In this document: one piece after another, positions 1 to 64,000 of the stretch
Position numbering within the stretch: the first letter of the stretch is position 1
How the letters are laid out: every line of letters starts with the position of its first letter
NCBI GenBank assembly: GCA_964016885.1
Contig: OZ024742.1
Location: forward strand, 54,002,001-54,066,000
Reading direction: 5' to 3'
From: Eledone cirrhosa
Lineage: Eukaryota
Length of the DNA: 64,000 nt
Notes under the pieces: generated by a model
Told to the model about the DNA's origin: nothing
The model's database searches: none
What the model saw: only the letters and a program-made list of their open reading frames with translations
Translations under genes and position numbers: made by a program

Positions 1-216
1 ATATATTAATCTCCCCTTTGGTCGAGATGATTTGGTCGTTTGACTACTGCTATTTATAGTGGTAGTAGATTGACCTCCCTGCCTCTGCCTTCTATCTTTG
101 CACTCGGCACTGGACAGAATTGCTTCCACATCATTCATTCTCATCTCGGGAACAATTTTGAATAGCGTCAGTTCGTAATTTGAACTCGGGAATTTTATAT
201 TCTCCGAGTGAAAAAA

Positions 217-303
217 ACCTTCTGACGAGAGTTCATCTTTTCAATGGAAGCCCGTAAGGACTATCCATTTATTTTTGAGACTCGAAACCGATTCGGTAAA
301 GGT
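217..303 (+). ncRNA. Type I hammerhead ribozyme, probably at a PLE 3' end/pLTR
   Basis: ACCTT-CTGACGA-GAGT..(55 nt stem II)..ACTC-GAAA-CCGATTCGG-TA-AAGGT. Stem I ACCTT/AAGGT, full catalytic core, followed ~70 nt later by (TA)n. Confidence 0.8.
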
Positions 304-370
304 AACCATAGTAAGTACAGTGAATTTTTTGAAATTTATTTTGAAACTTTTTCTTATTTGCTAAGCCTTG

Positions 371-884
<514 letters not shown>

Positions 885-907
885 GGCTACAAGTTCGATT
901 TATATCA

Positions 908-1085
908 ATTATTATTACTATTATTGTTGTGCTATTTCGTTTAGCTCAGTTCTGTTTCTCTGTTGCCGGGTTCAGGCCCTGAACCTATGGCAATAGATGT
1001 TTTTATTGTAGAGAGAGAACTCGCCTGAGAATGTGTGTTGTTCCTAGTAGCCTGATCTTCTGTAGCTCATATTTGCTGATCTTGA
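908..1085 (-). mobile_element. 3'-terminal fragment of an R4/Dong-like (RLE) LINE
   Basis: Minus strand reads ELQKIRLLGTTHILRRVLSLQ*, the typical C-terminus of this clade. It ends at an imperfect (TAA)n tract at 908-925. Confidence 0.6.
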
Positions 1086-1160
1086 AGAGAAGGACGATAA
1101 GGTTGCAGGTATGAGGATTTGGGTACTAATCCTAATGCTCATATTAGAACAGGGATAGTA

Positions 1161-2160
1161 CTATTATTATTATTATTATTATTACGATTTTTTCATTTAT
1201 CTTGCTTTATATTCATACGAGTTATCACCAAGTCACAACCAGTGACCTCAAGAGACAACAAGGTCTGCCATGATCAAGAAAAAAACACACACACACACAT
1301 GTATCATCAGGTGTTTACACTTGTGATATATTTATATTGACAGAATATTACTTAGTATATGGGCAGTTCCCATTAGTACTATCTTTTGTATTTCTTATAT
1401 ACGCGGGTTTCCTGGGATTTGGGATAAGAAATCATTAGACCTCTTAGGTATCATTCCTAGAGCGCCTACAACCACTGGTATTGTCTTACTTCTCAACTTC
1501 CACATTTTTCCAATCTCTATCTCCAGATTATACATGCTCAATTTTTCAAATGTTTTATAGATACATTCTTGTCTATAGGAAAGGTCATGTCACTTAGCAA
1601 GCATACTCTCTTTTTAAAGTCCTTCAGTATTATATCAGGTCTATTTTTCGGTCTGTTTTGATGCTAAAGTTCTACAAAATTGAGATGTGACCTTTTTCAA
1701 GTACGGGGATGGTTGAAGCTCACACCAATTCATTTGATGCGGCAGGTCAAAATGCTCACACATTACCCAATGTATGTATTATGCAGCTCTGTCGTCTCTG
1801 TTTGGGTATTCGGTTGGTGCTATAGGGCTGCACATTGAAATTATATGATCAATGGTCTCTGGTTGTTTTTTACATACACGGCATAATGGGTTGCATCCAT
1901 CTTTTATGATGTTGGCTTGATGAATTTTTGTTGGCAGACACTGATCTTGTGCTGATATAATCAGTCCTTCAGTCTCCGATTTCAGTCCAGAGGATGCCAC
2001 TTATGGGTTAAAGTGTTGTCAACATCAGCATTGTTACATCTTTCATGGTATTTTTCATACAGAGGCTTTTCTTGCCAGTTACTTTAATAGTTCATTATTT
2101 TGCAGTTACTTTTACCTACTTTGCTTTTTCTGTTTTTCATTTCAACAGTAAAGGGAACTT
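1161..2160 (-). pseudogene. R4/Dong-like LINE 3' part (CCHC zinc knuckle + restriction-like endonuclease), decayed
   Basis: ORF 1779-2000 GLKSETEGLIISAQDQ..CRVCKKQPETIDHIISMC; downstream IEIGKMWKLRSKTIPVVVGALG..EIQKIVLMGTAH. The 3' end abuts (TAA)n at 1161-1183. Confidence 0.8.
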
Positions 2161-2199
2161 CTGAAATTTGTAGTTCATTAATGTATGTATGTACATCTT

Positions 2200-3840
2200 T
2201 TGAAAAAAAGAAAAAGGAACAAAAGAAAGGAGAAAGATAGAAGAGGAAAGAAAGAACGATTATATATATTGATAGTGAAAATAGAGTGCATGAAGAGATA
2301 AACATAGACAGCGTATGTATATCTAAATGAGAGAAGAAATGAGAATAGCGTGGAAGAATAATATTTATTTTTGATTATAATACTTATAATGATAGGTTGA
2401 AAAATTAGATTAAAATTAAATTAAACTTAAAAATTAGAAATCAAAATTAAAGATTAAAATTGACCTTAATATTAAAGATTTAATTTAATAATTTAATATT
2501 AATAATTATGTTAAGGATTATAAATTATTTAAATAAATATATAGTATTTTACATTAGAGCAAAACTAGTATAGTTTATTTTATTAAAAGTTGTAAGTCAA
2601 AATTTAAACATCCTCATAATTCTAAATTTATGAAAAATTTACGAGAGTTTACAAAAGAATAACCACTTAGTTATATTATAAAAACAGTAAGGAAGTGTAA
2701 AGGAAGTTAGAAGTGATTTTTTAAGAACTCAGAATACTCTAAGGATTAAATGTTATAAAGTTAAAAAGTTAAAAACTTTTTATCTTAAGAATATAATTAA
2801 AACATGAACCATATGTTATTTTATACGAAGTCATAAATTTACTTGCTATAAAGTTAAAACATTAACATTAAAACATTAAAAAAATGTATCATAAGAATAT
2901 ATTTAAAGCATAAACCATAGGTTATTCCACATATATATTAAAAAAACCTATATATAAAAATCATATGTTTTAAAACGTTTTAAGATATAACAAATATAAA
3001 AATATTGGGAGATATGAAAATAATGTTTTTTCTATATCTTTCAAAGGAATTTTCAAAGATTTTTCCTAAAACCGTCCGTAAGTTTTTCAAGAAACAAATT
3101 TTTCTTAAAGCAGTCATATAAACATTTTTTATAATCTATCGATAGGTGTAATAATATAAAGTTATAGTATATATATGTGAAGTAGAGATATGAATCATAT
3201 ATAGATATAGAAGACATTATGTAAAAGAGATAAATCATATATTACATTTTATATATATATTTAAAAGTTGAGTTTAAACGATGTTTGCAGGAACTGAATA
3301 AATTATTTCGCAAATTAATAGAGTTCTTACTTTTTAGTATAAAGGATATTTCTGCAACACAAAGAGAGCAATTTCGGGATAAAGTAGTGTATGAAGGAGC
3401 ATTGGAAATAATTTTCCAAAGTAAAGAATAGTTAATATTCTTGGATTTCAGGTCCTATAATAAGTTAGATAGAGAAGTTGAAGATTTTTTACCAATATTC
3501 GTAAAGGAACATTTATGGTTATTAAAACGACATTTGAAGTCTGTGGAAGTAGAGCCGACATAATTAAAAGAGTTTTCATTTGTTTTAACATTACAGTTGT
3601 ATACTATATTTTTAACTAAACAATTATTATTTAGAGGACAGTTAGATTTATTTCTACAATTACATTTATCTAAATTTATATTATTGGGAGCCGTAACATT
3701 ATATTGGATATTGCTAGGGGTATTAATGCTATTCTGGTTAGGTTTCAAGTTTCTATTATTAATTCTATTAATATTCTGCGCTAAATTCATAGTGGCGGAA
3801 TATGAGAGTTTAATAGTATGTCTATTAAAGATTGAGTAAT
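2200..3840 (-). mobile_element. 5'-truncated Naiad-type Penelope-like element: GIY-YIG domain (~3240-3840) plus AT-rich 3' UTR
   Basis: KCNCRNKSNCPLNNNCLVKNIVYNCNVK..YVGSTSTDFKCRFNNH; premature stop at 3455, then CSLC..N..CKHR. Homologous to ORF 40099-42105. Confidence 0.85.
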
Positions 3841-3881
3841 ACCTGTGTGTATACGCAATATTTATTTATAAAACAAATCTG

Positions 3882-3947
3882 TATTTTATCTGATGAAAGC
3901 GCACCATAATTTGCCTTGGTTGCCCTTGAAATATGTATAATAAAATA
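3882..3947 (+). ncRNA. Type I hammerhead ribozyme in an inverted pLTR-like segment
   Basis: TATTTTAT-CTGATGA-AAGCGCACC..GGTTGCCCTT-GAAA-TATGTA-TA-ATAAAATA; 8-bp stem I. A sister copy lies at 50895-50955 (-). Confidence 0.75.
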
Positions 3948-4052
3948 AATATGGTTTTATAAATATAGTTTCCATTTATTAATATATTGTATATTTAGTC
4001 CACTAACTGTTGAGTGCTTTATATCAGTTATAAACTTTTTTAAATTAAATAT

Positions 4053-4143
4053 ATAGCGGAACCTCGGTTCACAAACGTAATGCTTTCCTGAAGGCAGTTC
4101 GGCATCCGAAATGTCCGTAAAGCGAAACTATTTTACCAATAAG

Positions 4144-4145
<2 letters not shown>
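4053..4145 (+). mobile_element. Possible pogo/Tigger-like DNA transposon terminus
   Basis: TA-TAGCGGAACCTCGGTTCACAAACGTAAT resembles CAGTGGAACCTCGG-type TIRs; no partner end found. Confidence 0.35.
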
Positions 4146-4234
<89 letters not shown>

Positions 4235-4374
4235 GTGTAAAAGAGAGATAGATATCACCATAGTAACTCACAACACATCAAGTGACTCTATCCTGCCGAT
4301 TTTCCAAGCTGGTTGTAAACCGTTTTTGCTGGCTTGCGTGTGCGTTACTAGAGTGACCGTTCATGAACAGAGAC

Positions 4375-4414
<40 letters not shown>

Positions 4415-4462
4415 AACACATATAAAATTTGTAATGAAGTTGTTCCAAAGAAGAAATGACAA

Positions 4463-4640
4463 TAATAATTGTTTCTACATTTGGCACAAGGCCTGCAATT
4501 ACGCAGTACATTACTGGTACTTTATTTTATCGACCCCGTAAGGATAAAAGGCAAAGTTAACCTCGACGGGATTTGAACTCAGACCGTAAAGAGACGTAAC
4601 TATGCTGGAAAGCATGGCGTCCGACCCTAGTCGGTGAATA
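4463..4640 (-). mobile_element. tRNA-derived SINE (cephalopod-type)
   Basis: Reverse complement contains B-box GAGTTCAAATCC and the core CTTTGCCTTTTATCCTTACGGGGTCGATAAAATAAAGTACCAGT; multiple copies in the window. Confidence 0.85.
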
Positions 4641-4959
4641 TATGTGATAGTTGAGAAAATCGAAGAAGTGCAAAAGTTAAGATATGTACCTGTGTTGGGA
4701 CGAATACTTTTAAAATTTCATATTTGTAATATTTAATTAAACGACTTTACATGTATTCATATATATTGTGTCATTCATAAGTAGTACGCATTTTTCCAAT
4801 TGAATGCAATAAAAGTTGGAGGGGGTGGGATAAACACTTGCATAAACTTGCTATAAAAGCAGGTATTAAATTTACCTTGTTCTCATTCTTATTGCAAGCT
4901 TTGAAAAATCCAGTTCATCTTAATTTAAAAAAACAAAAAGTATAAAATATACTGCATTA

Positions 4960-5143
4960 TTTCCAGTATCGGTAGTGGGTCGGACGCTATGCTTTGCAGC
5001 ATAGAGTTACGGTCCTTTACGGTTTCAGTTCAAATCCCGCCGAGGTTAACTTTGCCTCTTATCCTTACGGGTTCGATAAAATAAAGTACCAGTAATGTAC
5101 TGGAATAATTGCTGGCCTTGTGTCAAAAGTAGAAACAATTATT
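4960..5143 (+). mobile_element. tRNA-derived SINE, same family
   Basis: GTTCAAATCCCGCCGAGGTTAACTTTGCC..GATAAAATAAAGTACCAGTAATG..GCTGGCCTTGTGTCAAAAGTAGAAACAAT. Confidence 0.85.
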
Positions 5144-5249
5144 TATGGTATGTCCCAATATGTACTAAATGAGAAGGGGCGGTAGAGGCAGTAAAAAAAG
5201 CAAAAATATATTATTATGGTATAAAACCAAGTAGATTGGCAGAATAATG

Positions 5250-5470
5250 GTTCTGATTTAGACACAAGGCCAACAATTTTTTTGGGGGAGGGGAAAATCG
5301 ATTAAATCCACCCCGATGTATTACTGGTACTTTATTTTATCGACCCCGCATGGATGAAAGGCAAAACTAACTTCGGCGCGATTTTAACTCAGAACGTAAA
5401 GGGCCTTAACTCTATGCTGCTAAGCATGTTGTCGGACCGATTCTGCCAATCCACTGTCCTACCTTGGCAG
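5250..5470 (-). mobile_element. tRNA-derived SINE, variant with longer 3' region
   Basis: Same core (CTGGTACTTTATTTTATCGACCCCG..GGATGAAAGGCAAA) with an extra GGGGGAGGGGAAAATCGATT segment. Confidence 0.8.
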
Positions 5471-6086
5471 AATATTAATACCTAATGATTGAGTTAAATA
5501 ACTGAAGAATTGAGTTTGCCATTCTTTACCTATATTGTTTTTATACGACATATTGTAATACTTTCTTCCCCAGCGTGATTTTCTTATTATCTCTATTTCT
5601 CGATATCTGCCTCAGACGAAATAATATTTTCCATTGCATATGTCATGAATGAGTCACAAATAAACCCAATTTAAGAGAGTGATAGACAAGCACACACACA
5701 CACACACGCATGGACACTCACACATACACTCGCGCATACATGGACACGCACAGAAACATGGACAGCAACACACGTACACACACACACATATATGGCTTAG
5801 TGTTTATGTCAATACGGCTTGCTGAACATAGTAAATCCCATCAATTTTCTCAGTTAACTTCACAATAACATTTCCAGTGACACCCAATATGAAATAAGAA
5901 TTCTGCTGTCAGTATATACATTCCATTGTCTTGGCATTTGTTGTAACCCACTGAGCTGTTAGATCAAATCATGCTGAGGTTAAATTTCTCTTCATCCTAT
6001 CGAGGTCGATGAAAAATACGAATCTAGTAATCGGCTAGATTAATCCACTATATCGCTTTGTCGCTTCTCTTCATATTTTCAATGAA

Positions 6087-6183
<97 letters not shown>

Positions 6184-6258
6184 TATGTATATATATATAT
6201 TAGAAAATGAGGTTTTTTTTACAAAATGAAAAAAACGAGATGTCCTACACGAGTGAAA

Positions 6259-6547
6259 GTATAAGGAAAAAAGATGAAATCGAAAATGCAACTGGAGTCT
6301 TTTTAAGAATATTTATTTTGTTCCTTTACCGGTTTCGCAGTTCTTGAGCTTTTCAAAAGTAGAATTGAGATGGAGCGTTTGTGGTTTTTCTCGCATCTGA
6401 GAAAAAACCCACATCTGCGAGAAAAACCACAAACCCTCCATCTCAATTCTACTTTTGAAAAGCACAAGAACTGCGAAACCGGTCAAGGAACGAAATAAAT
6501 ATTCTTAAAAAGACTCCAGTTGCATTTTCGATTTCATCTTTTTTCCT

Positions 6548-6552
<5 letters not shown>
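6259..6552. repeat. Fold-back inverted repeat, 137-bp arms and 20-bp spacer, containing a decayed HHR
   Basis: 6259-6395 is the reverse complement of 6416-6552 with a few mismatches. The right arm has TTGAAAA-GCA..TGC-GAAA-CCGG-TC. Confidence 0.9.
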
Positions 6553-6593
<41 letters not shown>

Positions 6594-6595
6594 TG

Positions 6596-6646
6596 AGATT
6601 CTACAGGACTAGAACTGTTTCATTCATTAGAAATCATCAGGAATCT
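6596..6646 (-). ncRNA. Type I hammerhead ribozyme
   Basis: Minus strand: AGATTC-CTGATGA-TTTCTAATGAAT-GAAA-CAG..CTG-TA-GAATCT; 6-bp stem I and a real stem III. Confidence 0.75.
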
Positions 6647-7121
6647 GGGTATCAAAAAATAAAAATGGTATTTATAGGTCTCTACAAGTGGTAGGAGAGG
6701 GTGGGGAGTGGGATGGGTGTAGATCATTGGTTGATAGAAAAGGGAATTCATTAAAAGCTAATTCTACAAAGCTATAGTTTATTTTTATTTATTTATGTTT
6801 TTAGAGTAACAAGGGCAGACAGAATTCTATAAACAGGTTCCGGATGGCATACCATTCCTTGTCATTAAGTTTCCCTTAAGCTAACAGATGTCTATAAGAT
6901 CAGTGGGGGGTCAGTCATGGTCGATAGAATTAAAGAAAAGGGAGATTCTTTAAAAGCTAAAATCATTAAGGTTCTACTAAGTGACAAAGGTTTAGAGAAT
7001 TCTGTAGACAGATTCAAAATACTGAGTGCATATCTTACAATTATCTTCGAACTTCTCTTAAACTAATCAACTATATGCCAAAAATCAACAGACACATTCA
7101 CAAAAAAACATACTCACTCAC

Positions 7122-7170
<49 letters not shown>

Positions 7171-7282
7171 TGTGTGCGTGTGTATACCTTTAAATTGGAT
7201 GGTTTACCACTGGATAGAATTGGTCATCCTCCAATATTATCCAAGACGTAATATGAGAAAAGCACCTGACGTTATACAACTC

Positions 7283-7478
7283 ATCCATCTTTGAAGTTGA
7301 ATCATGTTGGTGGTGCAGGAATGGAGTCAAATTGTGTAATAGATGTATGCCAACGGAATGATGATACACCTATTCCAAGAGGCTTTAAGGAAACAAGCAA
7401 AGCAAAAACCAGAGAAGAATAAAGTGTGTTTATGTTTTTGTCCCAGAGAAGTACGAAGCAGTATGTTGTTATAATGCC
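7283..7478 (+). repeat. Dispersed repeat, inverse copy of 18675-18875 (probable PLE 3' region)
   Basis: CATCCATCTTTGAAGTTGAATCATGTTGGTG..CCAAGAGGCTTTAAGGAA..GTTGTTATAATGCC matches the reverse complement of 18675-18875. Confidence 0.8.
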
Positions 7479-7749
7479 CCGTTGGTATACATCATATATA
7501 TATATATATATATAATAATAATAATAGGGTTAAAGTATCGTAAGAGAGGTTGGAGCGGAGAGATACAAAGAGGTGCGATACAGAATACTAAATGTCAAAA
7601 GCCGAAGCGTAGTGTGTTCGATGCTTGGGTTAGCAGGGTTAAATATTAGAGAAGGTTAATATTTAGCGTAAGGTTTAAGCACAGCTGGAATAAGCAAGTG
7701 AATGAGTGAATGAAAGAGTTACAAGCCGTTAAAACATATCTTTATATAG

Positions 7750-7790
7750 CTCTTACACGTGTTTCGCCCAGAGTGGCTCGTCGGAGGTAG
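7750..7790 (-). ncRNA. Decayed minimal hammerhead
   Basis: CCGACGA-GCC-ACTCTG-GGC-GAAA-CACGTG-TA; U4 mutated and stem I weak. Confidence 0.5.
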
Positions 7791-7897
7791 ATATTCCAAT
7801 GGCTAGCTCCTTAATTACAAATCTCTGAGAGGGTATTATAACATCACATCGCTATGCATCGTGACTCTTATAACTCTTTCAATCACTCATTCATTTG

Positions 7898-7962
<65 letters not shown>

Positions 7963-8079
7963 AGTTGAGCCAACATATGAAGCATCATTTACAAATGAGA
8001 CTAATCACCTCATTTACACTGACGAGAAAACTATATATTCTCGACTGTTTTCAAGTTTTCAAGTCCAAGTGTGGGAGGC

Positions 8080-8122
8080 ATCGTCCTGATGAGGACCATT
8101 TAAGTCCGAAATGATAGACGAT
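8080..8122 (+). ncRNA. Minimal type I hammerhead ribozyme
   Basis: ATCGTC-CTGATGA-GGAC-CATTTAA-GTCC-GAAA-TGA-TA-GACGAT; perfect stems I and II; stem III one base short of the palindrome TCGA. Confidence 0.7.
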
Positions 8123-8269
8123 TGGCCCCCTTCCTTCGGCTGGACACCAGATGTTTTTTGCATAGCTACGGCTTTCTATATGTTTACCTGTAAACATACC
8201 GTGTTTCTTTAGAAATACGAAATTTCTATACATATCTGTATACAGCTGTGCCTGAAGGTAAATCCTAAT

Positions 8270-8432
<163 letters not shown>

Positions 8433-8459
8433 TTATATATATATGTATATATGTATATA

Positions 8460-11400
8460 TATTACATGATTATGTAAACTGATGAAGATGTAGCGTGTAC
8501 CATTGCAGTGCCCGTTTAGAGCATCCAGATTTTTCAGAAGCATGATGCAACTGCCTTTCTTCAGTTTAAGTATGTGTGTTGGGAAGCCTGATGGGGTAAG
8601 TTTGTTGATGAACACAATTTGATATTACAGTTCATTATCTACTGTATCAGAGCCTCTGTAGATTATTTCATGACCAGGGAACTTGTTTAACATGAACTCA
8701 TTCACCAATCTTGCTGCCTCATTTGTTGGAGTGATAATGGCTCTATTTGCAAGCCAAAGTGGGTTGTGTAGTTTCCTGGAAGATTTGTAAACACAAAATC
8801 ACACAGTCCAGACACATTACCATATTCCAGACAAAGTTCATTTCGCAGAAGAATTGTGTATGCACCTACAGTTGGAACAGTTGGAATGTTACCATTTCCC
8901 ACATCAAGAAGGTAGTTTGCAAACTGTCTTTCATCAGAGTCCTCTGAATTAATTAACCGTTGATTTGTTGTCTTCTCCATGGTTTCCACATAATCCCAGA
9001 GATAGGATCTCTTGATGGTTGCCTCAACTATTTGTGGTCTAGCACCATGACGTACAACTGGAAGAATTTGCTTCCAGTCACCAGATAGTAATACTGTTAG
9101 ACCACCATATGGCTTTTTGCAATCTCGAACATCTTTGAAGCTCCTGTCAAGGCATTCAAAGATATGCTTATGTCCCATCCATACCTATCTCATCAATGAT
9201 TAGCAGATCAACTTACTGCATAAGTTTACCTGTTTCATCCCTCTTTGTGAAGAAGCAAGTTGATTCAGCAGTCACATTGAGCGGAATCTTTCACTTAAAA
9301 TGAAGAATTCAACCTTTGTGAAACAAAGTGGCTGCTATTCCAGATATGGCAGTGGCAAGTGCAATTCTTTTTTTAGATCGGCGGTAATCCAATAGGATGC
9401 TTATGACATAGGTATTTCCTGTACCTGCACTTGCATTCAAGCAGAAAATTCTGCCTACATTTTCATTTACAGACGTGATTACTTTGTGAAAAATAACCAG
9501 TTGCTCAGGATTCAATGTTGGCAGAAGTTCATTTATGTTTGCTTGCAGTTGGTGTGTATTGAAATCAGTTTCTGTCATACGAACCCTGTTGATTTCTGGT
9601 ATGGCAACAATAGTTGGGTCTGACCGAGGAAGTCCATAGTTGGCATGAATGTCCAAGCCATCATGTTGAAGTCTTTGTTGGATCTTCTGTAGAACAATCT
9701 GCACGGTTTGCATGTACATGACTTGCTCATGACGTTCATGCATGATATCCTCTGCAAGACAATTCTTCCATTTCTCCCAGAACTGCGAAGGGTCATTTGG
9801 CATCCAGTACAATAAAATGGCACAGAAGATCTCTCGCAACTGAGGACCAAGTGTAATGGATGAGGCCTCTTCCATAGCTTTGTCTTTTTCTCCATCTTCA
9901 TCTAACAGACCAAGTTTCCTGCATGCTTCTTGGAATGTTGGAAATTGAACTCCTTCAATTGTCCACAAATCTTTGTATGAAGTTGACCCAGCCTTGTGAT
10001 GTAGGATCATTCTGAGTTAATATAATTCAGATTGATGTCTACTGAGAGGTACTGTTGGAATGCGCCCAAGAGATTCACTTTTAAATTGCTGATCACCATC
10101 CAGATGTCCCTTTTTTCATCTTTGCACCTTTTTGTTTGTCCAAGTGAAATATTTAGGAATATCAATATACAACATGTTTTGTGCCAGTGGGTCTTGAATA
10201 TTCAGTTGAAAATATTCCGTCAACTAGTCATTGGCTGTCCCCTAGAAACAATACTTTCTTTCTGCCCTCGCTCATATACGACCATAAATGGCAAGGCAAC
10301 TTTTCAACTGGCGGTTTACGTTGATGTAATGGAAATTTATAGATTCTCCAGAATGCTTCACTGGCTGAGATGTACCGTGCATTGATATAGGTCTCAATCT
10401 CATTTTGGGCATGGACACAATTTCCTTGATCATCCCAATAGTGAAAGGATCTTGTCTGATCCTTTCGTGATGTACTTATATAAGTACTTAACAGCCTTGA
10501 CACTGTGGAAAATCTCACAATTGATGTGGCACTGATATCTCAATGAGAGGAAAGGGTTGTATGGAACAATCCAACGATTATAAACAGTAAATTCTTGACC
10601 TTTATGTTGGATTGTATGGGTGTGACCACTATGATCTCTATCCCTTCTTCTATACTCCGGAAAGGAATTTTCTGAAACAAATGTGGTTTGTCCGAATGCC
10701 TTGGGATAACTTTTTGAGCAATGGCGTTGTTGTCCTAGCCCTTTCATACATGAGCACATCATATTAGCTTGTCCACATGGACCATGAATGTTGGATGCAG
10801 GATGTGATGATCTTATGCAGAATTGGATTGGTCTCTTTATCAGAAATCTCACAGCACACTACCTGATCAATGGCATCAGCAGTTTTGGTTTTGCTATCTT
10901 CAGCCATTATAAACAGAATATGAGCATGCGTGGGGCCTCGCTTCTGCCACTCTATTGTAGCAGAATGAGCCACAACTTTTCCTAGGACATTTTCTGTCAA
11001 TATGTCATCCACGAAGCTGTCATACTTGATCTTGAAGACTCTTGCACAAATATCAGGACGGTCTCTAGGTTCTTCACTAGGATGCAAACTATTTTTTATT
11101 TCATCCCAGTTAGGGTTAGTTGTTACCATGATCAAATAAGATCGCTTTCCCATGTGTCGAACCACAGCCATCGAATCCTGAAAGCAGTCACTGTAGAAGC
11201 GAGGGGAACAATAGATTGAAGGAGGAAGAACAATTCTCCGGCCTGCATTTACTGAATTTCCTTCAGCCACAGCATCATACAAACCCTTATACTTTTCAGC
11301 TCGTATCATGGTTTGATTGTTGCGGGCCCATTTGAAGCGACAATGTTCTATTTTTGCCTGGGCATCTACAGCATATTGCTGCATCAGCCGCCTGCTCTTC

Positions 11401-12490
11401 ATGATAATGTTACTGTCACCTTGCCTAACCTGAAACCGATAACAGTAGAAATCAGTGGGTGTGAGTGTGTGGTTGTTGTCAGTCCTTTTCAAACCAACCT
11501 GAAACCCATTATTCCCCCAAGTAAACAGTAGCACATAATGCAGAGGATCATAAGAATGGTGCAACTGATGAACCCTCTGAAGACCACCATCTCGTTTATG
11601 AATGATTACATCCAAATGACATAATGTTGTATCAGGTTGAATAACAGCAATCTCAGATGCCATGGGGAGATTATATGTGCGACAATGAAAATCAGTGGGT
11701 TTTACTTTGTCAGCATGTATGACAGTATTCACATTTTCAGAGACTGGCATTTCAATGACTGACTTGAAGCTTCTTATATGGGTGTTGGAGTAGTGCAAGT
11801 CTTCTTGCAGGTCCTGCAGGACAGCAGCATCTAAATTAGCATGATGCAAGAGATTCTGAAGCTCATGATCTGTATCATAGAAGTAGAGCTGCACAAAACT
11901 GGGTGAAGCATCACTTGGAAGTAGTGATCCAATAATATGACAAATCTTACCTTGGATCTTAAATGTGGGACTAAATCCTGGTGCTTTAATCTGTTTGCAA
12001 CCAATTTAAACTAAGGCAAGCACATTGTTATATGCCCGTATCTTATGGAGAAAAGAATTTCCTGCTTGAGTGATATCGAAATAGTTCAGTATATTTGGTG
12101 GAGGAGGAGGAAGTTAGGGGAGTTTCACTTTTCCCTGGAAGCAGCACAGAAATTTGGGTTTATGTGGCCAGTGATAAGCTTTGCAGTGCGGACAAACAGA
12201 GGCAAAGAGACTTCCTGCATTATGTTGTGGCATTATGGAAAGAACAGTTTGCTCTTGGAAAGGTTCATCTGTAGGATTCTTTGCCAGACCTTCAATTGAC
12301 CTGTTCCTTCCTCTCTGAACGTTTGGTGTATTTGTTGTAAGTTGTGTTAACTGAATTACATTTCTAAAAGTGTGTTGGAATGTTGTAAAGCGATTATTGT
12401 TTGATTGATTTGTCCTCATCTCTCTTTGTCGATGTGAATCTGCTGCTATGCGTTGGAATTTAGATGAGAAATGTTTTCTGCGTCCCATGT
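8460..12490 (-). pseudogene. Helitron RepHel (HUH Rep + PIF1-like helicase), frameshifted and 3'-truncated
   Basis: Rep motifs TIEWQKRGPTHAHIL and KYLYKYITKG; helicase motifs ASAGTGNT, GGLTVLLSGDWKQILPVV, PSGFPTHILKLKKGSCIMLLKNL..CNGTR. Split over ORFs 12114-12488, 10764-11894, 10430-10852, 10228-10518, 9309-10010, 8702-9178 and 8433-8615. Confidence 0.92.
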
Positions 12491-12732
12491 TCAGTTTCTG
12501 TCATGTATGTATAAATATATATTATCTCTACGGTGAAATCTTAGAAATAAATATATGTTAAATCAAAAAAATAAATATAAATATAAATATATCTATATCT
12601 ATATATATATATATATATAAGTTGAAAAAAATGAAAACGAAATTTCATTTCTCACTCTTAGTATGGCACTTACTTAAATGTAAGTATGTATGTATACGTA
12701 CATACATATATGTATACAGACGTACAGTAGTA

Positions 12733-12822
<90 letters not shown>

Positions 12823-13002
12823 TATACATACACATACACATATGCATACAGGTACACATACATATATGCACGCATCAGTTTAGCCGACGTTTATTATAAC
12901 GCGTGCTTTGTTCGTTTGTTTGTCAACAAATCGAACAGCCTGAATTTATGCCATACAGTGTTAAGGCAACCACGTCACCTTTTTGTTCAACACTGACACA
13001 GG

Positions 13003-13047
13003 AACGATGTACTAGTTTCAAGCTTGTTAGCTATCATCAGCACCGTT
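13003..13047 (-). ncRNA. Minimal type I hammerhead, array A unit 1
   Basis: AACGGTG-CTGATGA-T-AGCT-AACA-AGCT-T-GAAA-CTAG-TA-CATCGTT; predicted cut between 13010 and 13009. Confidence 0.85.
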
Positions 13048-13093
13048 TACCCATCTGCCAGATAGTTGAACGTTCGAAAGTATATACTTTCCT

Positions 13094-13129
13094 TATGAAA
13101 ATTAACGGCTGAGCAGCCTAATTTGCATA
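13094..13129. promoter_or_regulatory. Octamer-containing hairpin (ATTTGCAT at 13121-13128; also 13674, 14201, 14746)
   Basis: TATGAAAATTA-AC-GGCTG-AG-CAGCC-TAATTTGCATA; the octamer is a perfect consensus and is conserved in array B. Function is inferred. Confidence 0.45.
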
Positions 13130-13281
13130 TTGAGTGAGTTAAATCGGTCAGGCATACCGAGAACGATAAGTTGAAAAAAATGAAAACGAAATTTCATTTC
13201 TCACTCTTAGTATGGCACTTACTTAAATGTAAGTATGTATGTATACGTACATACATATATGTATACAGACGTACAGTAGCA

Positions 13282-13375
<94 letters not shown>

Positions 13376-13555
13376 TATACATACACATACACATATGCAT
13401 ACAGGTACACATACATATATGCACGCATCAGTTTAGCCGACGTTTATTATAACGCGTGCTTTGTTCGTTTGTTTGTCAACAAATCGAACAGCCTGAATTT
13501 ATGCCATACAGTGTTAAGGCAACCACGTCACCTTTTTGTTCAACACTGACACAGG

Positions 13556-13600
13556 AACGATGTACTAGTTTCAAGCTTGTTAGCTATCATCAGCACCGTT
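13556..13600 (-). ncRNA. Minimal type I hammerhead, array A unit 2
   Basis: Identical to 13003-13047. Confidence 0.85.
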
Positions 13601-13834
13601 TACCCATCTGCCAGATAGTTGAACGTTCGAAAGTATATACTTTCCTTATGAAAATTAACGGCTGAGCAGCCTAATTTGCATATTGAGTGAGTTAAATCGG
13701 TCAGGCATACCGAGAACGATAAGTTGAAAAAAATGAAAACGAAATTTCATTTCTCACTCTTAGTATGGCACTTACTTAAATGTAAGTATGTATGTATACG
13801 TACATACATATATGTATACAGACGTACAGTAGCA

Positions 13835-13902
<68 letters not shown>

Positions 13903-14082
13903 TATACATACACATACACATATGCATACAGGTACACATACATATATGCACGCATCAGTTTAGCCGACGTTTATTATAACGCGTGCTTTGTTCGTTTGTT
14001 TGTCAACAAATCGAACAGCCTGAATTTATGCCATACAGTGTTAAGGCAACCACGTCACCTTTTTGTTCAACACTGACACAGG

Positions 14083-14127
14083 AACGATGTACTAGTTTCA
14101 AGCTTGTTAGCTATCATCAGCACCGTT
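14083..14127 (-). ncRNA. Minimal type I hammerhead, array A unit 3
   Basis: Identical to 13003-13047. Confidence 0.85.
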
Positions 14128-14361
14128 TACCCATCTGCCAGATAGTTGAACGTTCGAAAGTATATACTTTCCTTATGAAAACTAACGGCTGAGCAGCCTA
14201 ATTTGCATATTGAGTGAGTTAAATCGGTCAGGCATACCGAGAACGATAAGTTGAAAAAAATGAAAACGAAATTTCATTTCTCACTCTTAGTATGGCACTT
14301 ACTTAAATGTAAGTATGTATGTATACGTACATACATATATGTATACAGACGTACAGTAGCA

Positions 14362-14447
<86 letters not shown>

Positions 14448-14627
14448 TATACATACACATACACATATGCATACAGGTACACATACATATATGCACGCAT
14501 CAGTTTAGCCGACGTTTATTATAACGCGTGCTTTGTTCGTTTGTTTGTCAACAAATCGAACAGCCTGAATTTATGTCATACAGTGTTAAGGCAACCACGT
14601 CACCTTTTTGTTCAACACTGACACAGG

Positions 14628-14672
14628 AACGATGTACTAGTTTCAAGCTTGTTAGCTATCATCAGCACCGTT
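14628..14672 (-). ncRNA. Minimal type I hammerhead, array A unit 4
   Basis: Identical to 13003-13047. Confidence 0.85.
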
Positions 14673-14818
14673 TACCCATCTGCCAGATAGTTGAACGTTC
14701 GAAAGTATATACTTTCCTTATGAAAATTAACGGCTGAGCAGCCTAATTTGCATATTGAGTGAGTTAAATCGGTCAGGCATACCGAGAACGATAAGTTGAG
14801 AAAAATGAAAACAAAATT

Positions 14819-14884
<66 letters not shown>

Positions 14885-15837
14885 CTGACACGGAGAAAAG
14901 AAATCTTTGAAATAAATGTATGTTTGAAATATGCATTTTCGTCTGCTATTCGAACACCAGATAAAATGAGAGAGGGAGAGAGTATTATGAGGTAGTCATA
15001 ACAACAGGGGTAGCAGCAAAACGCGTATCAAAACAATATATAAATATATATATCTGTCACAGTCACTCCTCTCTTTATATACTCACACATACAATCTCTC
15101 ATTCTCGCTCTAGCAATTTTATAAAATCAAAGAACAACAACATACACACAAGCACACACATACACATCAGCGTGTTGAAAAACATCCAAATTGCTTCATC
15201 TTTCTCTTTCTCCCTCTTTCTATAGTATAGATATACCGGAAGTATTGAAATTTGAATCTATTTAAAAGTAAATCTTGAATAATATTTTTAATATATGGTT
15301 AATCAGGTGTTACGAATTTTAGTAGATAAATTATGTAATATTCATTCATTATTTATTCAAAGTAATGCAACTTATTTTACAAACGGGATAAACAATTATA
15401 TTCTGGATGCAGTCCCGTGCTACTTGCGTTATTATAGTTTAGATATATAGGTATATATATATATATAGGTATATATATACATATATATGATAGATATATA
15501 GGTATATAGATACGATAAAAATGTTAACTAATCAGCATAGCATATGCAAAACCCTAATGAGTGAATGGTCTTGTAATTAATGTTAAGCACTCGGCGTCAT
15601 GTGATTTCTTCCAAACTAAAGTAAGAGAAGGGAACGGACTGATATGACGTTTTCACTACTGAGATGCGTTCCTTTGTCGTTAGCTTGCATCACGTTGGAA
15701 AGATACTTTTATTGCGTAATATGCAGTCTGATTACGGGATTCGAAGCATCACGGAGTGATAAACTGCATTGAAATATGTATTACAGCTTTTGAACATCTA
15801 CATAGGATCTTCACAATACCCTTATATATATATATAA

Positions 15838-18460
15838 AGGATAACAAAATATCGTTATAGGCAATCCAATTAGAGGTTGTGAATACTTCTTATAACAACT
15901 AATAATCAAGCTCTGGGGTAACACAAATTAAGCAATAGATTGGTTTAATAAATTAGTCAATAGAGAATCTTCCGACTTTTGACATAAATGACATAAATGA
16001 CTACTACTCTTCTATTTCCCCAGTTACCCTAAATAAGGCACTATTCTTTGCACCAAAAAATTCTGACCTTTCACCAGATGAAATTAAAATAATACTAGCT
16101 GCTAGAAGAACAATAATTAAATTCGACAATACTTACTGGGAGCGAAAAAATAGACAGAATAACTTCGATATAACTATGGGATCAAATGATTCAGGCCAAA
16201 TTATAGACATTGTTGGAATTTATATAGCACATTTCTTACATAGGGAATTTGATAACCTACAAGGAGGAATCTATAGAGATGATACATTACTTTTAGCTAA
16301 AAACTTAAATAATCTAAACTTAGAAAGATTAAGGAAAAAGATTAGAAAATTTTAATAATTTAGGCCTTTACATCACTTTTAAACCCAACTCTAAAAAAGC
16401 TAACTTCTCAGATGTATCGCTCAACCTTAACCCAGGACTAATAGAACCCTTCCATAAAAATAATGAAAATTTAGCTTACATTGATTATAACTCTAATCAC
16501 CCTCGATCCAAAATTAACTCCATAGCACATAGTATATCCATTAGAATTTCGCGCCTATCTTCTAACAGAAATTTTTAATGAACACGCTAACTACTACAAC
16601 ATAGCTTTACTTAAGGCAGGCCATAATGAGATACTCAAATACTTACCAAATACAAAAAATAACAACACACTTAATATTAATAGCACCATCCACACCTATA
16701 GAAACAACAAACCTAGGACTATACATAAAAATTGGCAACAAACATGTAAATTAAAGGAACAGAATACTAATATAAAGACCACTAATAACTATAGAAGATG
16801 CAGAAATAGAAACTACTCATGGTTCAATACAGTGTTTAACTCCTCTATAAAAACTAAGGTACCTTACACTTTCTTCAAATTAGTTGACAACTATTTCCCT
16901 AAAATTCATAAATATCATAAAATTTTTAATAGAAAAACTATCAAACTATCATACTCCACTGCCAACAACATAGAATCGCACATACATAAAATTAACTATA
17001 AAATAATCTATAATACAAGTGACCCTCAAATAAGTACCATAACACATAATACAAAACATAAGCATATAACATCATCACAACCAAACACACGCCAGAGTAC
17101 ATCACCACAATACATCAACAAACCCAATTCTCAGCCCATGCATAGCAACCTACAAAACCACATAGAAGAACCGGCGCATAGAAAAGCATCTAAATGTAAC
17201 TGCCATCTACCTAACAAATGCCCTTTACAAAATAGAGACAAATATAGTATACCTATGTACTATAAATTCAGGTAGCTTAGCATGGCATTACATAGGTTCC
17301 ACAGCTGGGGAGTTTAAGAAAAGGTGTTACGTACATAGACACTCTATGACTGACAGGAATCTCTCAAAGACAACGACTCTCGCCAATAAAATCTGGCAAC
17401 TCAAAGATGCAAACATGGAATATAAAATCAGCTGGACAAAGCTATCAAATTGGTAAATCCCACTGTAGTCTCTGTAATATGGAACTTTTCCAAATTTTAA
17501 ATTTCAATAAAATTCTTCTTAACAGTAAAATTGAAAACATAATTTTTGTCGACATAAATCGGCGATTAAATTTGAGAACTTTAGACCAGCTTAATTCCAT
17601 CTTATCTATTCTATAACCCAGATTGTACCACTTGGATCTATTATAATATCACATTATCAGCATCATCATCATTATAATTATAATTATAATTATAATTGTC
17701 ATCATCTATCAAAGAACAACATCAGAACCTCTTATATTTACATTCTTATTTTATATATCTCTATTTTTCACGCTTTATCTTTATGTTCCTCTCCCTAAAT
17801 TTATTTCATCTCTGTCATTTTATTTTATCATATAATATAACTTAAAACTTAATTTATTAATTTATTAAAATAACCAATACACACATAAATATATTTAACA
17901 TTATCATATTTCCACCATTTTTTCATATATTTTTTATATATCTATTTTTTTTTATTTACATTTATTCATGTATTAGCGTTTATTCATTTATTTGTCCCTC
18001 TATTCTTCTTTCTATCATACGTTATTTTTACTTATGTTTGTCTCTCCTCTATCTACCATCATCTTCTATATATCTTCCTCTCTTTATATTTCTATCTATA
18101 ATAATTTCTCCTTTTCTTCTTTATTTTTCCTTCTTTCTTTCTTTTCCCTTCTTCTTCTTTCTCCTTCCTTTCCTTTCTTTCTTTACTGTATCTATCTCCC
18201 TTTCTTCCTCTTTTTCTCTCTATATCTTTATTATTAATATTATTATTTGTGATGTAATTTGAATTTGTAAATTTGCCGGTTACATATATATTTTCTTAAC
18301 AGTTTCTGAAGATCTAATAGAGTTAACATCGTATTTAAAATTGAGTGGCACTGCTTTTAGTGTTCAGCAATTTTTAGACAACTCTATCAGTGAAATAATT
18401 GTTAGACTGCAAATAAATCCCCTTTTTTGTACTGTTGAGCATGTTATTCTCCACTTTTTC

Positions 18461-18465
<5 letters not shown>
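15838..18465 (+). mobile_element. Decayed Naiad-type PLE (RT + GIY-YIG pseudogene ~15840-17590, 3' UTR, HHR), flanked by (TA)n
   Basis: FDITMGSNDSGQIIDIVGIY, GGIYRDD, SNHP, IFNRKTIKLSYSTANNI, KCNCHLPNKCPL, YIGST, CSLC; many frameshifts. Confidence 0.88.
18300..18409 (+). ncRNA. Type I hammerhead with ~79-nt stem II
   Basis: CAGTTT-CTGAAGA-TCTAATAGAGTT...AACTCTATCAGT-GAAA-TAATTG-TT-AGACTG. Confidence 0.75.
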
Positions 18466-18550
<85 letters not shown>

Positions 18551-18621
18551 GTATATATATTATAAGGTAAAATGACAGGAGACCAAACATGTTGAATTTC
18601 CTTAATTATTTATTTCTGCAA

Positions 18622-18680
18622 ACTCTATGCACATTTCAATGGCCAGGTTGTTTAAGAAACCGGTGACATCTTCAGGCATT
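18622..18680 (-). ncRNA. Decayed hammerhead at the end of the 18675-18875 repeat
   Basis: CTGAAGA..GAAA-TGTGCA-TA core present; stem I poor. Confidence 0.45.
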
Positions 18681-18900
18681 ATAACAACATGGTGCTTCGT
18701 TCGTCTCTGGGGCAAAAAGATAAACACATTTTATTCTTCTCTGGTTTTTGCTTTGCTTGCTTCCTTAAAGCCTCTTGGAATAGGTGTATCATCATTCCGT
18801 TGGTATACATCTATTACAAAATTTGGCTTCGTTCCTGCATCACCAACATGATTCAACTTCAAAGATGGATGATTGCTATATATATATATATATATATATA

Positions 18901-20510
18901 TATCATCATCATCATCATCACTTTACGTCCGATTTTCCCTGCTTGCAAGGGTGGGGCGGGTCCTATTCAACACAGCATCTCTCCACTTTTCACGGACCTT
19001 CGTCATCTCCTCTGTGAGCTTCAGCGATCTGAGGTCTCCTCTCACCACCTCCGCCCATGTTTTTCGTGGTCTTCCTTCTACTGGGATATCTTGGCACTTC
19101 TTTACCCAGCGGTCATCCTCCATGCGAATCACATGTCCATACCAGCGTAGTCTTCTCTCCCGCACACTACAACTTATTCCTCTTATACACAGTTTCTCTC
19201 TCAACTCATCTATGCTTGGTCTTTCACACACATTGACATTGCACATCCAACGGACCATGCTTTCTTCACTTCTCTCCAGCCATCGGATATCCTCTGCAGA
19301 TGCTGCTCATATCTCACTGCCATGCAGCATCGCGCATCTCACAATATAACCGACCTTTCGTACGCAGGGAGAAACACCTCTTTGTCAACAGAGGAAGCAG
19401 CTTCCTAAACTTCTTCCAACCCGTCTTTATTCTAGATACTATGGCCTCGGAATACCCTCCACCCATGCTAATCTGATCACCTAGGTACCAGAAGCTATCA
19501 ACCACTTCCATAGAAAAAATGTGTTTACCACTGCGACTTCTACTGTTAAATTTCCCTGTACATCTACTGCATACGTAGTTTTCCCTACCTGTTAGTTTGC
19601 CTGCTATCCCACTACATGTCTTGTGTACCCAAGATCTGCATTGTGTACATTTTATAGAACTGATGCCCGTTCCTTTTCTACATATCGAACATGACCATTT
19701 CTACTTATCAACACTTTTGTCTGAGCTATGTTCACTCTCAGTCCTCTTGATTCCAACTGCTGTTTCCATAGCCATAATTTATTCTCTAGCTCCTCTACTG
19801 ATTCTGCTATAAGGACCAGATCGTTAGCATAGAGAAGTTCCCATGAGCATCCTCTGTTATGGCTTGGAGGACTATAATGAACAAGAGCGGGCTGAACCCT
19901 GATGTACTCCTACTTGTATCTGGAATTCCTCACTAAACTCCATTCCTACTCTCACTTTACTGACCGCACCTCTGTACATAGCTTGCACTGTTCTCACAAG
20001 CCATTCCTCTACAACTAGTTTCCTTAGGGACCACCAGATGACAGATCGGGGTACCCTATCAAAGGCATTCTCTAGGTCAACAAAAGCTAAGTATAGAGGC
20101 TTATTCTTCTCTAGGAACCTCTCTTGTAGTTATCTCACTAAAAAGAGTGCATCTGTTGTACTTTTCCCAGGCACAAAACCAAACTGCATCTCATCTAATT
20201 TGACCCTTTCTCTAATTAGTTGCGCTAATATTTTCTCTGCCACTTTCATAACTTGATCCATCAACTTTATGCCCCTATAATTGCTCCTCTCCAGAGCATC
20301 CCCATTACCTTTGTAGCAATTTATGAGAATACTGCTGCACCAGTCTTTCGGTATGACACCTCCATATATAGCTTGATTGATGATGCGTACAACCAGTTTA
20401 GTGCCTACTTCTCCTCATGTCTTCACCATCTCAGTAACTATCCCCGACGGTCCAGTGGTCTTACCATTTTTCATCTCCTTAATTGCCTCTTGGACCCTAT
20501 ATTTGTCAAT
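18901..20510 (-). mobile_element. RTE-clade LINE, 5'-truncated and decayed RT, with (TGA)n tail
   Basis: EVVDSFWYLGDQI..SRIKTGWKKFRKLLPLLT; MVRWMCNV..RRLRWYGHV; upstream FVDLENAFDRVP and QFGFVPG motifs; (TCA)n at 18901-18920. Confidence 0.88.
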
Positions 20511-20535
20511 CTCTCTATATATATTTCTCTCTCTC

Positions 20536-21945
<1,410 letters not shown>

Positions 21946-23449
21946 TGTTATATATATATATATATATATAATATATATTTTAGACGCAAACACACACCCG
22001 CATCCACCCTCCCCCACATATATATATGTGTGTATGTATGTAGTGTAATTATTACATACGTAGGTATGTATGTGTATACCAAACGTTGACAGGTCGATAT
22101 ATGCGTTACATAATATGTGAATATATCGCAGTTGTTTTATTTCATATATATTTTCTATGTTGAAAATAAAACATTCATTAGTTACTTTTTCTTTCATAGA
22201 TATAATATTTTATGGAAATATACGAATAAGATATTCAATAGCCTTTTTATCTTTTCTTTCTAAAGAAGTGAACGCATGAATAATATTTCTATTTTATTTT
22301 ACTGCAGTTTCTGAATCAATTAGATGTTTTTCAACGTATTTTAACTAGCAATAATCGATGAATGTGTACCTAACATCTTTATGGTTTGAAATATTTTTCT
22401 GAGTATTTTGACATTCTTCATTAAAACAACTACTGCGGAAGTGGTGAGTAAGTTTGCAAAGATCGCAAAATATAGAAAATATTTTCTTGTTATATTTCAA
22501 TTCAATATAAATTTGATTATGTTATATTGAAATACTAAGAAAAACGATTTTTATAAAACCTGTTTTATACGCCATCTATTTCTTAGAAACGTGTTAAAGG
22601 GTCGAATTGAGAAGACAATATCGCCCATGCACAAGTGAATTTAACATGTTATATTGTTTACTTCTTAAGACATGATACTTGCTAACGTATTGAAGTCCAT
22701 ATCGTTATATTTACACGTACACATATCAGAAAATAGACACATAGTGGGAGAGTGAGAGAAGCACACACAAGAAAAAGGGGAACACACAGGCATAAGCATG
22801 ATCTCACCTCTGTCGTATGACAGAAGCCTGAGCTGGCGATCACAACAAAGCGGACTGAAAGATTGTCCCGTAATCTTAAGCTTTACCAGTATTTGTAAAA
22901 TAAACAAATAATTTTAATGAGTGTTAAACGAATTGTACATTAGCTTAAAAGTAACTGATCAAAAGTTGATTGCTTTACTATGAAAAATTGTCGAACAGGT
23001 TGGGCATGTAAGTGTGATGAAAAATAAATCCTATAGAACAACCGACATTGTGGAGCAAGTGGTTGGACCAAGATGGTACTTGTAAACTCTTACCAAATAC
23101 AGACATTGCACCAACAGAAATGAAAGGCGAATATCTTGTGGCTTGCAGCCTGATTAATCCACTACAGTTTACTGAATCCTCGCAAACAATCACAACAGGA
23201 AATCGATGAACTGCGTAAAGAGTTATTCTTTCTATCTTCAGCATTGATCAATTGAAAAGGGCCAATTGTTAGACCTCGACTACACATTACACAACTGAAC
23301 AACTGAAACTGCAGAAGCTGGAACAGAACAATTTATGCCAAGAAACTCTGTCTTATCCAACATACTTACCGTTTCTAACTCCATTTTGAAATTAATGCTT
23401 GAAAACATGTACATTATGTTTTTAAAAAATCTGATATATAAGCAATAAT

Positions 23450-23770
23450 CTTTTGAAAACCGCTGGTGATATGCATGTAAGAAAATATTCTCTTTATCTG
23501 ATATTTTGTAACTAACCTTACATAGATCAATAACGGAATATAGCTACAATGTATTATCATCACCTAGAAACGATCGTAAAGCACTGAAGTATATCTCTAA
23601 TGACTTGATTTTTTATTTCATTGTTTTAACTTATATCATGATTCTGTTTTCCTGTTAATGTTTTATTGTTTTCCGGGATTTATCTTAACCTACAACATTT
23701 TCAACATATGGATTACATCGAGTTCTTCATACAGAATAGACGCCACAACGTACTGTGGATACCTCTGTGT
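23450..23770 (+). mobile_element. Old PLE pLTR fragment (family of 47166-47510) with a decayed long-stem-II HHR at 23450-23581
   Basis: Shares CCTAGAAACGATCGTAAA and GGATTACATCGAGTTCTTCATAC with 35204-35530 and 47166-47510. Confidence 0.65.
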
Positions 23771-23822
23771 ATATGTATATATATATATATATATATACAC
23801 ATAAATAATTACACAATCAAAA

Positions 23823-23931
<109 letters not shown>

Positions 23932-24437
23932 CTCACCACACACACACATGTATTTGTCATCTTGATACAGTCATTATCCTTCCTATTATAATATATAGCT
24001 CCTTTTCCATTCACTCGCTTCTTCTTCTTGAATTTCTACTTCACACATACACATATGCGCACACCACATATATAGACACACGCACACATCGTCACACACA
24101 TGCACACAAACACACACCCCACAGCCATATGAATACGTTCACGGTATTTAATAAGGAGCTATTATCTCTAGTAGTTATTGTTATTATGGCCTATTCCAGA
24201 GAATCATGTCTGAACTGTCATTCACCAAGAAAATTGGAGGCAATCAGGATATCGATTCTATATCTCTCTTCAGCTCGAATATTTGTTGGCCACCATGGAT
24301 TTTTTCTGCTTCTATAATTACAAATAAGCTATAATTTCCACATGCTCCTGTGCACCAGACCCTTAAAATATAAGTGTAAACATATTTACTGCGAAATATT
24401 TTTGCCTAGGAGTGTGTGTGTATTATTATGATTACAC

Positions 24438-24623
24438 AGGGCGGTAGATTGGCAGTATCGGTAGAGGGTCGGACGCCATGCTTTCCACCATAGTTACGTC
24501 CCTTTACGATCTGAGTTCAAATCCCGCCGAGGTTGACTTTGCCTTTCATCCTTACGGGGTCGATAAAATAAAGTACCAGTAATGCACTGGGTAATTGCTG
24601 GCCTTGTGCCTAAAGTAGAAACA
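24438..24623 (+). mobile_element. Full-length tRNA-derived SINE with 16-bp target-site duplication
   Basis: TSD ATTATTATGATTACAC at 24422-24437 and 24624-24639; B-box GAGTTCAAATCC. Confidence 0.92.
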
Positions 24624-25370
24624 ATTATTATGATTACACTTCTGGGTGTAGTATTTTTTTTAGTAATAGGAAAATTTAGAAAATGCACAACGAGCTTCAT
24701 CAGTTTCCGTCTACCAACTTTCACTCACAATGTGTTGGTCAACCCAAGTTTATATTAGAAAGCACTTGCTCACGAAGCGGCGCTGAACCACAAAGCTAGG
24801 CTTTTGCAATGTAATTTGTCTCATCTATAACATGTTATTAAATTTACATCTTAAACCTATACAGGTATATTTGTATTCCTAATAGACAGTATCTCATTAC
24901 ATGTTTCTGTGGGGCTTCTCTTATGTATAGCACCGAGATATGAAGTGTCTTACTCAAGTACAAAATATACCTTCCGGTTTAGGAATCAAACTCACAAAGT
25001 TATGAATCAGCGACCAACAACCTAATCGCAAAGCCACTTGCCATCACGTATGAAATGATAAACGATATATAAGTTATATGTTTGTAAACATTCCAGGCTC
25101 AGCATGCCAGCAAAGTTGTATATTTTATTTATTTATTCGATGAAGTCAAAAACTAGATACAAAATTGATATATCGATATCGAATTATATTTTGTTTATTT
25201 CAAGTTGCGATATCTCATGAAATCATTGGAGAATTGTCACGTAAATATTTGATATTCTGTCAAATATTGCAGAGTGAGCTTTCATAGGACAAAAGGAAGA
25301 TAATGCCATATGCCATGCATATATATATGTGTGAGGTTAAACAAAGTGATTATATATACATAGCTGCAGG

Positions 25371-25417
<47 letters not shown>

Positions 25418-25420
<3 letters not shown>

Positions 25421-26085
25421 CGAAGGAAATGTGGTAAGGAACCAGATGGACCATAACGCAGTAGGGTAGTCGAGTGGGTAATAGGAACGAGTAGGACCCC
25501 GACGGCTGAGCTCAAGCCGTTTCGACGGCTAATTCTGGACTAAATGAAAATAATGTAATGTGATCTACCAGTGCAACGTGAGGACGGACACCTCAAACAA
25601 AGCTTATATAGGATTAACCACTTCAAGGCCCGGCTATACCAACACAGACATACTTTCCGAAACCCGGCCCGGCGTCACGTCACTACACTTTCGGGCCACA
25701 TCTTTTTATATTTATAATATTTTAAATATTTTTCTATATATTTACTCCATATAGATTTACTTATTGTTTCTTTCAACCTCCTATCCTTAGAATCGGCTGT
25801 AGTTGTCACTTTCAACGCTCGACTGGGTTTCCTCCACTCCCTCTCCCTCATTCTTCTACTGGCAAGTTCAGCTACCCCTACCTTCCACAAAATGCCATGA
25901 TAGAATAATGTGTCTCAACAACAAACCTTTGACCAATCCTTGTGACAATCACTTTTACCATATATGGAATTACCCCCTGAGAAGTTCGGCAATCCATTTA
26001 CCAGGATAAAAATTTTCATTTCGTCCAGAATTAGCCGTCGAAACGGCTTGAGCTCAGCCGTCGGGGTCCTACTCGTTCCTATATA
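25418..26085 (+). mobile_element. Short PLE insertion: inverted pLTR (25418-25553, -) + GIY-YIG remnant + HHR (25972-26067), between (TA)n tracts
   Basis: VIYQCNVRTDTSNKAYIGLT. 25481-25550 is the reverse complement of ~26012-26082. HHR: ACCCC-CTGAGAA..AGCCGTC-GAAA-CGGCT..AGCCG-TC-GGGGT (G8 mutated). Confidence 0.8.
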
Positions 26086-26121
26086 TATATAATAAAATGT
26101 GGAGATGGAGCACACGAGTTA

Positions 26122-26181
<60 letters not shown>

Positions 26182-26899
26182 ATAGGGAGAAAGGGACGAT
26201 TATTAGGAAGAAAAATATATTTTTTTCCCTTTTATTTTTTTCTATTTTTTCTGGGTTAGAAAATGTTTAAAACAAAATATTTTACTTTGTGTGAAGTATT
26301 AAGGTATTAATTAATTTATTTATTAATTAACAATGGCATTTATTTATTTGTTTATATATTTAAAAATTGTCTATTACCGGTTTCAGCATTTGTATGCATT
26401 ATCAAATGATAATAATATGTATTGGTGTAAAATGGTGATGTTAAACATGTTAAGGAAATGGTGAAGAAAGAATAATGTTATTTACAAACAACGTTTTTAA
26501 AGTGGAAAGAAAAAAGAAAAAAAAGAGAGGGGGGTAATGTGGGACATAAGGCAATAGGAAAGAAAAATAATATTATTTACAGGCATAGTTCTTGAAGGTA
26601 AGCAGTTAAAAATGTGTTAATATAGCAAGAGTGCTTAGTTGATCCCTTTTTAGAGAGTTAATATGCAAGGGGAGGTAATTCAGGGTGGTCAGTTAGGTGA
26701 AAGAGAAAAAGGGTATTTATATAAGAAAAAGGATTGGTAGGGTGTACGGGATGCAACTCTTTAGAGAGACATCGGAATTTGGATTTGGTTCATTGTTCGT
26801 TCCAGTTTTAGTTAAGTCCGAAGTTTAATGCATTAAGTAGAGGTTGGTATATAATGAATAAATATATTAGTTTAAAGCGAGAAATGACAAGAGAAGAAT

Positions 26900-26935
26900 A
26901 TTAAAGTTTCGGACACTAGTCCTTCATCAGAAGAT
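26900..26935 (-). ncRNA. Partial hammerhead core
   Basis: CTGATGA-A-GGAC-TAGT-GTCC-GAAAC; stems III and I do not close. Confidence 0.4.
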
Positions 26936-27502
26936 AGAATGTGAAATAAAGGAGGAAATAGAAAGATAAAGAGTGAGAAGAAGGCATGGAAAAAATGAGG
27001 AAGCACACGGGCGTATTCCGTCAGCCATTTTGGAGATATGCTAGTCAAAGGGGTATCTTACGCATTAGAGAGGTTAAGGAAGGGAGTAATCATTATGTAT
27101 TAGAGGTGGACACGTTTCTATGCGAGCGTGTGTGCGTATGTGTGCGTGTGAATGTGCATGTGTGTGTGCGTGTGTGCGCACTTGTTTGTGCGTATGTGCG
27201 CACTTGTGTGTGTGTAGGTATGTTCGTTTGTTTGAAGGATGGACGTTGGACCGTAACAGCCTGGTTGCTGTTAGAGTGTGGGTGTGTGGGTCTCTGAATG
27301 GGTGAGCGTGCGTACGTGAACTAACGAAGGGAGATATACCGAAATGTTTATGAATTTCTACATATGCACACACACACACACACACACGTACACAGTAGCT
27401 GTCGAGATAAATATATACGCACACATATACATTTTTTGTATGTATGCATACATCTACAAACACACACACACACACACACACGCTCACACACACAGACACA
27501 CT

Positions 27503-27539
<37 letters not shown>

Positions 27540-29559
27540 GAGTGTTGAAGTTTGCTTGAATCATTGTAGAATAGTAGAAATAGTCGTTTCTGGAAGCTTG
27601 TAAAATGCAGATGGATAAATCTCCGCGCAACAACCCCAGCTGGGGGTAAAAAGAATGGGGATAAGAGAGAAGAGGAAGATAGGAAAAAGAAATGTAAAAT
27701 AAAAATGAAAAAACAGAAACGAATTTACCTTGGATTTGACTTATTGACAGTGGCAGGCGTTGAACGCTTGGCATACCCGTTGGTCCATACGATATTGTCA
27801 GCACACCCGATAGGCTTCATCTCATGGGTAGTTCCGAGTTCTGTCGGTATATGTGGCCTAGAAAGTTAAATTACATGTTGTCGACAATCTCCGATGTTCC
27901 TTCGGACCTACTCTGATGATGGATGAGAAATCCGAAATGTAATTTCATCTCAGATTTTTCATTTTACAATTCTTTTTCCTATCTTTTTCTCCTCTACTAT
28001 CCCTATTCTTCCTACCACCACCTGATATTGTTTCCCGGAGATTTGTCCAACTGCATTGTAGGGGCTTTTAAAAATGACCCGTTATATATATACACGTATA
28101 TGAAGTCAATTCCCCCTCACACAGTTTCCATAACGCCCCTTTATCACTACTCTTTCCCTCTCAAACATATATGTACACGATTCCAGCAACAGCATAATAC
28201 ACACTCTCATTTATAACACCAACACATATATATACCTCTGCACACACATAACTCACACATTCCTATTCACAGACATGCATATCCGTCGTATCGGATTCAT
28301 CGGTCTCAGCACGCAGTATATTTAGCTTTCCATGCCAATAAATTGCATACACACAGATACTATTGGCTAATATACGCATACATCTGCACCCACTATTATT
28401 ATAACCCCCCTCCCCCACACATTCTGATGCCGGTACATGTATGTAAACGTGTACATACATATCCATATACACGCTATCACACACCACAGACATTATCGCT
28501 CCATGTCTCTCGCTTCAGGATGCATGTATGCTTGTATCTCTTGCGCACGTATATGTGTTCTCAGTGCTGAGGTTATGGCTGCGTTGATGTTTAATGTTTC
28601 TCTATATTTAAACCGCCCACACCACTTCCCGACTGTATTCACCTCAACGCAAATAGTGACTCCACGATTCGTAGTTCAGTTGTTTGTGGTAGAACCGCCT
28701 TATTATCGGTACCCGATGCCAAGCAGTTTCTCTAACGTTCTAACGACCATACCATGAAATGGGACAAGGCCAATATCACCAAATTCGCTATCAGCCCCCC
28801 TTCTCTAAAATCCCTTGCAATTGTTTCTACGTGTATGTACGTAGAATATCATATATATATTTGTATAACTCCCTGTGTTAATCAGTTCGCGCGCGCGCCC
28901 AGTCACATCTCTATACTATCACAGCAGCCATGTCAGGTACAGGCCAACGCCCATCCTTTACACATTTGCAAAGGGAAACCAATAAGCCTATACACCGACA
29001 CACGCACACACGTGCGCTAACTCATGTTCACATGAAATATACAATGATTAATTCCCTTTCTAATCCTCTCTGATAAAAAATACCCAGTGACCACCATTTT
29101 CCGAAAATGGCTGACTGAGTACACACGTACTTTTTCTGAAAATGTTATTTCATTCCTTCCTCTTATCACTCCCTATCTTTCTATTTCATCTTCTATTTCT
29201 CATTCTAAATAAAATATATCTTGTCATCCAATGTTTGCATTTTGCACAGTACAGCTCTTCGTAAGAGTCTAAATACACACGTGAAGGTATATATTTATCT
29301 TGCTTATCCGACATGTCCCAGTAGAATTTGAATATAGAATGCATGAAACAAAAGCAAATATTACAGCCGTCCGTCCACGTTACCATATACTGAAATGAAA
29401 TTCCAGGGAAAAAATTAATTCACTCTTCCAGAACAGCAGACAGTTTTCTTATCTCTGTCTCTTATCTCTTTCTCGTCCTCTCCCTCTGAAAAAAATCGAC
29501 TGTGACCAAACGTTTAAAGAGATGCACGCCGGAGGGTTTAACATGACCAAACCATTCCC

Positions 29560-30170
29560 AATCTTACGAGGGTAATCTTTGAGAAAAGTAAAAGATGGGG
29601 AACTGGGTTTGAGGCCATGGTGTTAAGCATCTCCTGTGTCTAGATAATGTAATTTTAGCCTGATCAGATTTCACGGAAATTTGATCAGGCTGGAGCATGT
29701 TCAAACCAGCGAAGAATATGCTGAAAGAGAACATTGACAAAGCCACTCGCGCAAACCTCTTCAACAGCATGGTACTACTTGCGATGCTCTATGCAAGTGA
29801 AACGTGGGCGAGGACAAAGAGGGAGGATCATTAGCTAATAACGGGACAAAAGAGTATGGAGAGCTCGATGCTGGGAATCTCCTTGAGGGATCACACCCGA
29901 AAAGAGCAGATCAGGCAAAGAACCGGAGTTGAAGGAAGTTATCGCGGAATAACGTCTGTACAAACGCAGATGGGAAGGACATGTTTCACGGTTCAATGGT
30001 AATCGTTGAATCCATGCAGTTGTCGAGTGGTACCTGGGCGAACAGAAACGACCACTCGGAAGGCTACCACTCAGATGGATTAAGGATAAAAAGCGAAAAA
30101 TATGACCGCAATGGAAGAGAAGAGTGACATGAAGAACCTAGTAGATGAAATGGTGTGGCCAGCGGATTCA
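29560..30170 (+). mobile_element. Decayed RTE-like LINE 3' fragment
   Basis: Reads AMLYASETW, QKSMESSMLGISLRDH, RWEGHVSR, RPLGRLPLRW across stops and frameshifts. Confidence 0.7.
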
Positions 30171-30200
30171 AAGTTACATCAGACGTATATAAAACGTATG

Positions 30201-30285
<85 letters not shown>

Positions 30286-30517
30286 CCAATGATGGTTGGC
30301 AAATCACTGACGAGGGACTAATTTTATAATATGTAGCCCATGTGCAACCACGCAGTATTTCTCTTTCTTCTCATGTTTTTTATACATATTTACATGAAAA
30401 GGGAAGCTGTATTCAAAACTTTTTTCGATGAAAATCACAGGAAAACAGAGTCAAGATAAATTAATAAAAACAATGAATAAAAACAAAGAAACAGTAACTT
30501 ATATTAAAAAATTCATC

Positions 30518-30577
<60 letters not shown>

Positions 30578-30578
30578 T

Positions 30579-30652
<74 letters not shown>

Positions 30653-30657
<5 letters not shown>

Positions 30658-30805
30658 AAAGACGTAAAATAAGAAAATCTTTTTCAAAAAATTTTTAAAA
30701 AATTTTTTTCCTACTTACTTAAATTTTCACTCCAACTAAGTAAGTAAGAAAAAAAATTTTTTTTAAATTTTTTGAAAAAGATTTTCTTATTTTACGTCTT
30801 TTATA
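30653..30805. repeat. Fold-back inverted repeat (~68-bp arms)
   Basis: ATATAAAAGACGTAAAATAAGAAAATCTTTTTCAAAAAATTT.. mirrored by ..AAATTTTTTGAAAAAGATTTTCTTATTTTACGTCTTTTATAT. Confidence 0.9.
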
Positions 30806-30974
30806 TTATTGTTCTGCATCCTCCTGCATTGAACCACCTAGGTACTATGACATAACCTGTGTATTTGCTGACATGGGCGTGCATCTGTGCGCTTATGTTA
30901 GTTGATATATTAAATTATCTATATATATATATATATATATATATACATTATTTTACGTGTATATAATGTATATA

Positions 30975-31180
30975 TAATTGTTTCTACTTTTGGCGCAAGG
31001 CCAGCAATTAACCAGTGTATTACTGGTATTTTATTTCATCGACCCCGTAAGGATGAAAGGCAAAGTTAACCTCAGTGGGATTAACTTGCATTTCCTCCTT
31101 ACGGGGTCGATAAAATAAAGTACCAGTAATGCAATGGATTAATTGCTGGCCTTGTGCCAAAAATAAAAACAATTATATAT
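30975..31180. mobile_element. Two 5'-truncated SINE halves joined head-to-head (palindrome)
   Basis: Minus copy 30975-31082 and plus copy 31081-31175 meet at TTAAC; both lack the tRNA head. Confidence 0.8.
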
Positions 31181-31210
31181 ACGTCATATATATACACACA
31201 CACACACATG

Positions 31211-31356
<146 letters not shown>

Positions 31357-31622
31357 TAAAACATATCTATAGAATCACAAGATAAAATATATACCATTTC
31401 CTCTGCCAATTACCATAATTAACTATATAAAAAATAGAATAGACCAGGCTATAAGAATGAGGCTTCTATGAAGAAATCTCCAACAAATAACCGAAACTAG
31501 CCCTTCGCGTCGGCCGCAACGGAATATTTCTCGAATATTTCGAGAGCGTAATCGCCCAGATACAGTCAATTAAACAGAATTAGGTGTAAAATAAACTAGG
31601 AGAAAATAGAATACATTTAAAT

Positions 31623-31709
31623 ACCTCTACCATGGTTTCGTCCGCATTTTGAGATTTCCAATAATTATGTAATAATTATGTAACTCGAGCATCGGATTCA
31701 ACAGGAGAT
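31623..31709 (-). ncRNA. Hammerhead with ~58-nt stem II and one core substitution
   Basis: ATCTC-CTGTTGA-ATCCG...CGGAC-GAAA-CCATGG-TA-GAGGT. Confidence 0.6.
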
Positions 31710-32012
31710 TTGCTCTGATCTAGACACTAAATTTTCCAAAGTGATCGTGCCAAGAATTCATTCAAAATGGCTAAGAATCGTGACGCAGTCGCGGTCAAGT
31801 TGGAAGAGGTGGCTTTTTTGCTAGAAAGCACAGCACAATACAGCCAAATTTGAATCTCAACCTAATGGGAGATTATTACATATAAAAGTTTACATATATA
31901 TATACATATATATACATATACGTGTTTTGCAACGGGTAACTTTGTGGCTCAATGAAAATTTAATAAATTAAATAATCAGAGCTATATATCATAAAACATG
32001 TCTCTCTCTCTC

Positions 32013-32270
<258 letters not shown>

Positions 32271-32882
32271 TGTTTTATGATAACTGTGATAGTGAGTAAA
32301 ATCGAAGTTGTAGCTTTGTAGCTACGGTTTGCATCTCCCGAATGAACAATCCCCAGAACCTTGCACGAGCACTTAATGAGATGATATCGGTAAATCTCAG
32401 AGTAATAAACATACGTTAAAGGCGTGACAAAATGAAAACTGCAGCTTTGTAAAGAATGCCACAAAAGCCACTACAAGACTAAAAATACAAACAGGTTAAT
32501 ACGAATATATATATATATAATAGAATTAGCATTTAGACGGCTGGGCTCTTGCCATTTAAGCAGCTAGTTCCAGATTAAATGCGCATATAGACCCATACAT
32601 GCATTTACATACTCACAGAAATACATAGACACACAACGACTCCGTAACCCTAAAATAATAACACTTATAAGAAAAACATTTACAATTGGGTAAATAATGT
32701 ATGCCCTTATTTGATCAAACCACACCCCTCATGATACTGTCAGTAAACCGCCAAGCCCTTCAGCAATCAATCTGGAACTAGCTGTTGAAACGGCAAGAGC
32801 TCAGCAGTTGGATCCCGATTCTTTATAATATAACCATAAATAACTGCCCCAAGTACTCTGTTGAGTAATGGTCTAACCAGCC

Positions 32883-33539
32883 CATTATACAGGAGCAAAT
32901 CATGGAATAGCTTAGATCTAGACATAAGATAGGGAAAGCCACCTCATGGTACGACAACCAGAGATACCAGAGTGTCATGTTTGTGGACGCTACCCCTGGA
33001 GGGAAATTAGCTAACCAGTGTAGAAAGGCCCTGAGAAAGACCCACTTAAAAATTAAGGTGGTAGAAAAGCCAGGAACCACCATAATTCCCTGATCAGCAA
33101 AACCTACCCTTTTAAGAAAACCCACTGTACCAATAGAAAATGTATCATATGTAAGGTAAACCCCCGGATAAACTGTAAAACTAGAAACGTAGTCTATAGC
33201 ATAAGATGTACAGAGGGTACTTGCAGAAACATGACAACAACATACATAGGTGAGACAGCTCGTAGCATAGGTGAAAGGACTGGGGGGAACTAAAAGGACG
33301 AAAAAACGGGTCAGTACAATACGAACATGCTAGACAACAACATGACGGTAACATAGACAACATAGAAATTAGAATAATATCTAAACATAGAAATGACCCA
33401 GCAGATAGGCAAATCAGAGAGGCCAATGAAATAGAAATTAGAAGACCAAGACTAAACAGAAAGAATGAATGGAATAACAACAACACCCAAACAAACTACA
33501 CTGACCTAAGAGAAGTATAAATAAGTAAATAAAATGAAA

Positions 33540-33570
<31 letters not shown>

Positions 33571-34025
33571 ATACATACACAAGAACAATAACAACAAGCA
33601 CATAAACACACACTAGTCACCCATCACACAGCAAACAAAACACTATACACACACACAAACGCATGCGCAAAAAAGACAAAATAAAATAAACAAACAAGCA
33701 AATAAATAAATAAATATATAGACAGACTGAATAAAACTGGCGTAGACATACAATACAACAGGAGGAAAAGATAGCACCACTGACGATATTGCAGATGTGC
33801 AACGAAAGATTTATGATAAACTATATATATGTGTTTGTGTCTATATTGTATCTGTATTATTTTTGACCGTCGGTCAGTCAATGGCAACATTGAGGACCGA
33901 GTAAGTTAGATTACCGATATAAAAGACACAGAAGCGAGAAGCGAAAACCAACCAAACAGTGAGTGTGTTCTGTTATTAATTCTGGCAATATTACACAAAT
34001 ATGACCCTCCCCAAGTGTAACAATA
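32883..34025 (+). mobile_element. Second copy of the Neptune-type PLE 3' fragment (HHR-like core at 33776-33817)
   Basis: Highly similar to the reverse complement of 20643-21820, with small deletions and frameshifts. Confidence 0.88.
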
Positions 34026-34064
34026 TTTGTTTCGACACACGATTTCATATAAAAAACCTCGCAA

Positions 34065-34110
<46 letters not shown>

Positions 34111-34220
34111 GCTCTAACACACGCTCATACACAGGCATATACACATACACACATTCATTCACATACATACACATATGCGCACAAGTGCATACACAGATGT
34201 ACATACACACCTACGATTTT

Positions 34221-34279
34221 TTCATTCTGATGAATGAAAGTAAATATCGTTTGCTTTCAAGAAACCACTGGTAAATTAA
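34221..34279 (+). ncRNA. Type I hammerhead; damaged inverse copy at ~36150-36208
   Basis: TTCATT-CTGATGA-A-TGAAAGTAAA-TATCG-TTTGCTTTCA-A-GAAA-CCACTGG-TA-AATTAA. Confidence 0.7.
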
Positions 34280-34977
34280 ACAACTATCCTATGTTGTTCA
34301 TTACATAACTATATGTATATATATACATATATATACACACACATACATACACACACATATATACACAAACGTAAACTCACACATGTCCACACACACACAT
34401 ACGAACACATACGTACATAAACATTGCCTACACACGCACCCACACACACACACATATATATACATATATATATTTTTTATATAAGTATATATATATATAT
34501 ATAGTAATAATAATAATAATAGTAATAATAATAAATTTGAAGACTAAAATCCAAAGAGGGCTCGATAAGGATAAATATATATCAAATATATAAGAACCGT
34601 AGAACAAATATTTATATATATATAGATATATACACCCACACACACACACACACGACGACTATATATGTCGTCGTGTGTGTGGGTGCAGGTGCATGCATTC
34701 ACGGGCCTCTATATGTGTGTATATGTATTTGTGCATACATGTATGTGTTTATGGGAATGTGTGCGGATGTTTATATATGGACTATATATGTTTTTTTCAT
34801 TATTATTATTATTCATGTTGTATTATTTTATCACATACCCTTTATGCATACCCGTATATATGCGTATATGTACGTATGAGTCTGTGTACGTGTGCGTCTG
34901 TGTATGTGTGTGTATATATGTATACGTAGGTGCGTATGTGTATGTGTGTGTGTGTGTATATATGTATAATAGGGGGA

Positions 34978-35010
<33 letters not shown>

Positions 35011-35016
<6 letters not shown>

Positions 35017-35396
35017 TAATAAAATAATGAATAAACAAAGAAACAGTTCCTTATATTAAAAAAAATTCATCATTTTACGATCGTTTCTAGGATATATATG
35101 TGTTAGAGTTGGTATGCATATTCTATAGATCTATGTACAATATTTATACAAACTATCAGAGGGAATATACATACCTACACATATATATGCTGTCTTCAGA
35201 AATATTTCTGAAGACAGCATATATATGTGTAGGTATGTATATTCCCTCTGATAGTTTGTATAAATATTGTACATAGATCTATAGAATATGCATACCAACT
35301 CTAACACATATATATCCTAGAAACGATCGTAAAATGATGAATTTTTTTAAATATAAGGAACTGTTTCTTTGTTTATTCATTATTCTATTAATTTAT
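35011..35396. repeat. Spacer-less palindrome (~193-bp arms, centre 35203/35204) made of two back-to-back pLTR HHRs (35072-35203 -, 35204-35335 +)
   Basis: Centre CAGAAATATTTCTG; each arm reads ATTT-CTGAAGA-(105 nt)-GAAA-CGATCG-TA-AAAT. The right arm continues as pLTR sequence to ~35530. Confidence 0.92.
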
Positions 35397-35530
35397 CTTG
35401 ACTCTGTTTTCTGTTTATTTTTCACCGAAAGTAGTTTTTGAATGTATCTTCTCTTTTCATGATATCCGGATTACATTGAGTTCTTCATACGGATTGGACA
35501 CTACCGTACACTTTTGGTAGATTTATCTAC

Positions 35531-35566
<36 letters not shown>

Positions 35567-36319
35567 GTGCATGTACCACATTGTATATTATATTTCATTG
35601 TATATTTTTCTTATGTCATTATACTATTTTATGTTATTATACTGGTTTTTATTGCATAATGTATTATCAACTGTTCACTTACAGGTGTGTTTATATATGT
35701 ACATGTATATGTGGTGGCACTTCTGTGGGTAGGCAGATGTGCGTGCGTGTATGTGTATGCTTGCGGCAGCATGTATGCGCACGCATGTGTAGATGTATGT
35801 AGTTCGGCCTATGCGTGGGTATTTCTGTGTATATGTGTGGATATGCGTATGCGTGTTAAGTTGTCCTTTTTTTCTTTTTCTTTTTATTTTTCGTGTATAT
35901 ATCTATATATATACTTATATAAAAAAAATATATATGTGTATGTATATATATATGTGTGTGTGTAGGTGCGGGTGTAGGCAATGTTTATGTACGTATGTGT
36001 TCGTATGTGTGTGTGGACATGTGTGTGTGGACATGTGTGAGTTACGTTTGTGTATATATATGTGTGTATGTATGTGTGTCTGTGTGTGTATATATATATG
36101 TATATATATATATACATATAGTTATGTAATGAACAACATAGGATAGTTGTTTAATTTACCAGTTTTTACTTGAAAGCAAACGATATTTACTTTCATTCAT
36201 CAGAATGAAAAAATCCTAGGTGTGTATGTATATCTGTGTATGCACATGTGTGTATATGTGTATGAATGTGATTGTATGTGTGTATGTGTATATGCGTGTG
36301 TATGAGCGTGTGTATGAGC

Positions 36320-36386
<67 letters not shown>

Positions 36387-36431
36387 TAAACAAATAATGA
36401 ACAAACAATTCCTTATATTAAACAAAAAAAG

Positions 36432-36586
36432 TTCATTATTTAACGATCGTTTCTAGGATATATATGTGTTATAATTGGTATGCATATTCAACAGATCTAT
36501 GTACAAAATTATACAAAATTATACAAATTATCAAGATTAAATATACATACCAAACACATATATACGCCGTCTTCAGAAATAATGAA
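36432..36586 (-). ncRNA. Long-stem-II hammerhead (mirror of 47166-47320)
   Basis: Reverse complement of 47166-47320. Confidence 0.8.
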
Positions 36587-37404
36587 GTATATTTATTGAT
36601 AATAACAACAATTCAAAATTTCAGTTCAAAATTGACCAATGAAAACACAAAGGGTTAAATGCAGTTCGGTGTGTGTATATACATGTAAAACCCTTACACA
36701 TATTTTACAAAAATGTATGTATAATTTGTATACGCATACTAAAAGGATGGATGCAAATACGAAATTTCAAGGTTAATGTCTCTGTGAGCTTACAATGCGC
36801 AGATAAGATACTTATGAAATCAAGTATATAAATATATTTTTTCATACTCACACATATCAGTACAATCACACATACACGCGCGTATATGCATAAATATACA
36901 CATAACCACGAACATACAAACACACACACACCCCCACTCACATTTATATATGTGGATATAAAATCATAAGCACATGGATATTAATTCACTCACATAAAAC
37001 ACTGGCACACACATTTCTAGATCAAGATACAGAAATTAGGTGGGAGGGGGGGGAGGGGTCAGTATTCAACTGTCTGAGCAAACTGTCTAATATAAATGTA
37101 TCTATAAATTAAGAAAAAAAAAAAATAAAACAATAAAATATAATAAATATAATATAATATACATACACATACAGATATATACACATACATACATGTACTC
37201 ACACATAGAAATATTTACGCATACACACATACACACATACATATACAGTCATACACACACATACACTTACACGAACATACACATACACATATATAAAGAT
37301 ATATATATATACACACACACACACACACGCAACACATACACACATACACATATATATAAAAATAAATAATAAAGATATATACCTATATATATATACACAC
37401 ACAC

Positions 37405-37447
<43 letters not shown>

Positions 37448-37840
37448 CACACACATACATCTAAATATACATACACATACATACACACATACATGTACAT
37501 ACATGTACATACATATACGCACATCGATATACATATATATATATATACATATATATATATACACACACATAGACATGTAGATACATACACACATAACTTA
37601 CATACACACATATATATATACATGTATATTCATACATAGAATTAGATATATAATCATACATACTTATGCACTTACTTATATTCATATATACAAATACATA
37701 CGCATCTATATATGCATATATATATAAAAAAAACTACAACCTCACCTAACTCAGACATACAAATAAAAATAATAATAAAAAGGCATATGTATATACATAC
37801 ACACGCATTAATAGAGATATATATATAGAGACACATACAT

Positions 37841-37910
<70 letters not shown>

Positions 37911-37913
37911 ACT

Positions 37914-37955
<42 letters not shown>

Positions 37956-38023
37956 GATATCCACACACTCATACCACCATAAATACACATACAAACACCC
38001 ACATATATATATATATACACACG

Positions 38024-38057
<34 letters not shown>

Positions 38058-38179
38058 TAAAAAACAGACATGCACATATATATATACACATTAACTACAT
38101 TTATATATACACATATTATATACACGTACACAACCTCACTTATACATACATACACATAAGTTATATTATAATAATAAAG

Positions 38180-38234
<55 letters not shown>

Positions 38235-38330
38235 CATATACATACATACATACATACACATACATACATATAAACATATACATACATAAATACACATATA
38301 CTAATAAAGACATATATTCACACATAGACA

Positions 38331-38390
<60 letters not shown>

Positions 38391-39519
38391 CATATATACA
38401 CACACACATATACACAGACACATATACACTCTCACATATATATATGTGTGTGTGCGCACACACACATATGTACACACACACACACAAATACACATAAACA
38501 CATACATATGCATACATGCACACACACACACACATATATCACATAGATACGAAGATAAACATATAAATAGAGAGACATACATATATATACAACACACATA
38601 CACACACATACATACACACGCATATACATATACATATATATATACATATATATATTCCTATATATACATGCATACACATATATACACATATATACACATA
38701 CATACACATATACGTACACACATTCACATACACATACATATATAATGCATATATACACATATATACATACATATACACACTCTTATATACACACGCAATC
38801 TTACATTCATATTTGCATGCGCATATATGTATTTTTATATTTAGATATAAATACCCAAACCTATATAGACACCTACCTACATATATATTCATACATAGAC
38901 GCTTACAAATACAGATGATAATAGTATGGGGGAAAGGGGGGGTTTGGAGAAGGGGATCAAAGTAAATATATGTTTCAAGAAACATAGAAAATTTTCCGTA
39001 TTTTTATCCAATGTATGTTCTTACATATTTTCAGTGTTAGGAAATACGACAAACAAGAACCCAGGCAAAATCTATGCATCTCAAAATAAATAAGTATATC
39101 ATTAATCATATGTTAACTAAACCAAAGATAGTCAACATATTGATTTCTAAGGTGTAAATTAGTTAGGTTTATAATATTTGAAGCAGAATTTTGAAGTCAA
39201 ACAGTAGTAGATTATTAATTACAGTATAACTAAATTAAAGTTAATAACGTTATGGTATCAATATTAGGAAATGAATTTAGTGATAGGGAAAAAAATAAAA
39301 TAAAGTATTACATCGGTAGTAGAATATAAATTATATGTTAACTAAATTAAAAATTATATACTTATTTCAATAGTATATGTTAATTAGGTATACAATACAT
39401 AAAGCAGATACTGTATTTCATCAATAGCATAATATAATTATATGCAAATAGAAATCAAAACTAATACGCATACATATACATATACATACACATACACATA
39501 TACATACATATACACACAC

Positions 39520-39568
<49 letters not shown>

Positions 39569-40098
39569 TACATACATACACATACACATACACACACACA
39601 CATACACATACACATATACATATACATATCTTTTTCAAAAAAATTGCATAGAATATATTAACTAGGTATATATCCAAAACGCATCCCATTCTATGATTAC
39701 ATGACATTCTGTAATTCGTCTGTATAAGGATACTAATTTTAAGCAAATTAAAATTAAAATTAAAATTTTTAGGTTGATTAAAACTAAAACCAAATAATAA
39801 ATATATTTCTAAAATGTATATTAATTAGGTCTATAATACTAAAAATTATTTCTCTGTCATTGGATACACGATATTATTTTGTTATATTTTATCTGTAAAA
39901 GAGTTATAATAAAAGGTTTAAATAAATTAAAATTAATCTATAAATTAAATTACTAAGTATATATTAGTAATATTTAAAGGTTTTTCACAATTTATGATTA
40001 CATAATATTTTATATTCTCATCTGTAATAAAATATTAATTAAATTAAATTTATAGGTTAACTAACATTTAAATTAAATTAATTTCTAAAATAATGTTA

Positions 40099-42168
40099 TT
40101 AATTAGGTTTATAATATTTAAATGTTTTTTTTAGTTTATGATTACACGATATAATTAATTCCTGTCGTTTATTTAATAAGATATCCTTAGACTTCATTAT
40201 TTCAAATAGTTCTTGGGAACATAATCTACATTCATTTCTATTATTTTGATAAGGGGTGGCTCTTTTGAGCACACTCCAGGTCAAATCATATTTTATATTC
40301 TTATTTTTATAACTATTGATTTTTTCTGCTAGAGATGTTGTATTAGCCAGTGCTGCATTTTTAAAACTATGCTTGTGGGTATTAAACCTTGTCTTAAAAT
40401 TGTTAGAGGTAGCTCCTATATATGAGCAAATAGAATCTTTAGTTTTAACATTACATTTATAGACTATGTTGTTAACAAGACAATTCCCTTTTAATGGGCA
40501 GTTTGCTTTGTTTCTACAGTTACATCCTTTCGTTAATTCTGTATTTGAGGAGATATTATGGTTAATTTGATGTACTGGTGGTATACTTATGGTTTTCTTA
40601 CATTTATATGCATTATATGCACTTATATTTTGTTTTATGTTATTTGTTGTAGAGTATGAGAATTTAACTGTAGACCTATTTAAGATTTGATGGTATTTGT
40701 GGTTTGGCGGGAAGTTTTTCTCAAGGATATAAAAAAATTTTTTAGCAATATTATCCTTAACTTGTAAATTAAAAGGAGCATTATACCAAGTAACCCGTCT
40801 ATTACGGTTTCTATGTTGTTTATTATTTTTATTATTTTTATAGGTTGTATCATGATTTTTACTAGGAGGATTAATGTTAATGATCTCACCACAACTATTT
40901 TTAGTTATATTTGTAGATTTAGGTGTTTTATCTTTTTTATTAGGAGTTTTATTATTAATATTTATTATAGTTGTATGATGAGTAGTTTTTTGAGAGTTAT
41001 TATACTTTATATTAGAAGATTTAGTATTTTGGGGTATAGTGTGGGTGGCATTTAGGTGTGTACTTTTCATTTGGTGTTTGTTGGTAATATTATGTTGTAT
41101 GCTTTCAGTATTTTTAGTAGAAGGTATATACTCTAATCTATTTTTGTGGCCACTTCTATCTAGAGCTTCGTTATAGAAGGTCGCATTTTTATCAAATACA
41201 TCTTGGTTAGAAGAAAGGTTAGAAATTCTAAGTGATATATTATATGCAAGGTTTTTAAGGATAGATTTAGGGTGATTAGATTGTGAGTGTATGTAATGTA
41301 AGTTTTGGTTAGGTTTATGGTAAGGTTGGTAGATACCCGTAGCTAAATCTAAAGTTATATCTAGGAAATTTACTACTTTACTTGTTTTTTCAAAAGTAAT
41401 ATTAAGATTATAATAGTCTTTAAGGAAAGTTCTAATATGTTTTTTGTTTTTTTCGATTTCTGAAAGGCTAAGGTTGTTAGAAAGAAGAAGACAGTCATCA
41501 CGATATAAACCACCTTTGAGGTGGGGAAAAGAGGCATTTATGTTGAAAAGGAGAAAGAGGCCCACAAGATCAGTAATTTGGGCGGAATCGCTTGAACCCA
41601 TAGTAATATCAAAAAGATTACTGTATGTGTTTCTGGTCCAGTATTCATTCTGAAATTCAATAAGTGTTAGTCTAGCATGTGTAATAATGTTAATGTCATC
41701 CAAAGTTAAGTTAGATCTATTTTTAGCAAAAATCAATGCTTTGTTCAGGAGTATAGGTGATATAGAAGAATAGTAATTATCTATATCAAATTGTAGGAAA
41801 GAAGCAGAAGATTTACACCTAATATTTTTAAACCAGTTAATTACCTGGGAGGTGTTTTCCCAGAGTGGTAAAATAACGTGTTTTCTTATTTGTGGGATGA
41901 CTCTATCTAAAATTTTTTTGCTAATTATTCCAATATCTGATTTGGAGGGACATATAAGTCTAATAGAAGGATTTGAGTTAAAGTTAGATTTGTGATCTTT
42001 CAGGTTGAAGTGTGGTCTTTTCAATGCCAAAGGTTCAGTTCTATCTTCAATGTTTAGTTTTTTTACTATGTTGTGTGTTTTGTTGTTGATGTTGGTGAGT
42101 GACACATTATTAGATTTTTTATAATTTTTTCTGAGTTCTTTATATATGAACTCGTTATAATGTTCAAT
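40099..42168 (-). CDS. Penelope-like (Naiad-type) reverse transcriptase + C-terminal GIY-YIG endonuclease; open frame, 5'-truncated at the inversion junction
   Basis: FLQFDIDNYYSSI, FDITMGSSDSAQITDLVG, GLYRDD, VNFLDITL, SNHP, CNCRNKANCPLKGNC, IVYKC..SYIGAT..RFNTH, CRLC..N..CNH. The frame stays open upstream of the called GTG at 42105 (IEHYNEFIYKELRKNYKKS) up to the junction. Confidence 0.92.
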   Translation of the reverse strand: MEHYNEFIYKELRKNYKKSNNVSLTNINNKTHNIVKKLNIEDRTEPLALKRPHFNLKDHKSNFNSNPSIRLICPSKSDIGIISKKILDRVIPQIRKHVILPLWENTSQVINWFKNIRCKSSASFLQFDIDNYYSSISPILLNKALIFAKNRSNLTLDDINIITHARLTLIEFQNEYWTRNTYSNLFDITMGSSDSAQITDLVGLFLLFNINASFPHLKGGLYRDDCLLLSNNLSLSEIEKNKKHIRTFLKDYYNLNITFEKTSKVVNFLDITLDLATGIYQPYHKPNQNLHYIHSQSNHPKSILKNLAYNISLRISNLSSNQDVFDKNATFYNEALDRSGHKNRLEYIPSTKNTESIQHNITNKHQMKSTHLNATHTIPQNTKSSNIKYNNSQKTTHHTTIININNKTPNKKDKTPKSTNITKNSCGEIININPPSKNHDTTYKNNKNNKQHRNRNRRVTWYNAPFNLQVKDNIAKKFFYILEKNFPPNHKYHQILNRSTVKFSYSTTNNIKQNISAYNAYKCKKTISIPPVHQINHNISSNTELTKGCNCRNKANCPLKGNCLVNNIVYKCNVKTKDSICSYIGATSNNFKTRFNTHKHSFKNAALANTTSLAEKINSYKNKNIKYDLTWSVLKRATPYQNNRNECRLCSQELFEIMKSKDILLNKRQELIISCNHKLKKTFKYYKPN

Positions 42169-42191
42169 ATTCCGCCCAAATTACTGATCTT

Positions 42192-43658
42192 GTGGGCCTC
42201 TTTCTCCTTTTCAACATAAATGCCTCTTTTCCCCACCTCAAAGGTGGTTTATATCGTGATGACTGTCTTCTTCTTTCTAACAACCTTAGCCTTTCAGAAA
42301 TCGAAAAAAACAAAAAACATATTAGAACTTTCCTTAAAGACTATTATAATCTTAATATTACTTTTGAAAAAACAAGTAAAGTAGTAAATTTCCTAGATAT
42401 AACTTTAGATTTAGCTACGGGTATCTACCAACCTTACCATAAACCTAACCAAAACTTACATTACATACACTCACAATCTAATCACCCTAAATCTATCCTT
42501 AAAAACCTTGCATATAATATATCACTTAGAATTTCTAACCTTTCTTCTAACCAAGATGTATTTGATAAAAATGCGACCTTCTATAACGAAGCTCTAGATA
42601 GAAGTGGCCACAAAAATAGATTAGAGTATATACCTTCTACTAAAAATACTGAAAGCATACAACATAATATTACCAACAAACACCAAATGAAAAGTACACA
42701 CCTAAATGCCACCCACACTATACCCCAAAATACTAAATCTTCTAATATAAAGTATAATAACTCTCAAAAAACTACTCATCATACAACTATAATAAATATT
42801 AATAATAAAACTCCTAATAAAAAAGATAAAACACCTAAATCTACAAATATAACTAAAAATAGTTGTGGTGAGATCATTAACATTAATCCTCCTAGTAAAA
42901 ATCATGATACAACCTATAAAAATAATAAAAATAATAAACAACATAGAAACCGTAATAGACGGGTTACTTGGTATAATGCTCCTTTTAATTTACAAGTTAA
43001 GGATAATATTGCTAAAAAATTTTTTTATATCCTTGAGAAAAACTTCCCGCCAAACCACAAATACCATCAAATCTTAAATAGGTCTACAGTTAAATTCTCA
43101 TACTCTACAACAAATAACATAAAACAAAATATAAGTGCATATAATGCATATAAATGTAAGAAAACCATAAGTATACCACCAGTACATCAAATTAACCATA
43201 ATATCTCCTCAAATACAGAATTAACGAAAGGATGTAACTGTAGAAACAAAGCAAACTGCCCATTAAAAGGGAATTGTCTTGTTAACAACATAGTCTATAA
43301 ATGTAATGTTAAAACTAAAGATTCTATTTGCTCATATATAGGAGCTACCTCTAACAATTTTAAGACAAGGTTTAATACCCACAAGCATAGTTTTAAAAAT
43401 GCAGCACTGGCTAATACAACATCTCTAGCAGAAAAAATCAATAGTTATAAAAATAAGAATATAAAATATGATTTGACCTGGAGTGTGCTCAAAAGAGCCA
43501 CCCCTTATCAAAATAATAGAAATGAATGTAGATTATGTTCCCAAGAACTATTTGAAATAATGAAGTCTAAGGATATCTTATTAAATAAACGACAGGAATT
43601 AATTATATCGTGTAATCATAAACTAAAAAAAACATTTAAATATTATAAACCTAATTAA
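42192..43658 (+). CDS. Inverted duplicate of the same ORF, truncated within RT motif B
   Basis: After its called start codon, the 488-aa translation is identical to the C-terminal part of the 668-aa ORF. Confidence 0.88.
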   Translation: MGLFLLFNINASFPHLKGGLYRDDCLLLSNNLSLSEIEKNKKHIRTFLKDYYNLNITFEKTSKVVNFLDITLDLATGIYQPYHKPNQNLHYIHSQSNHPKSILKNLAYNISLRISNLSSNQDVFDKNATFYNEALDRSGHKNRLEYIPSTKNTESIQHNITNKHQMKSTHLNATHTIPQNTKSSNIKYNNSQKTTHHTTIININNKTPNKKDKTPKSTNITKNSCGEIININPPSKNHDTTYKNNKNNKQHRNRNRRVTWYNAPFNLQVKDNIAKKFFYILEKNFPPNHKYHQILNRSTVKFSYSTTNNIKQNISAYNAYKCKKTISIPPVHQINHNISSNTELTKGCNCRNKANCPLKGNCLVNNIVYKCNVKTKDSICSYIGATSNNFKTRFNTHKHSFKNAALANTTSLAEKINSYKNKNIKYDLTWSVLKRATPYQNNRNECRLCSQELFEIMKSKDILLNKRQELIISCNHKLKKTFKYYKPN

Positions 43659-44188
43659 TAACATTATTTTAGAAATTAATTTAATTTAAATGTTAGTTAA
43701 CCTATAAATTTAATTTAATTAATATTTTATTACAGATGAGAATATAAAATATTATGTAATCATAAATTGTGAAAAACCTTTAAATATTACTAATATATAC
43801 TTAGTAATTTAATTTATAGATTAATTTTAATTTATTTAAACCTTTTATTATAACTCTTTTACAGATAAAATATAACAAAATAATATCGTGTATCCAATGA
43901 CAGAGAAATAATTTTTAGTATTATAGACCTAATTAATATACATTTTAGAAATATATTTATTATTTGGTTTTAGTTTTAATCAACCTAAAAATTTTAATTT
44001 TAATTTTAATTTGCTTAAAATTAGTATCCTTATACAGACGAATTACAGAATGTCATGTAATCATAGAATGGGATGCGTTTTGGATATATACCTAGTTAAT
44101 ATATTCTATGCAATTTTTTTGAAAAAGATATGTATATGTATATGTGTATGTGTATGTGTGTGTGTGTATGTGTATGTGTATGTATGTA

Positions 44189-44237
<49 letters not shown>

Positions 44238-45366
44238 GTGTGTGTATATGTATGTATATGTGTATGTGTATGTATATGTATATGTATGCGTATTAGTTTT
44301 GATTTCTATTTGCATATAATTATATTATGCTATTGATGAAATACAGTATCTGCTTTATGTATTGTATACCTAATTAACATATACTATTGAAATAAGTATA
44401 TAATTTTTAATTTAGTTAACATATAATTTATATTCTACTACCGATGTAATACTTTATTTTATTTTTTTCCCTATCACTAAATTCATTTCCTAATATTGAT
44501 ACCATAACGTTATTAACTTTAATTTAGTTATACTGTAATTAATAATCTACTACTGTTTGACTTCAAAATTCTGCTTCAAATATTATAAACCTAACTAATT
44601 TACACCTTAGAAATCAATATGTTGACTATCTTTGGTTTAGTTAACATATGATTAATGATATACTTATTTATTTTGAGATGCATAGATTTTGCCTGGGTTC
44701 TTGTTTGTCGTATTTCCTAACACTGAAAATATGTAAGAACATACATTGGATAAAAATACGGAAAATTTTCTATGTTTCTTGAAACATATATTTACTTTGA
44801 TCCCCTTCTCCAAACCCCCCCTTTCCCCCATACTATTATCATCTGTATTTGTAAGCGTCTATGTATGAATATATATGTAGGTAGGTGTCTATATAGGTTT
44901 GGGTATTTATATCTAAATATAAAAATACATATATGCGCATGCAAATATGAATGTAAGATTGCGTGTGTATATAAGAGTGTGTATATGTATGTATATATGT
45001 GTATATATGCATTATATATGTATGTGTATGTGAATGTGTGTACGTATATGTGTATGTATGTGTATATATGTGTATATATGTGTATGCATGTATATATAGG
45101 AATATATATATGTATATATATATGTATATGTATATGCGTGTGTATGTATGTGTGTGTATGTGTGTTGTATATATATGTATGTCTCTCTATTTATATGTTT
45201 ATCTTCGTATCTATGTGATATATGTGTGTGTGTGTGTGCATGTATGCATATGTATGTGTTTATGTGTATTTGTGTGTGTGTGTGTACATATGTGTGTGTG
45301 CGCACACACACATATATATATGTGAGTGTGTATATGTGTCTGTGTATATGTGTGTGTGTATATATG

Positions 45367-45420
<54 letters not shown>

Positions 45421-45516
45421 TGTCTATGTGTGAATATATGTCTTTATTAGTATATGTGTATTTATGTATGTATATGTTTATATGTATGTATGTGTATGTA
45501 TGTATGTATGTATATG

Positions 45517-45569
<53 letters not shown>

Positions 45570-45691
45570 CTTTATTATTATAATATAACTTATGTGTATG
45601 TATGTATAAGTGAGGTTGTGTACGTGTATATAATATGTGTATATATAAATGTAGTTAATGTGTATATATATATGTGCATGTCTGTTTTTTA

Positions 45692-45725
<34 letters not shown>

Positions 45726-45793
45726 CGTGTGTATATATATATATATGTGGGTGTTTGTATGTGTATTTATGGTGGTATGAGTGTGTGGATATC

Positions 45794-45835
<42 letters not shown>

Positions 45836-45838
45836 AGT

Positions 45839-45910
<72 letters not shown>

Positions 45911-46303
45911 ATGTATGTGTCTCTATATATATATCTCTATTAATACGTGTGTATGTATATACATATGCCTTTTTATTATTATTTTTATTTGTATGTCTGA
46001 GTTAGGTGAGGTTGTAGTTTTTTTTATATATATATGCATATATAGATGCGTATGTATTTGTATATATGAGTATAAGTAAGTGCATAAGTATGTATGATTA
46101 TATATCTAATTCTATGTATGAATATACATGTATATATATATGTGTGTATGTAAGTTATGTGTGTATGTATCTACATGTCTATGTGTGTGTATATATATAT
46201 ATGTATATATATATATATGTATATCGATGTGCGTATATGTATGTACATGTATGTACATGTATGTGTGTATGTATGTGTATGTATATTTAGATGTATGTGT
46301 GTG

Positions 46304-46346
<43 letters not shown>

Positions 46347-47165
46347 GTGTGTGTGTATATATATATAGGTATATATCTTTATTATTTATTTTTATATATA
46401 TGTGTATGTGTGTATGTGTTGCGTGTGTGTGTGTGTGTGTATATATATATATCTTTATATATGTGTATGTGTATGTTCGTGTAAGTGTATGTGTGTGTAT
46501 GACTGTATATGTATGTGTGTATGTGTGTATGCGTAAATATTTCTATGTGTGAGTACATGTATGTATGTGTATATATCTGTATGTGTATGTATATTATATT
46601 ATATTTATTATATTTTATTGTTTTATTTTTTTATTTTTCTTAATTTATAGATACATTTATATTAGACAGTTTGCTCAGACAGTTGAATACTGACCCCTCC
46701 CCCCCCTCCCACCTAATTTCTGTATCTTGATCTAGAAATGTGTGTGCCAGTGTTTTATGTGAGTGAATTAATATCCATGTGCTTATGATTTTATATCCAC
46801 ATATATAAATGTGAGTGGGGGTGTGTGTGTGTTTGTATGTTCGTGGTTATGTGTATATTTATGCATATACGCGCGTGTATGTGTGATTGTACTGATATGT
46901 GTGAGTATGAAAAAATATATTTATATACTTGATTTCATAAGTATCTTATCTGCGCATTGTAAGCTCACAGAGACATTAACCTTGAAATTTCGTATTTGCA
47001 TCCATCCTTTTAGTATGCGTATACAAATTATACATACATTTTTGTAAAATATGTGTAAGGGTTTTACATGTATATACACACACCGAACTGCATTTAACCC
47101 TTTGTGTTTTCATTGGTCAATTTTGAACTGAAATTTTGAATTGTTGTTATTATCAATAAATATAC

Positions 47166-47320
47166 TTCATTATTTCTGAAGACGGCGTATATATGTGTTT
47201 GGTATGTATATTTAATCTTGATAATTTGTATAATTTTGTATAATTTTGTACATAGATCTGTTGAATATGCATACCAATTATAACACATATATATCCTAGA
47301 AACGATCGTTAAATAATGAA
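47166..47320 (+). ncRNA. Type I hammerhead with ~116-nt stem II in the pLTR of the Naiad element
   Basis: TTCATTATTT-CTGAAGA-[..TATATATGTGTT-TGGTATGTATATT...AATATGCATACCA..AACACATATATA..]-GAAA-CGATCG-TT-AAATAATGAA; perfect 10-bp stem I and palindromic stem III. Confidence 0.82.
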
Positions 47321-48206
47321 CTTTTTTTGTTTAATATAAGGAATTGTTTGTTCATTATTTGTTTAATATTTTATCTTGACTCTGTATACCGTTTATCTTT
47401 CACCGAAAGTCGTTTTTCATTACATCTCTTCTTTCCATGATATCCGGAATACATTGAGTTCTTCATACGGATTGGACACTACCGTAAACTCTTGGTAGAT
47501 TTATCTACATATATATATATATATATAAAAATGAATAGAAGGTTGGCCGAATGTGTGCGTGCGCGCATGTGTATGTATATATGTGTACGTTTGATTTTGA
47601 CATGCTTACCCAATTGATACAGAACAGTCAGAAGGCTCGTGGCAGCATGTATCAACAAGTGTGTGTGACTGGGTCCATGGGAGAGGGGGAGAGAGGGTTT
47701 GTGAGTATATATACTGCAATGTATGTATGTGGCGGTGTGGGTGTCTGTGCATGTAGACGTATGAGTGTGAGTGCATAGATAGGTGTATGTCTGAGTATAT
47801 ATATGTGTGTGTTACTATGTGATTATGTTAGTATGTGTGGGTGCTTACTCTGAAGTGTGAGCAGACGTGTGAGGTACTGAACCCAGCATGACTCCATTGA
47901 AATATGTCGGACGGAAAATAGTTGATGAACCGTGTGGCAGCAGGAACTGACCAGAACTTGTTATGACGTGAAGTAAAAACAGCCAATGGCATGACAAGAG
48001 TGGAAAGAAGGTATTTTGAGGGGTTGATTTTATAACACCCCAGTGATAAAATTTGCTCCGGACATAACAGACGTGTCTGAAAGAACCCACAGAAGTAGAA
48101 TCATCCAGATCCATACAAGGACCATGACTCGAACTACATGCCGGCGAATCATTTGTACCACGAAATAAACTAAGCCCAGATGCATCACTGATTTTTCGTT
48201 TTCTTG

Positions 48207-48288
<82 letters not shown>

Positions 48289-49166
48289 CGTGTGTCTATT
48301 TGTTTGTGTAAACGTATATATATTTGAAACAAATAAATGTTTACAAAAACTTCACAGATCATTATTTTTCGCAGATAATGGTATTCTTCATTTCACTTAT
48401 ATAGACCTGATGAGGCCCCCATTTGAAAGTATATATAAATGTAAATATCTCATCACTTCACTGCAAATGAAGTTATGGCCCAAACATTATTAAACACCTT
48501 TATACCCGCCAACAAGAAATATATCGGAATTGCACTTAAAATGTCCTTCCTATTTAAGTACATTAGTTACATTATCCAAAGTGTGATAGTGTCCTGTTAG
48601 AGACTGATAAATTAAACGTTTGTGATTATAATAATTTTTCATAGATGAGTTGATATAAAGGAAGTGTGAAATTAGCACCTCTGAATTGGCAACTTTCCTC
48701 CTCTCTGCAAGGATATATATATTTAAGTATTTTTGCAGGAATGAGGAAACGGTGGCATGTGTCCAAGTTTATTAGATGTTATTCTTCTATCGGCAACCAT
48801 AGTGCCTCTAATTGTGTTACGTTCATTGCATGTAGGCAGCGAAGTGGTAGAATTTTAGGACGTCGATTTCATAAGTTTCGGCATTCGTTTTGGGGATATT
48901 TTACCCTTGAGTTCAAAGACAGACCTAGTCCGACTTCTTTTATACCATAAACGTGGTTCTGTCTTTCACCGCTCCTATTAATGACGTTTTTTCCCGTTCT
49001 TTGCCAGGGAACGTTTCCTCGAACCAAAGTATCGTCTTCCTGTCTTCCTCCGGCTGCAACGTTTTTTGAAATATCCACTTCTGCGTTTACAGATTGACTT
49101 TGTTAGTTTCAGAAAATCCCGTTAAGGGTGAAAGCAGCGATTCTTTGCTTAAACTTTAATCTGTTA

Positions 49167-49230
<64 letters not shown>

Positions 49231-49347
49231 TATATTCAAAATTAAATTAAATTAATTTAAGGGTGTCGTGTCAGAGAGACATGCGCCATATCCACTGTAG
49301 AATATGCTCCAAGATTCCAATGAATAGATCCGACCATTTTATATAAA

Positions 49348-49433
49348 CTAGAAATTGATTGACATATATATATATATATATATCTAAAATAAACATATGA
49401 AACAAATTACTCCCTGTGATTGTTTCATATGTT

Positions 49434-49486
<53 letters not shown>

Positions 49487-49499
49487 AATCAATTTCTAT
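49348..49499. repeat. Nested fold-back palindrome interleaved with (TA)n
   Basis: TAGAAATTGATTGACATA / TATGTCAATCAATTTCTA enclose TAAAATAAACATATGAAACAA / TTGTTTCATATGTTTATTTTA. Confidence 0.85.
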
Positions 49500-49526
49500 T
49501 ATTTCTATTTGATATATATATATATA

Positions 49527-50425
49527 CTAGCTGATGTACCCAGCTTCGCCCAAGTAAACAGATGATAAGAGAAGACAGGTAAAATACAAAATGACTGTAT
49601 TGGATGTTTGTCTGGTTACAGTATGATGCGAGTCCGTGGTGTCTGTGTGATAAAAAAACAGTAAAACAAATCTTCCAGATATACCAGATTCTTCGTTGTA
49701 CCGTTTGTGCATAGTATATGAACAATTCTAGGTGCTCCCACCTAGAAGAGTGGCCTCTATGAGATGGTTCATCTTCTGCCTGACTGTAAAACGTGTATCA
49801 TTGCAATGAAGTGGTTGTTCCACATTTCTCAAAAGGATGATGGAAGTTCCAATCTTTTATTTTATATGTAGATATAGATAATTAATATAAAAGATGTCCG
49901 TCAATGTAAAAAAATAAAAAAAGGTCCCTATTTACTGCCTTCACAACTCTGTGTATGTTAGACTGACAGATAAACTGCGTGGCGATTGTGGAACACCGCA
50001 CGTACACACACATACACGCATGGAAACGCGCACACGCACGCAAACTTACACACACACCTGTGCACTTACACATACTCACACATGTTGATAGTTTTTATTT
50101 TCCGTGGAACGCTGCACGCACACACACACATAAACATACGCGCAAGTAGATTCACAATCACACATGTTAATAGTTATTGCTTTCCTTCCCCTCTTATTTC
50201 CACACACATGTCTCTACACTGATACATATACATAGTGTATCCAACACAGCGTTCACTTTGCCTCTCTGTTTCTTACCCTCCCCTCTCACTCCCTCAATGG
50301 CATTATGCATATTAATTTAAGTTTGGCGTCGTTGAGGTGGGCGGAGTCGTTTGAAACCTATGAACCAATGATAATCGAGAATTATGACACACGGAATACT
50401 GGCATTGTTGAAATTAATATATAGA
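49527..50425 (-). mobile_element. Non-autonomous Helitron
   Basis: Minus strand begins A|TCTATATATTAATTTC and ends CTTGGGCGAAGCTGGGTACATCAGCTAG|T: 5' TC, subterminal GC-rich hairpin-like motif, 3' CTAG, A/T target. Confidence 0.7.
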
Positions 50426-50894
50426 TATATGGAAGGAATCGGAATGAAAATATCTAGATTTCGTTGTTCCGTAAACGTTTAATGTAAGAACATTTTGAAA
50501 ATATTCATTCCAGAGGTCACTTATAAATGAATAATAGAGACAACACAATATAAGTACGTAATGTAATACATATTACATGTAGAAAGGAAATTAGAATAAG
50601 AAATATAGTTTTTGCATTACTTATTATACCTGAACTAAATATATACAGCTGTTTCAGATCTCAAGCAATAAATTCAAGAAATACCATGGTAAAAAAATAA
50701 CAAGATAGGACTAATACACTTCAAAACAGAGATTTTTTTCAGTTGGAATCGTATTTTAAATGATAGCACACAATATAACTTGTCCAGTAGGAGACCAGTT
50801 GAATACATCATCACATCAACAATATCGGCAAATGACACTATATAAATATACAATGATATTAAATAAATGGAAACTATATTTATAAAACCATATT

Positions 50895-50955
50895 TATTCT
50901 ATTATATATAATTCAAGGGTACCAAAACTTTGGTACGCTTTCATCAGATAAAATA
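50895..50955 (-). ncRNA. Hammerhead, sister of 3882-3947 (GAAA>GAAT)
   Basis: TATTTTAT-CTGATGA-AAGCGTACCAAA-GT-TTTGGTACCCTT-GAAT-TATATA-TA-ATAGAATA; flanks are also homologous. Confidence 0.6.
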
Positions 50956-51236
50956 AAAACTTTGTTTTATAAATTTTGACATAACCAAGAAAAGATACCT
51001 TAACGGTTCAAGTTTTCCTTGGACAATGAAGGGATAAGAGAAGAAAAGTAAGATATTTCAAATTATTAAGATGAGTATGCAAATGAGGTTCAGGTATGGG
51101 TCTGAAAAAAAAAAACGTTATTTTAGACGCTATGCAGAATTTAAATAATTAGGATAAATGTAGTATCTCGGATATTACTACGCTTTAAAGACAATATATC
51201 TCGACCCAGGGCGTCAATAACTGGATAAGTTATGGG

Positions 51237-51330
<94 letters not shown>

Positions 51331-51915
51331 TCATTTCATTAAAGTTAAATTGTAAATCTTGTTACTCTGGAGCTTCGGCTGTTTGTCATATATATATAAT
51401 ATTTCTTTGGTTTGAAATCAAAATTCGCTGGTGATTTCAATCAATTTTATATGAAATCTCACCAAGAAAACCCCGTGGAGGAAAAGACAGAGGAAATCGT
51501 CTTAATAGTACAACTTCAAAAGAAACTGCATAGAAATTGGAGTCTTGTTATACTGGAACCGCAAGACGGAAATGATAAAAGTGGATCGTAGCATCGAAGC
51601 AGGAAATGACATTAAAACTGAAAGAATATGACAGCGACCAACAGAGCAACAATGGCCTCAGTTAAATAAGATGGAAAAGTAATCGGTAAATGTGTGTACA
51701 AAATATGCGAAAATCGATGGCATGAAACTTCGTCTATTATAAGGAGGGTGTTTCACGTTCACGTGTCCAATCAACGAAGGAGATTAGTCGCGATATTAAC
51801 ATCTACGTTGCGAGACATTCCACAAGCACATGTAACATTAATGTAATTCTGAAGAGAGTTTCCTTTTTAATGATATGTACAATATATTAATATATATACG
51901 TGTGTGACTGTATAT

Positions 51916-52029
<114 letters not shown>

Positions 52030-52139
52030 TAGGTAATTCCGAAGGAAAAGCAAAGGAAGAAAGAGTGCTCTATGTATAGAACAGAGCTATATAATTAGAA
52101 AGTGAACAACACAAAATATAACGACTCCATTACCAAAGG

Positions 52140-52885
52140 TTACAGGACTCTAGACAATATTAATACACGTCTAGATCGTTCATCAGACAGAGATGTTATA
52201 AGAGAAGTTATCAGATAACATCTCTGTCTGATGAATATACACAGGTACAATACCAACAACCACTCATAAACACACATTAGTGAGCAAAGATAGAATACAA
52301 ACACACATAGACTCAGACACGAACACCCATACCAAACAGAAAACACACACGCAAACGCATGCGCAAACAGAGACAGAGACAAGAATAAATAAAGAAGTAA
52401 ATAAAAATGGCGTAGACATTACAATAAAACGAGAGGAAACAATAGAATCACTGATGACGTCTCAGGTGTGTGACGAAAGGATGTTGATAGACTATATATA
52501 TATATATATATATATTTATATCTATATTGTTAACCATTGGTGAACATTGATTGCCAGATAAATTTGATTGGATAAACATTGATTGCCAGATAAATTAACT
52601 ATAAATTAACTATAGAAATATAAACATACAGAAGCGACAACCAATCCAAACCAAACAGTGAGTGTGTTATATGTTCAAATGAGTTCAAATCCCGCTGAGG
52701 TTAACTTTTCCTTTCATCCTTACGGGGTCGATGAAAGGAAGTACCAGTAACGTATTGGGGTCGATGTAATTGACTCTTACCTTCCCCCAAATTACTGGCC
52801 TCGTGCCTATACTAGAAAGCATTATTATTTCTGGCAATATTATAATATTATAACAATATGACCCTCCACAAATATAACAATATAT
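52140..52885 (+). mobile_element. Older Neptune-type pLTR fragment with an HHR remnant (52447-52490) and a nested truncated SINE (52680-52828)
   Basis: Shares GGCGTAGACAT, CCAAACAGTGAGTGTGTT and AATATGACCCTCC with 33730-34025; CTGATGA-C-GTC..GAC-GAAA. Confidence 0.7.
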
Positions 52886-52978
52886 ATATTTATATTTATT
52901 AAAATAACAGATTAAAGTTTAAGCAAATAATCGCTGCTTTCACCCTTATATATATATATATATATGTATGTTTATATA

Positions 52979-53056
<78 letters not shown>

Positions 53057-53213
53057 ATACATATGTATTTATATATATATATATATATATAAAGAGAGAG
53101 AGAGAGAGAGAGTTGGAAGTATAGACATACTCGCATGTATAACTATACATTCGCACATGCACACACAAGCGTCTTTTTCTCAGGTTCTCTCTCTCTCTCT
53201 ATCTCTCTCTCTC

Positions 53214-53278
<65 letters not shown>

Positions 53279-53426
53279 ATGTGCGTGTGTGTGTGTTTAT
53301 TTATATGTATGTATCTATAATTATATATGCTGGTGAGTGCGTGACAGAGAGAAGGTGGAGCAGTTGTCATTGTACTCTTATTATGAAAAAGATTAGGCTC
53401 GAAATGACCTCAGGAATTGATAGGCT

Positions 53427-54765
53427 TTCTTCTTCTTCTTCTTCTTCTTCTTCTTCTTCTTCTTCTTCTTCTTCTTCTTCTTCTTCTTCTTCTTCTTCTT
53501 CTTCTTCTTCTTCTTCTTCTTCTTCTTCTTCTTCTTCTTCTTCTTCTTCTTCTTCTTCTTCTCACACTTATTCATGAGAGTGTCGTAGCGTCAGAGTCCT
53601 CATAGACTCCTTCCAGCGGGTTCTGTCAGAAGCAACACTCTCCAACTGATATATCTGGATCCCCAAGCAAGACCAGCCAACGTCATGGATGTTATCCAAC
53701 CATCTTGCTCGGGATCTCCCTCTGGGTCTCCTGCCGGTTGATTTTACCCGTAAAATCTGTCAAGCGATTCTTTCCTAAGACATTCCAACCACATGCCCAT
53801 ATTATCGGAGCTGTGATCTCTTAATTCGGAGAAGTAGCAGCTCTACCTTGAATGATTCTCTGATTTCCGAACTACGGACTCTATCGAGTAACGTTACCCC
53901 AAAGCCCTTTGGAGGAATTTCATTTCGGCTGCTTGTATTTGCGATCGTATTCTTTCTGCCATTACTCAAGATTCTTTACCTTAGGTAAGGATTGACTCGA
54001 ATACCGAATTGAAGCTAGCGAGTTTCGTTTCTACGTCTACCCCTTTCTTCTGATTACCGAATGCTGAATCTGGCGCATTACTGAAATTCTTGCTTTCCAT
54101 TAGGAACACGACCCCGATATACTTGAACTTTTCTATCTGCTTCAGTGGAACTCCATTAACATGTATTGTGCACTGCGCAGGCTTCCTTGAGATGAAGTTT
54201 TCTCAGCACTGATTTTAATTGCAGCCATGCAGCACCATCAGACCCATCGAATGAAAGTCAGAGATCACCTTCTGTCGAGTTAAGTAACACTATGTAGTCT
54301 GCACATTCCAGCCGACTGATTTTACACCCAACAGTCATGATACCACTTCCAATGTGGCTACGCATGTCAATCCTGTTCATATAAATAATTGTTTCTACTT
54401 TAGGCACAAGGCCAGCAATTACCCAGTGCATTACTGGTACTTTATTTTATCGACCCCATAAGGATGAAAGGCAAAGTCAACCTTGGTGGGATTTGAACTC
54501 AGATCGTAAAGGGACGTAACTATGCTGGAAAGCATGGCGTCTGACACTCTACTGATACTGCCAATCCACCAATCCACCAATTCTGTTCATATAAATAACG
54601 AACAAGAAAGGGCGACAGTACGCATCCTTGGCGGAGTCCGACTCCCACTTTGAATAGCACCATGATTTAGCACCATTTACCCGAACAAAACTACTCGGGC
54701 ATTCGTATAGAGACATCAGGGCAGCAAGAAGCTGACCATTGATCCCATACTCCTATACAACCTTC
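53427..54765 (-). mobile_element. RTE-clade (Expander/Rex3-like) LINE fragment with long (GAA)n tail
   Basis: Minus strand reads VGVGLRQGCVLSPFLF, QIEKFKYIGVVF, SQIQAAEMKFL, LLLRIKRSQLR*YGHV; (TTC)n at 53427-53561. Confidence 0.8.
54389..54582 (-). mobile_element. Full-length SINE nested in the RTE, with 16-bp TSD
   Basis: TSD CTGTTCATATAAATAA at 54373-54388 and 54583-54598. Confidence 0.9.
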
Positions 54766-56749
54766 CTATTATTATAATGAAAAATATTTTTGGTCCCCAT
54801 TCATAAAGATGTATCGATTTACCAAGGACACATTATTGTACATATTTTTGGTATAAATATTTTAAGAAATAAGATAATCCTTATTGGTATAATTACAACT
54901 GAACGTTGGCTTCACAATCTTAATTATTCATGGATCGCTTTTACAGAAAAACCGTACTGTTAGTGATCAATAACTAGTAGACTTGCATTCCATTAACTAA
55001 AAATTCTAAAGGTCAAATCATTTCATAAGCGACTGTTATATACTTTCTTACTATTCTAGTCGCATAATTTCGTATGTTATGAATATTTAAAGACGTGTGT
55101 TCATTCATTTCAGTCTTGGTATATTTTCTCTAAACATTCAATTGAAGGGTAAACCACTTGACATCAAAGATGAGAATACAGACATTTTCGCACAATCTTC
55201 GTGTTTATATTTTACGCTGGACATACCACAGACGCAGTAATTACACGTCTACAAATCTAAAAAAGTGCATTATTTCATCTTCTCTCCTCCATTAATGTTT
55301 GCAAATCTACTTATGTTTCGCGTTTCAATAAATTTACTAGATTGTAATTGTTTAAGAGTAGATTTACCGAAAATATTTCTGATAGATTGTACGCTTTTCA
55401 CTAAATCCCGAAAATCAACGCAAAGAAAGAAAACATCTAAAATTTATTCTTTTTAGATGGATGATAATATTACAACCACTGGAATAAGAAAAAGTATATA
55501 TATAAATTTGTAATAAAAAGTGAATTGCATATTTCTAGTCTGTGGCATACGTGTCATGTTTTGACATAGTAAAGTCAAATACTACCTTGTAAAAGTAAAT
55601 AAATTGACGTGGAGAAGTAATGGAAATAAACAATACTATAAATATTGAAAGAATAAGTGAGGGGCCCACATACTTCATTGCAACAATGGATACTTTCTCA
55701 ATGCATTCTATGCTAGATGTTCTATTAGATAATAACTAGAATGTTTTTTCTTCCATACATTTTTTTTTTCCTGCGTTATATTTTCATGTTGTCAAACGGT
55801 AATTTCTGGTTTGTTTCCAATCTCTTGTATTGCAGAACGACGCCATTATCGTATTGTATGTATTTCATTTTTCTAATTTTACATTTTTCGTACATGTCTC
55901 ACAAAAAATATATCACAATTGAAAAACGTTACTGAAATATTCATTGAAAAACTGACCTAAATAATAAACAAGAAACAAAAAATTCCATATATATATTAAC
56001 ATGTCAGTGGGAAATTATACAAATTATCTACGACAAAATATATTTGAAGCAATCATTAAATTAAATATAGAGTAAAATAAAATATCTCATTTCTGAATAA
56101 TACGTGTCAGTCAAATATATGTTGCACAATACACGGAAAGAAATTATATATTAAATATATATTTGATGTATGACAAATTTTATAGAAAAACATATACGAT
56201 TCGTTTCCGTTGTCTTTTAATATATGAACTCAATGAAATATTCTGGAATTTACATTTGAAATTTGCTATATTGCAATTGAAAACTCGTTATATTGAGTTT
56301 CAAGGATCTTAAGTAGTATGTTCATGCCACCAATGTCAAATACTCTGATTAATAAAAAGCTCGGTGGTTTTATAGGGAAAATTCAAAGACCGACCGACGG
56401 TTTGTTATATTCTTACTTATTATATTAGTACTGAGTTTGCTTTACTCGGTGGCACATATCGTAACCAATTTGGGTATGGAAGCACCTAAACTTTTCATAA
56501 CAAATTTGGGTAAGGTGTTTGTGGAAGACCACCAATCGTCCATGCATACCAGTCATCTTTCTCCATGCCACTGATCTTGTCCTAGGGAAAGGCAAAGACC
56601 TATGTATCTATGCGAGGGAGGAAAGCCCTGGACGAGTGCCTTCCATCCTCACATTGATACCATAAACTATTCAACAGGCACACGGTGAAGTTATCATTCT
56701 CTACCATGCCCAACCTTGCAGAGATCATTGCCTCTCTCAATGATGTCCA

Positions 56750-57060
56750 GAGGAATTTGTCTATGTGGGTTCCACAAGTACCGAGTTCAAATCAGGCTTC
56801 CACAACCAGATGTGCTCCTTTAGCAAGAGGTCCAACACTAGTCTAGCCGAGTGCATGTGGAGTCTCAAGGGCGAGAACCGGAACTTCAAATTGAGGTGGA
56901 AAATTCTCCATTTTGCGGGCCCTCGGAGGCTGGACTGCTAGGTTTGTAGGCTCTGTATCCGTGAGAGTGTGGGGACCCTCAAGCTACTTGGGTGGTCGAT
57001 GAAATCTAGGTCCGAAAATTTAAGTAATTGTATATATCGAAGGACCCATATGTTCGCCCA
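56750..57060 (+). pseudogene. Naiad-type GIY-YIG C-terminal fragment (GC-richer subfamily)
   Basis: FVYVGSTSTEFKSGFHNQMCSF..TSLAECMWSLK..LRWKIL..*VCRLCIRE..RSENLSNCIYR. Confidence 0.75.
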
Positions 57061-57194
57061 TATCGCAGGTGGGCGCACCGCGAGGGGCTGCTATCTTTTG
57101 TTTATAACACTTTATTCTTATAAAACTCGGGGTAAGTGCATCCGTTGAATTCTAGCCCCGTGTTTGGTCATTCGATATGTTTGTTTGTATTTTT

Positions 57195-58251
57195 GTACTC
57201 ACGCTCTATGCAAATTAGTAGTGGGCAGACTAATTTGCATAGAGCGTGAGTACGTACCGGTTCAACGGAGACGATAAAAACAAATAACGAAACGAAATTA
57301 AATTTCGTTTCGTTTGTAACTCACTTTTGTATGACTGACGCTTAAACAATTAAGTTAAAAATGTACATCCACATATGTATACTGAAATACTAGTATGCAT
57401 ATGAATACACACACGTATACATATGTAGATGTACCGAGTTTTTCACTGGTCACTTTACTGTGAGTGTCCAGCTATTCTGTATGTAAACACACAGACAAAC
57501 CGGTTTTTAGAGTCATACTGGTTTTTGAGGAAACACCTTTCCTCTATTCTGCAGAAAGCCAGACAAGGAACATTGAACTAGTTTCGATGTTGTTACATCT
57601 CATCAGCAATATTTACCTATCTTCCGGCCTCTCTAGAGAATCGTAAAAGCACATATCGTTATATGCTTTTTCTATGAAAATTAGTAGTGGGCAGACTAAT
57701 TTGCATAGAGCGTGAGTACGTACCGGTTCAACGGAGACGATAAAAACAAATAACGAAACGAAATTAAATTTCGTTTCGTTTGTAACTCACTTTTGTATGA
57801 CTGACGCTTAAACAATTAAGTTAAAAATGTACATCCACATATGTATACTGAAATACTAGTATGCATATGAATACACACACGTATACATATGTAGATGTAC
57901 CGAGTTTTTCACTGGTCACTTTACTGTGAGTGTCCAGCTATTCTGTATGTAAACACACAGACAAACCGGTTTTTAGAGTCATACTGGTTTTTGAGGAAAC
58001 ACCTTTCCTCTATTCTCTAGAAAGCCAGACAAGGAACTGGCTTTCTGGAGAATAGAGGAAAGGTGTTTCCTCAAAAACCAGTATGACTCTAAAAACCGGT
58101 TTGTCTGTGTGTTTACATACAGAATAGCTGGACACTCACAGTAAAGTGACCAGTGAAAAACTCGGTACATCTACATATGTATACGTGTGTGTATTCATAT
58201 GCATACTAGTATTTCAGTATACATATGTGGATGTACATTTTTAACTTAATT

Positions 58252-58256
<5 letters not shown>
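57195..58256 (-). repeat. Tandem repeat, 466-bp period (~1.8 units), with fold-backs at both ends (candidate retrozyme, family B)
   Basis: 57212-57677 repeats at 57678-58037; 57809-58028 is inverted as 58037-58256; 57195-57219 mirrors 57229-57253. Octamer at 57233 and 57699. Confidence 0.9.
57569..57613 (-). ncRNA. Minimal type I hammerhead, array B
   Basis: AATATTG-CTGATGA-GATGT-AACA-ACATC-GAAA-CTAG-TT-CAATGTT; predicted cut between 57576 and 57575. Confidence 0.87.
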
Positions 58257-58346
<90 letters not shown>

Positions 58347-58584
58347 GTGAATATATATATATATTGTGTGAAAACAAAATAAACATTTGAGATGACTTAC
58401 CAAAGTATTTTTCTTGACATGATCTTTGCAGGAGGTACGGTAACAGTCCAATTTGAGAGTTCATTGTACAGTATCCAAATGGAAGATGGCGGAGTTATTA
58501 TTAATTTAAAGGTATAGTACTAGAAAAAACAAGCGTCTAAGCATGAAGTAAGGGTTAGAGGAGAAATATTTAATTAGAGTCCGT

Positions 58585-58691
58585 TCTTTAACACATGTTT
58601 CAGTACAACATCAGTCTACGAGCGTTGATTGCATATTATTATTATGCTCAATCACTAGCATTATATAAAATACTGCACATCTTCAGAAAGA
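58585..58691 (-). ncRNA. Type I hammerhead with ~78-nt stem II
   Basis: TCTTT-CTGAAGA-T-GTGCAGTATT...GATGTTGTAC-T-GAAA-CATGTG-TT-AAAGA. Confidence 0.72.
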
Positions 58692-59017
58692 GTTCATAGT
58701 TCGAGGTGAGGTCGCTGCAACTTGCAGAAAGGATTGTCTTACCGCTATCTACTCGGACCTTGAGGCAAATGTTTTACACTAATAGAGATGAAGCAGAAAA
58801 TGTAGGCGTGGGAGAGACAAGATGAGTAAAATAAGCAAAAATAATAAAAAATGAGCGAGGGTAAATAAACCAAAATAATCACTTAAAGGGTGTACGTTTA
58901 CAGATACATAAATACACATGTACACTTAAATATATGTAGATATACACACACTCATATATATATATTTATATATATAGATATTTTGCATTTTTGCAATAGT
59001 ATAGACATCCTTTATTT

Positions 59018-59073
59018 ACTGCTATATATATTTCGATGATAGCCATTGAGTGGTTATGACCTCATCAGGCAGT
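59018..59073 (-). ncRNA. Minimal hammerhead inside fold-back 59007-59134
   Basis: ACTGC-CTGATGA-GGTCATAACCA-CTCAA-TGGCTATCATC-GAAA-TATATA-TA-GCAGT; the 3' half is duplicated in inverse orientation at 59086-59134. Confidence 0.75.
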
Positions 59074-60719
59074 TAGTCAGTTCTTAGCCACTCAATGGCT
59101 ATGATCGAAATATATATAGCAGTAAATAAAGGATTATGAGTTCATGCAATTGACTTATGTTTCGTCACGATTATAACTCCGGAACTTATATCTTCGTTGA
59201 GTGCTCCCTATCCGCATACTGAAGTACTGTATTTTACCAACACTTTCTTGCTTATATATATGTATATATATATATATACACATCGATACATATCTACACA
59301 CTCATACACACACATACATACACACATACACATATATATATATACATACACATACAGACATATACACCCAAAAATTGTGACCAGCAGAATCGATCTTTAA
59401 TGGCTAGTTCAATGAAAACCTATTTTTATATCCCCGACATGTGTCCTTATTGAAAATATACACTATCTAGTTCATTACTTAGAACAAAATACCATTTAGG
59501 AATATGGAGTGGATTACACAGCAAAACCATATAGTTTAGGAGGAAACAGGACGAAATATTTAATACGTTAAAGCATTTTAGTTGCTTTACTAAGAAGCGA
59601 ACAATGATTTTCAAACAAATATAAAAACAGGATTTTAACAGAACAAAACAAATAAAAAAAAGAAACAGAAAAAAAAACATTAAACCACTTATTTCTGCTC
59701 ACACGGATTTTTGTCTCACTGTTGCACAAAATATATGACAGTTGGAAATGAGGATATAACCGTGACCTCAACGAACAATATACGTGATATATGAAACAAG
59801 ATTTATTTATTAGATAAATTCACAGACCGAGTAAAACCTCTAACATTTTAATAATCCTAACTGAAATCAATGTCGACATTTATACTGATATATCTCCTGA
59901 TAGCTTTATGAGATTTTTGCCTGTGATGAAATAGAATTAATGAATTGTTAAGAGATAAACGGAATCATGCACAATGTAATTCTAACTCTTAAAATACGCT
60001 GTGAATATTAAATAAATATATACAGTTTATAAACACCTCTAACCTGTATGGTAAATGTATTTCCTCTTTATAAGCTACAGAATGACATGGCAAACTGCCC
60101 ACTCTTACATGTAGATTTAACTCGTATAGTAATCACAGGATTACAGTTGCATAAAAAAAAAATCATTAATGATACAATATGTCAAGAGTCGACATATCAC
60201 TGCTTGCCAAAATACTGAGCAAGCTCGTTAACCTTTCAGCCATGTATGTTACAGTAACAAAGAGATTATAGCTGTTTGACCTGAGTGTATATATGTTTGA
60301 AGTCATAAAGAAATCTGGATAATCAAATAGGAAATATTTAGTTTTACAAACCAATAAAGGCGTTTTGGATGAAGCCAGGCAGTTAATGTAAAGATTCTGC
60401 GTCAGTCCAGAAATTAGAGTTATTTTATTGATTCAATATGTGTTTGAATTCGAAAAAATAACTAGAGATTGGATAAGATGAAAGTATTTATTTTTTAAAC
60501 ATGTATTGTGTTTCGGTGACTGAGGCAATTGGAAGAACCTTGAGACATCTGTACTTAAATACTAGTTGGTACGCACAGTAAATAACGTTGGCAATCACAT
60601 ACACTTTAAATTTCAAAGTCCATTATCATAATGTATTAAAAACAAGTGATTGAACCATTGAAAAAAACCCCAAAATATCTCAGATTTGTATTTAACTAAA
60701 TGTAAAACTTCCTTTTATA

Positions 60720-62920
60720 GAATAGCTTCCAGTCATTAAAATCTATTAGACCGATATAATTGCACTACCAGTGATCATTCAACGCATATATGATCACCAC
60801 ACAAACCAAGCACTTCTTCTCCCATACAAGCTTGTATAATTACAGCTTTTAATGTGTTTATTATCGGGGCTATCTTTTTTACGAACTGCATTGTACAGTG
60901 TTTTGGCCACTACATCATGCCTCATAGGTAGATAGTACCGCGATGACATCTTTCGACAGCTGCTGATGACATGGGTGATATCCTCGATGTTAGTTCTGCA
61001 GAGTCTGCACTTGTTATCACATCTAGGTGTTTTGCCTGCATCCCTATCTCTTTTGTGAATCAGGTATTACATGCTAATCTCCTGTTCCTGGATTGCAAAA
61101 GCGTATCCTTCAAAGTGGGTGCCAATATAGCAGTTGTTGGTTCAAGATAGACTACTTTCCTTATCTATATTACTCTCACTCTGGAGCTTCCTGGCAACAT
61201 ATCCATGCATGATGTTTTGCTGATAGGCATGCAGTTTTTCATCCATGGATTCACTGCGATACTGCTGAGCGACATCCCTGAGTGTGAGATTTTGATTATC
61301 ACACAGGGAATATCTCTCGAGGAGTTCCTTCCCAACTCTCATGATCTTATCTGTTTCATGCCGATAGAAACGGTCTCCTACGCTTCGAGGTTCGTAGATG
61401 TTGTCGGAGAGATATGATTCGACATTAAAATGTTGTCTGGACTTATGTTAGGCATCTGCCTCCCTGCTTACGTTTCAAGTAAAGGCGGTCTATGTCACTG
61501 TTGATGTGGAAGTTTCCTGTGTTGTTCAGTATTTTTTGAGTTCCAACATCAACTGCTCGGATTTCGTCTATCGTCCAATTGAGTATTCCAAACGTTGGTG
61601 TTAGGACAGGCACAGCAAACACATTGTGAGCCACTGTTTTGTTTTGCGCAGAGAGTTCCGATGACCAGATCTTTCTTAATCGGGTGTAGTATTCCCTGGT
61701 TACGCGTTCTTTATTACAGATACCATTATAGGATATGTTCTCATCTATCCCCAGGTATCAGTAGCAGTCCTCATCAGATATCGGTGAAACAGTTAGGCCA
61801 TTGATGACAATGTTGCTAGATTGGGTTGTTGTTTTTCCCCGCTTTACAGTCATGTATGAGCATTTATCTTGGCCAAACTCCATTCCTATATCCTTTGAGA
61901 ACGTTGTAACCAGGTCAATATGTTTCTTCATCCCATCCATGTTCTTGGCATAGAGTTTCAGATCCACAAAGAAATTATGGGTTAGGTTCGTATTTCTGTC
62001 CTCCTGTGAGCCAATGATGTATCCCTCACATTTCTTGAACAGAAAGGACAAGGGGTTTAATGACGAGATGAATAATATCACAGAGGGACTGTCCCCCTGA
62101 AATATACCCCTGCAATATTTTATTTTATCAGTGAAAATAGAGTCCTCCCTCTCTGTCTTTAACCTTAGGATAGTAGCCCAAGAAGAAGACAGCCTCTCTA
62201 TGGCTCTGACAATAATGTCTGGGACTTTAGCAAGTTGGAGGGCCTCTATCATCCAAGAGTGGGGAACAGAATCGAAAGCTTTCCTGTAGTCCAGCCAGAC
62301 TGTAGTCATATTCCTCCTAAGTTGTCGCACCTCCGACATCGCAGTTTTGTTGATTAGGAGTTATTCAGCGCATCCCCAAACCCCTTTCTTTCCAGCTGCT
62401 TGTTCATCTGTGATGATGTTATTATTTTCACAGTGATCTTGGAGGAATAGGTTCAGGCAGGCTGTATACATCTTATACATCAGGTTCTGGCATGCAATGG
62501 GTCGGTAGTTTTTTCCAAGTCGGTGTTTTTGTTCTTGGGGACCAGTAATGTTTGTGCTAATGTCAACCATTCTGGTATAAGTGTATCTCCCTTAGGAACT
62601 TGTTCGTAGAGGTCAGTAAGATACCTCCGATAGAATATCAGTTGTTTGTACCAGTAGCCGACAATCATGTCTCTTCCTGGTGTTTTCTTATCTTGGAGTT
62701 TTCCTATCACAGTCTCAATGGTACCCTCACTTATTCCGTATGTTTTTGTTGTAGTGTAGGAGCAATAGTTCTTTCGAATTTCTCTTAGCCACACTGCATC
62801 TTGGTTGAAATTCTTTTTTTCACCCCATATTTTGCTCCAAAAGGAATCTATGTCTTTCTGGGATGGGGCCTCAGTGACACTTATTATTTTGCCCTTCATA
62901 TCTCTATAGACTGATGTTTG
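60720..62920 (-). pseudogene. R4/Dong-like LINE RT + CCHC region, decayed
   Basis: NYRPIACQNLMYK, WLDYRKAFDSVPHSW, RGIFQGDSPS, HNFFVDLKLYAK, DIDRLYLKRKQGGR, FEGYAFAIQEQEI, CRLCRTNIEDITHVISSC, MRHDVVAK. Confidence 0.88.
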
Positions 62921-63789
62921 GTTTCGTATGTATGTATGTATGTATGTATGTATGTATGTATGTATGTATGTATGTATGTATGTATGTATGTATGTACGTA
63001 TGTATGTATGTATGTATGCATGCATGTATTTATGTTTGTATGTGTTTGTGTGTGGTTGTGTGTGGTTGTGTGTATGTGTTATACCAAGTTCTGATTCTAT
63101 AACTTCTAGATTTATTCTTTATATTGATTTTTATACACGTTTGACAAACTTAACTTCATCTAATCATATATTCACATTAAACCTACAGAATAATATATCG
63201 GGTTATCACTTTATAGAACGTTTCAAGATTCAATACTGGAAGGACTTTTGTAAAACTCATAAATATGCAATACCTAACTGATCATAGATATTCTGAGAAT
63301 GTTTAATGTAAATATCTTAAAGGGAGCAATATTTAAATGAATATATTAAATGCTTACCCAAATAGTTTAACCTTTTCTAGTATGATCACTTAAACATTCT
63401 GACATTTTCCAAAAAAAATACTCTAGCATTCCTTTTAAAGTTGCGTGCACGGATGTAATGAATTAGAGTTTTCTAAAAAATTAGCTTGCAGCTAGCAGTG
63501 AAACAATCCCTATTGTAATGGCTACAGATGTTATTTAATATATATTCTCTTATTTTTATTGATTTCAATCATTACTCTGCGGCATCACAGATATTTCGTC
63601 ATGCTTTAGTTGATTATATCAACACCAGTAATTCTTTTTTCTTTAAATCGGTTACATTCTTCATCGATCTCCCTTTCGTGGAACTGCTAGGTCACTGGAG
63701 TTAAACACTGAAATAGACACGAACAAAAACACAGGTATGGAGTCACACACACAGACACGCATAAACATACATACACTCACACACACACA

Positions 63790-63869
63790 CATATATATAT
63801 ATATAAATGTGTGTGTGTATATATATATACATGTAGATGTGTGTGTGTATATATATATATATATATAAA

Positions 63870-63903
<34 letters not shown>

Positions 63904-64000
63904 AATGTGTGTGTGTATATATATATATATATAAATCTGTGTGTGTGTATATATATATAAACGTGTGTGTATATATATATATAAACGTGTGTGTATATAT
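63790..64000. repeat. Compound minisatellite (AT)nAAA(T/C)(GT)n
   Basis: About six variable units of ATATATAAATGTGTGTGT running to the window end. Confidence 0.8.

What the first reader, a model, noticed from the sequence alone, without database searches (positions are those of the whole stretch)
13094..13129. Conserved octamer hairpin upstream of each array ribozyme: possible internal snRNA-type promoter
Seen: a perfect ATGCAAAT (minus strand) lies ~75 nt (array A) or ~85 nt (array B, 57699-57706) upstream of the HHR. It pairs with a near-octamer ATGAAAAT, forming a hairpin whose inner sequence differs between the families. Established: the octamer is the POU/Oct site of snRNA distal elements, and newt satellite 2, an HHR satellite, is transcribed from an snRNA-type promoter containing an octamer. 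Inference: the unit may carry its own promoter, which would parallel the amphibian case in a distant lineage; alternatively the hairpin acts at the RNA level.
Basis: partly seen in the sequence, partly recalled or inferred. Interest (0 to 1): 0.72.

Follow-up and report, generated by a model that had tools for sequence, protein, structure and literature searches.

The report
Ribozyme repeat with compact built-in promoter
Two related families of a very abundant animal repeat with a hammerhead-ribozyme motif both keep a perfect octamer DNA motif exactly 42 bases ahead of a TATA-like box, which likely forms a compact built-in promoter of the small-nuclear-RNA type in a class of mobile elements thought to lack promoters, though transcription is untested.

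Summary
All 5 array hammerheads have a perfect octamer 80 nt (A) or 92 nt (B) upstream of the catalytic core, paired with a near-octamer. The arrays are two homologous families of non-LTR retrozymes (about 549 and 466 nt) with Penelope-type insertion marks.

New here: the octamer starts exactly 42 nt before a TATA-like hexamer in both families, despite an indel between them; in B it is the only TATA-like site in the unit. That puts a predicted start just ahead of the ribozyme and the octamer against the PSE slot. In same-species DNA, no variant of 4% or more is listed in the octamer arm, while the partner arm varies in about 54% and keeps one mismatch.

Against: each conservation statistic is weak (p 0.10–0.55), the whole unit is strongly folded RNA, host snRNA promoters could not be compared, and expression is untested.

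Best reading: a compact SNAPc/POU-type promoter whose hairpin is a secondary RNA-level feature (0.55). Precedents are newt satellite 2 and schistosome repeats. Verdict: new variant of a known kind.

The parts
12620..14819 (-). Array A: 4 units (549, 553, 527, 545 nt; lengths differ only in an internal (TA)n) plus a 26-nt terminal repeat (14794-14819, 2 mismatches), (TA)n on both sides
   Evidence: 3 point differences among the 4 copies outside the microsatellite
13094..13129 (-). Octamer hairpin / 34-bp dyad, copy 1 of array A (others 13647-13682, 14174-14209, 14719-14754)
13121..13128 (-). Perfect octamer; no variant of 4% or more listed in same-species DNA contigs
13095..13102 (+). Near-octamer partner arm; changes at 13098 and 13100 in about 54% of summed depth move the single mismatch
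13081..13086 (-). TATA-like hexamer 42 nt after the first octamer base, inside its own small hairpin
13050..13061 (-). Predicted transcription start zone (25-36 nt after the TATA-like box), just before hammerhead stem I; inferred
   Evidence: geometry; spacing from PMC5460494 and recalled U6 spacing
13001..13051 (-). Type I hammerhead motif of family A: CUGAUGA core, U-U at base of stem II, minimal palindromic stem III, predicted cut 13010/13009
   Evidence: Rfam HH9 18.5 bits, E 0.063, below gathering score
13174..13186 (-). T4+T7 run after a hairpin near the unit end (first T4 or longer, about 426 nt after the predicted start); array A's left end lies 5 nt beyond the equivalent run
57188..58256 (.). 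Array B: 1.8 units of 466 nt, then an inverted 220-nt arm ending in (TA)n
57672..57708 (-). Octamer hairpin of family B (octamer 57699-57706, partner 57674-57681)
57659..57664 (-). TATA-like hexamer of B, 42 nt after the first octamer base; only TATA-like site of the unit on either strand
57567..57617 (-). Type I hammerhead motif of family B (GUU cleavage triplet); compensatory stem II variant 57587/57598 in other copies
   Evidence: Rfam HH9 32.9 bits, E 3.6e-6, below gathering score 52
57188..57253 (.). Left end of array B: the octamer hairpin made perfect and extended to a 25-bp stem (snap-back product)
58029..58045 (.). Inversion junction of array B, 4-5 nt short of the position equivalent to the hammerhead cut (58041/58042)
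40099..43658 (.). Penelope-like element (RT plus C-terminal GIY-YIG with a Cys linker) in inverted arrangement; candidate class of mobiliser, not part of the arrays
   Evidence: Pfam and PDB sequence searches gave no significant hit

Best explanation
The octamer hairpin is a conserved 34-bp dyad, 42 bases ahead of a TATA-like box, in two related hammerhead-repeat (retrozyme) families, and it likely serves as the upstream half of a compact snRNA-type promoter that would start RNA just before the ribozyme. Inferred mechanism: a POU protein binds the perfect octamer and helps SNAPc load on the adjacent slot (the hairpin's inside), and TBP binds the TATA-like box. Transcripts start 0-10 nt (A) or about 10-20 nt (B) before hammerhead stem I. 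Those that read on through the next unit (Pol II from the same promoter, as human H1 does, or leaky Pol III) are cut by two ribozymes into unit-length RNA that carries the promoter at its 3' end and probably circularises. A Penelope-type RT/endonuclease then copies it into (TA)n as tandem and inverted arrays, so each new array of two or more units has a promoter in front of a ribozyme. The partner arm would exist because every part of this RNA is under pressure to pair, not because a second perfect octamer is needed. Shown: sequence, spacing, variant pattern, insertion anatomy. Inferred: binding, start site, polymerase, cleavage, circle, mobiliser.
For: (1) Octamer-to-TATA distance is 42 nt in both families although the hairpin differs by 1 nt, while TATA-to-ribozyme differs by 12 nt. 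Spacing is reported as critical in PSE/TATA promoters (PMC7949045, passages). (2) In B this is the only TATA-like site in 466 nt on either strand. (3) In the predicted S. japonicum U6 promoter the PSE begins 35 nt before the TATA (PMC5460494, passage), so this octamer would abut that slot. (4) Arm asymmetry: among 4689 contigs of same-species DNA run X1, none of 23 listed variant sites falls in 13101-13130, but two partner-arm sites vary in about 54%. The octamer C that is unpaired in the window's hairpins is kept in A and B. 3 of 3 listed X5 contigs and 1 of 1 listed X4 contig that cover the octamer keep it. (5) The 12-nt octamer block and the 11-nt partner block are the two longest identity runs between A and B, and the 36-column window is the best in the alignment (30/36, against 27/36 for the hammerhead window tested). 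(6) No T4 run on the RNA strand for 426 (A) or 276 (B) nt after the predicted start; array ends lie just beyond T-runs (a further end at 57274 in 6 X1 contigs). (7) 0 of 10 other hammerhead-like cores checked in the window have a perfect octamer within 140 nt. (8) Precedent: newt satellite 2 (snRNA promoter, Pol II) and schistosome repeats (Pol III).
Against: Every statistic is weak on its own: longest run p 0.33, best window p 0.15; octamer invariance p 0.55, 30-nt block p 0.10, lack of T4 p 0.28 and 0.16. A and B are 71% identical over ungapped columns (305 of 430), so shared spacing may be plain descent. The unit folds far better than shuffles (z -7.1, -11.7) and better in sense than antisense (-154 vs -113; -153 vs -122 kcal/mol), so RNA selection alone could keep both arms. 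The TATA-like boxes also sit in hairpins and the sequence is TA-rich. No PSE could be identified. The octamer would be closer to the start than any human case listed. A Pol III transcript would stop at T5-T7 runs before making the unit-length RNA that the arrays require. 4 of the 10 control cores had a one-mismatch octamer 83-94 nt upstream (2.8 expected anywhere in those windows). The variant table for B was cut (98 rows hidden), so invariance was checked for A only.
Confidence: 0.55

Rival explanations
1. RNA- or cDNA-level element: the hairpin is a structural or recognition signal of the retrozyme RNA (folding of the circle, binding or pausing of the Penelope RT). The octamer match is coincidental and transcription is read-through from host promoters.
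For: Whole-unit folding z -7.1 and -11.7, sense better than antisense. Octamer stem pairs at probability 0.77-1.0 apart from the mismatch. Both partner-arm forms keep all but one pair. The hairpin demonstrably formed in single-stranded nucleic acid once, at the left end of B. A review states that retrozymes seem to lack promoters (PMC7761336, passage).
Against: No change on both sides of the outer stem between A and B. Only the partner arm varies. The unpaired C of the octamer is kept. The fixed 42-nt distance to a TATA-like box is unexplained.
Confidence: 0.25
2. Classical Pol II snRNA layout as reported for newt satellite 2: the octamer is a distal enhancer about 200-230 nt upstream of a TATA-less start that lies downstream of the ribozyme, with a PSE in the moderately conserved block just 3' of the hammerhead.
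For: Most human octamers lie at about -200 to -240. Pol II would read through the T-runs and give multimers. The block after the ribozyme aligns between A and B.
Against: No conserved block there stands out. A has a TATA-like site at offset 230 but B has none. The conserved TATA at offset 42 is unexplained.
Confidence: 0.1
3. Neutral relic: the block is inherited from a common ancestor, the partner arm arose by snap-back copying, and neither arm has a function now.
For: All conservation tests are non-significant. Snap-back at this hairpin is seen at 57188-57253. Young copies are nearly identical for historical reasons.
Against: It is the best-conserved window between families that differ by long indels elsewhere, and summed contig depth over it is among the highest in unit A (a weak proxy).
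Confidence: 0.1

Closest known systems
Metazoan non-LTR retrozymes (Cervera and de la Pena 2020, PMC7229834: passages and Discussion read, supplement not readable; Li et al. 2026, 10.64898/2026.07.22.740005: parts 1-2 of 5 and passages)
   Same: Non-coding tandem units within the reported size range, one type I hammerhead per unit, low GC, strong fold, U-U at the stem II base as in axolotl HHR_Amex2, co-occurrence with Penelope-like elements.
   Different: Described as seeming to lack promoters (PMC7761336, passage). 'Octamer' occurs 0 times in the main text of the two retrozyme papers searched. No cephalopod case in PMC7229834's main text.
Newt satellite 2 (Coats, Zhang and Epstein 1994; not held, seen only as cited in PMC2220036 and PMC6765202)
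   Same: Hammerhead tandem repeat with an internal snRNA-type promoter.
   Different: Reported as Pol II. Recalled as octamer plus PSE in standard snRNA organisation. Here the octamer is proximal, sits in a dyad and is followed by a TATA-like box.
Schistosoma Sm-alpha/Sj-alpha hammerhead repeats (as summarised in PMC6765202, passages)
   Same: Promoter lies at the 3' end of the cleaved monomer, so only tandem copies can propagate.
   Different: Pol III promoter of SINE type (tRNA-like boxes, recalled), not an octamer/TATA block.
Human H1 (RPPH1) type 3 promoter (PMC7949045 passages; PMC3499247 passages and Fig. S9)
   Same: [quoted passage not shown]
   Different: Octamer at -90/-97 with a Staf site between it and the PSE. 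Here there is no room for such a site, and the promoter is carried inside the transcribed unit.
Neptune/Nematis-type Penelope-like elements (PMC8557442, section 6 and passages)
   Same: (TA)n targets, inverted 5'-truncated copies, short terminal tail, hammerheads, promoter carried in the repeat that drives the downstream copy (PMC6765202).
   Different: The arrays code no protein and show no similarity, beyond microsatellite, to the rest of the window among the 20 best hits printed; the window's other hammerhead-like cores lack the octamer hairpin.

Membership tests
Non-LTR retrozyme | Tandem non-coding units, each with a type I hammerhead | tested here: met
   4 of 4 units in A; 1 full hammerhead in 1.8 units of B. 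The only long frames over array A run through microsatellite.
Non-LTR retrozyme | At least two consecutive complete hammerheads (active-element criterion of Li et al.) | tested here: met
   Met by array A; not met by this copy of B.
Non-LTR retrozyme | Hammerhead fold with conserved core and stems | tested here: met
   Stems I-III pair; compensatory stem II pair in B copies; Rfam HH9 hits below gathering score.
Non-LTR retrozyme | Self-cleavage and circular RNA in vivo | not testable with these tools
   Needs bench work or raw RNA reads.
Penelope-mobilised element | Microsatellite target, inverted 5'-truncated arm, terminal tail | tested here: met
   (TA)n at 3 of 4 array ends, inverted arm 58037-58256, 26-nt terminal repeat in A; features as in PMC8557442.
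Penelope-mobilised element | Homology to a pLTR of an autonomous partner | tested here: inconclusive
   Only microsatellite-like hits among the 20 best printed against the rest of the window; genome not held.
Type 3 Pol III (U6/H1-like) promoter | TATA box at a fixed distance from the upstream element | tested here: met
   TATA-like hexamer at offset 42 in both families; sequence match only.
Type 3 Pol III (U6/H1-like) promoter | PSE matching the host's snRNA genes, 15-19 bp before the TATA box | not testable with these tools
   No host snRNA gene in the window, no genome, no cephalopod PSE in the papers found.
Type 3 Pol III (U6/H1-like) promoter | Oligo(T) terminator downstream and none before | tested here: inconclusive
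   First T4 or longer at +426 and +276; p 0.28 and 0.16.
snRNA distal sequence element | Octamer about 170-250 bp (at least 90 bp) upstream of the start | tested here: not met
   About -67 to -78 from the TATA-predicted start; no shared TATA about 200 nt downstream on either strand.
snRNA distal sequence element | POU and SNAPc occupancy, needed for transcription | not testable with these tools
   Needs EMSA, CUT&Tag or reporter assays.

The most novel reading that the evidence does not exclude
The 34-bp dyad is a dual-coded module. In DNA it is a fused octamer-plus-PSE promoter tighter than human H1, letting a huge retrozyme family recruit the host's snRNA machinery with both polymerases. In RNA or cDNA it is a hairpin held at exactly one mismatch, because a perfect version makes the Penelope RT snap back and end the insertion, as at the left end of array B.
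Probability: 0.2. Interest if true: 0.75.

Novelty: new variant of a known kind. Interest (0 to 1): 0.5.

Why it matters
How animal retrozymes reach high, tissue-wide expression is open; a 2020 review says they seem to have no promoters and rely on read-through (PMC7761336). A defined octamer/TATA block with a predicted start makes this testable with a handful of mutants that separate DNA recognition from RNA folding. If true, it extends the newt and schistosome cases to a further lineage with a different layout, implies very many POU/SNAPc sites competing with host snRNA genes, and offers a roughly 75-bp promoter for small-RNA expression in an animal group for which my paper searches found none described. 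The same idea was reached by several earlier agents of this scan; that is repetition, not independent support.

Tried and rejected
Host genome: not held, so no comparison with host snRNA promoters and no genome-wide alignment.

Rfam at gathering score: 0 matches in the window.

The core-only pattern gave 16 viral and 54 metagenome loci; 1 of 70 had a weak fold at another site, without octamer. All treated as chance.

Sequencing runs: no RNA holder listed. Raw-read run X23 laid 0 reads (no test). X6 has no cover of array B. X7 (same organism code as X1) covers B but not the unique flank; its kind is unknown, so it says nothing on expression.

Octamer as a distal element for a start about 200 nt away on either strand: no TATA-like site shared by both families.

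The 7 octamers elsewhere in the window, 6 of them in the large inverted PLE-containing block: those read are not in this hairpin context.

Bacterial promoter scan: not applicable to this question.

Earlier-finding look-ups by sequence, near and relatives: empty.

Papers: no paper held all of hammerhead/satellite 2/octamer/promoter; octopus plus hammerhead ribozyme plus repeat gave 3 listings, none by title on this element; the newt paper is not held; the supplement of PMC7229834, which may hold retrozyme sequences with or without octamers, could not be read; PSE alignments of PMC3499247 are in an unreadable format. Absence from print is claimed only for these searches.

Full report
Observation. 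The finding's coordinates hold an 11-bp imperfect inverted repeat: a near-octamer at 13095-13102 and a perfect octamer at 13121-13128. It recurs in all 4 units of array A and in array B (57699-57706, 57233-57240). All 5 complete hammerheads in the arrays have the octamer 88 nt (A) or 100 nt (B) before the first base of the core. A perfect octamer arises in 6.0% and 2.0% of 3000 shuffled units, and an octamer with an inverted near-copy in about 0.1%. These are post hoc figures and A and B are one evolutionary event. The inside of the hairpin is only partly different between families: its 5' half is shared.

The elements. Array A (12620-14819) is 4 near-identical units plus a 26-nt terminal repeat, in (TA)n on both sides; outside the internal microsatellite the copies differ at 3 positions. 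Array B (57188-58256) is 1.8 units of 466 nt followed by an inverted 220-nt arm that ends in (TA)n. The inversion point lies 4-5 nt short of the position equivalent to the hammerhead cut. The hammerheads are type I with a minimal palindromic stem III. Rfam HH9 scores them below its gathering score (32.9 and 18.5 bits). Other copies of B carry a double change that keeps a stem II pair (57587/57598). The families align end to end at 305 of 430 ungapped columns. Microsatellite targets, inverted truncated arms and short tails are Penelope-like marks (PMC8557442, section 6). The window also holds a 693-aa ORF with RT and C-terminal GIY-YIG look-alikes (Pfam and PDB gave nothing significant). So these are non-LTR retrozymes (PMC7229834; 10.64898/2026.07.22.740005). 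Run X1 behaves as DNA of the same species: 1333 nt of unique flank match exactly at depth 8.6, against summed contig depths of up to 2 million (A) and 0.57 million (B). The tool warns that this is no copy number; it shows only great abundance. Earlier notes of the scan call the host a cephalopod or octopus; I did not verify this.

Evidence for a promoter. The first octamer base lies 42 nt before a TATA-like hexamer in both families, although the hairpin differs by one base and the stretch from TATA to ribozyme differs by 12. In B it is the only TATA-like site in the unit on either strand. A start 25-36 nt after the box (36 from the predicted S. japonicum U6 layout, PMC5460494; the lower figure recalled) falls 0-10 nt before stem I in A. 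It places the octamer at about -67 to -78, against the slot where a PSE would be (PSE-TATA spacer 15-19 bp, PMC7949045). Among 4689 X1 contigs, 23 variant sites were listed for unit A; none lies in 13101-13130, whereas two partner-arm sites change in about 54% of depth and occur on one contig in X5, shifting the single mismatch rather than removing it. X5 carries changes at 13052 and 13054 that are rare in X1, so its copies look like another subfamily, and its 3 listed contigs over the octamer keep it. The octamer block (12 nt) and partner block (11 nt) are the longest identity runs between A and B. The RNA strand has no T4 run for 426 and 276 nt after the predicted start, and array ends lie just past T-runs. 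None of 10 hand-picked other hammerhead-like cores in the window has a perfect octamer within 140 nt. In human data the ATGAAAAT form is listed once, at a site not occupied by POU2F1 (PMC3499247 Fig. S9 and its legend), which fits a partner arm that is not a binding site.

Evidence against. No test reaches significance: p 0.33 for the longest run, 0.15 for the best window, 0.55 for octamer invariance, 0.10 for the 30-nt block, 0.28 and 0.16 for T-run absence. The unit folds strongly as RNA (z -7.1 and -11.7; sense far better than antisense), and the TATA-like boxes lie in hairpins too, so RNA selection is real and could keep both arms. The left end of B is a perfected, extended copy of this hairpin (25-bp stem), showing that it folds in single-stranded nucleic acid; a repair or RT snap-back explains it (inference). 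The octamer would be closer to the start than any human case listed (nearest -90/-97), so it fails the distal-element test. A pure Pol III transcript would end at the T-runs and lack the promoter, so propagation needs Pol II or read-through; H1 shows that dual use is possible. The variant table for B was cut, contigs drop rare variants, and the host's snRNA promoters could not be examined. Four of the 10 control cores have a one-mismatch octamer at 83-94 nt, two of them from one family (2.8 expected).

Mechanism. Most likely (0.55): a compact POU/SNAPc/TBP promoter inside each unit starts RNA just before the ribozyme. Read-through transcripts are cut into monomers that carry the promoter at their 3' end and probably circularise. 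A Penelope-type enzyme copies them into (TA)n as arrays, which restores a promoter in front of a ribozyme. The hairpin is then the RNA-level cover of a DNA signal. Rivals: RNA-only element (0.25), classical Pol II layout with a distal octamer (0.10), neutral relic (0.10).

Comparison and novelty. The element class is known, and internal promoters are reported for newt satellite 2 (Pol II, snRNA type) and schistosome repeats (Pol III), seen here second-hand (PMC2220036, PMC6765202). A review says retrozymes seem to lack promoters (PMC7761336). The proximal octamer dyad with fixed TATA spacing was not found in the paper searches listed under Tried and rejected. Several earlier agents of this scan report a U6-like promoter in these families, some saying it resembles the host's own. 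I could check the octamer-TATA spacing in this window but not the host match. Verdict: real feature, new variant of a known kind, interest 0.5.

Noticed in passing
window 36378-47374: An 11-kb inverted structure (arms up to 3250 nt, 100% complementary) around a 693-aa Penelope-like ORF with a Cys linker before GIY-YIG; a hammerhead-like motif with a very long stem II lies at about 47170-47315 (+), read by eye.
   Followed up: partly
window 34068-36362: A second inverted structure with a perfect fold-back at 35203/35204 beside a CTGAAGA hammerhead-like core related to the one at 47176; probably a non-coding Penelope-type remnant.
   Followed up: no
window 8086(+), 20898(-), 26930(-), 27913(+), 33780(+), 48407(+), 52451(+), 59068(-): Further hammerhead-like cores; 20898 and 33780 follow GIY-YIG-like ORF remnants; 59068 sits in a local fold-back.
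   Followed up: partly
window 8700-12500 (-): Broken Helitron (Pfam Helitron_like_N, E 4.8e-47); array A lies in the (TA)n just upstream of it.
   Followed up: partly
window 57274: Six X1 contigs join (TA)n to family B at this point, homologous to array A's left end: a second fixed end just past a T-run.
   Followed up: partly
window 12860-13280: Parts of unit A are held by runs of 16 organism codes; X4 has it at low depth only, X5 has a distinct variant form. Related species versus cross-sample contamination is unresolved.
   Followed up: partly
window 56506-56600 and 54400-54520: The first is a short repeat at high depth in X1, X5 and X7; the second resembles a repeat recalled from octopus genomes (recall only).
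   Followed up: no

Follow-up and report, generated by a model that had tools for sequence, protein, structure and literature searches.

Positions 57195..58256 of the window (the whole 64-kb stretch of Eledone cirrhosa DNA analysed) hold a family-B insertion with its RNA sense on the minus strand, made up of a 26-nt snap-back arm (57195..57220, plus strand), 1.78 forward units and a 220-nt inverted arm (58037..58256, plus strand), and followed directly by (TA)n from 58257. The feature is real: the observation behind the original prediction was confirmed, and every letter quoted for the locus was found in place, although what had been called an array is this composite rather than a real array, with 1.78 units yet one hammerhead only. 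The snap-back arm, a copy made on the hairpin of the promoter-like motif described below, gives the insertion an atypical left end. The inverted arm is 100% complementary to 57809-58028, and the forward arm ends 4 nt before the predicted cleavage site. One clean 466-nt monomer is present (57212..57677, minus strand), predicted to form a branched, highly self-paired RNA. Within 57195-58256 no open reading frame of at least 100 aa is listed, including none for the reverse transcriptase (RT) and GIY-YIG endonuclease of autonomous Penelope-like elements, and G+C content across 56001-58000 is 0.38, within the range (<45%) of retrozymes.

A type I hammerhead ribozyme is predicted at 57567..57617 on the minus strand from its core, stems and covariation. 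It comprises stem I (57607-57613/57569-57575; AATATTG/CAATGTT, with a GG/CC extension past a UAA bulge), the core CTGATGA (57600-57606), stem II (57595-57599/57586-57590; GATGT/ACATC, loop AACA) and stem III (AC-TA-GT), all within this interval and strand, with the cut predicted at a GUU triplet between 57576 and 57575. Because stem III is minimal and palindromic, a form said to need dimers (PMC4209133), the hammerhead probably acts as a dimer. The core occurs in a single polarity at this locus. Stems I and II and loop II are thus present as originally described; the CAATGTT arm stands in the assembly but is a minority allele, a public run having T at 57571 in ~99% of its depth (CAATATT), and loop II and the core do vary across the genome, where AATA and CTGACGA also occur. 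Family A carries the cleavage triplet GUA, and family B carries GUU in 355 and GUC in 61 of 417 counted cores (redundant loci included). GUU is a weak triplet, and its presence in most B copies counts against a retrozyme. Rfam gave no match anywhere in the 64-kb window at gathering thresholds; on the hammerhead strand of a B locus, Hammerhead_HH9 reached 36.5 bits (E 5e-6), below its gathering threshold of 52. Hammerhead-like cores of other repeats lie at 3890, 26907, 27913 and 48407, the 3890 type recurring in the flanks of several examined loci.

The pattern CTGAYGA-N5-AACA-N5-GAAACTAG has 22,255 matches in the 3.0 Gb of genome searched, versus 0 for a control pattern. The units are short, dispersed and tandem as well as abundant, with a type I hammerhead motif (core, stems, covariation) in each full unit, as in retrozymes. 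Since the B loci examined are the best-scoring matches of this search, they are skewed to young copies. Monomers of the examined loci cluster as B variants and as A, A2 and A3 types of ~416-477 nt (with AT runs shortened), and one B-type array runs to 31 tandem hammerheads followed by an inverted arm (G000:C1:5738328-5752442). Also in the window are a family-A array of four hammerheads (12617..14819, minus strand), its left end at site S1 (below) in (TA)n, and a degenerate copy (7960..8200, plus strand) of family C, a third hammerhead repeat sharing the promoter-like motif. A Helitron remnant (8700-12500; Helitron_like_N, E 5e-47) adjoins array A on its left. Families A and B are alignable end to end; with the hammerhead removed, their global score is 155 versus -46 +/- 15 in 500 dinucleotide shuffles (maximum 3; z 13.7), with 282 identities in 379 aligned columns, and the two flanking parts are each significant separately (z 4.7 and 9.0). 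Similarity beyond the ribozyme therefore exceeds that of shuffled sequence, the comparison on which the original prediction had staked itself, and the two subfamilies of one non-coding element that it proposed are borne out, being in fact several.

Covariation was assessed in 23 aligned hammerhead segments; some loci had been chosen for a mutation in stem II, and their segments with that mutation were excluded. Double changes occur at 6 of 16 pairs and 92% of cells are paired (33-47% in slid controls). Double-change cells number 47 versus 18.4 +/- 3.0 in shuffles (0/500 as high), a count that includes relatedness and corresponds to ~7 independent events, and pair-level covariation measures were no higher than in shuffles (194 and 400 of 500). 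Against covariation stand the U.U mismatches at the stem II base in 13 of the 23 sequences, all A-type, and at the end of stem I in 12. Within B itself a stem II swap (57587 and 57598) is polymorphic, at about half the depth of run X1. Compensatory changes extend to two helices beyond the ribozyme: GUGAG/CUCAC becomes GUGGG/CCCAC in 10/139 monomers, and UAUGAC/GUCAUA, UAUGGC/GCCAUA and UACGGC/GCCGUA alternate in the second. The proposal of a ribozyme maintained by covariation thus stands, and selection on RNA structure is supported outside it as well. Part of the conservation first put down to RNA structure, that of CTAATTTGCATA, looks instead like that of a DNA motif, since no covarying helix is evident there. 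The quoted motifs are all present but do not belong to one strand, the hammerhead lying on the minus strand and the others having been read from the plus, antisense to the ribozyme.

As a linear monomer, 57212..57677 is predicted to fold at -154 kcal/mol (z -8.7; opposite strand z -6.2). Predicted circular folds follow one branched plan common to A, A2 and B, with z of -6.4 to -9.5 on the hammerhead strand versus -2.8 to -6.3 on the opposite strand, and the hammerhead strand folds more strongly in 5/5 monomers. By prediction, then, the monomer is highly self-paired, as retrozyme monomers are.

Upstream of the hammerhead on the minus strand lie a proximal-element-like motif, CTATGCAAATTAG (57696..57708; second copy 57230-57242), identical to a host U6 promoter element, and a TATA-like box (57658..57666) 40 nt downstream of it; the motif is also the 5' arm of a hairpin with 57672-57684. 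By analogy to U6, a start site is inferred near 57635, ~18 nt upstream of the hammerhead. Newt satellite 2 prompted the comparison of the unit with host snRNA promoters. TATGCAAATTAG and the TATA box match five host U6, U6atac and MRP promoters, which share (Y)TATG(C/G)(A/T)AAT(T/G)AG at -77 to -79 and GTATA at -31. The five genes of the matrix (three types of U6 promoter seen among the 10 top loci, the best of 8 U6atac loci, and the only MRP locus) were chosen after inspection; ten further U6 and seven further U6atac matches were left out, lack the motif-plus-TATA arrangement and look like retrocopies. A U1/U2-type promoter as in newt was rejected, as the motif is absent upstream of 6 U2, 9 U1 and 1 RNase P loci (0/16), which carry a TCAGT-type element at -56 to -66 instead.

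Some features of the host promoters emerged alongside. The RNase P RNA gene (L288) has upstream a U1/U2-type element, AAATCAGT, and a distal TTACCTCCC rather than the U6-type motif, which suggests Pol II-class transcription of RNase P RNA in the animal examined. U1, U2 and U6 genes (L157, L158, L276-L286, L125-L128) have in common a distal TTAC(C/T)TCCCTT, or a sequence close to it, around -255 to -290, and their proximal elements share an AAATNAG core at differing distances from the TATA-like box.

In B and A the TATA box follows the motif by 40-41 nt on the hammerhead strand. With a motif-to-TATA spacing of 38-50 nt allowed, the promoter matrix scores 26.5 in B and 26.9 in A (0/200 shuffles as high), and the A2 match was equalled in 1/200; restricted to 44-48 nt, A2 does no better than shuffles (101/200). 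The genome was also searched for the motif followed by a TATA box, at spacings that leave out standard A and regardless of any hammerhead; this gave 880 matches versus 8 for a control. Seven of the 30 matches listed are A variants; of the other 23, 21 were examined, and in 14 of these a hammerhead core follows at a distance of 99-109 nt. The motif alone thus recovered two further hammerhead families, C (core at +99/100 in 12/16 loci) and D (+109 in 2/5). Family D (L195, L198, L200, L204, L208) is older and diverged, with a T-tract soon after the hammerhead in L204 and L208, and is the best candidate for a true Pol III unit.

The motif might instead be an RNA hairpin arm or a generic POU-factor site in a retrozyme transcribed by read-through, as a 2020 review assumes for retrozymes (PMC7761336). 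This reading, which concerns the promoter step only, is credible, if not the one we prefer. It gains from the second arm that pairs with the motif in families A, B and C (an A2 copy shows one double change) and from departures from a standard U6 promoter: of the elements of a type 3 (U6-like) Pol III promoter, the proximal element and TATA box are present, and the gene-like spacing and distal element are not. The motif-TATA spacing is 40-42 nt in A, A2, B and C versus 45-47 in the five host genes (a shortfall of 4-7 nt in A, A2 and B and 3-5 in C); the distal TTAC(C/T)TCCC found near -265 in host snRNA genes occurs in 0/8 monomers; and T5-T7 tracts inside the unit, on the RNA strand of 7/8 monomers, would be expected to stop Pol III. 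Against a mere hairpin arm or POU site, the TATGCA of the 5' arm is invariant in 23/23 sequences while the partner arm is mismatched in 18/23, family C keeps motif and TATA although it is near background versus A and B once the motifs are removed (z 0.4-2.3), and family D has a gene-like spacing of 46. We lean towards a working promoter in the unit, leaving the polymerase aside.

The ends of the insertions were compared in 34 B loci and the window, which gave a table of 26 inverted insertions; in 22 of them the outer ends could be seen on both sides. B insertions consist of two inverted arms within (TA)n, with two fixed outer ends ~70 nt apart: one S1 (unit position 66-68) and one S2 (135-143) in 20/22, S2 with another end in the remaining 2, and two alike ends in 0/22. 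In the window, S1 is at 57274 (unit position 66) and S2 at 57343-57351 (positions 135-143), enclosing a tail (57274..57351, plus strand); the inverted arm has S2 as its outer end, and the snap-back arm does not end at S1. Loose ends to (TA)n in run X1, at 57273-57275 and 57343, agree with both sites. The tail contains the AAACGAAATT hairpin, CTCACT and GTATG and is repeated at 57740-57817, so that the GATAA, AAACGAAATT and CTCACT..GTATG originally listed as conserved fall at S1 and in the tail, and GTGAGT pairs with the tail's CTCAC. Insertions of A and A2 use homologous sites (70-79 and 125-133), with one of each in 19 (read by eye, 43 regions). On the plus strand each outer end is a 5' end, which fits that strand being cDNA and the hammerhead strand RNA.

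Inner arm ends are compatible with a uniform distribution overall (KS p 0.5, n=52), and inversion exactly at the cleavage site was rejected as a rule on this basis; 8/52 fall 1-17 nt inside the predicted cut versus 1.9 expected, in an interval chosen post hoc. Pol III termination is disfavoured as the cause of the fixed ends: S1 lies ~8 nt past the T7 tract in A, and S2 is kept in B variants without the T5 tract.

An identical insertion plan, with ends ~80 nt apart, is found in P1, an RT and GIY-YIG family of the same genome. P1 (L246-L275) is a young Penelope-like family with at least 1,265 candidate copies that are ~99% identical; its 3' ends fall at two fixed sites, and a canonical hammerhead core was not found in its 3' region. 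It has only a ~19-nt stretch in common with A2 (the A2 TATA region), and its tail is without evident homology to the S1-S2 tail. Terminal homology to an autonomous partner was found neither in P1 nor among the elements of the window. Hammerheads with a longer stem II were rejected as partners, being old dispersed families without the motif-plus-TATA arrangement, as were Penelope ORF pieces beside arrays, which look like shared (TA)n targeting or nesting. The window itself holds a ~5-kb inverted duplication (36378-47374) around a Penelope-like 693-aa open frame (40099-42180, minus strand), with RT- and GIY-YIG-like motifs by eye, no Pfam match and no hammerhead core matched there. A second Penelope-like family (20871-21979) has an endonuclease-end frame (21293-21979, minus strand) and a hammerhead-like core ~400 nt downstream, with related cores also at 33780 and 52451.

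Penelope-like elements have pseudo-LTRs (pLTRs), an inverted 5' copy, a tail and microsatellite targets (PMC8557442). Like those described in that source, the insertions here combine tandem and inverted copies, a tail at one end, (TA)n targets and a hammerhead in the repeat, the features of a non-autonomous Penelope-like element; they differ in having no open reading frame, arms of many units and a tail of ~55-75 rather than 30-40 nt. For the Penelope PAc in vitro, both strands of AT-rich DNA are described as being cut, after which reverse transcription begins at two internal sites that delimit the tail (PMC11167929); the two sites resemble those of the retrozyme here.

Units differ by 2.7 changes within an insertion versus 15.7 between insertions (19 insertions with at least 2 full units), and all units are identical in 6/19. 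The two arms of an insertion tend to carry the same variants, with 0.5 differences in 60 comparisons between arms at 6 loci (49 of them from one locus). In three long arrays (L033, L036, L047) every unit is different, which counts against copying of one monomer. The homogeneity within insertions fits rolling-circle copying of one monomer, and homogeneous linear multimers fit too. The 466-nt back-going joints in contig runs X4 and X6 are explained equally well by collapsed tandem DNA and do not enter the evidence.

Homogeneity within arrays is also predicted by local amplification, that is, by an orphan Penelope pLTR that turned satellite through one insertion per locus and subsequent unequal crossing-over, a course put forward in a preprint (bioRxiv 10.64898/2026.07.22.740005), whose demonstration of pLTR-retrozyme kinship in Xenopus points the same way. 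We consider this improbable, as both arms are often multi-unit with fixed S1 and S2 ends and a common variant, and no ORF-bearing element with a B-type terminal repeat was found in the loci examined. Some arrays may have been lengthened by local expansion. Viroid-like RNA replicons copy RNA to RNA and often bear ribozymes in both polarities. That the unit is such a replicon, its genomic arrays occasional by-products, is very improbable: it is small, highly self-paired and ribozyme-bearing, and RNA-to-RNA replication has been raised as a possibility for retrozymes (PMC7761336), but the core at the family-B locus has one polarity only, the RNA is predicted to fold into a branched form, less strongly so on the opposite strand, and an RNA-only cycle is not needed to account for ~22,000 genomic cores that bear a retrotransposon signature.

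Judged from its sequence features, the unit is very probably a non-LTR retrozyme, without coding capacity and present in many copies. Its insertion into (TA)n is likely the work of the RT and endonuclease of a Penelope-like element, and its transcription likely starts from the U6-type motif carried in each unit. Of the long-lived RNA replicon originally proposed, the related subfamilies under structural selection remain; the replicon label does not, given the (TA)n target, fixed ends and inverted arms. It is best read as a non-LTR retrozyme, a variant within an already known type of non-autonomous retroelement, and not as an RNA-only replicon.

Metazoan non-LTR retrozymes are, likewise, short non-coding tandem units with a type I hammerhead each, a self-paired fold, several families per genome and co-occurring Penelope-like elements (PMC7229834; bioRxiv 10.64898/2026.07.22.740005). 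The 466-nt unit exceeds the 170-400 nt given in the first of these sources and lies inside the 51-972 bp of the second. Axolotl has two retrozyme hammerhead families, one of which, HHR_Amex2, resembles family A in its U.U at the helix II base, and mussel also has two (PMC7229834). Neither main text includes cephalopods, which their supplements may list, and the text available from both describes neither two fixed ends nor inverted arms; literature searches judged by title and abstract returned nothing relevant on cephalopod hammerhead repeats. Metazoan retrozymes seem promoterless, and Penelope-like elements are named only as likely helpers, in what PMC7761336 offers on them. Internal promoters are known from hammerhead satellites, snRNA-type Pol II in newt satellite 2 and Pol III in schistosome (cited in PMC2220036); these are hammerhead tandem repeats like the present ones, whose candidate promoter motif differs in matching the host U6/U6atac/MRP class, not U1/U2, and in recurring in four families. 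Nothing relevant on a U6-type promoter in retrozymes was found in the literature searched, a scope outside which subscription papers and Repbase lie. The strict two-site insertion ends and the recurring U6-class motif upstream of the hammerhead go beyond the published descriptions found.

A possible life cycle would begin with transcription from ~18 nt upstream of the hammerhead, a start that the motif makes somewhat likely; the transcript would have to cross the promoter of the next unit for the promoter to be propagated. The predicted hammerhead, probably as a dimer, would cut multimers to monomers, which would be ligated into circles. Both target strands would be nicked in (TA)n, one priming at S1 and the other at S2, ~70 nt apart on the RNA; the end rule itself is observed, and two-site priming is the mechanism we infer behind it. 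Reverse transcription would then probably follow the RNA round a circle, or along the length of a multimer, so that each arm comes to hold tandem units; the two arms, as seen in the insertions, are joined head to head at variable points. More tentatively, these could be self-promoting retrozymes, in which several circle families captured the host's U6-class promoter and a Penelope dimer lays down both arms from two structured priming sites on one RNA by rolling-circle RT; a circular or tandem template would let the captured promoter survive retrotransposition.

These ends and this motif address the question of how animal retrozymes are transcribed and mobilised. A recent preprint argues for retrozyme-Penelope kinship without a mechanism (bioRxiv 10.64898/2026.07.22.740005); here, in a genome with thousands of young copies, the ends show the Penelope two-site signature directly, and the strict one-of-each rule constrains how the RT dimer works. 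As a by-product, an outline of the host's U6-class and U1/U2-class promoter elements was obtained. The candidate built-in U6-class promoter, found in four families, would let these elements bring along their own promoter.

Follow-up and report, generated by a model that had tools for sequence, protein, structure and literature searches.

The window, by which we mean the whole stretch of 64,000 nucleotides that was analysed (54002001-54066000), lies within a 3.0-Gb genome rich in TA microsatellites. It contains an array with a unit length of 466 nt, which ends in an inverted copy of part of itself. The unit was numbered on the + strand, which is the cDNA sense, with u1 at 57576 and u466 at the base equivalent to 57575; the predicted ribozyme cut therefore falls between u466 and u1. 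The features of the locus, in window coordinates, are as follows:

56628 to 57195, + strand: remains of an old, broken Penelope-like element (its endonuclease end and sequence downstream of that), recognised by tblastn to the window's coding element
57195 to 57219, - strand: 25-nt inverted copy of u120-144, which perfects and extends the unit's natural hairpin
57220 to 58037, + strand: long arm in cDNA sense, u111-466 and then u1-462, without the family's usual u165 start
57553 to 57624, - strand: type I hammerhead ribozyme with its core at 57576-57606 and the predicted cut at 57575/57576
57740 to 57808, + strand: stretch u165-233 between the two fixed starts (Penelope-type tail), delimited by the fixed outer ends
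58029 to 58037, no strand: head-to-head joint, an 8-nt loop and one shared base, with arm ends at u462 and u453
58037 to 58256, - strand: mirror (second) arm, u453 down to u234, then a TA run
58255 to 58364, no strand: TA microsatellite, the target

The geometry of the fold-back was found to be as the sequence-only reading had described it. The segments 57809-58028 and 58037-58256 are inverted copies of 220 nt, 8 nt apart and with one mismatch, and the + arm ends at 58037 (u462), 4 nt short of the position equivalent to the cut. The stretch u165-233 is internal to the long arm here and occurs a second time at 57274-57342; loose TA ends were seen in read contigs at 57274, 57343, 57740 and 57814. 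The internal parts of the units differ only at 57551 and 58018 (u442 and u443), which are adjacent bases of a near-palindrome. At u442-443 the mirror arm has the majority letters, and each of the long arm's units, 1 and 2, deviates from it at one of these positions. No ORF of 80 aa or more was found inside the array, so the ORF with RT and GIY-YIG of an autonomous Penelope-like element is absent; with a GC content of 0.38 in the bin 56001-58000, the array is non-coding and low in GC, as are non-LTR retrozymes.

The ribozyme at 57553-57624 is the sole complete hammerhead in this array. It matched Rfam HH9 with 32.9 bits (E 4.3e-6), under the gathering score of 52, and no match at the gathering level was obtained anywhere in the window. 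The cut at 57575/57576, after GUU, which had been proposed earlier, was reproduced by direct reading of the core. Helix III is weak and palindromic, with one to two pairs. The family has tandem units at 466-nt spacing and a conserved type I hammerhead core; of about 260 passages sampled, at least 254 retain any given scored position of it, the exception being u1 (GUU or GUC). Self-cleavage of the unit transcript is predicted from the motif and the fold. Folding also predicted a helix of about 28 bp (extended helix I), formed by u437-466 with u31-66, in linear, circular and uncut templates, and this helix ends at the same base as the predicted cut.

Other elements were noticed in the window. 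Array A (12617-14819) consists of some four units, each 553 nt long, of a related hammerhead repeat. Its start lies in a TA run, at the homologue of the u165 site, and it has the ribozyme, the hairpin and the start-site context in common with the 466-nt unit. At 36378-47374 lies an 11-kb head-to-head pair of coding Penelope-like elements, with arms 99.7% identical and frames of 693 and 502 aa; it has a TA run on the left and about 130 extra nucleotides followed by TA on the right, which is the same layout of two arms and one tail. More hammerhead-like cores or pieces of broken Penelope-like ORFs are scattered at 3257-3937, 8086, 16191-17544, 20867, 25557-25711, 26903, 27913, 33780, 52451 and 59027. 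Pfam and PDB searches with the coding Penelope-like ORFs gave no useful match; RT and GIY-YIG are present in the Atlas neighbours of the window ORF that is related to those found behind some retrozyme arms (L220, L081, L139; see below). Between these arm-following ORFs and the 466-nt unit no sequence homology was found.

The remnant to the left of the array gave tblastn E-values of 2e-8 and 1e-5, and its relatives are 70-93% identical. It is cut in mid-sequence at 57195 without a TA run, and other copies run past this point. Having neither a TA run nor a u165 start, the left end of the array is not a family end. It had been read as a further snap-back of the reverse transcriptase, and 57195-57219 is indeed the reverse complement of 57229-57253, although the structure looks like a repair scar rather than a reverse-transcription event. 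We infer that the flank, the TA run and the start of the arm were deleted and that the end was healed by folding back at the u97-133 hairpin; this deletion may have come later or been linked to integration.

In each of the runs X1 and X2 one contig passes at 57195 into sequence that belongs to the old element itself, which points to another allele without this junction, and a contig of run X3 stops at 57195. Runs X1-X3 come from one sample, possibly the source of the assembly. Among the read contigs listed, none bridged 57195, nor 58037 (four runs). The lack of a bridging contig at the central joint, among those listed, and the departure of two runs from the window's sequence at 57195 are what a fold-back chimera made during assembly would give. 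Such an artefact is nevertheless hardly credible, because joints of the same kind, with canonical ends, occur family-wide; moreover, similar head-to-head joints are present in read contigs, and the two arms are not identical.

A TA run followed by the unit from u165 had 2,010 exact matches genome-wide, so the family comprises at least 2,010 insertions, and a second fixed end was found at u234/239. We call arms that start at u165 first-kind arms, and those that start at u234/239 second-kind arms. For the statistics, 236 locus records (L031-L266) were picked by end patterns, mostly from the first third of contig C1, with the addition of loci picked by flank patterns, and 373 anchored arms were parsed. 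Records L001-L030, chosen for their likeness to the window, were dropped before the counts, as were duplicate loci, recognised by junction signature, and unpaired second-kind anchors shorter than 25 nt; after filtering, 356 arms, 345 ends and 227 records were available. The breakpoints, obtained by alignment to the window's unit, are accurate to a few nucleotides, and long arms are censored by the locus length of about 3 kb.

The inverted head-to-head joint proved to be the commonest form of this element. When both anchors were present, 118 of 120 loci had one arm per start, head to head; one of the exceptions has two u165 arms and the other two u234 arms. Locus L209 looks like a second such case, with a rearranged joint. 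A further 105 uncensored arms were followed by an inverted arm of the same family without a recognised anchor (50), by a TA run no more than 30 nt away, in many cases preceded by a few bases of the second end (41), by a direct repeat (4) or by other sequence (10). The outer ends lie in TA runs; the first end had been selected by a TA-containing pattern, whereas the partner end had not.

The sequence-only reading held that a single cDNA ran off a cleaved 5' end and then primed itself, giving the mirror arm. The 8-nt loop, the one shared base and the containment of this mirror arm in the long arm agree with such a course. A self-primed copy, however, must lie within the first arm and would have no reason for a fixed stop. 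The mirror arm ends at the fixed u234 start and a TA run, as second arms do in 118 loci, and snap-back leaves the stop exactly at u234 without explanation at this locus. In addition, the second-kind arm reaches beyond the first-kind arm in 60 of the 118 loci and there cannot be a copy of it, and the mirror arm here deviates from both adjacent units at u442-443. Snap-back is thus very improbable, and we are confident that the two arms were primed separately. In the window, the mirror arm would be such a second arm, with the TA target as its primer and its beginning at the second fixed start.

The two arms appear to come mostly from one source RNA. The identities of the two arms correlate (rho 0.92, n=70), and the median difference is 1 within a locus's own arm pair and 16 across loci (n=67); the own partner was strictly closest in 31 of the 67, tied in 17 and not closest in 19. 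Ends at most 35 nt apart on the same passage were found 16 times, compared with 7.1 after shuffling. Furthermore, 14 of the 42 first-kind ends of length 20-200 fall at the second start site (P 9e-6), as if one enzyme had hit the other on one RNA. A single shared template is not universal, since some insertions join arms from different RNAs. In L230 and L250 the head-to-head arms belong to two retrozyme families, that of Array A in L230 and a more distant relative in L250. Behind three of the 205 first-kind arms (L220, L081, L139) comes a Penelope-like ORF in sense, truncated at its 5' end; this element is a candidate donor of the enzyme, or the arrangement arose by later deletions. In L220 and L081 the ORF ends at the same point before the TA run, with a LINE fragment between in L081. 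The clean joins showed microhomology of at least 2 nt in 43 of 77 cases, with about 18% expected by chance. In L107 both arms end at u453 and 65 nt of unrelated GC-rich sequence lie in between.

An enrichment of arm ends within about 5 nt of the cut, which the earlier claim of a cleavage footprint had led one to expect, was not seen in the sampled loci. Only 5 of the 345 ends fell in u462-466 (3.1 expected, P 0.2) and 9 in u457-466 (6.2 expected), and the tests within 5, 10 and 15 nt were not significant. In u442-466 there were 24 ends (15.8 expected, P 0.03), and just after the cut, in u1-25, there were 7 (15.2 expected). This step between before and after, 24 and 7 ends, had a P of 0.002 at width 25 and of 0.06-0.09 at widths 10, 15 and 40. 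The cut was crossed by 515 of 531 passages; of 268 first passages, 13 end within the last 25 nt and 3 within the last 5. From this read-through and the failure of the sharp 5-nt prediction we take the majority of templates to have been uncut or circular. Ends are distributed unevenly over the whole unit (chi-square P 0.0002), and the strongest hot spot of the sample is u229-256, not the cut site. Near-symmetric joints, with ends at most 15 nt apart, numbered 14 in 118 loci (7.8 expected). Both ends lay within u442-466 at 1 of 120 loci in the unbiased sample, so this class is small.

Symmetric joints were searched genome-wide as a 13-mer followed, across a gap of no more than 25, by a reverse-complemented 13-mer (9-mer and gap 30 in the window u11/465). 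The loci before the cut numbered 11 at u380 (12 matches, one of two on a small contig being left out), 4 at u410, 6 at u431 (two of them shared with u440), 13 at u440, a window chosen after inspection of the sample, and 15 at u456/452 with the window's own locus included (14 without it). After the cut there was 1 locus at u466, and there were 2 at u11/465, 2 at u37 and 3 at u80. The 26 nt that precede the cut thus hold 27 near-symmetric joints and the stretch just past it 3, with an expected share of 0.34-0.41; the expectation after the cut is inflated because the u11/465 window admits more lopsided pairs, and the first post-cut window alone had 1 joint for 4.8-6.0 expected. Relative to the mean of all nine windows, and normalised for match rate and geometry, the two pre-cut windows reached 2.5-3.4 and the two post-cut windows about 0.2. 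The pre-cut excess persisted with or without microhomology weighting, and the drop after the cut occurs despite an 8-bp palindrome just past it. The control window u380, which has no ribozyme and has a 10-bp palindrome, was also high (11-12 joints).

Canonical ends were present in 25 of the 27 pre-cut loci that were fetched; the window's own locus and L298 were left out among these, and one u456/452 locus on a small contig was also omitted. In 20 of the 25 parsed loci both arms stop on the first passage, in 2 both stop on the second, and 3 have unequal passages. One of the 27 pre-cut loci, from the u456/452 set of 14, has an arm that passes the cut. The 20 first-passage loci are the expected product of one cut-to-cut monomer copied from both starts, less 0-25 nt. 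Their class may make up about 1-3% of insertions, an estimate with 1/120 as its lower value and a rough extrapolation from pattern counts as its upper one. Pre-cut ends are spread flat over u442-466 and do not pile up at u466. Same-passage joints are enriched at other positions too, so the data show a shared stop and not cleavage as such. Five loci on five contigs (L301, L306, L308, L310, L311) have one joint in common, with the u165 arm ending at about u442 and the u234 arm at about u460.

The claim that hammerhead cleavage produced the template's 5' end thus gains from the pre-cut joint excess and the drop after the cut, and loses from the lack of enrichment within 5 nt; the footprint is partly supported at the family level. 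As the cause of the family-level edge we hold ribozyme cleavage to be somewhat probable. A GUC-linked marker was found in 8 of 27 pre-cut loci, compared with 36 of 200; this is no clear enrichment and, like the flat spread of the ends and the in vitro result cited below, weighs against cleavage. The same edge is predicted if enzymes stalled on the extended helix I of an uncut multimer or circle, with no cleaved end, because the helix ends at the cut by construction. Several observations suit stalling: the helix u437-466/u31-66 is predicted in linear, circular and uncut forms alike, the ends are flat across u442-466, other hot spots lie at hairpins or palindromes, and a helix present only on the first lap of a circle would also yield first-passage ends. 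On the other hand, the ends do not accumulate where the helix is entered, and no excess is seen at the second long hairpin, u254-325 (14, 14 and 11 ends where 21, 20 and 20 were expected). Nor is the trailing arm consistently the shorter one: among the 20 first-passage loci it is longer in 10, shorter in 8 and equal in 2. Stalling in the long helix of the ribozyme is, in our judgement, an unlikely origin of the excess, and cleavage is the likelier of the two.

The ribozyme might also be uninvolved, the position of the joints being set by chance and microhomology, or by a long palindrome whose centre collapsed afterwards. Symmetric joints are generally enriched (14 of 118 within 15 nt, 7.8 expected) and termination is uneven along the whole unit, which speaks for this reading, and chance is adequate for the window's own locus. 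It does not account for a pre-cut excess and post-cut drop that survive microhomology weighting (27 and 3), nor for an edge that appears in two largely independent data sets, and we regard it as quite improbable for the family.

At the locus in the window, the mirror arm is a typical first-passage arm, and the long arm read through at least one intact cut site before it stopped. Coincidences of this unequal-passage class occurred 10 times in the sample, which is the chance level (11.7 expected), so that this joint may be a footprint or chance. That this particular joint records cleavage seems to us rather doubtful. This single locus is weak evidence by itself, and the value lies in the family statistics.

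Taken together, the array is likely to be one insertion of a non-coding hammerhead retrozyme whose copies are composed of two back-to-back arms that begin at fixed starts in TA runs, in a family of which a minority was copied from ribozyme-cut linear RNA. Each nicked target strand would prime one cDNA, from u165 and from u234/239 respectively, usually on the same RNA; a Penelope-type enzyme would make both cDNAs, and their 3' ends would be joined after trimming by 0-25 nt. Most templates, being uncut multimers or circles, would be read through the ribozyme, and an estimated 1-3% would end there. In this minority a ribozyme-cut linear RNA would have been copied, with both arms ending just short of the cut. 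A possibility to which we give nearly even weight is that dozens of insertions each represent a single cut-to-cut monomer of which two copies, one from each fixed start, went into the two strands of one break; this would mean hammerhead cutting in the germ line and retrotransposition of the linear products by a two-enzyme Penelope complex able to load two different RNAs.

In L1 twin priming, the second primer sits at variable internal sites and the arms do not duplicate each other, whereas the arms described here overlap and begin at two fixed sites with 70 nt between them. The two processes are alike in that both target strands prime and an inverted joint results, as outlined in the passages on L1 (PMC2837659).

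As far as sequence tells, the element would belong to the animal non-LTR retrozymes. It resembles them, as they are presented in the relevant passages of two sources (PMC7229834; bioRxiv 10.64898/2026.07.22.740005), in its non-coding tandem unit, type I hammerhead and low GC, and its weak palindromic helix III is like that of one axolotl motif described there. The unit is 466 nt long, compared with the 170-400 nt quoted for these elements. With just one complete ribozyme, the locus alone falls outside the rule of two consecutive units given in the bioRxiv text (10.64898/2026.07.22.740005). Dependence on Penelope-like elements is proposed in these passages, and those of PMC7229834 state that linear monomers of animal retrozymes exist in vivo. 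Head-to-head arms, fixed starts and breakpoint statistics are not described in the retrozyme passages of either, where the word 'inverted' occurs 0 times (PMC7229834) and once, in a reference title (bioRxiv 10.64898/2026.07.22.740005).

The likeness to Penelope-like elements is closer in the form of the insertion. Passages on these describe an inverted 5'-truncated copy, a tail on one end and a TA microsatellite target (PMC8557442), and a Penelope-like protein with two internal start sites that extends both strands (PMC11167929). The element in the window differs from them in coding no protein, in a tail of about 70 nt instead of 30-40, and in the near invariance of one start site per arm, as far as the passages of these sources go.

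No prior report of such a footprint at the cut site was found in the literature searched, which lay mostly outside subscription papers and supplements. As far as that search goes, the drop of joints across the cut, the monomer-sized class and the arms from different RNAs are new, although the last (L230 with the Array A family; L220, L081 and L139 with the coding Penelope-like element) could be later deletions. Young insertions whose joints fall off at the cut offer an in vivo readout of what the hammerhead does in Penelope-like elements and retrozymes; the shape of an insertion separates the types of template, linear monomer from multimer or circle. If the reading is true, the genome holds a heritable record of germ-line hammerhead cutting, and linear products are retrotransposed too, not only circles and multimers.

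In the passages on an in vitro Penelope-like system, the ribozyme was dispensable and the cut was neither the start nor the end of any read (PMC11167929), whereas a signal at the ribozyme cut is seen here. The nearest parallel is R2, where the position of cleavage by the HDV-like ribozyme correlates with the genomic 5' junctions, according to the part of the source that deals with them (PMC3774820). The two would be alike in that cleavage sets the template's 5' end and leaves a trace in the junctions, with variability through chance microhomology. The ribozyme and the class of element are different, and in those passages the cleavage of R2 defines full-length copies, whereas here a few per cent of the insertions, and the joint between two cDNAs, would be affected.
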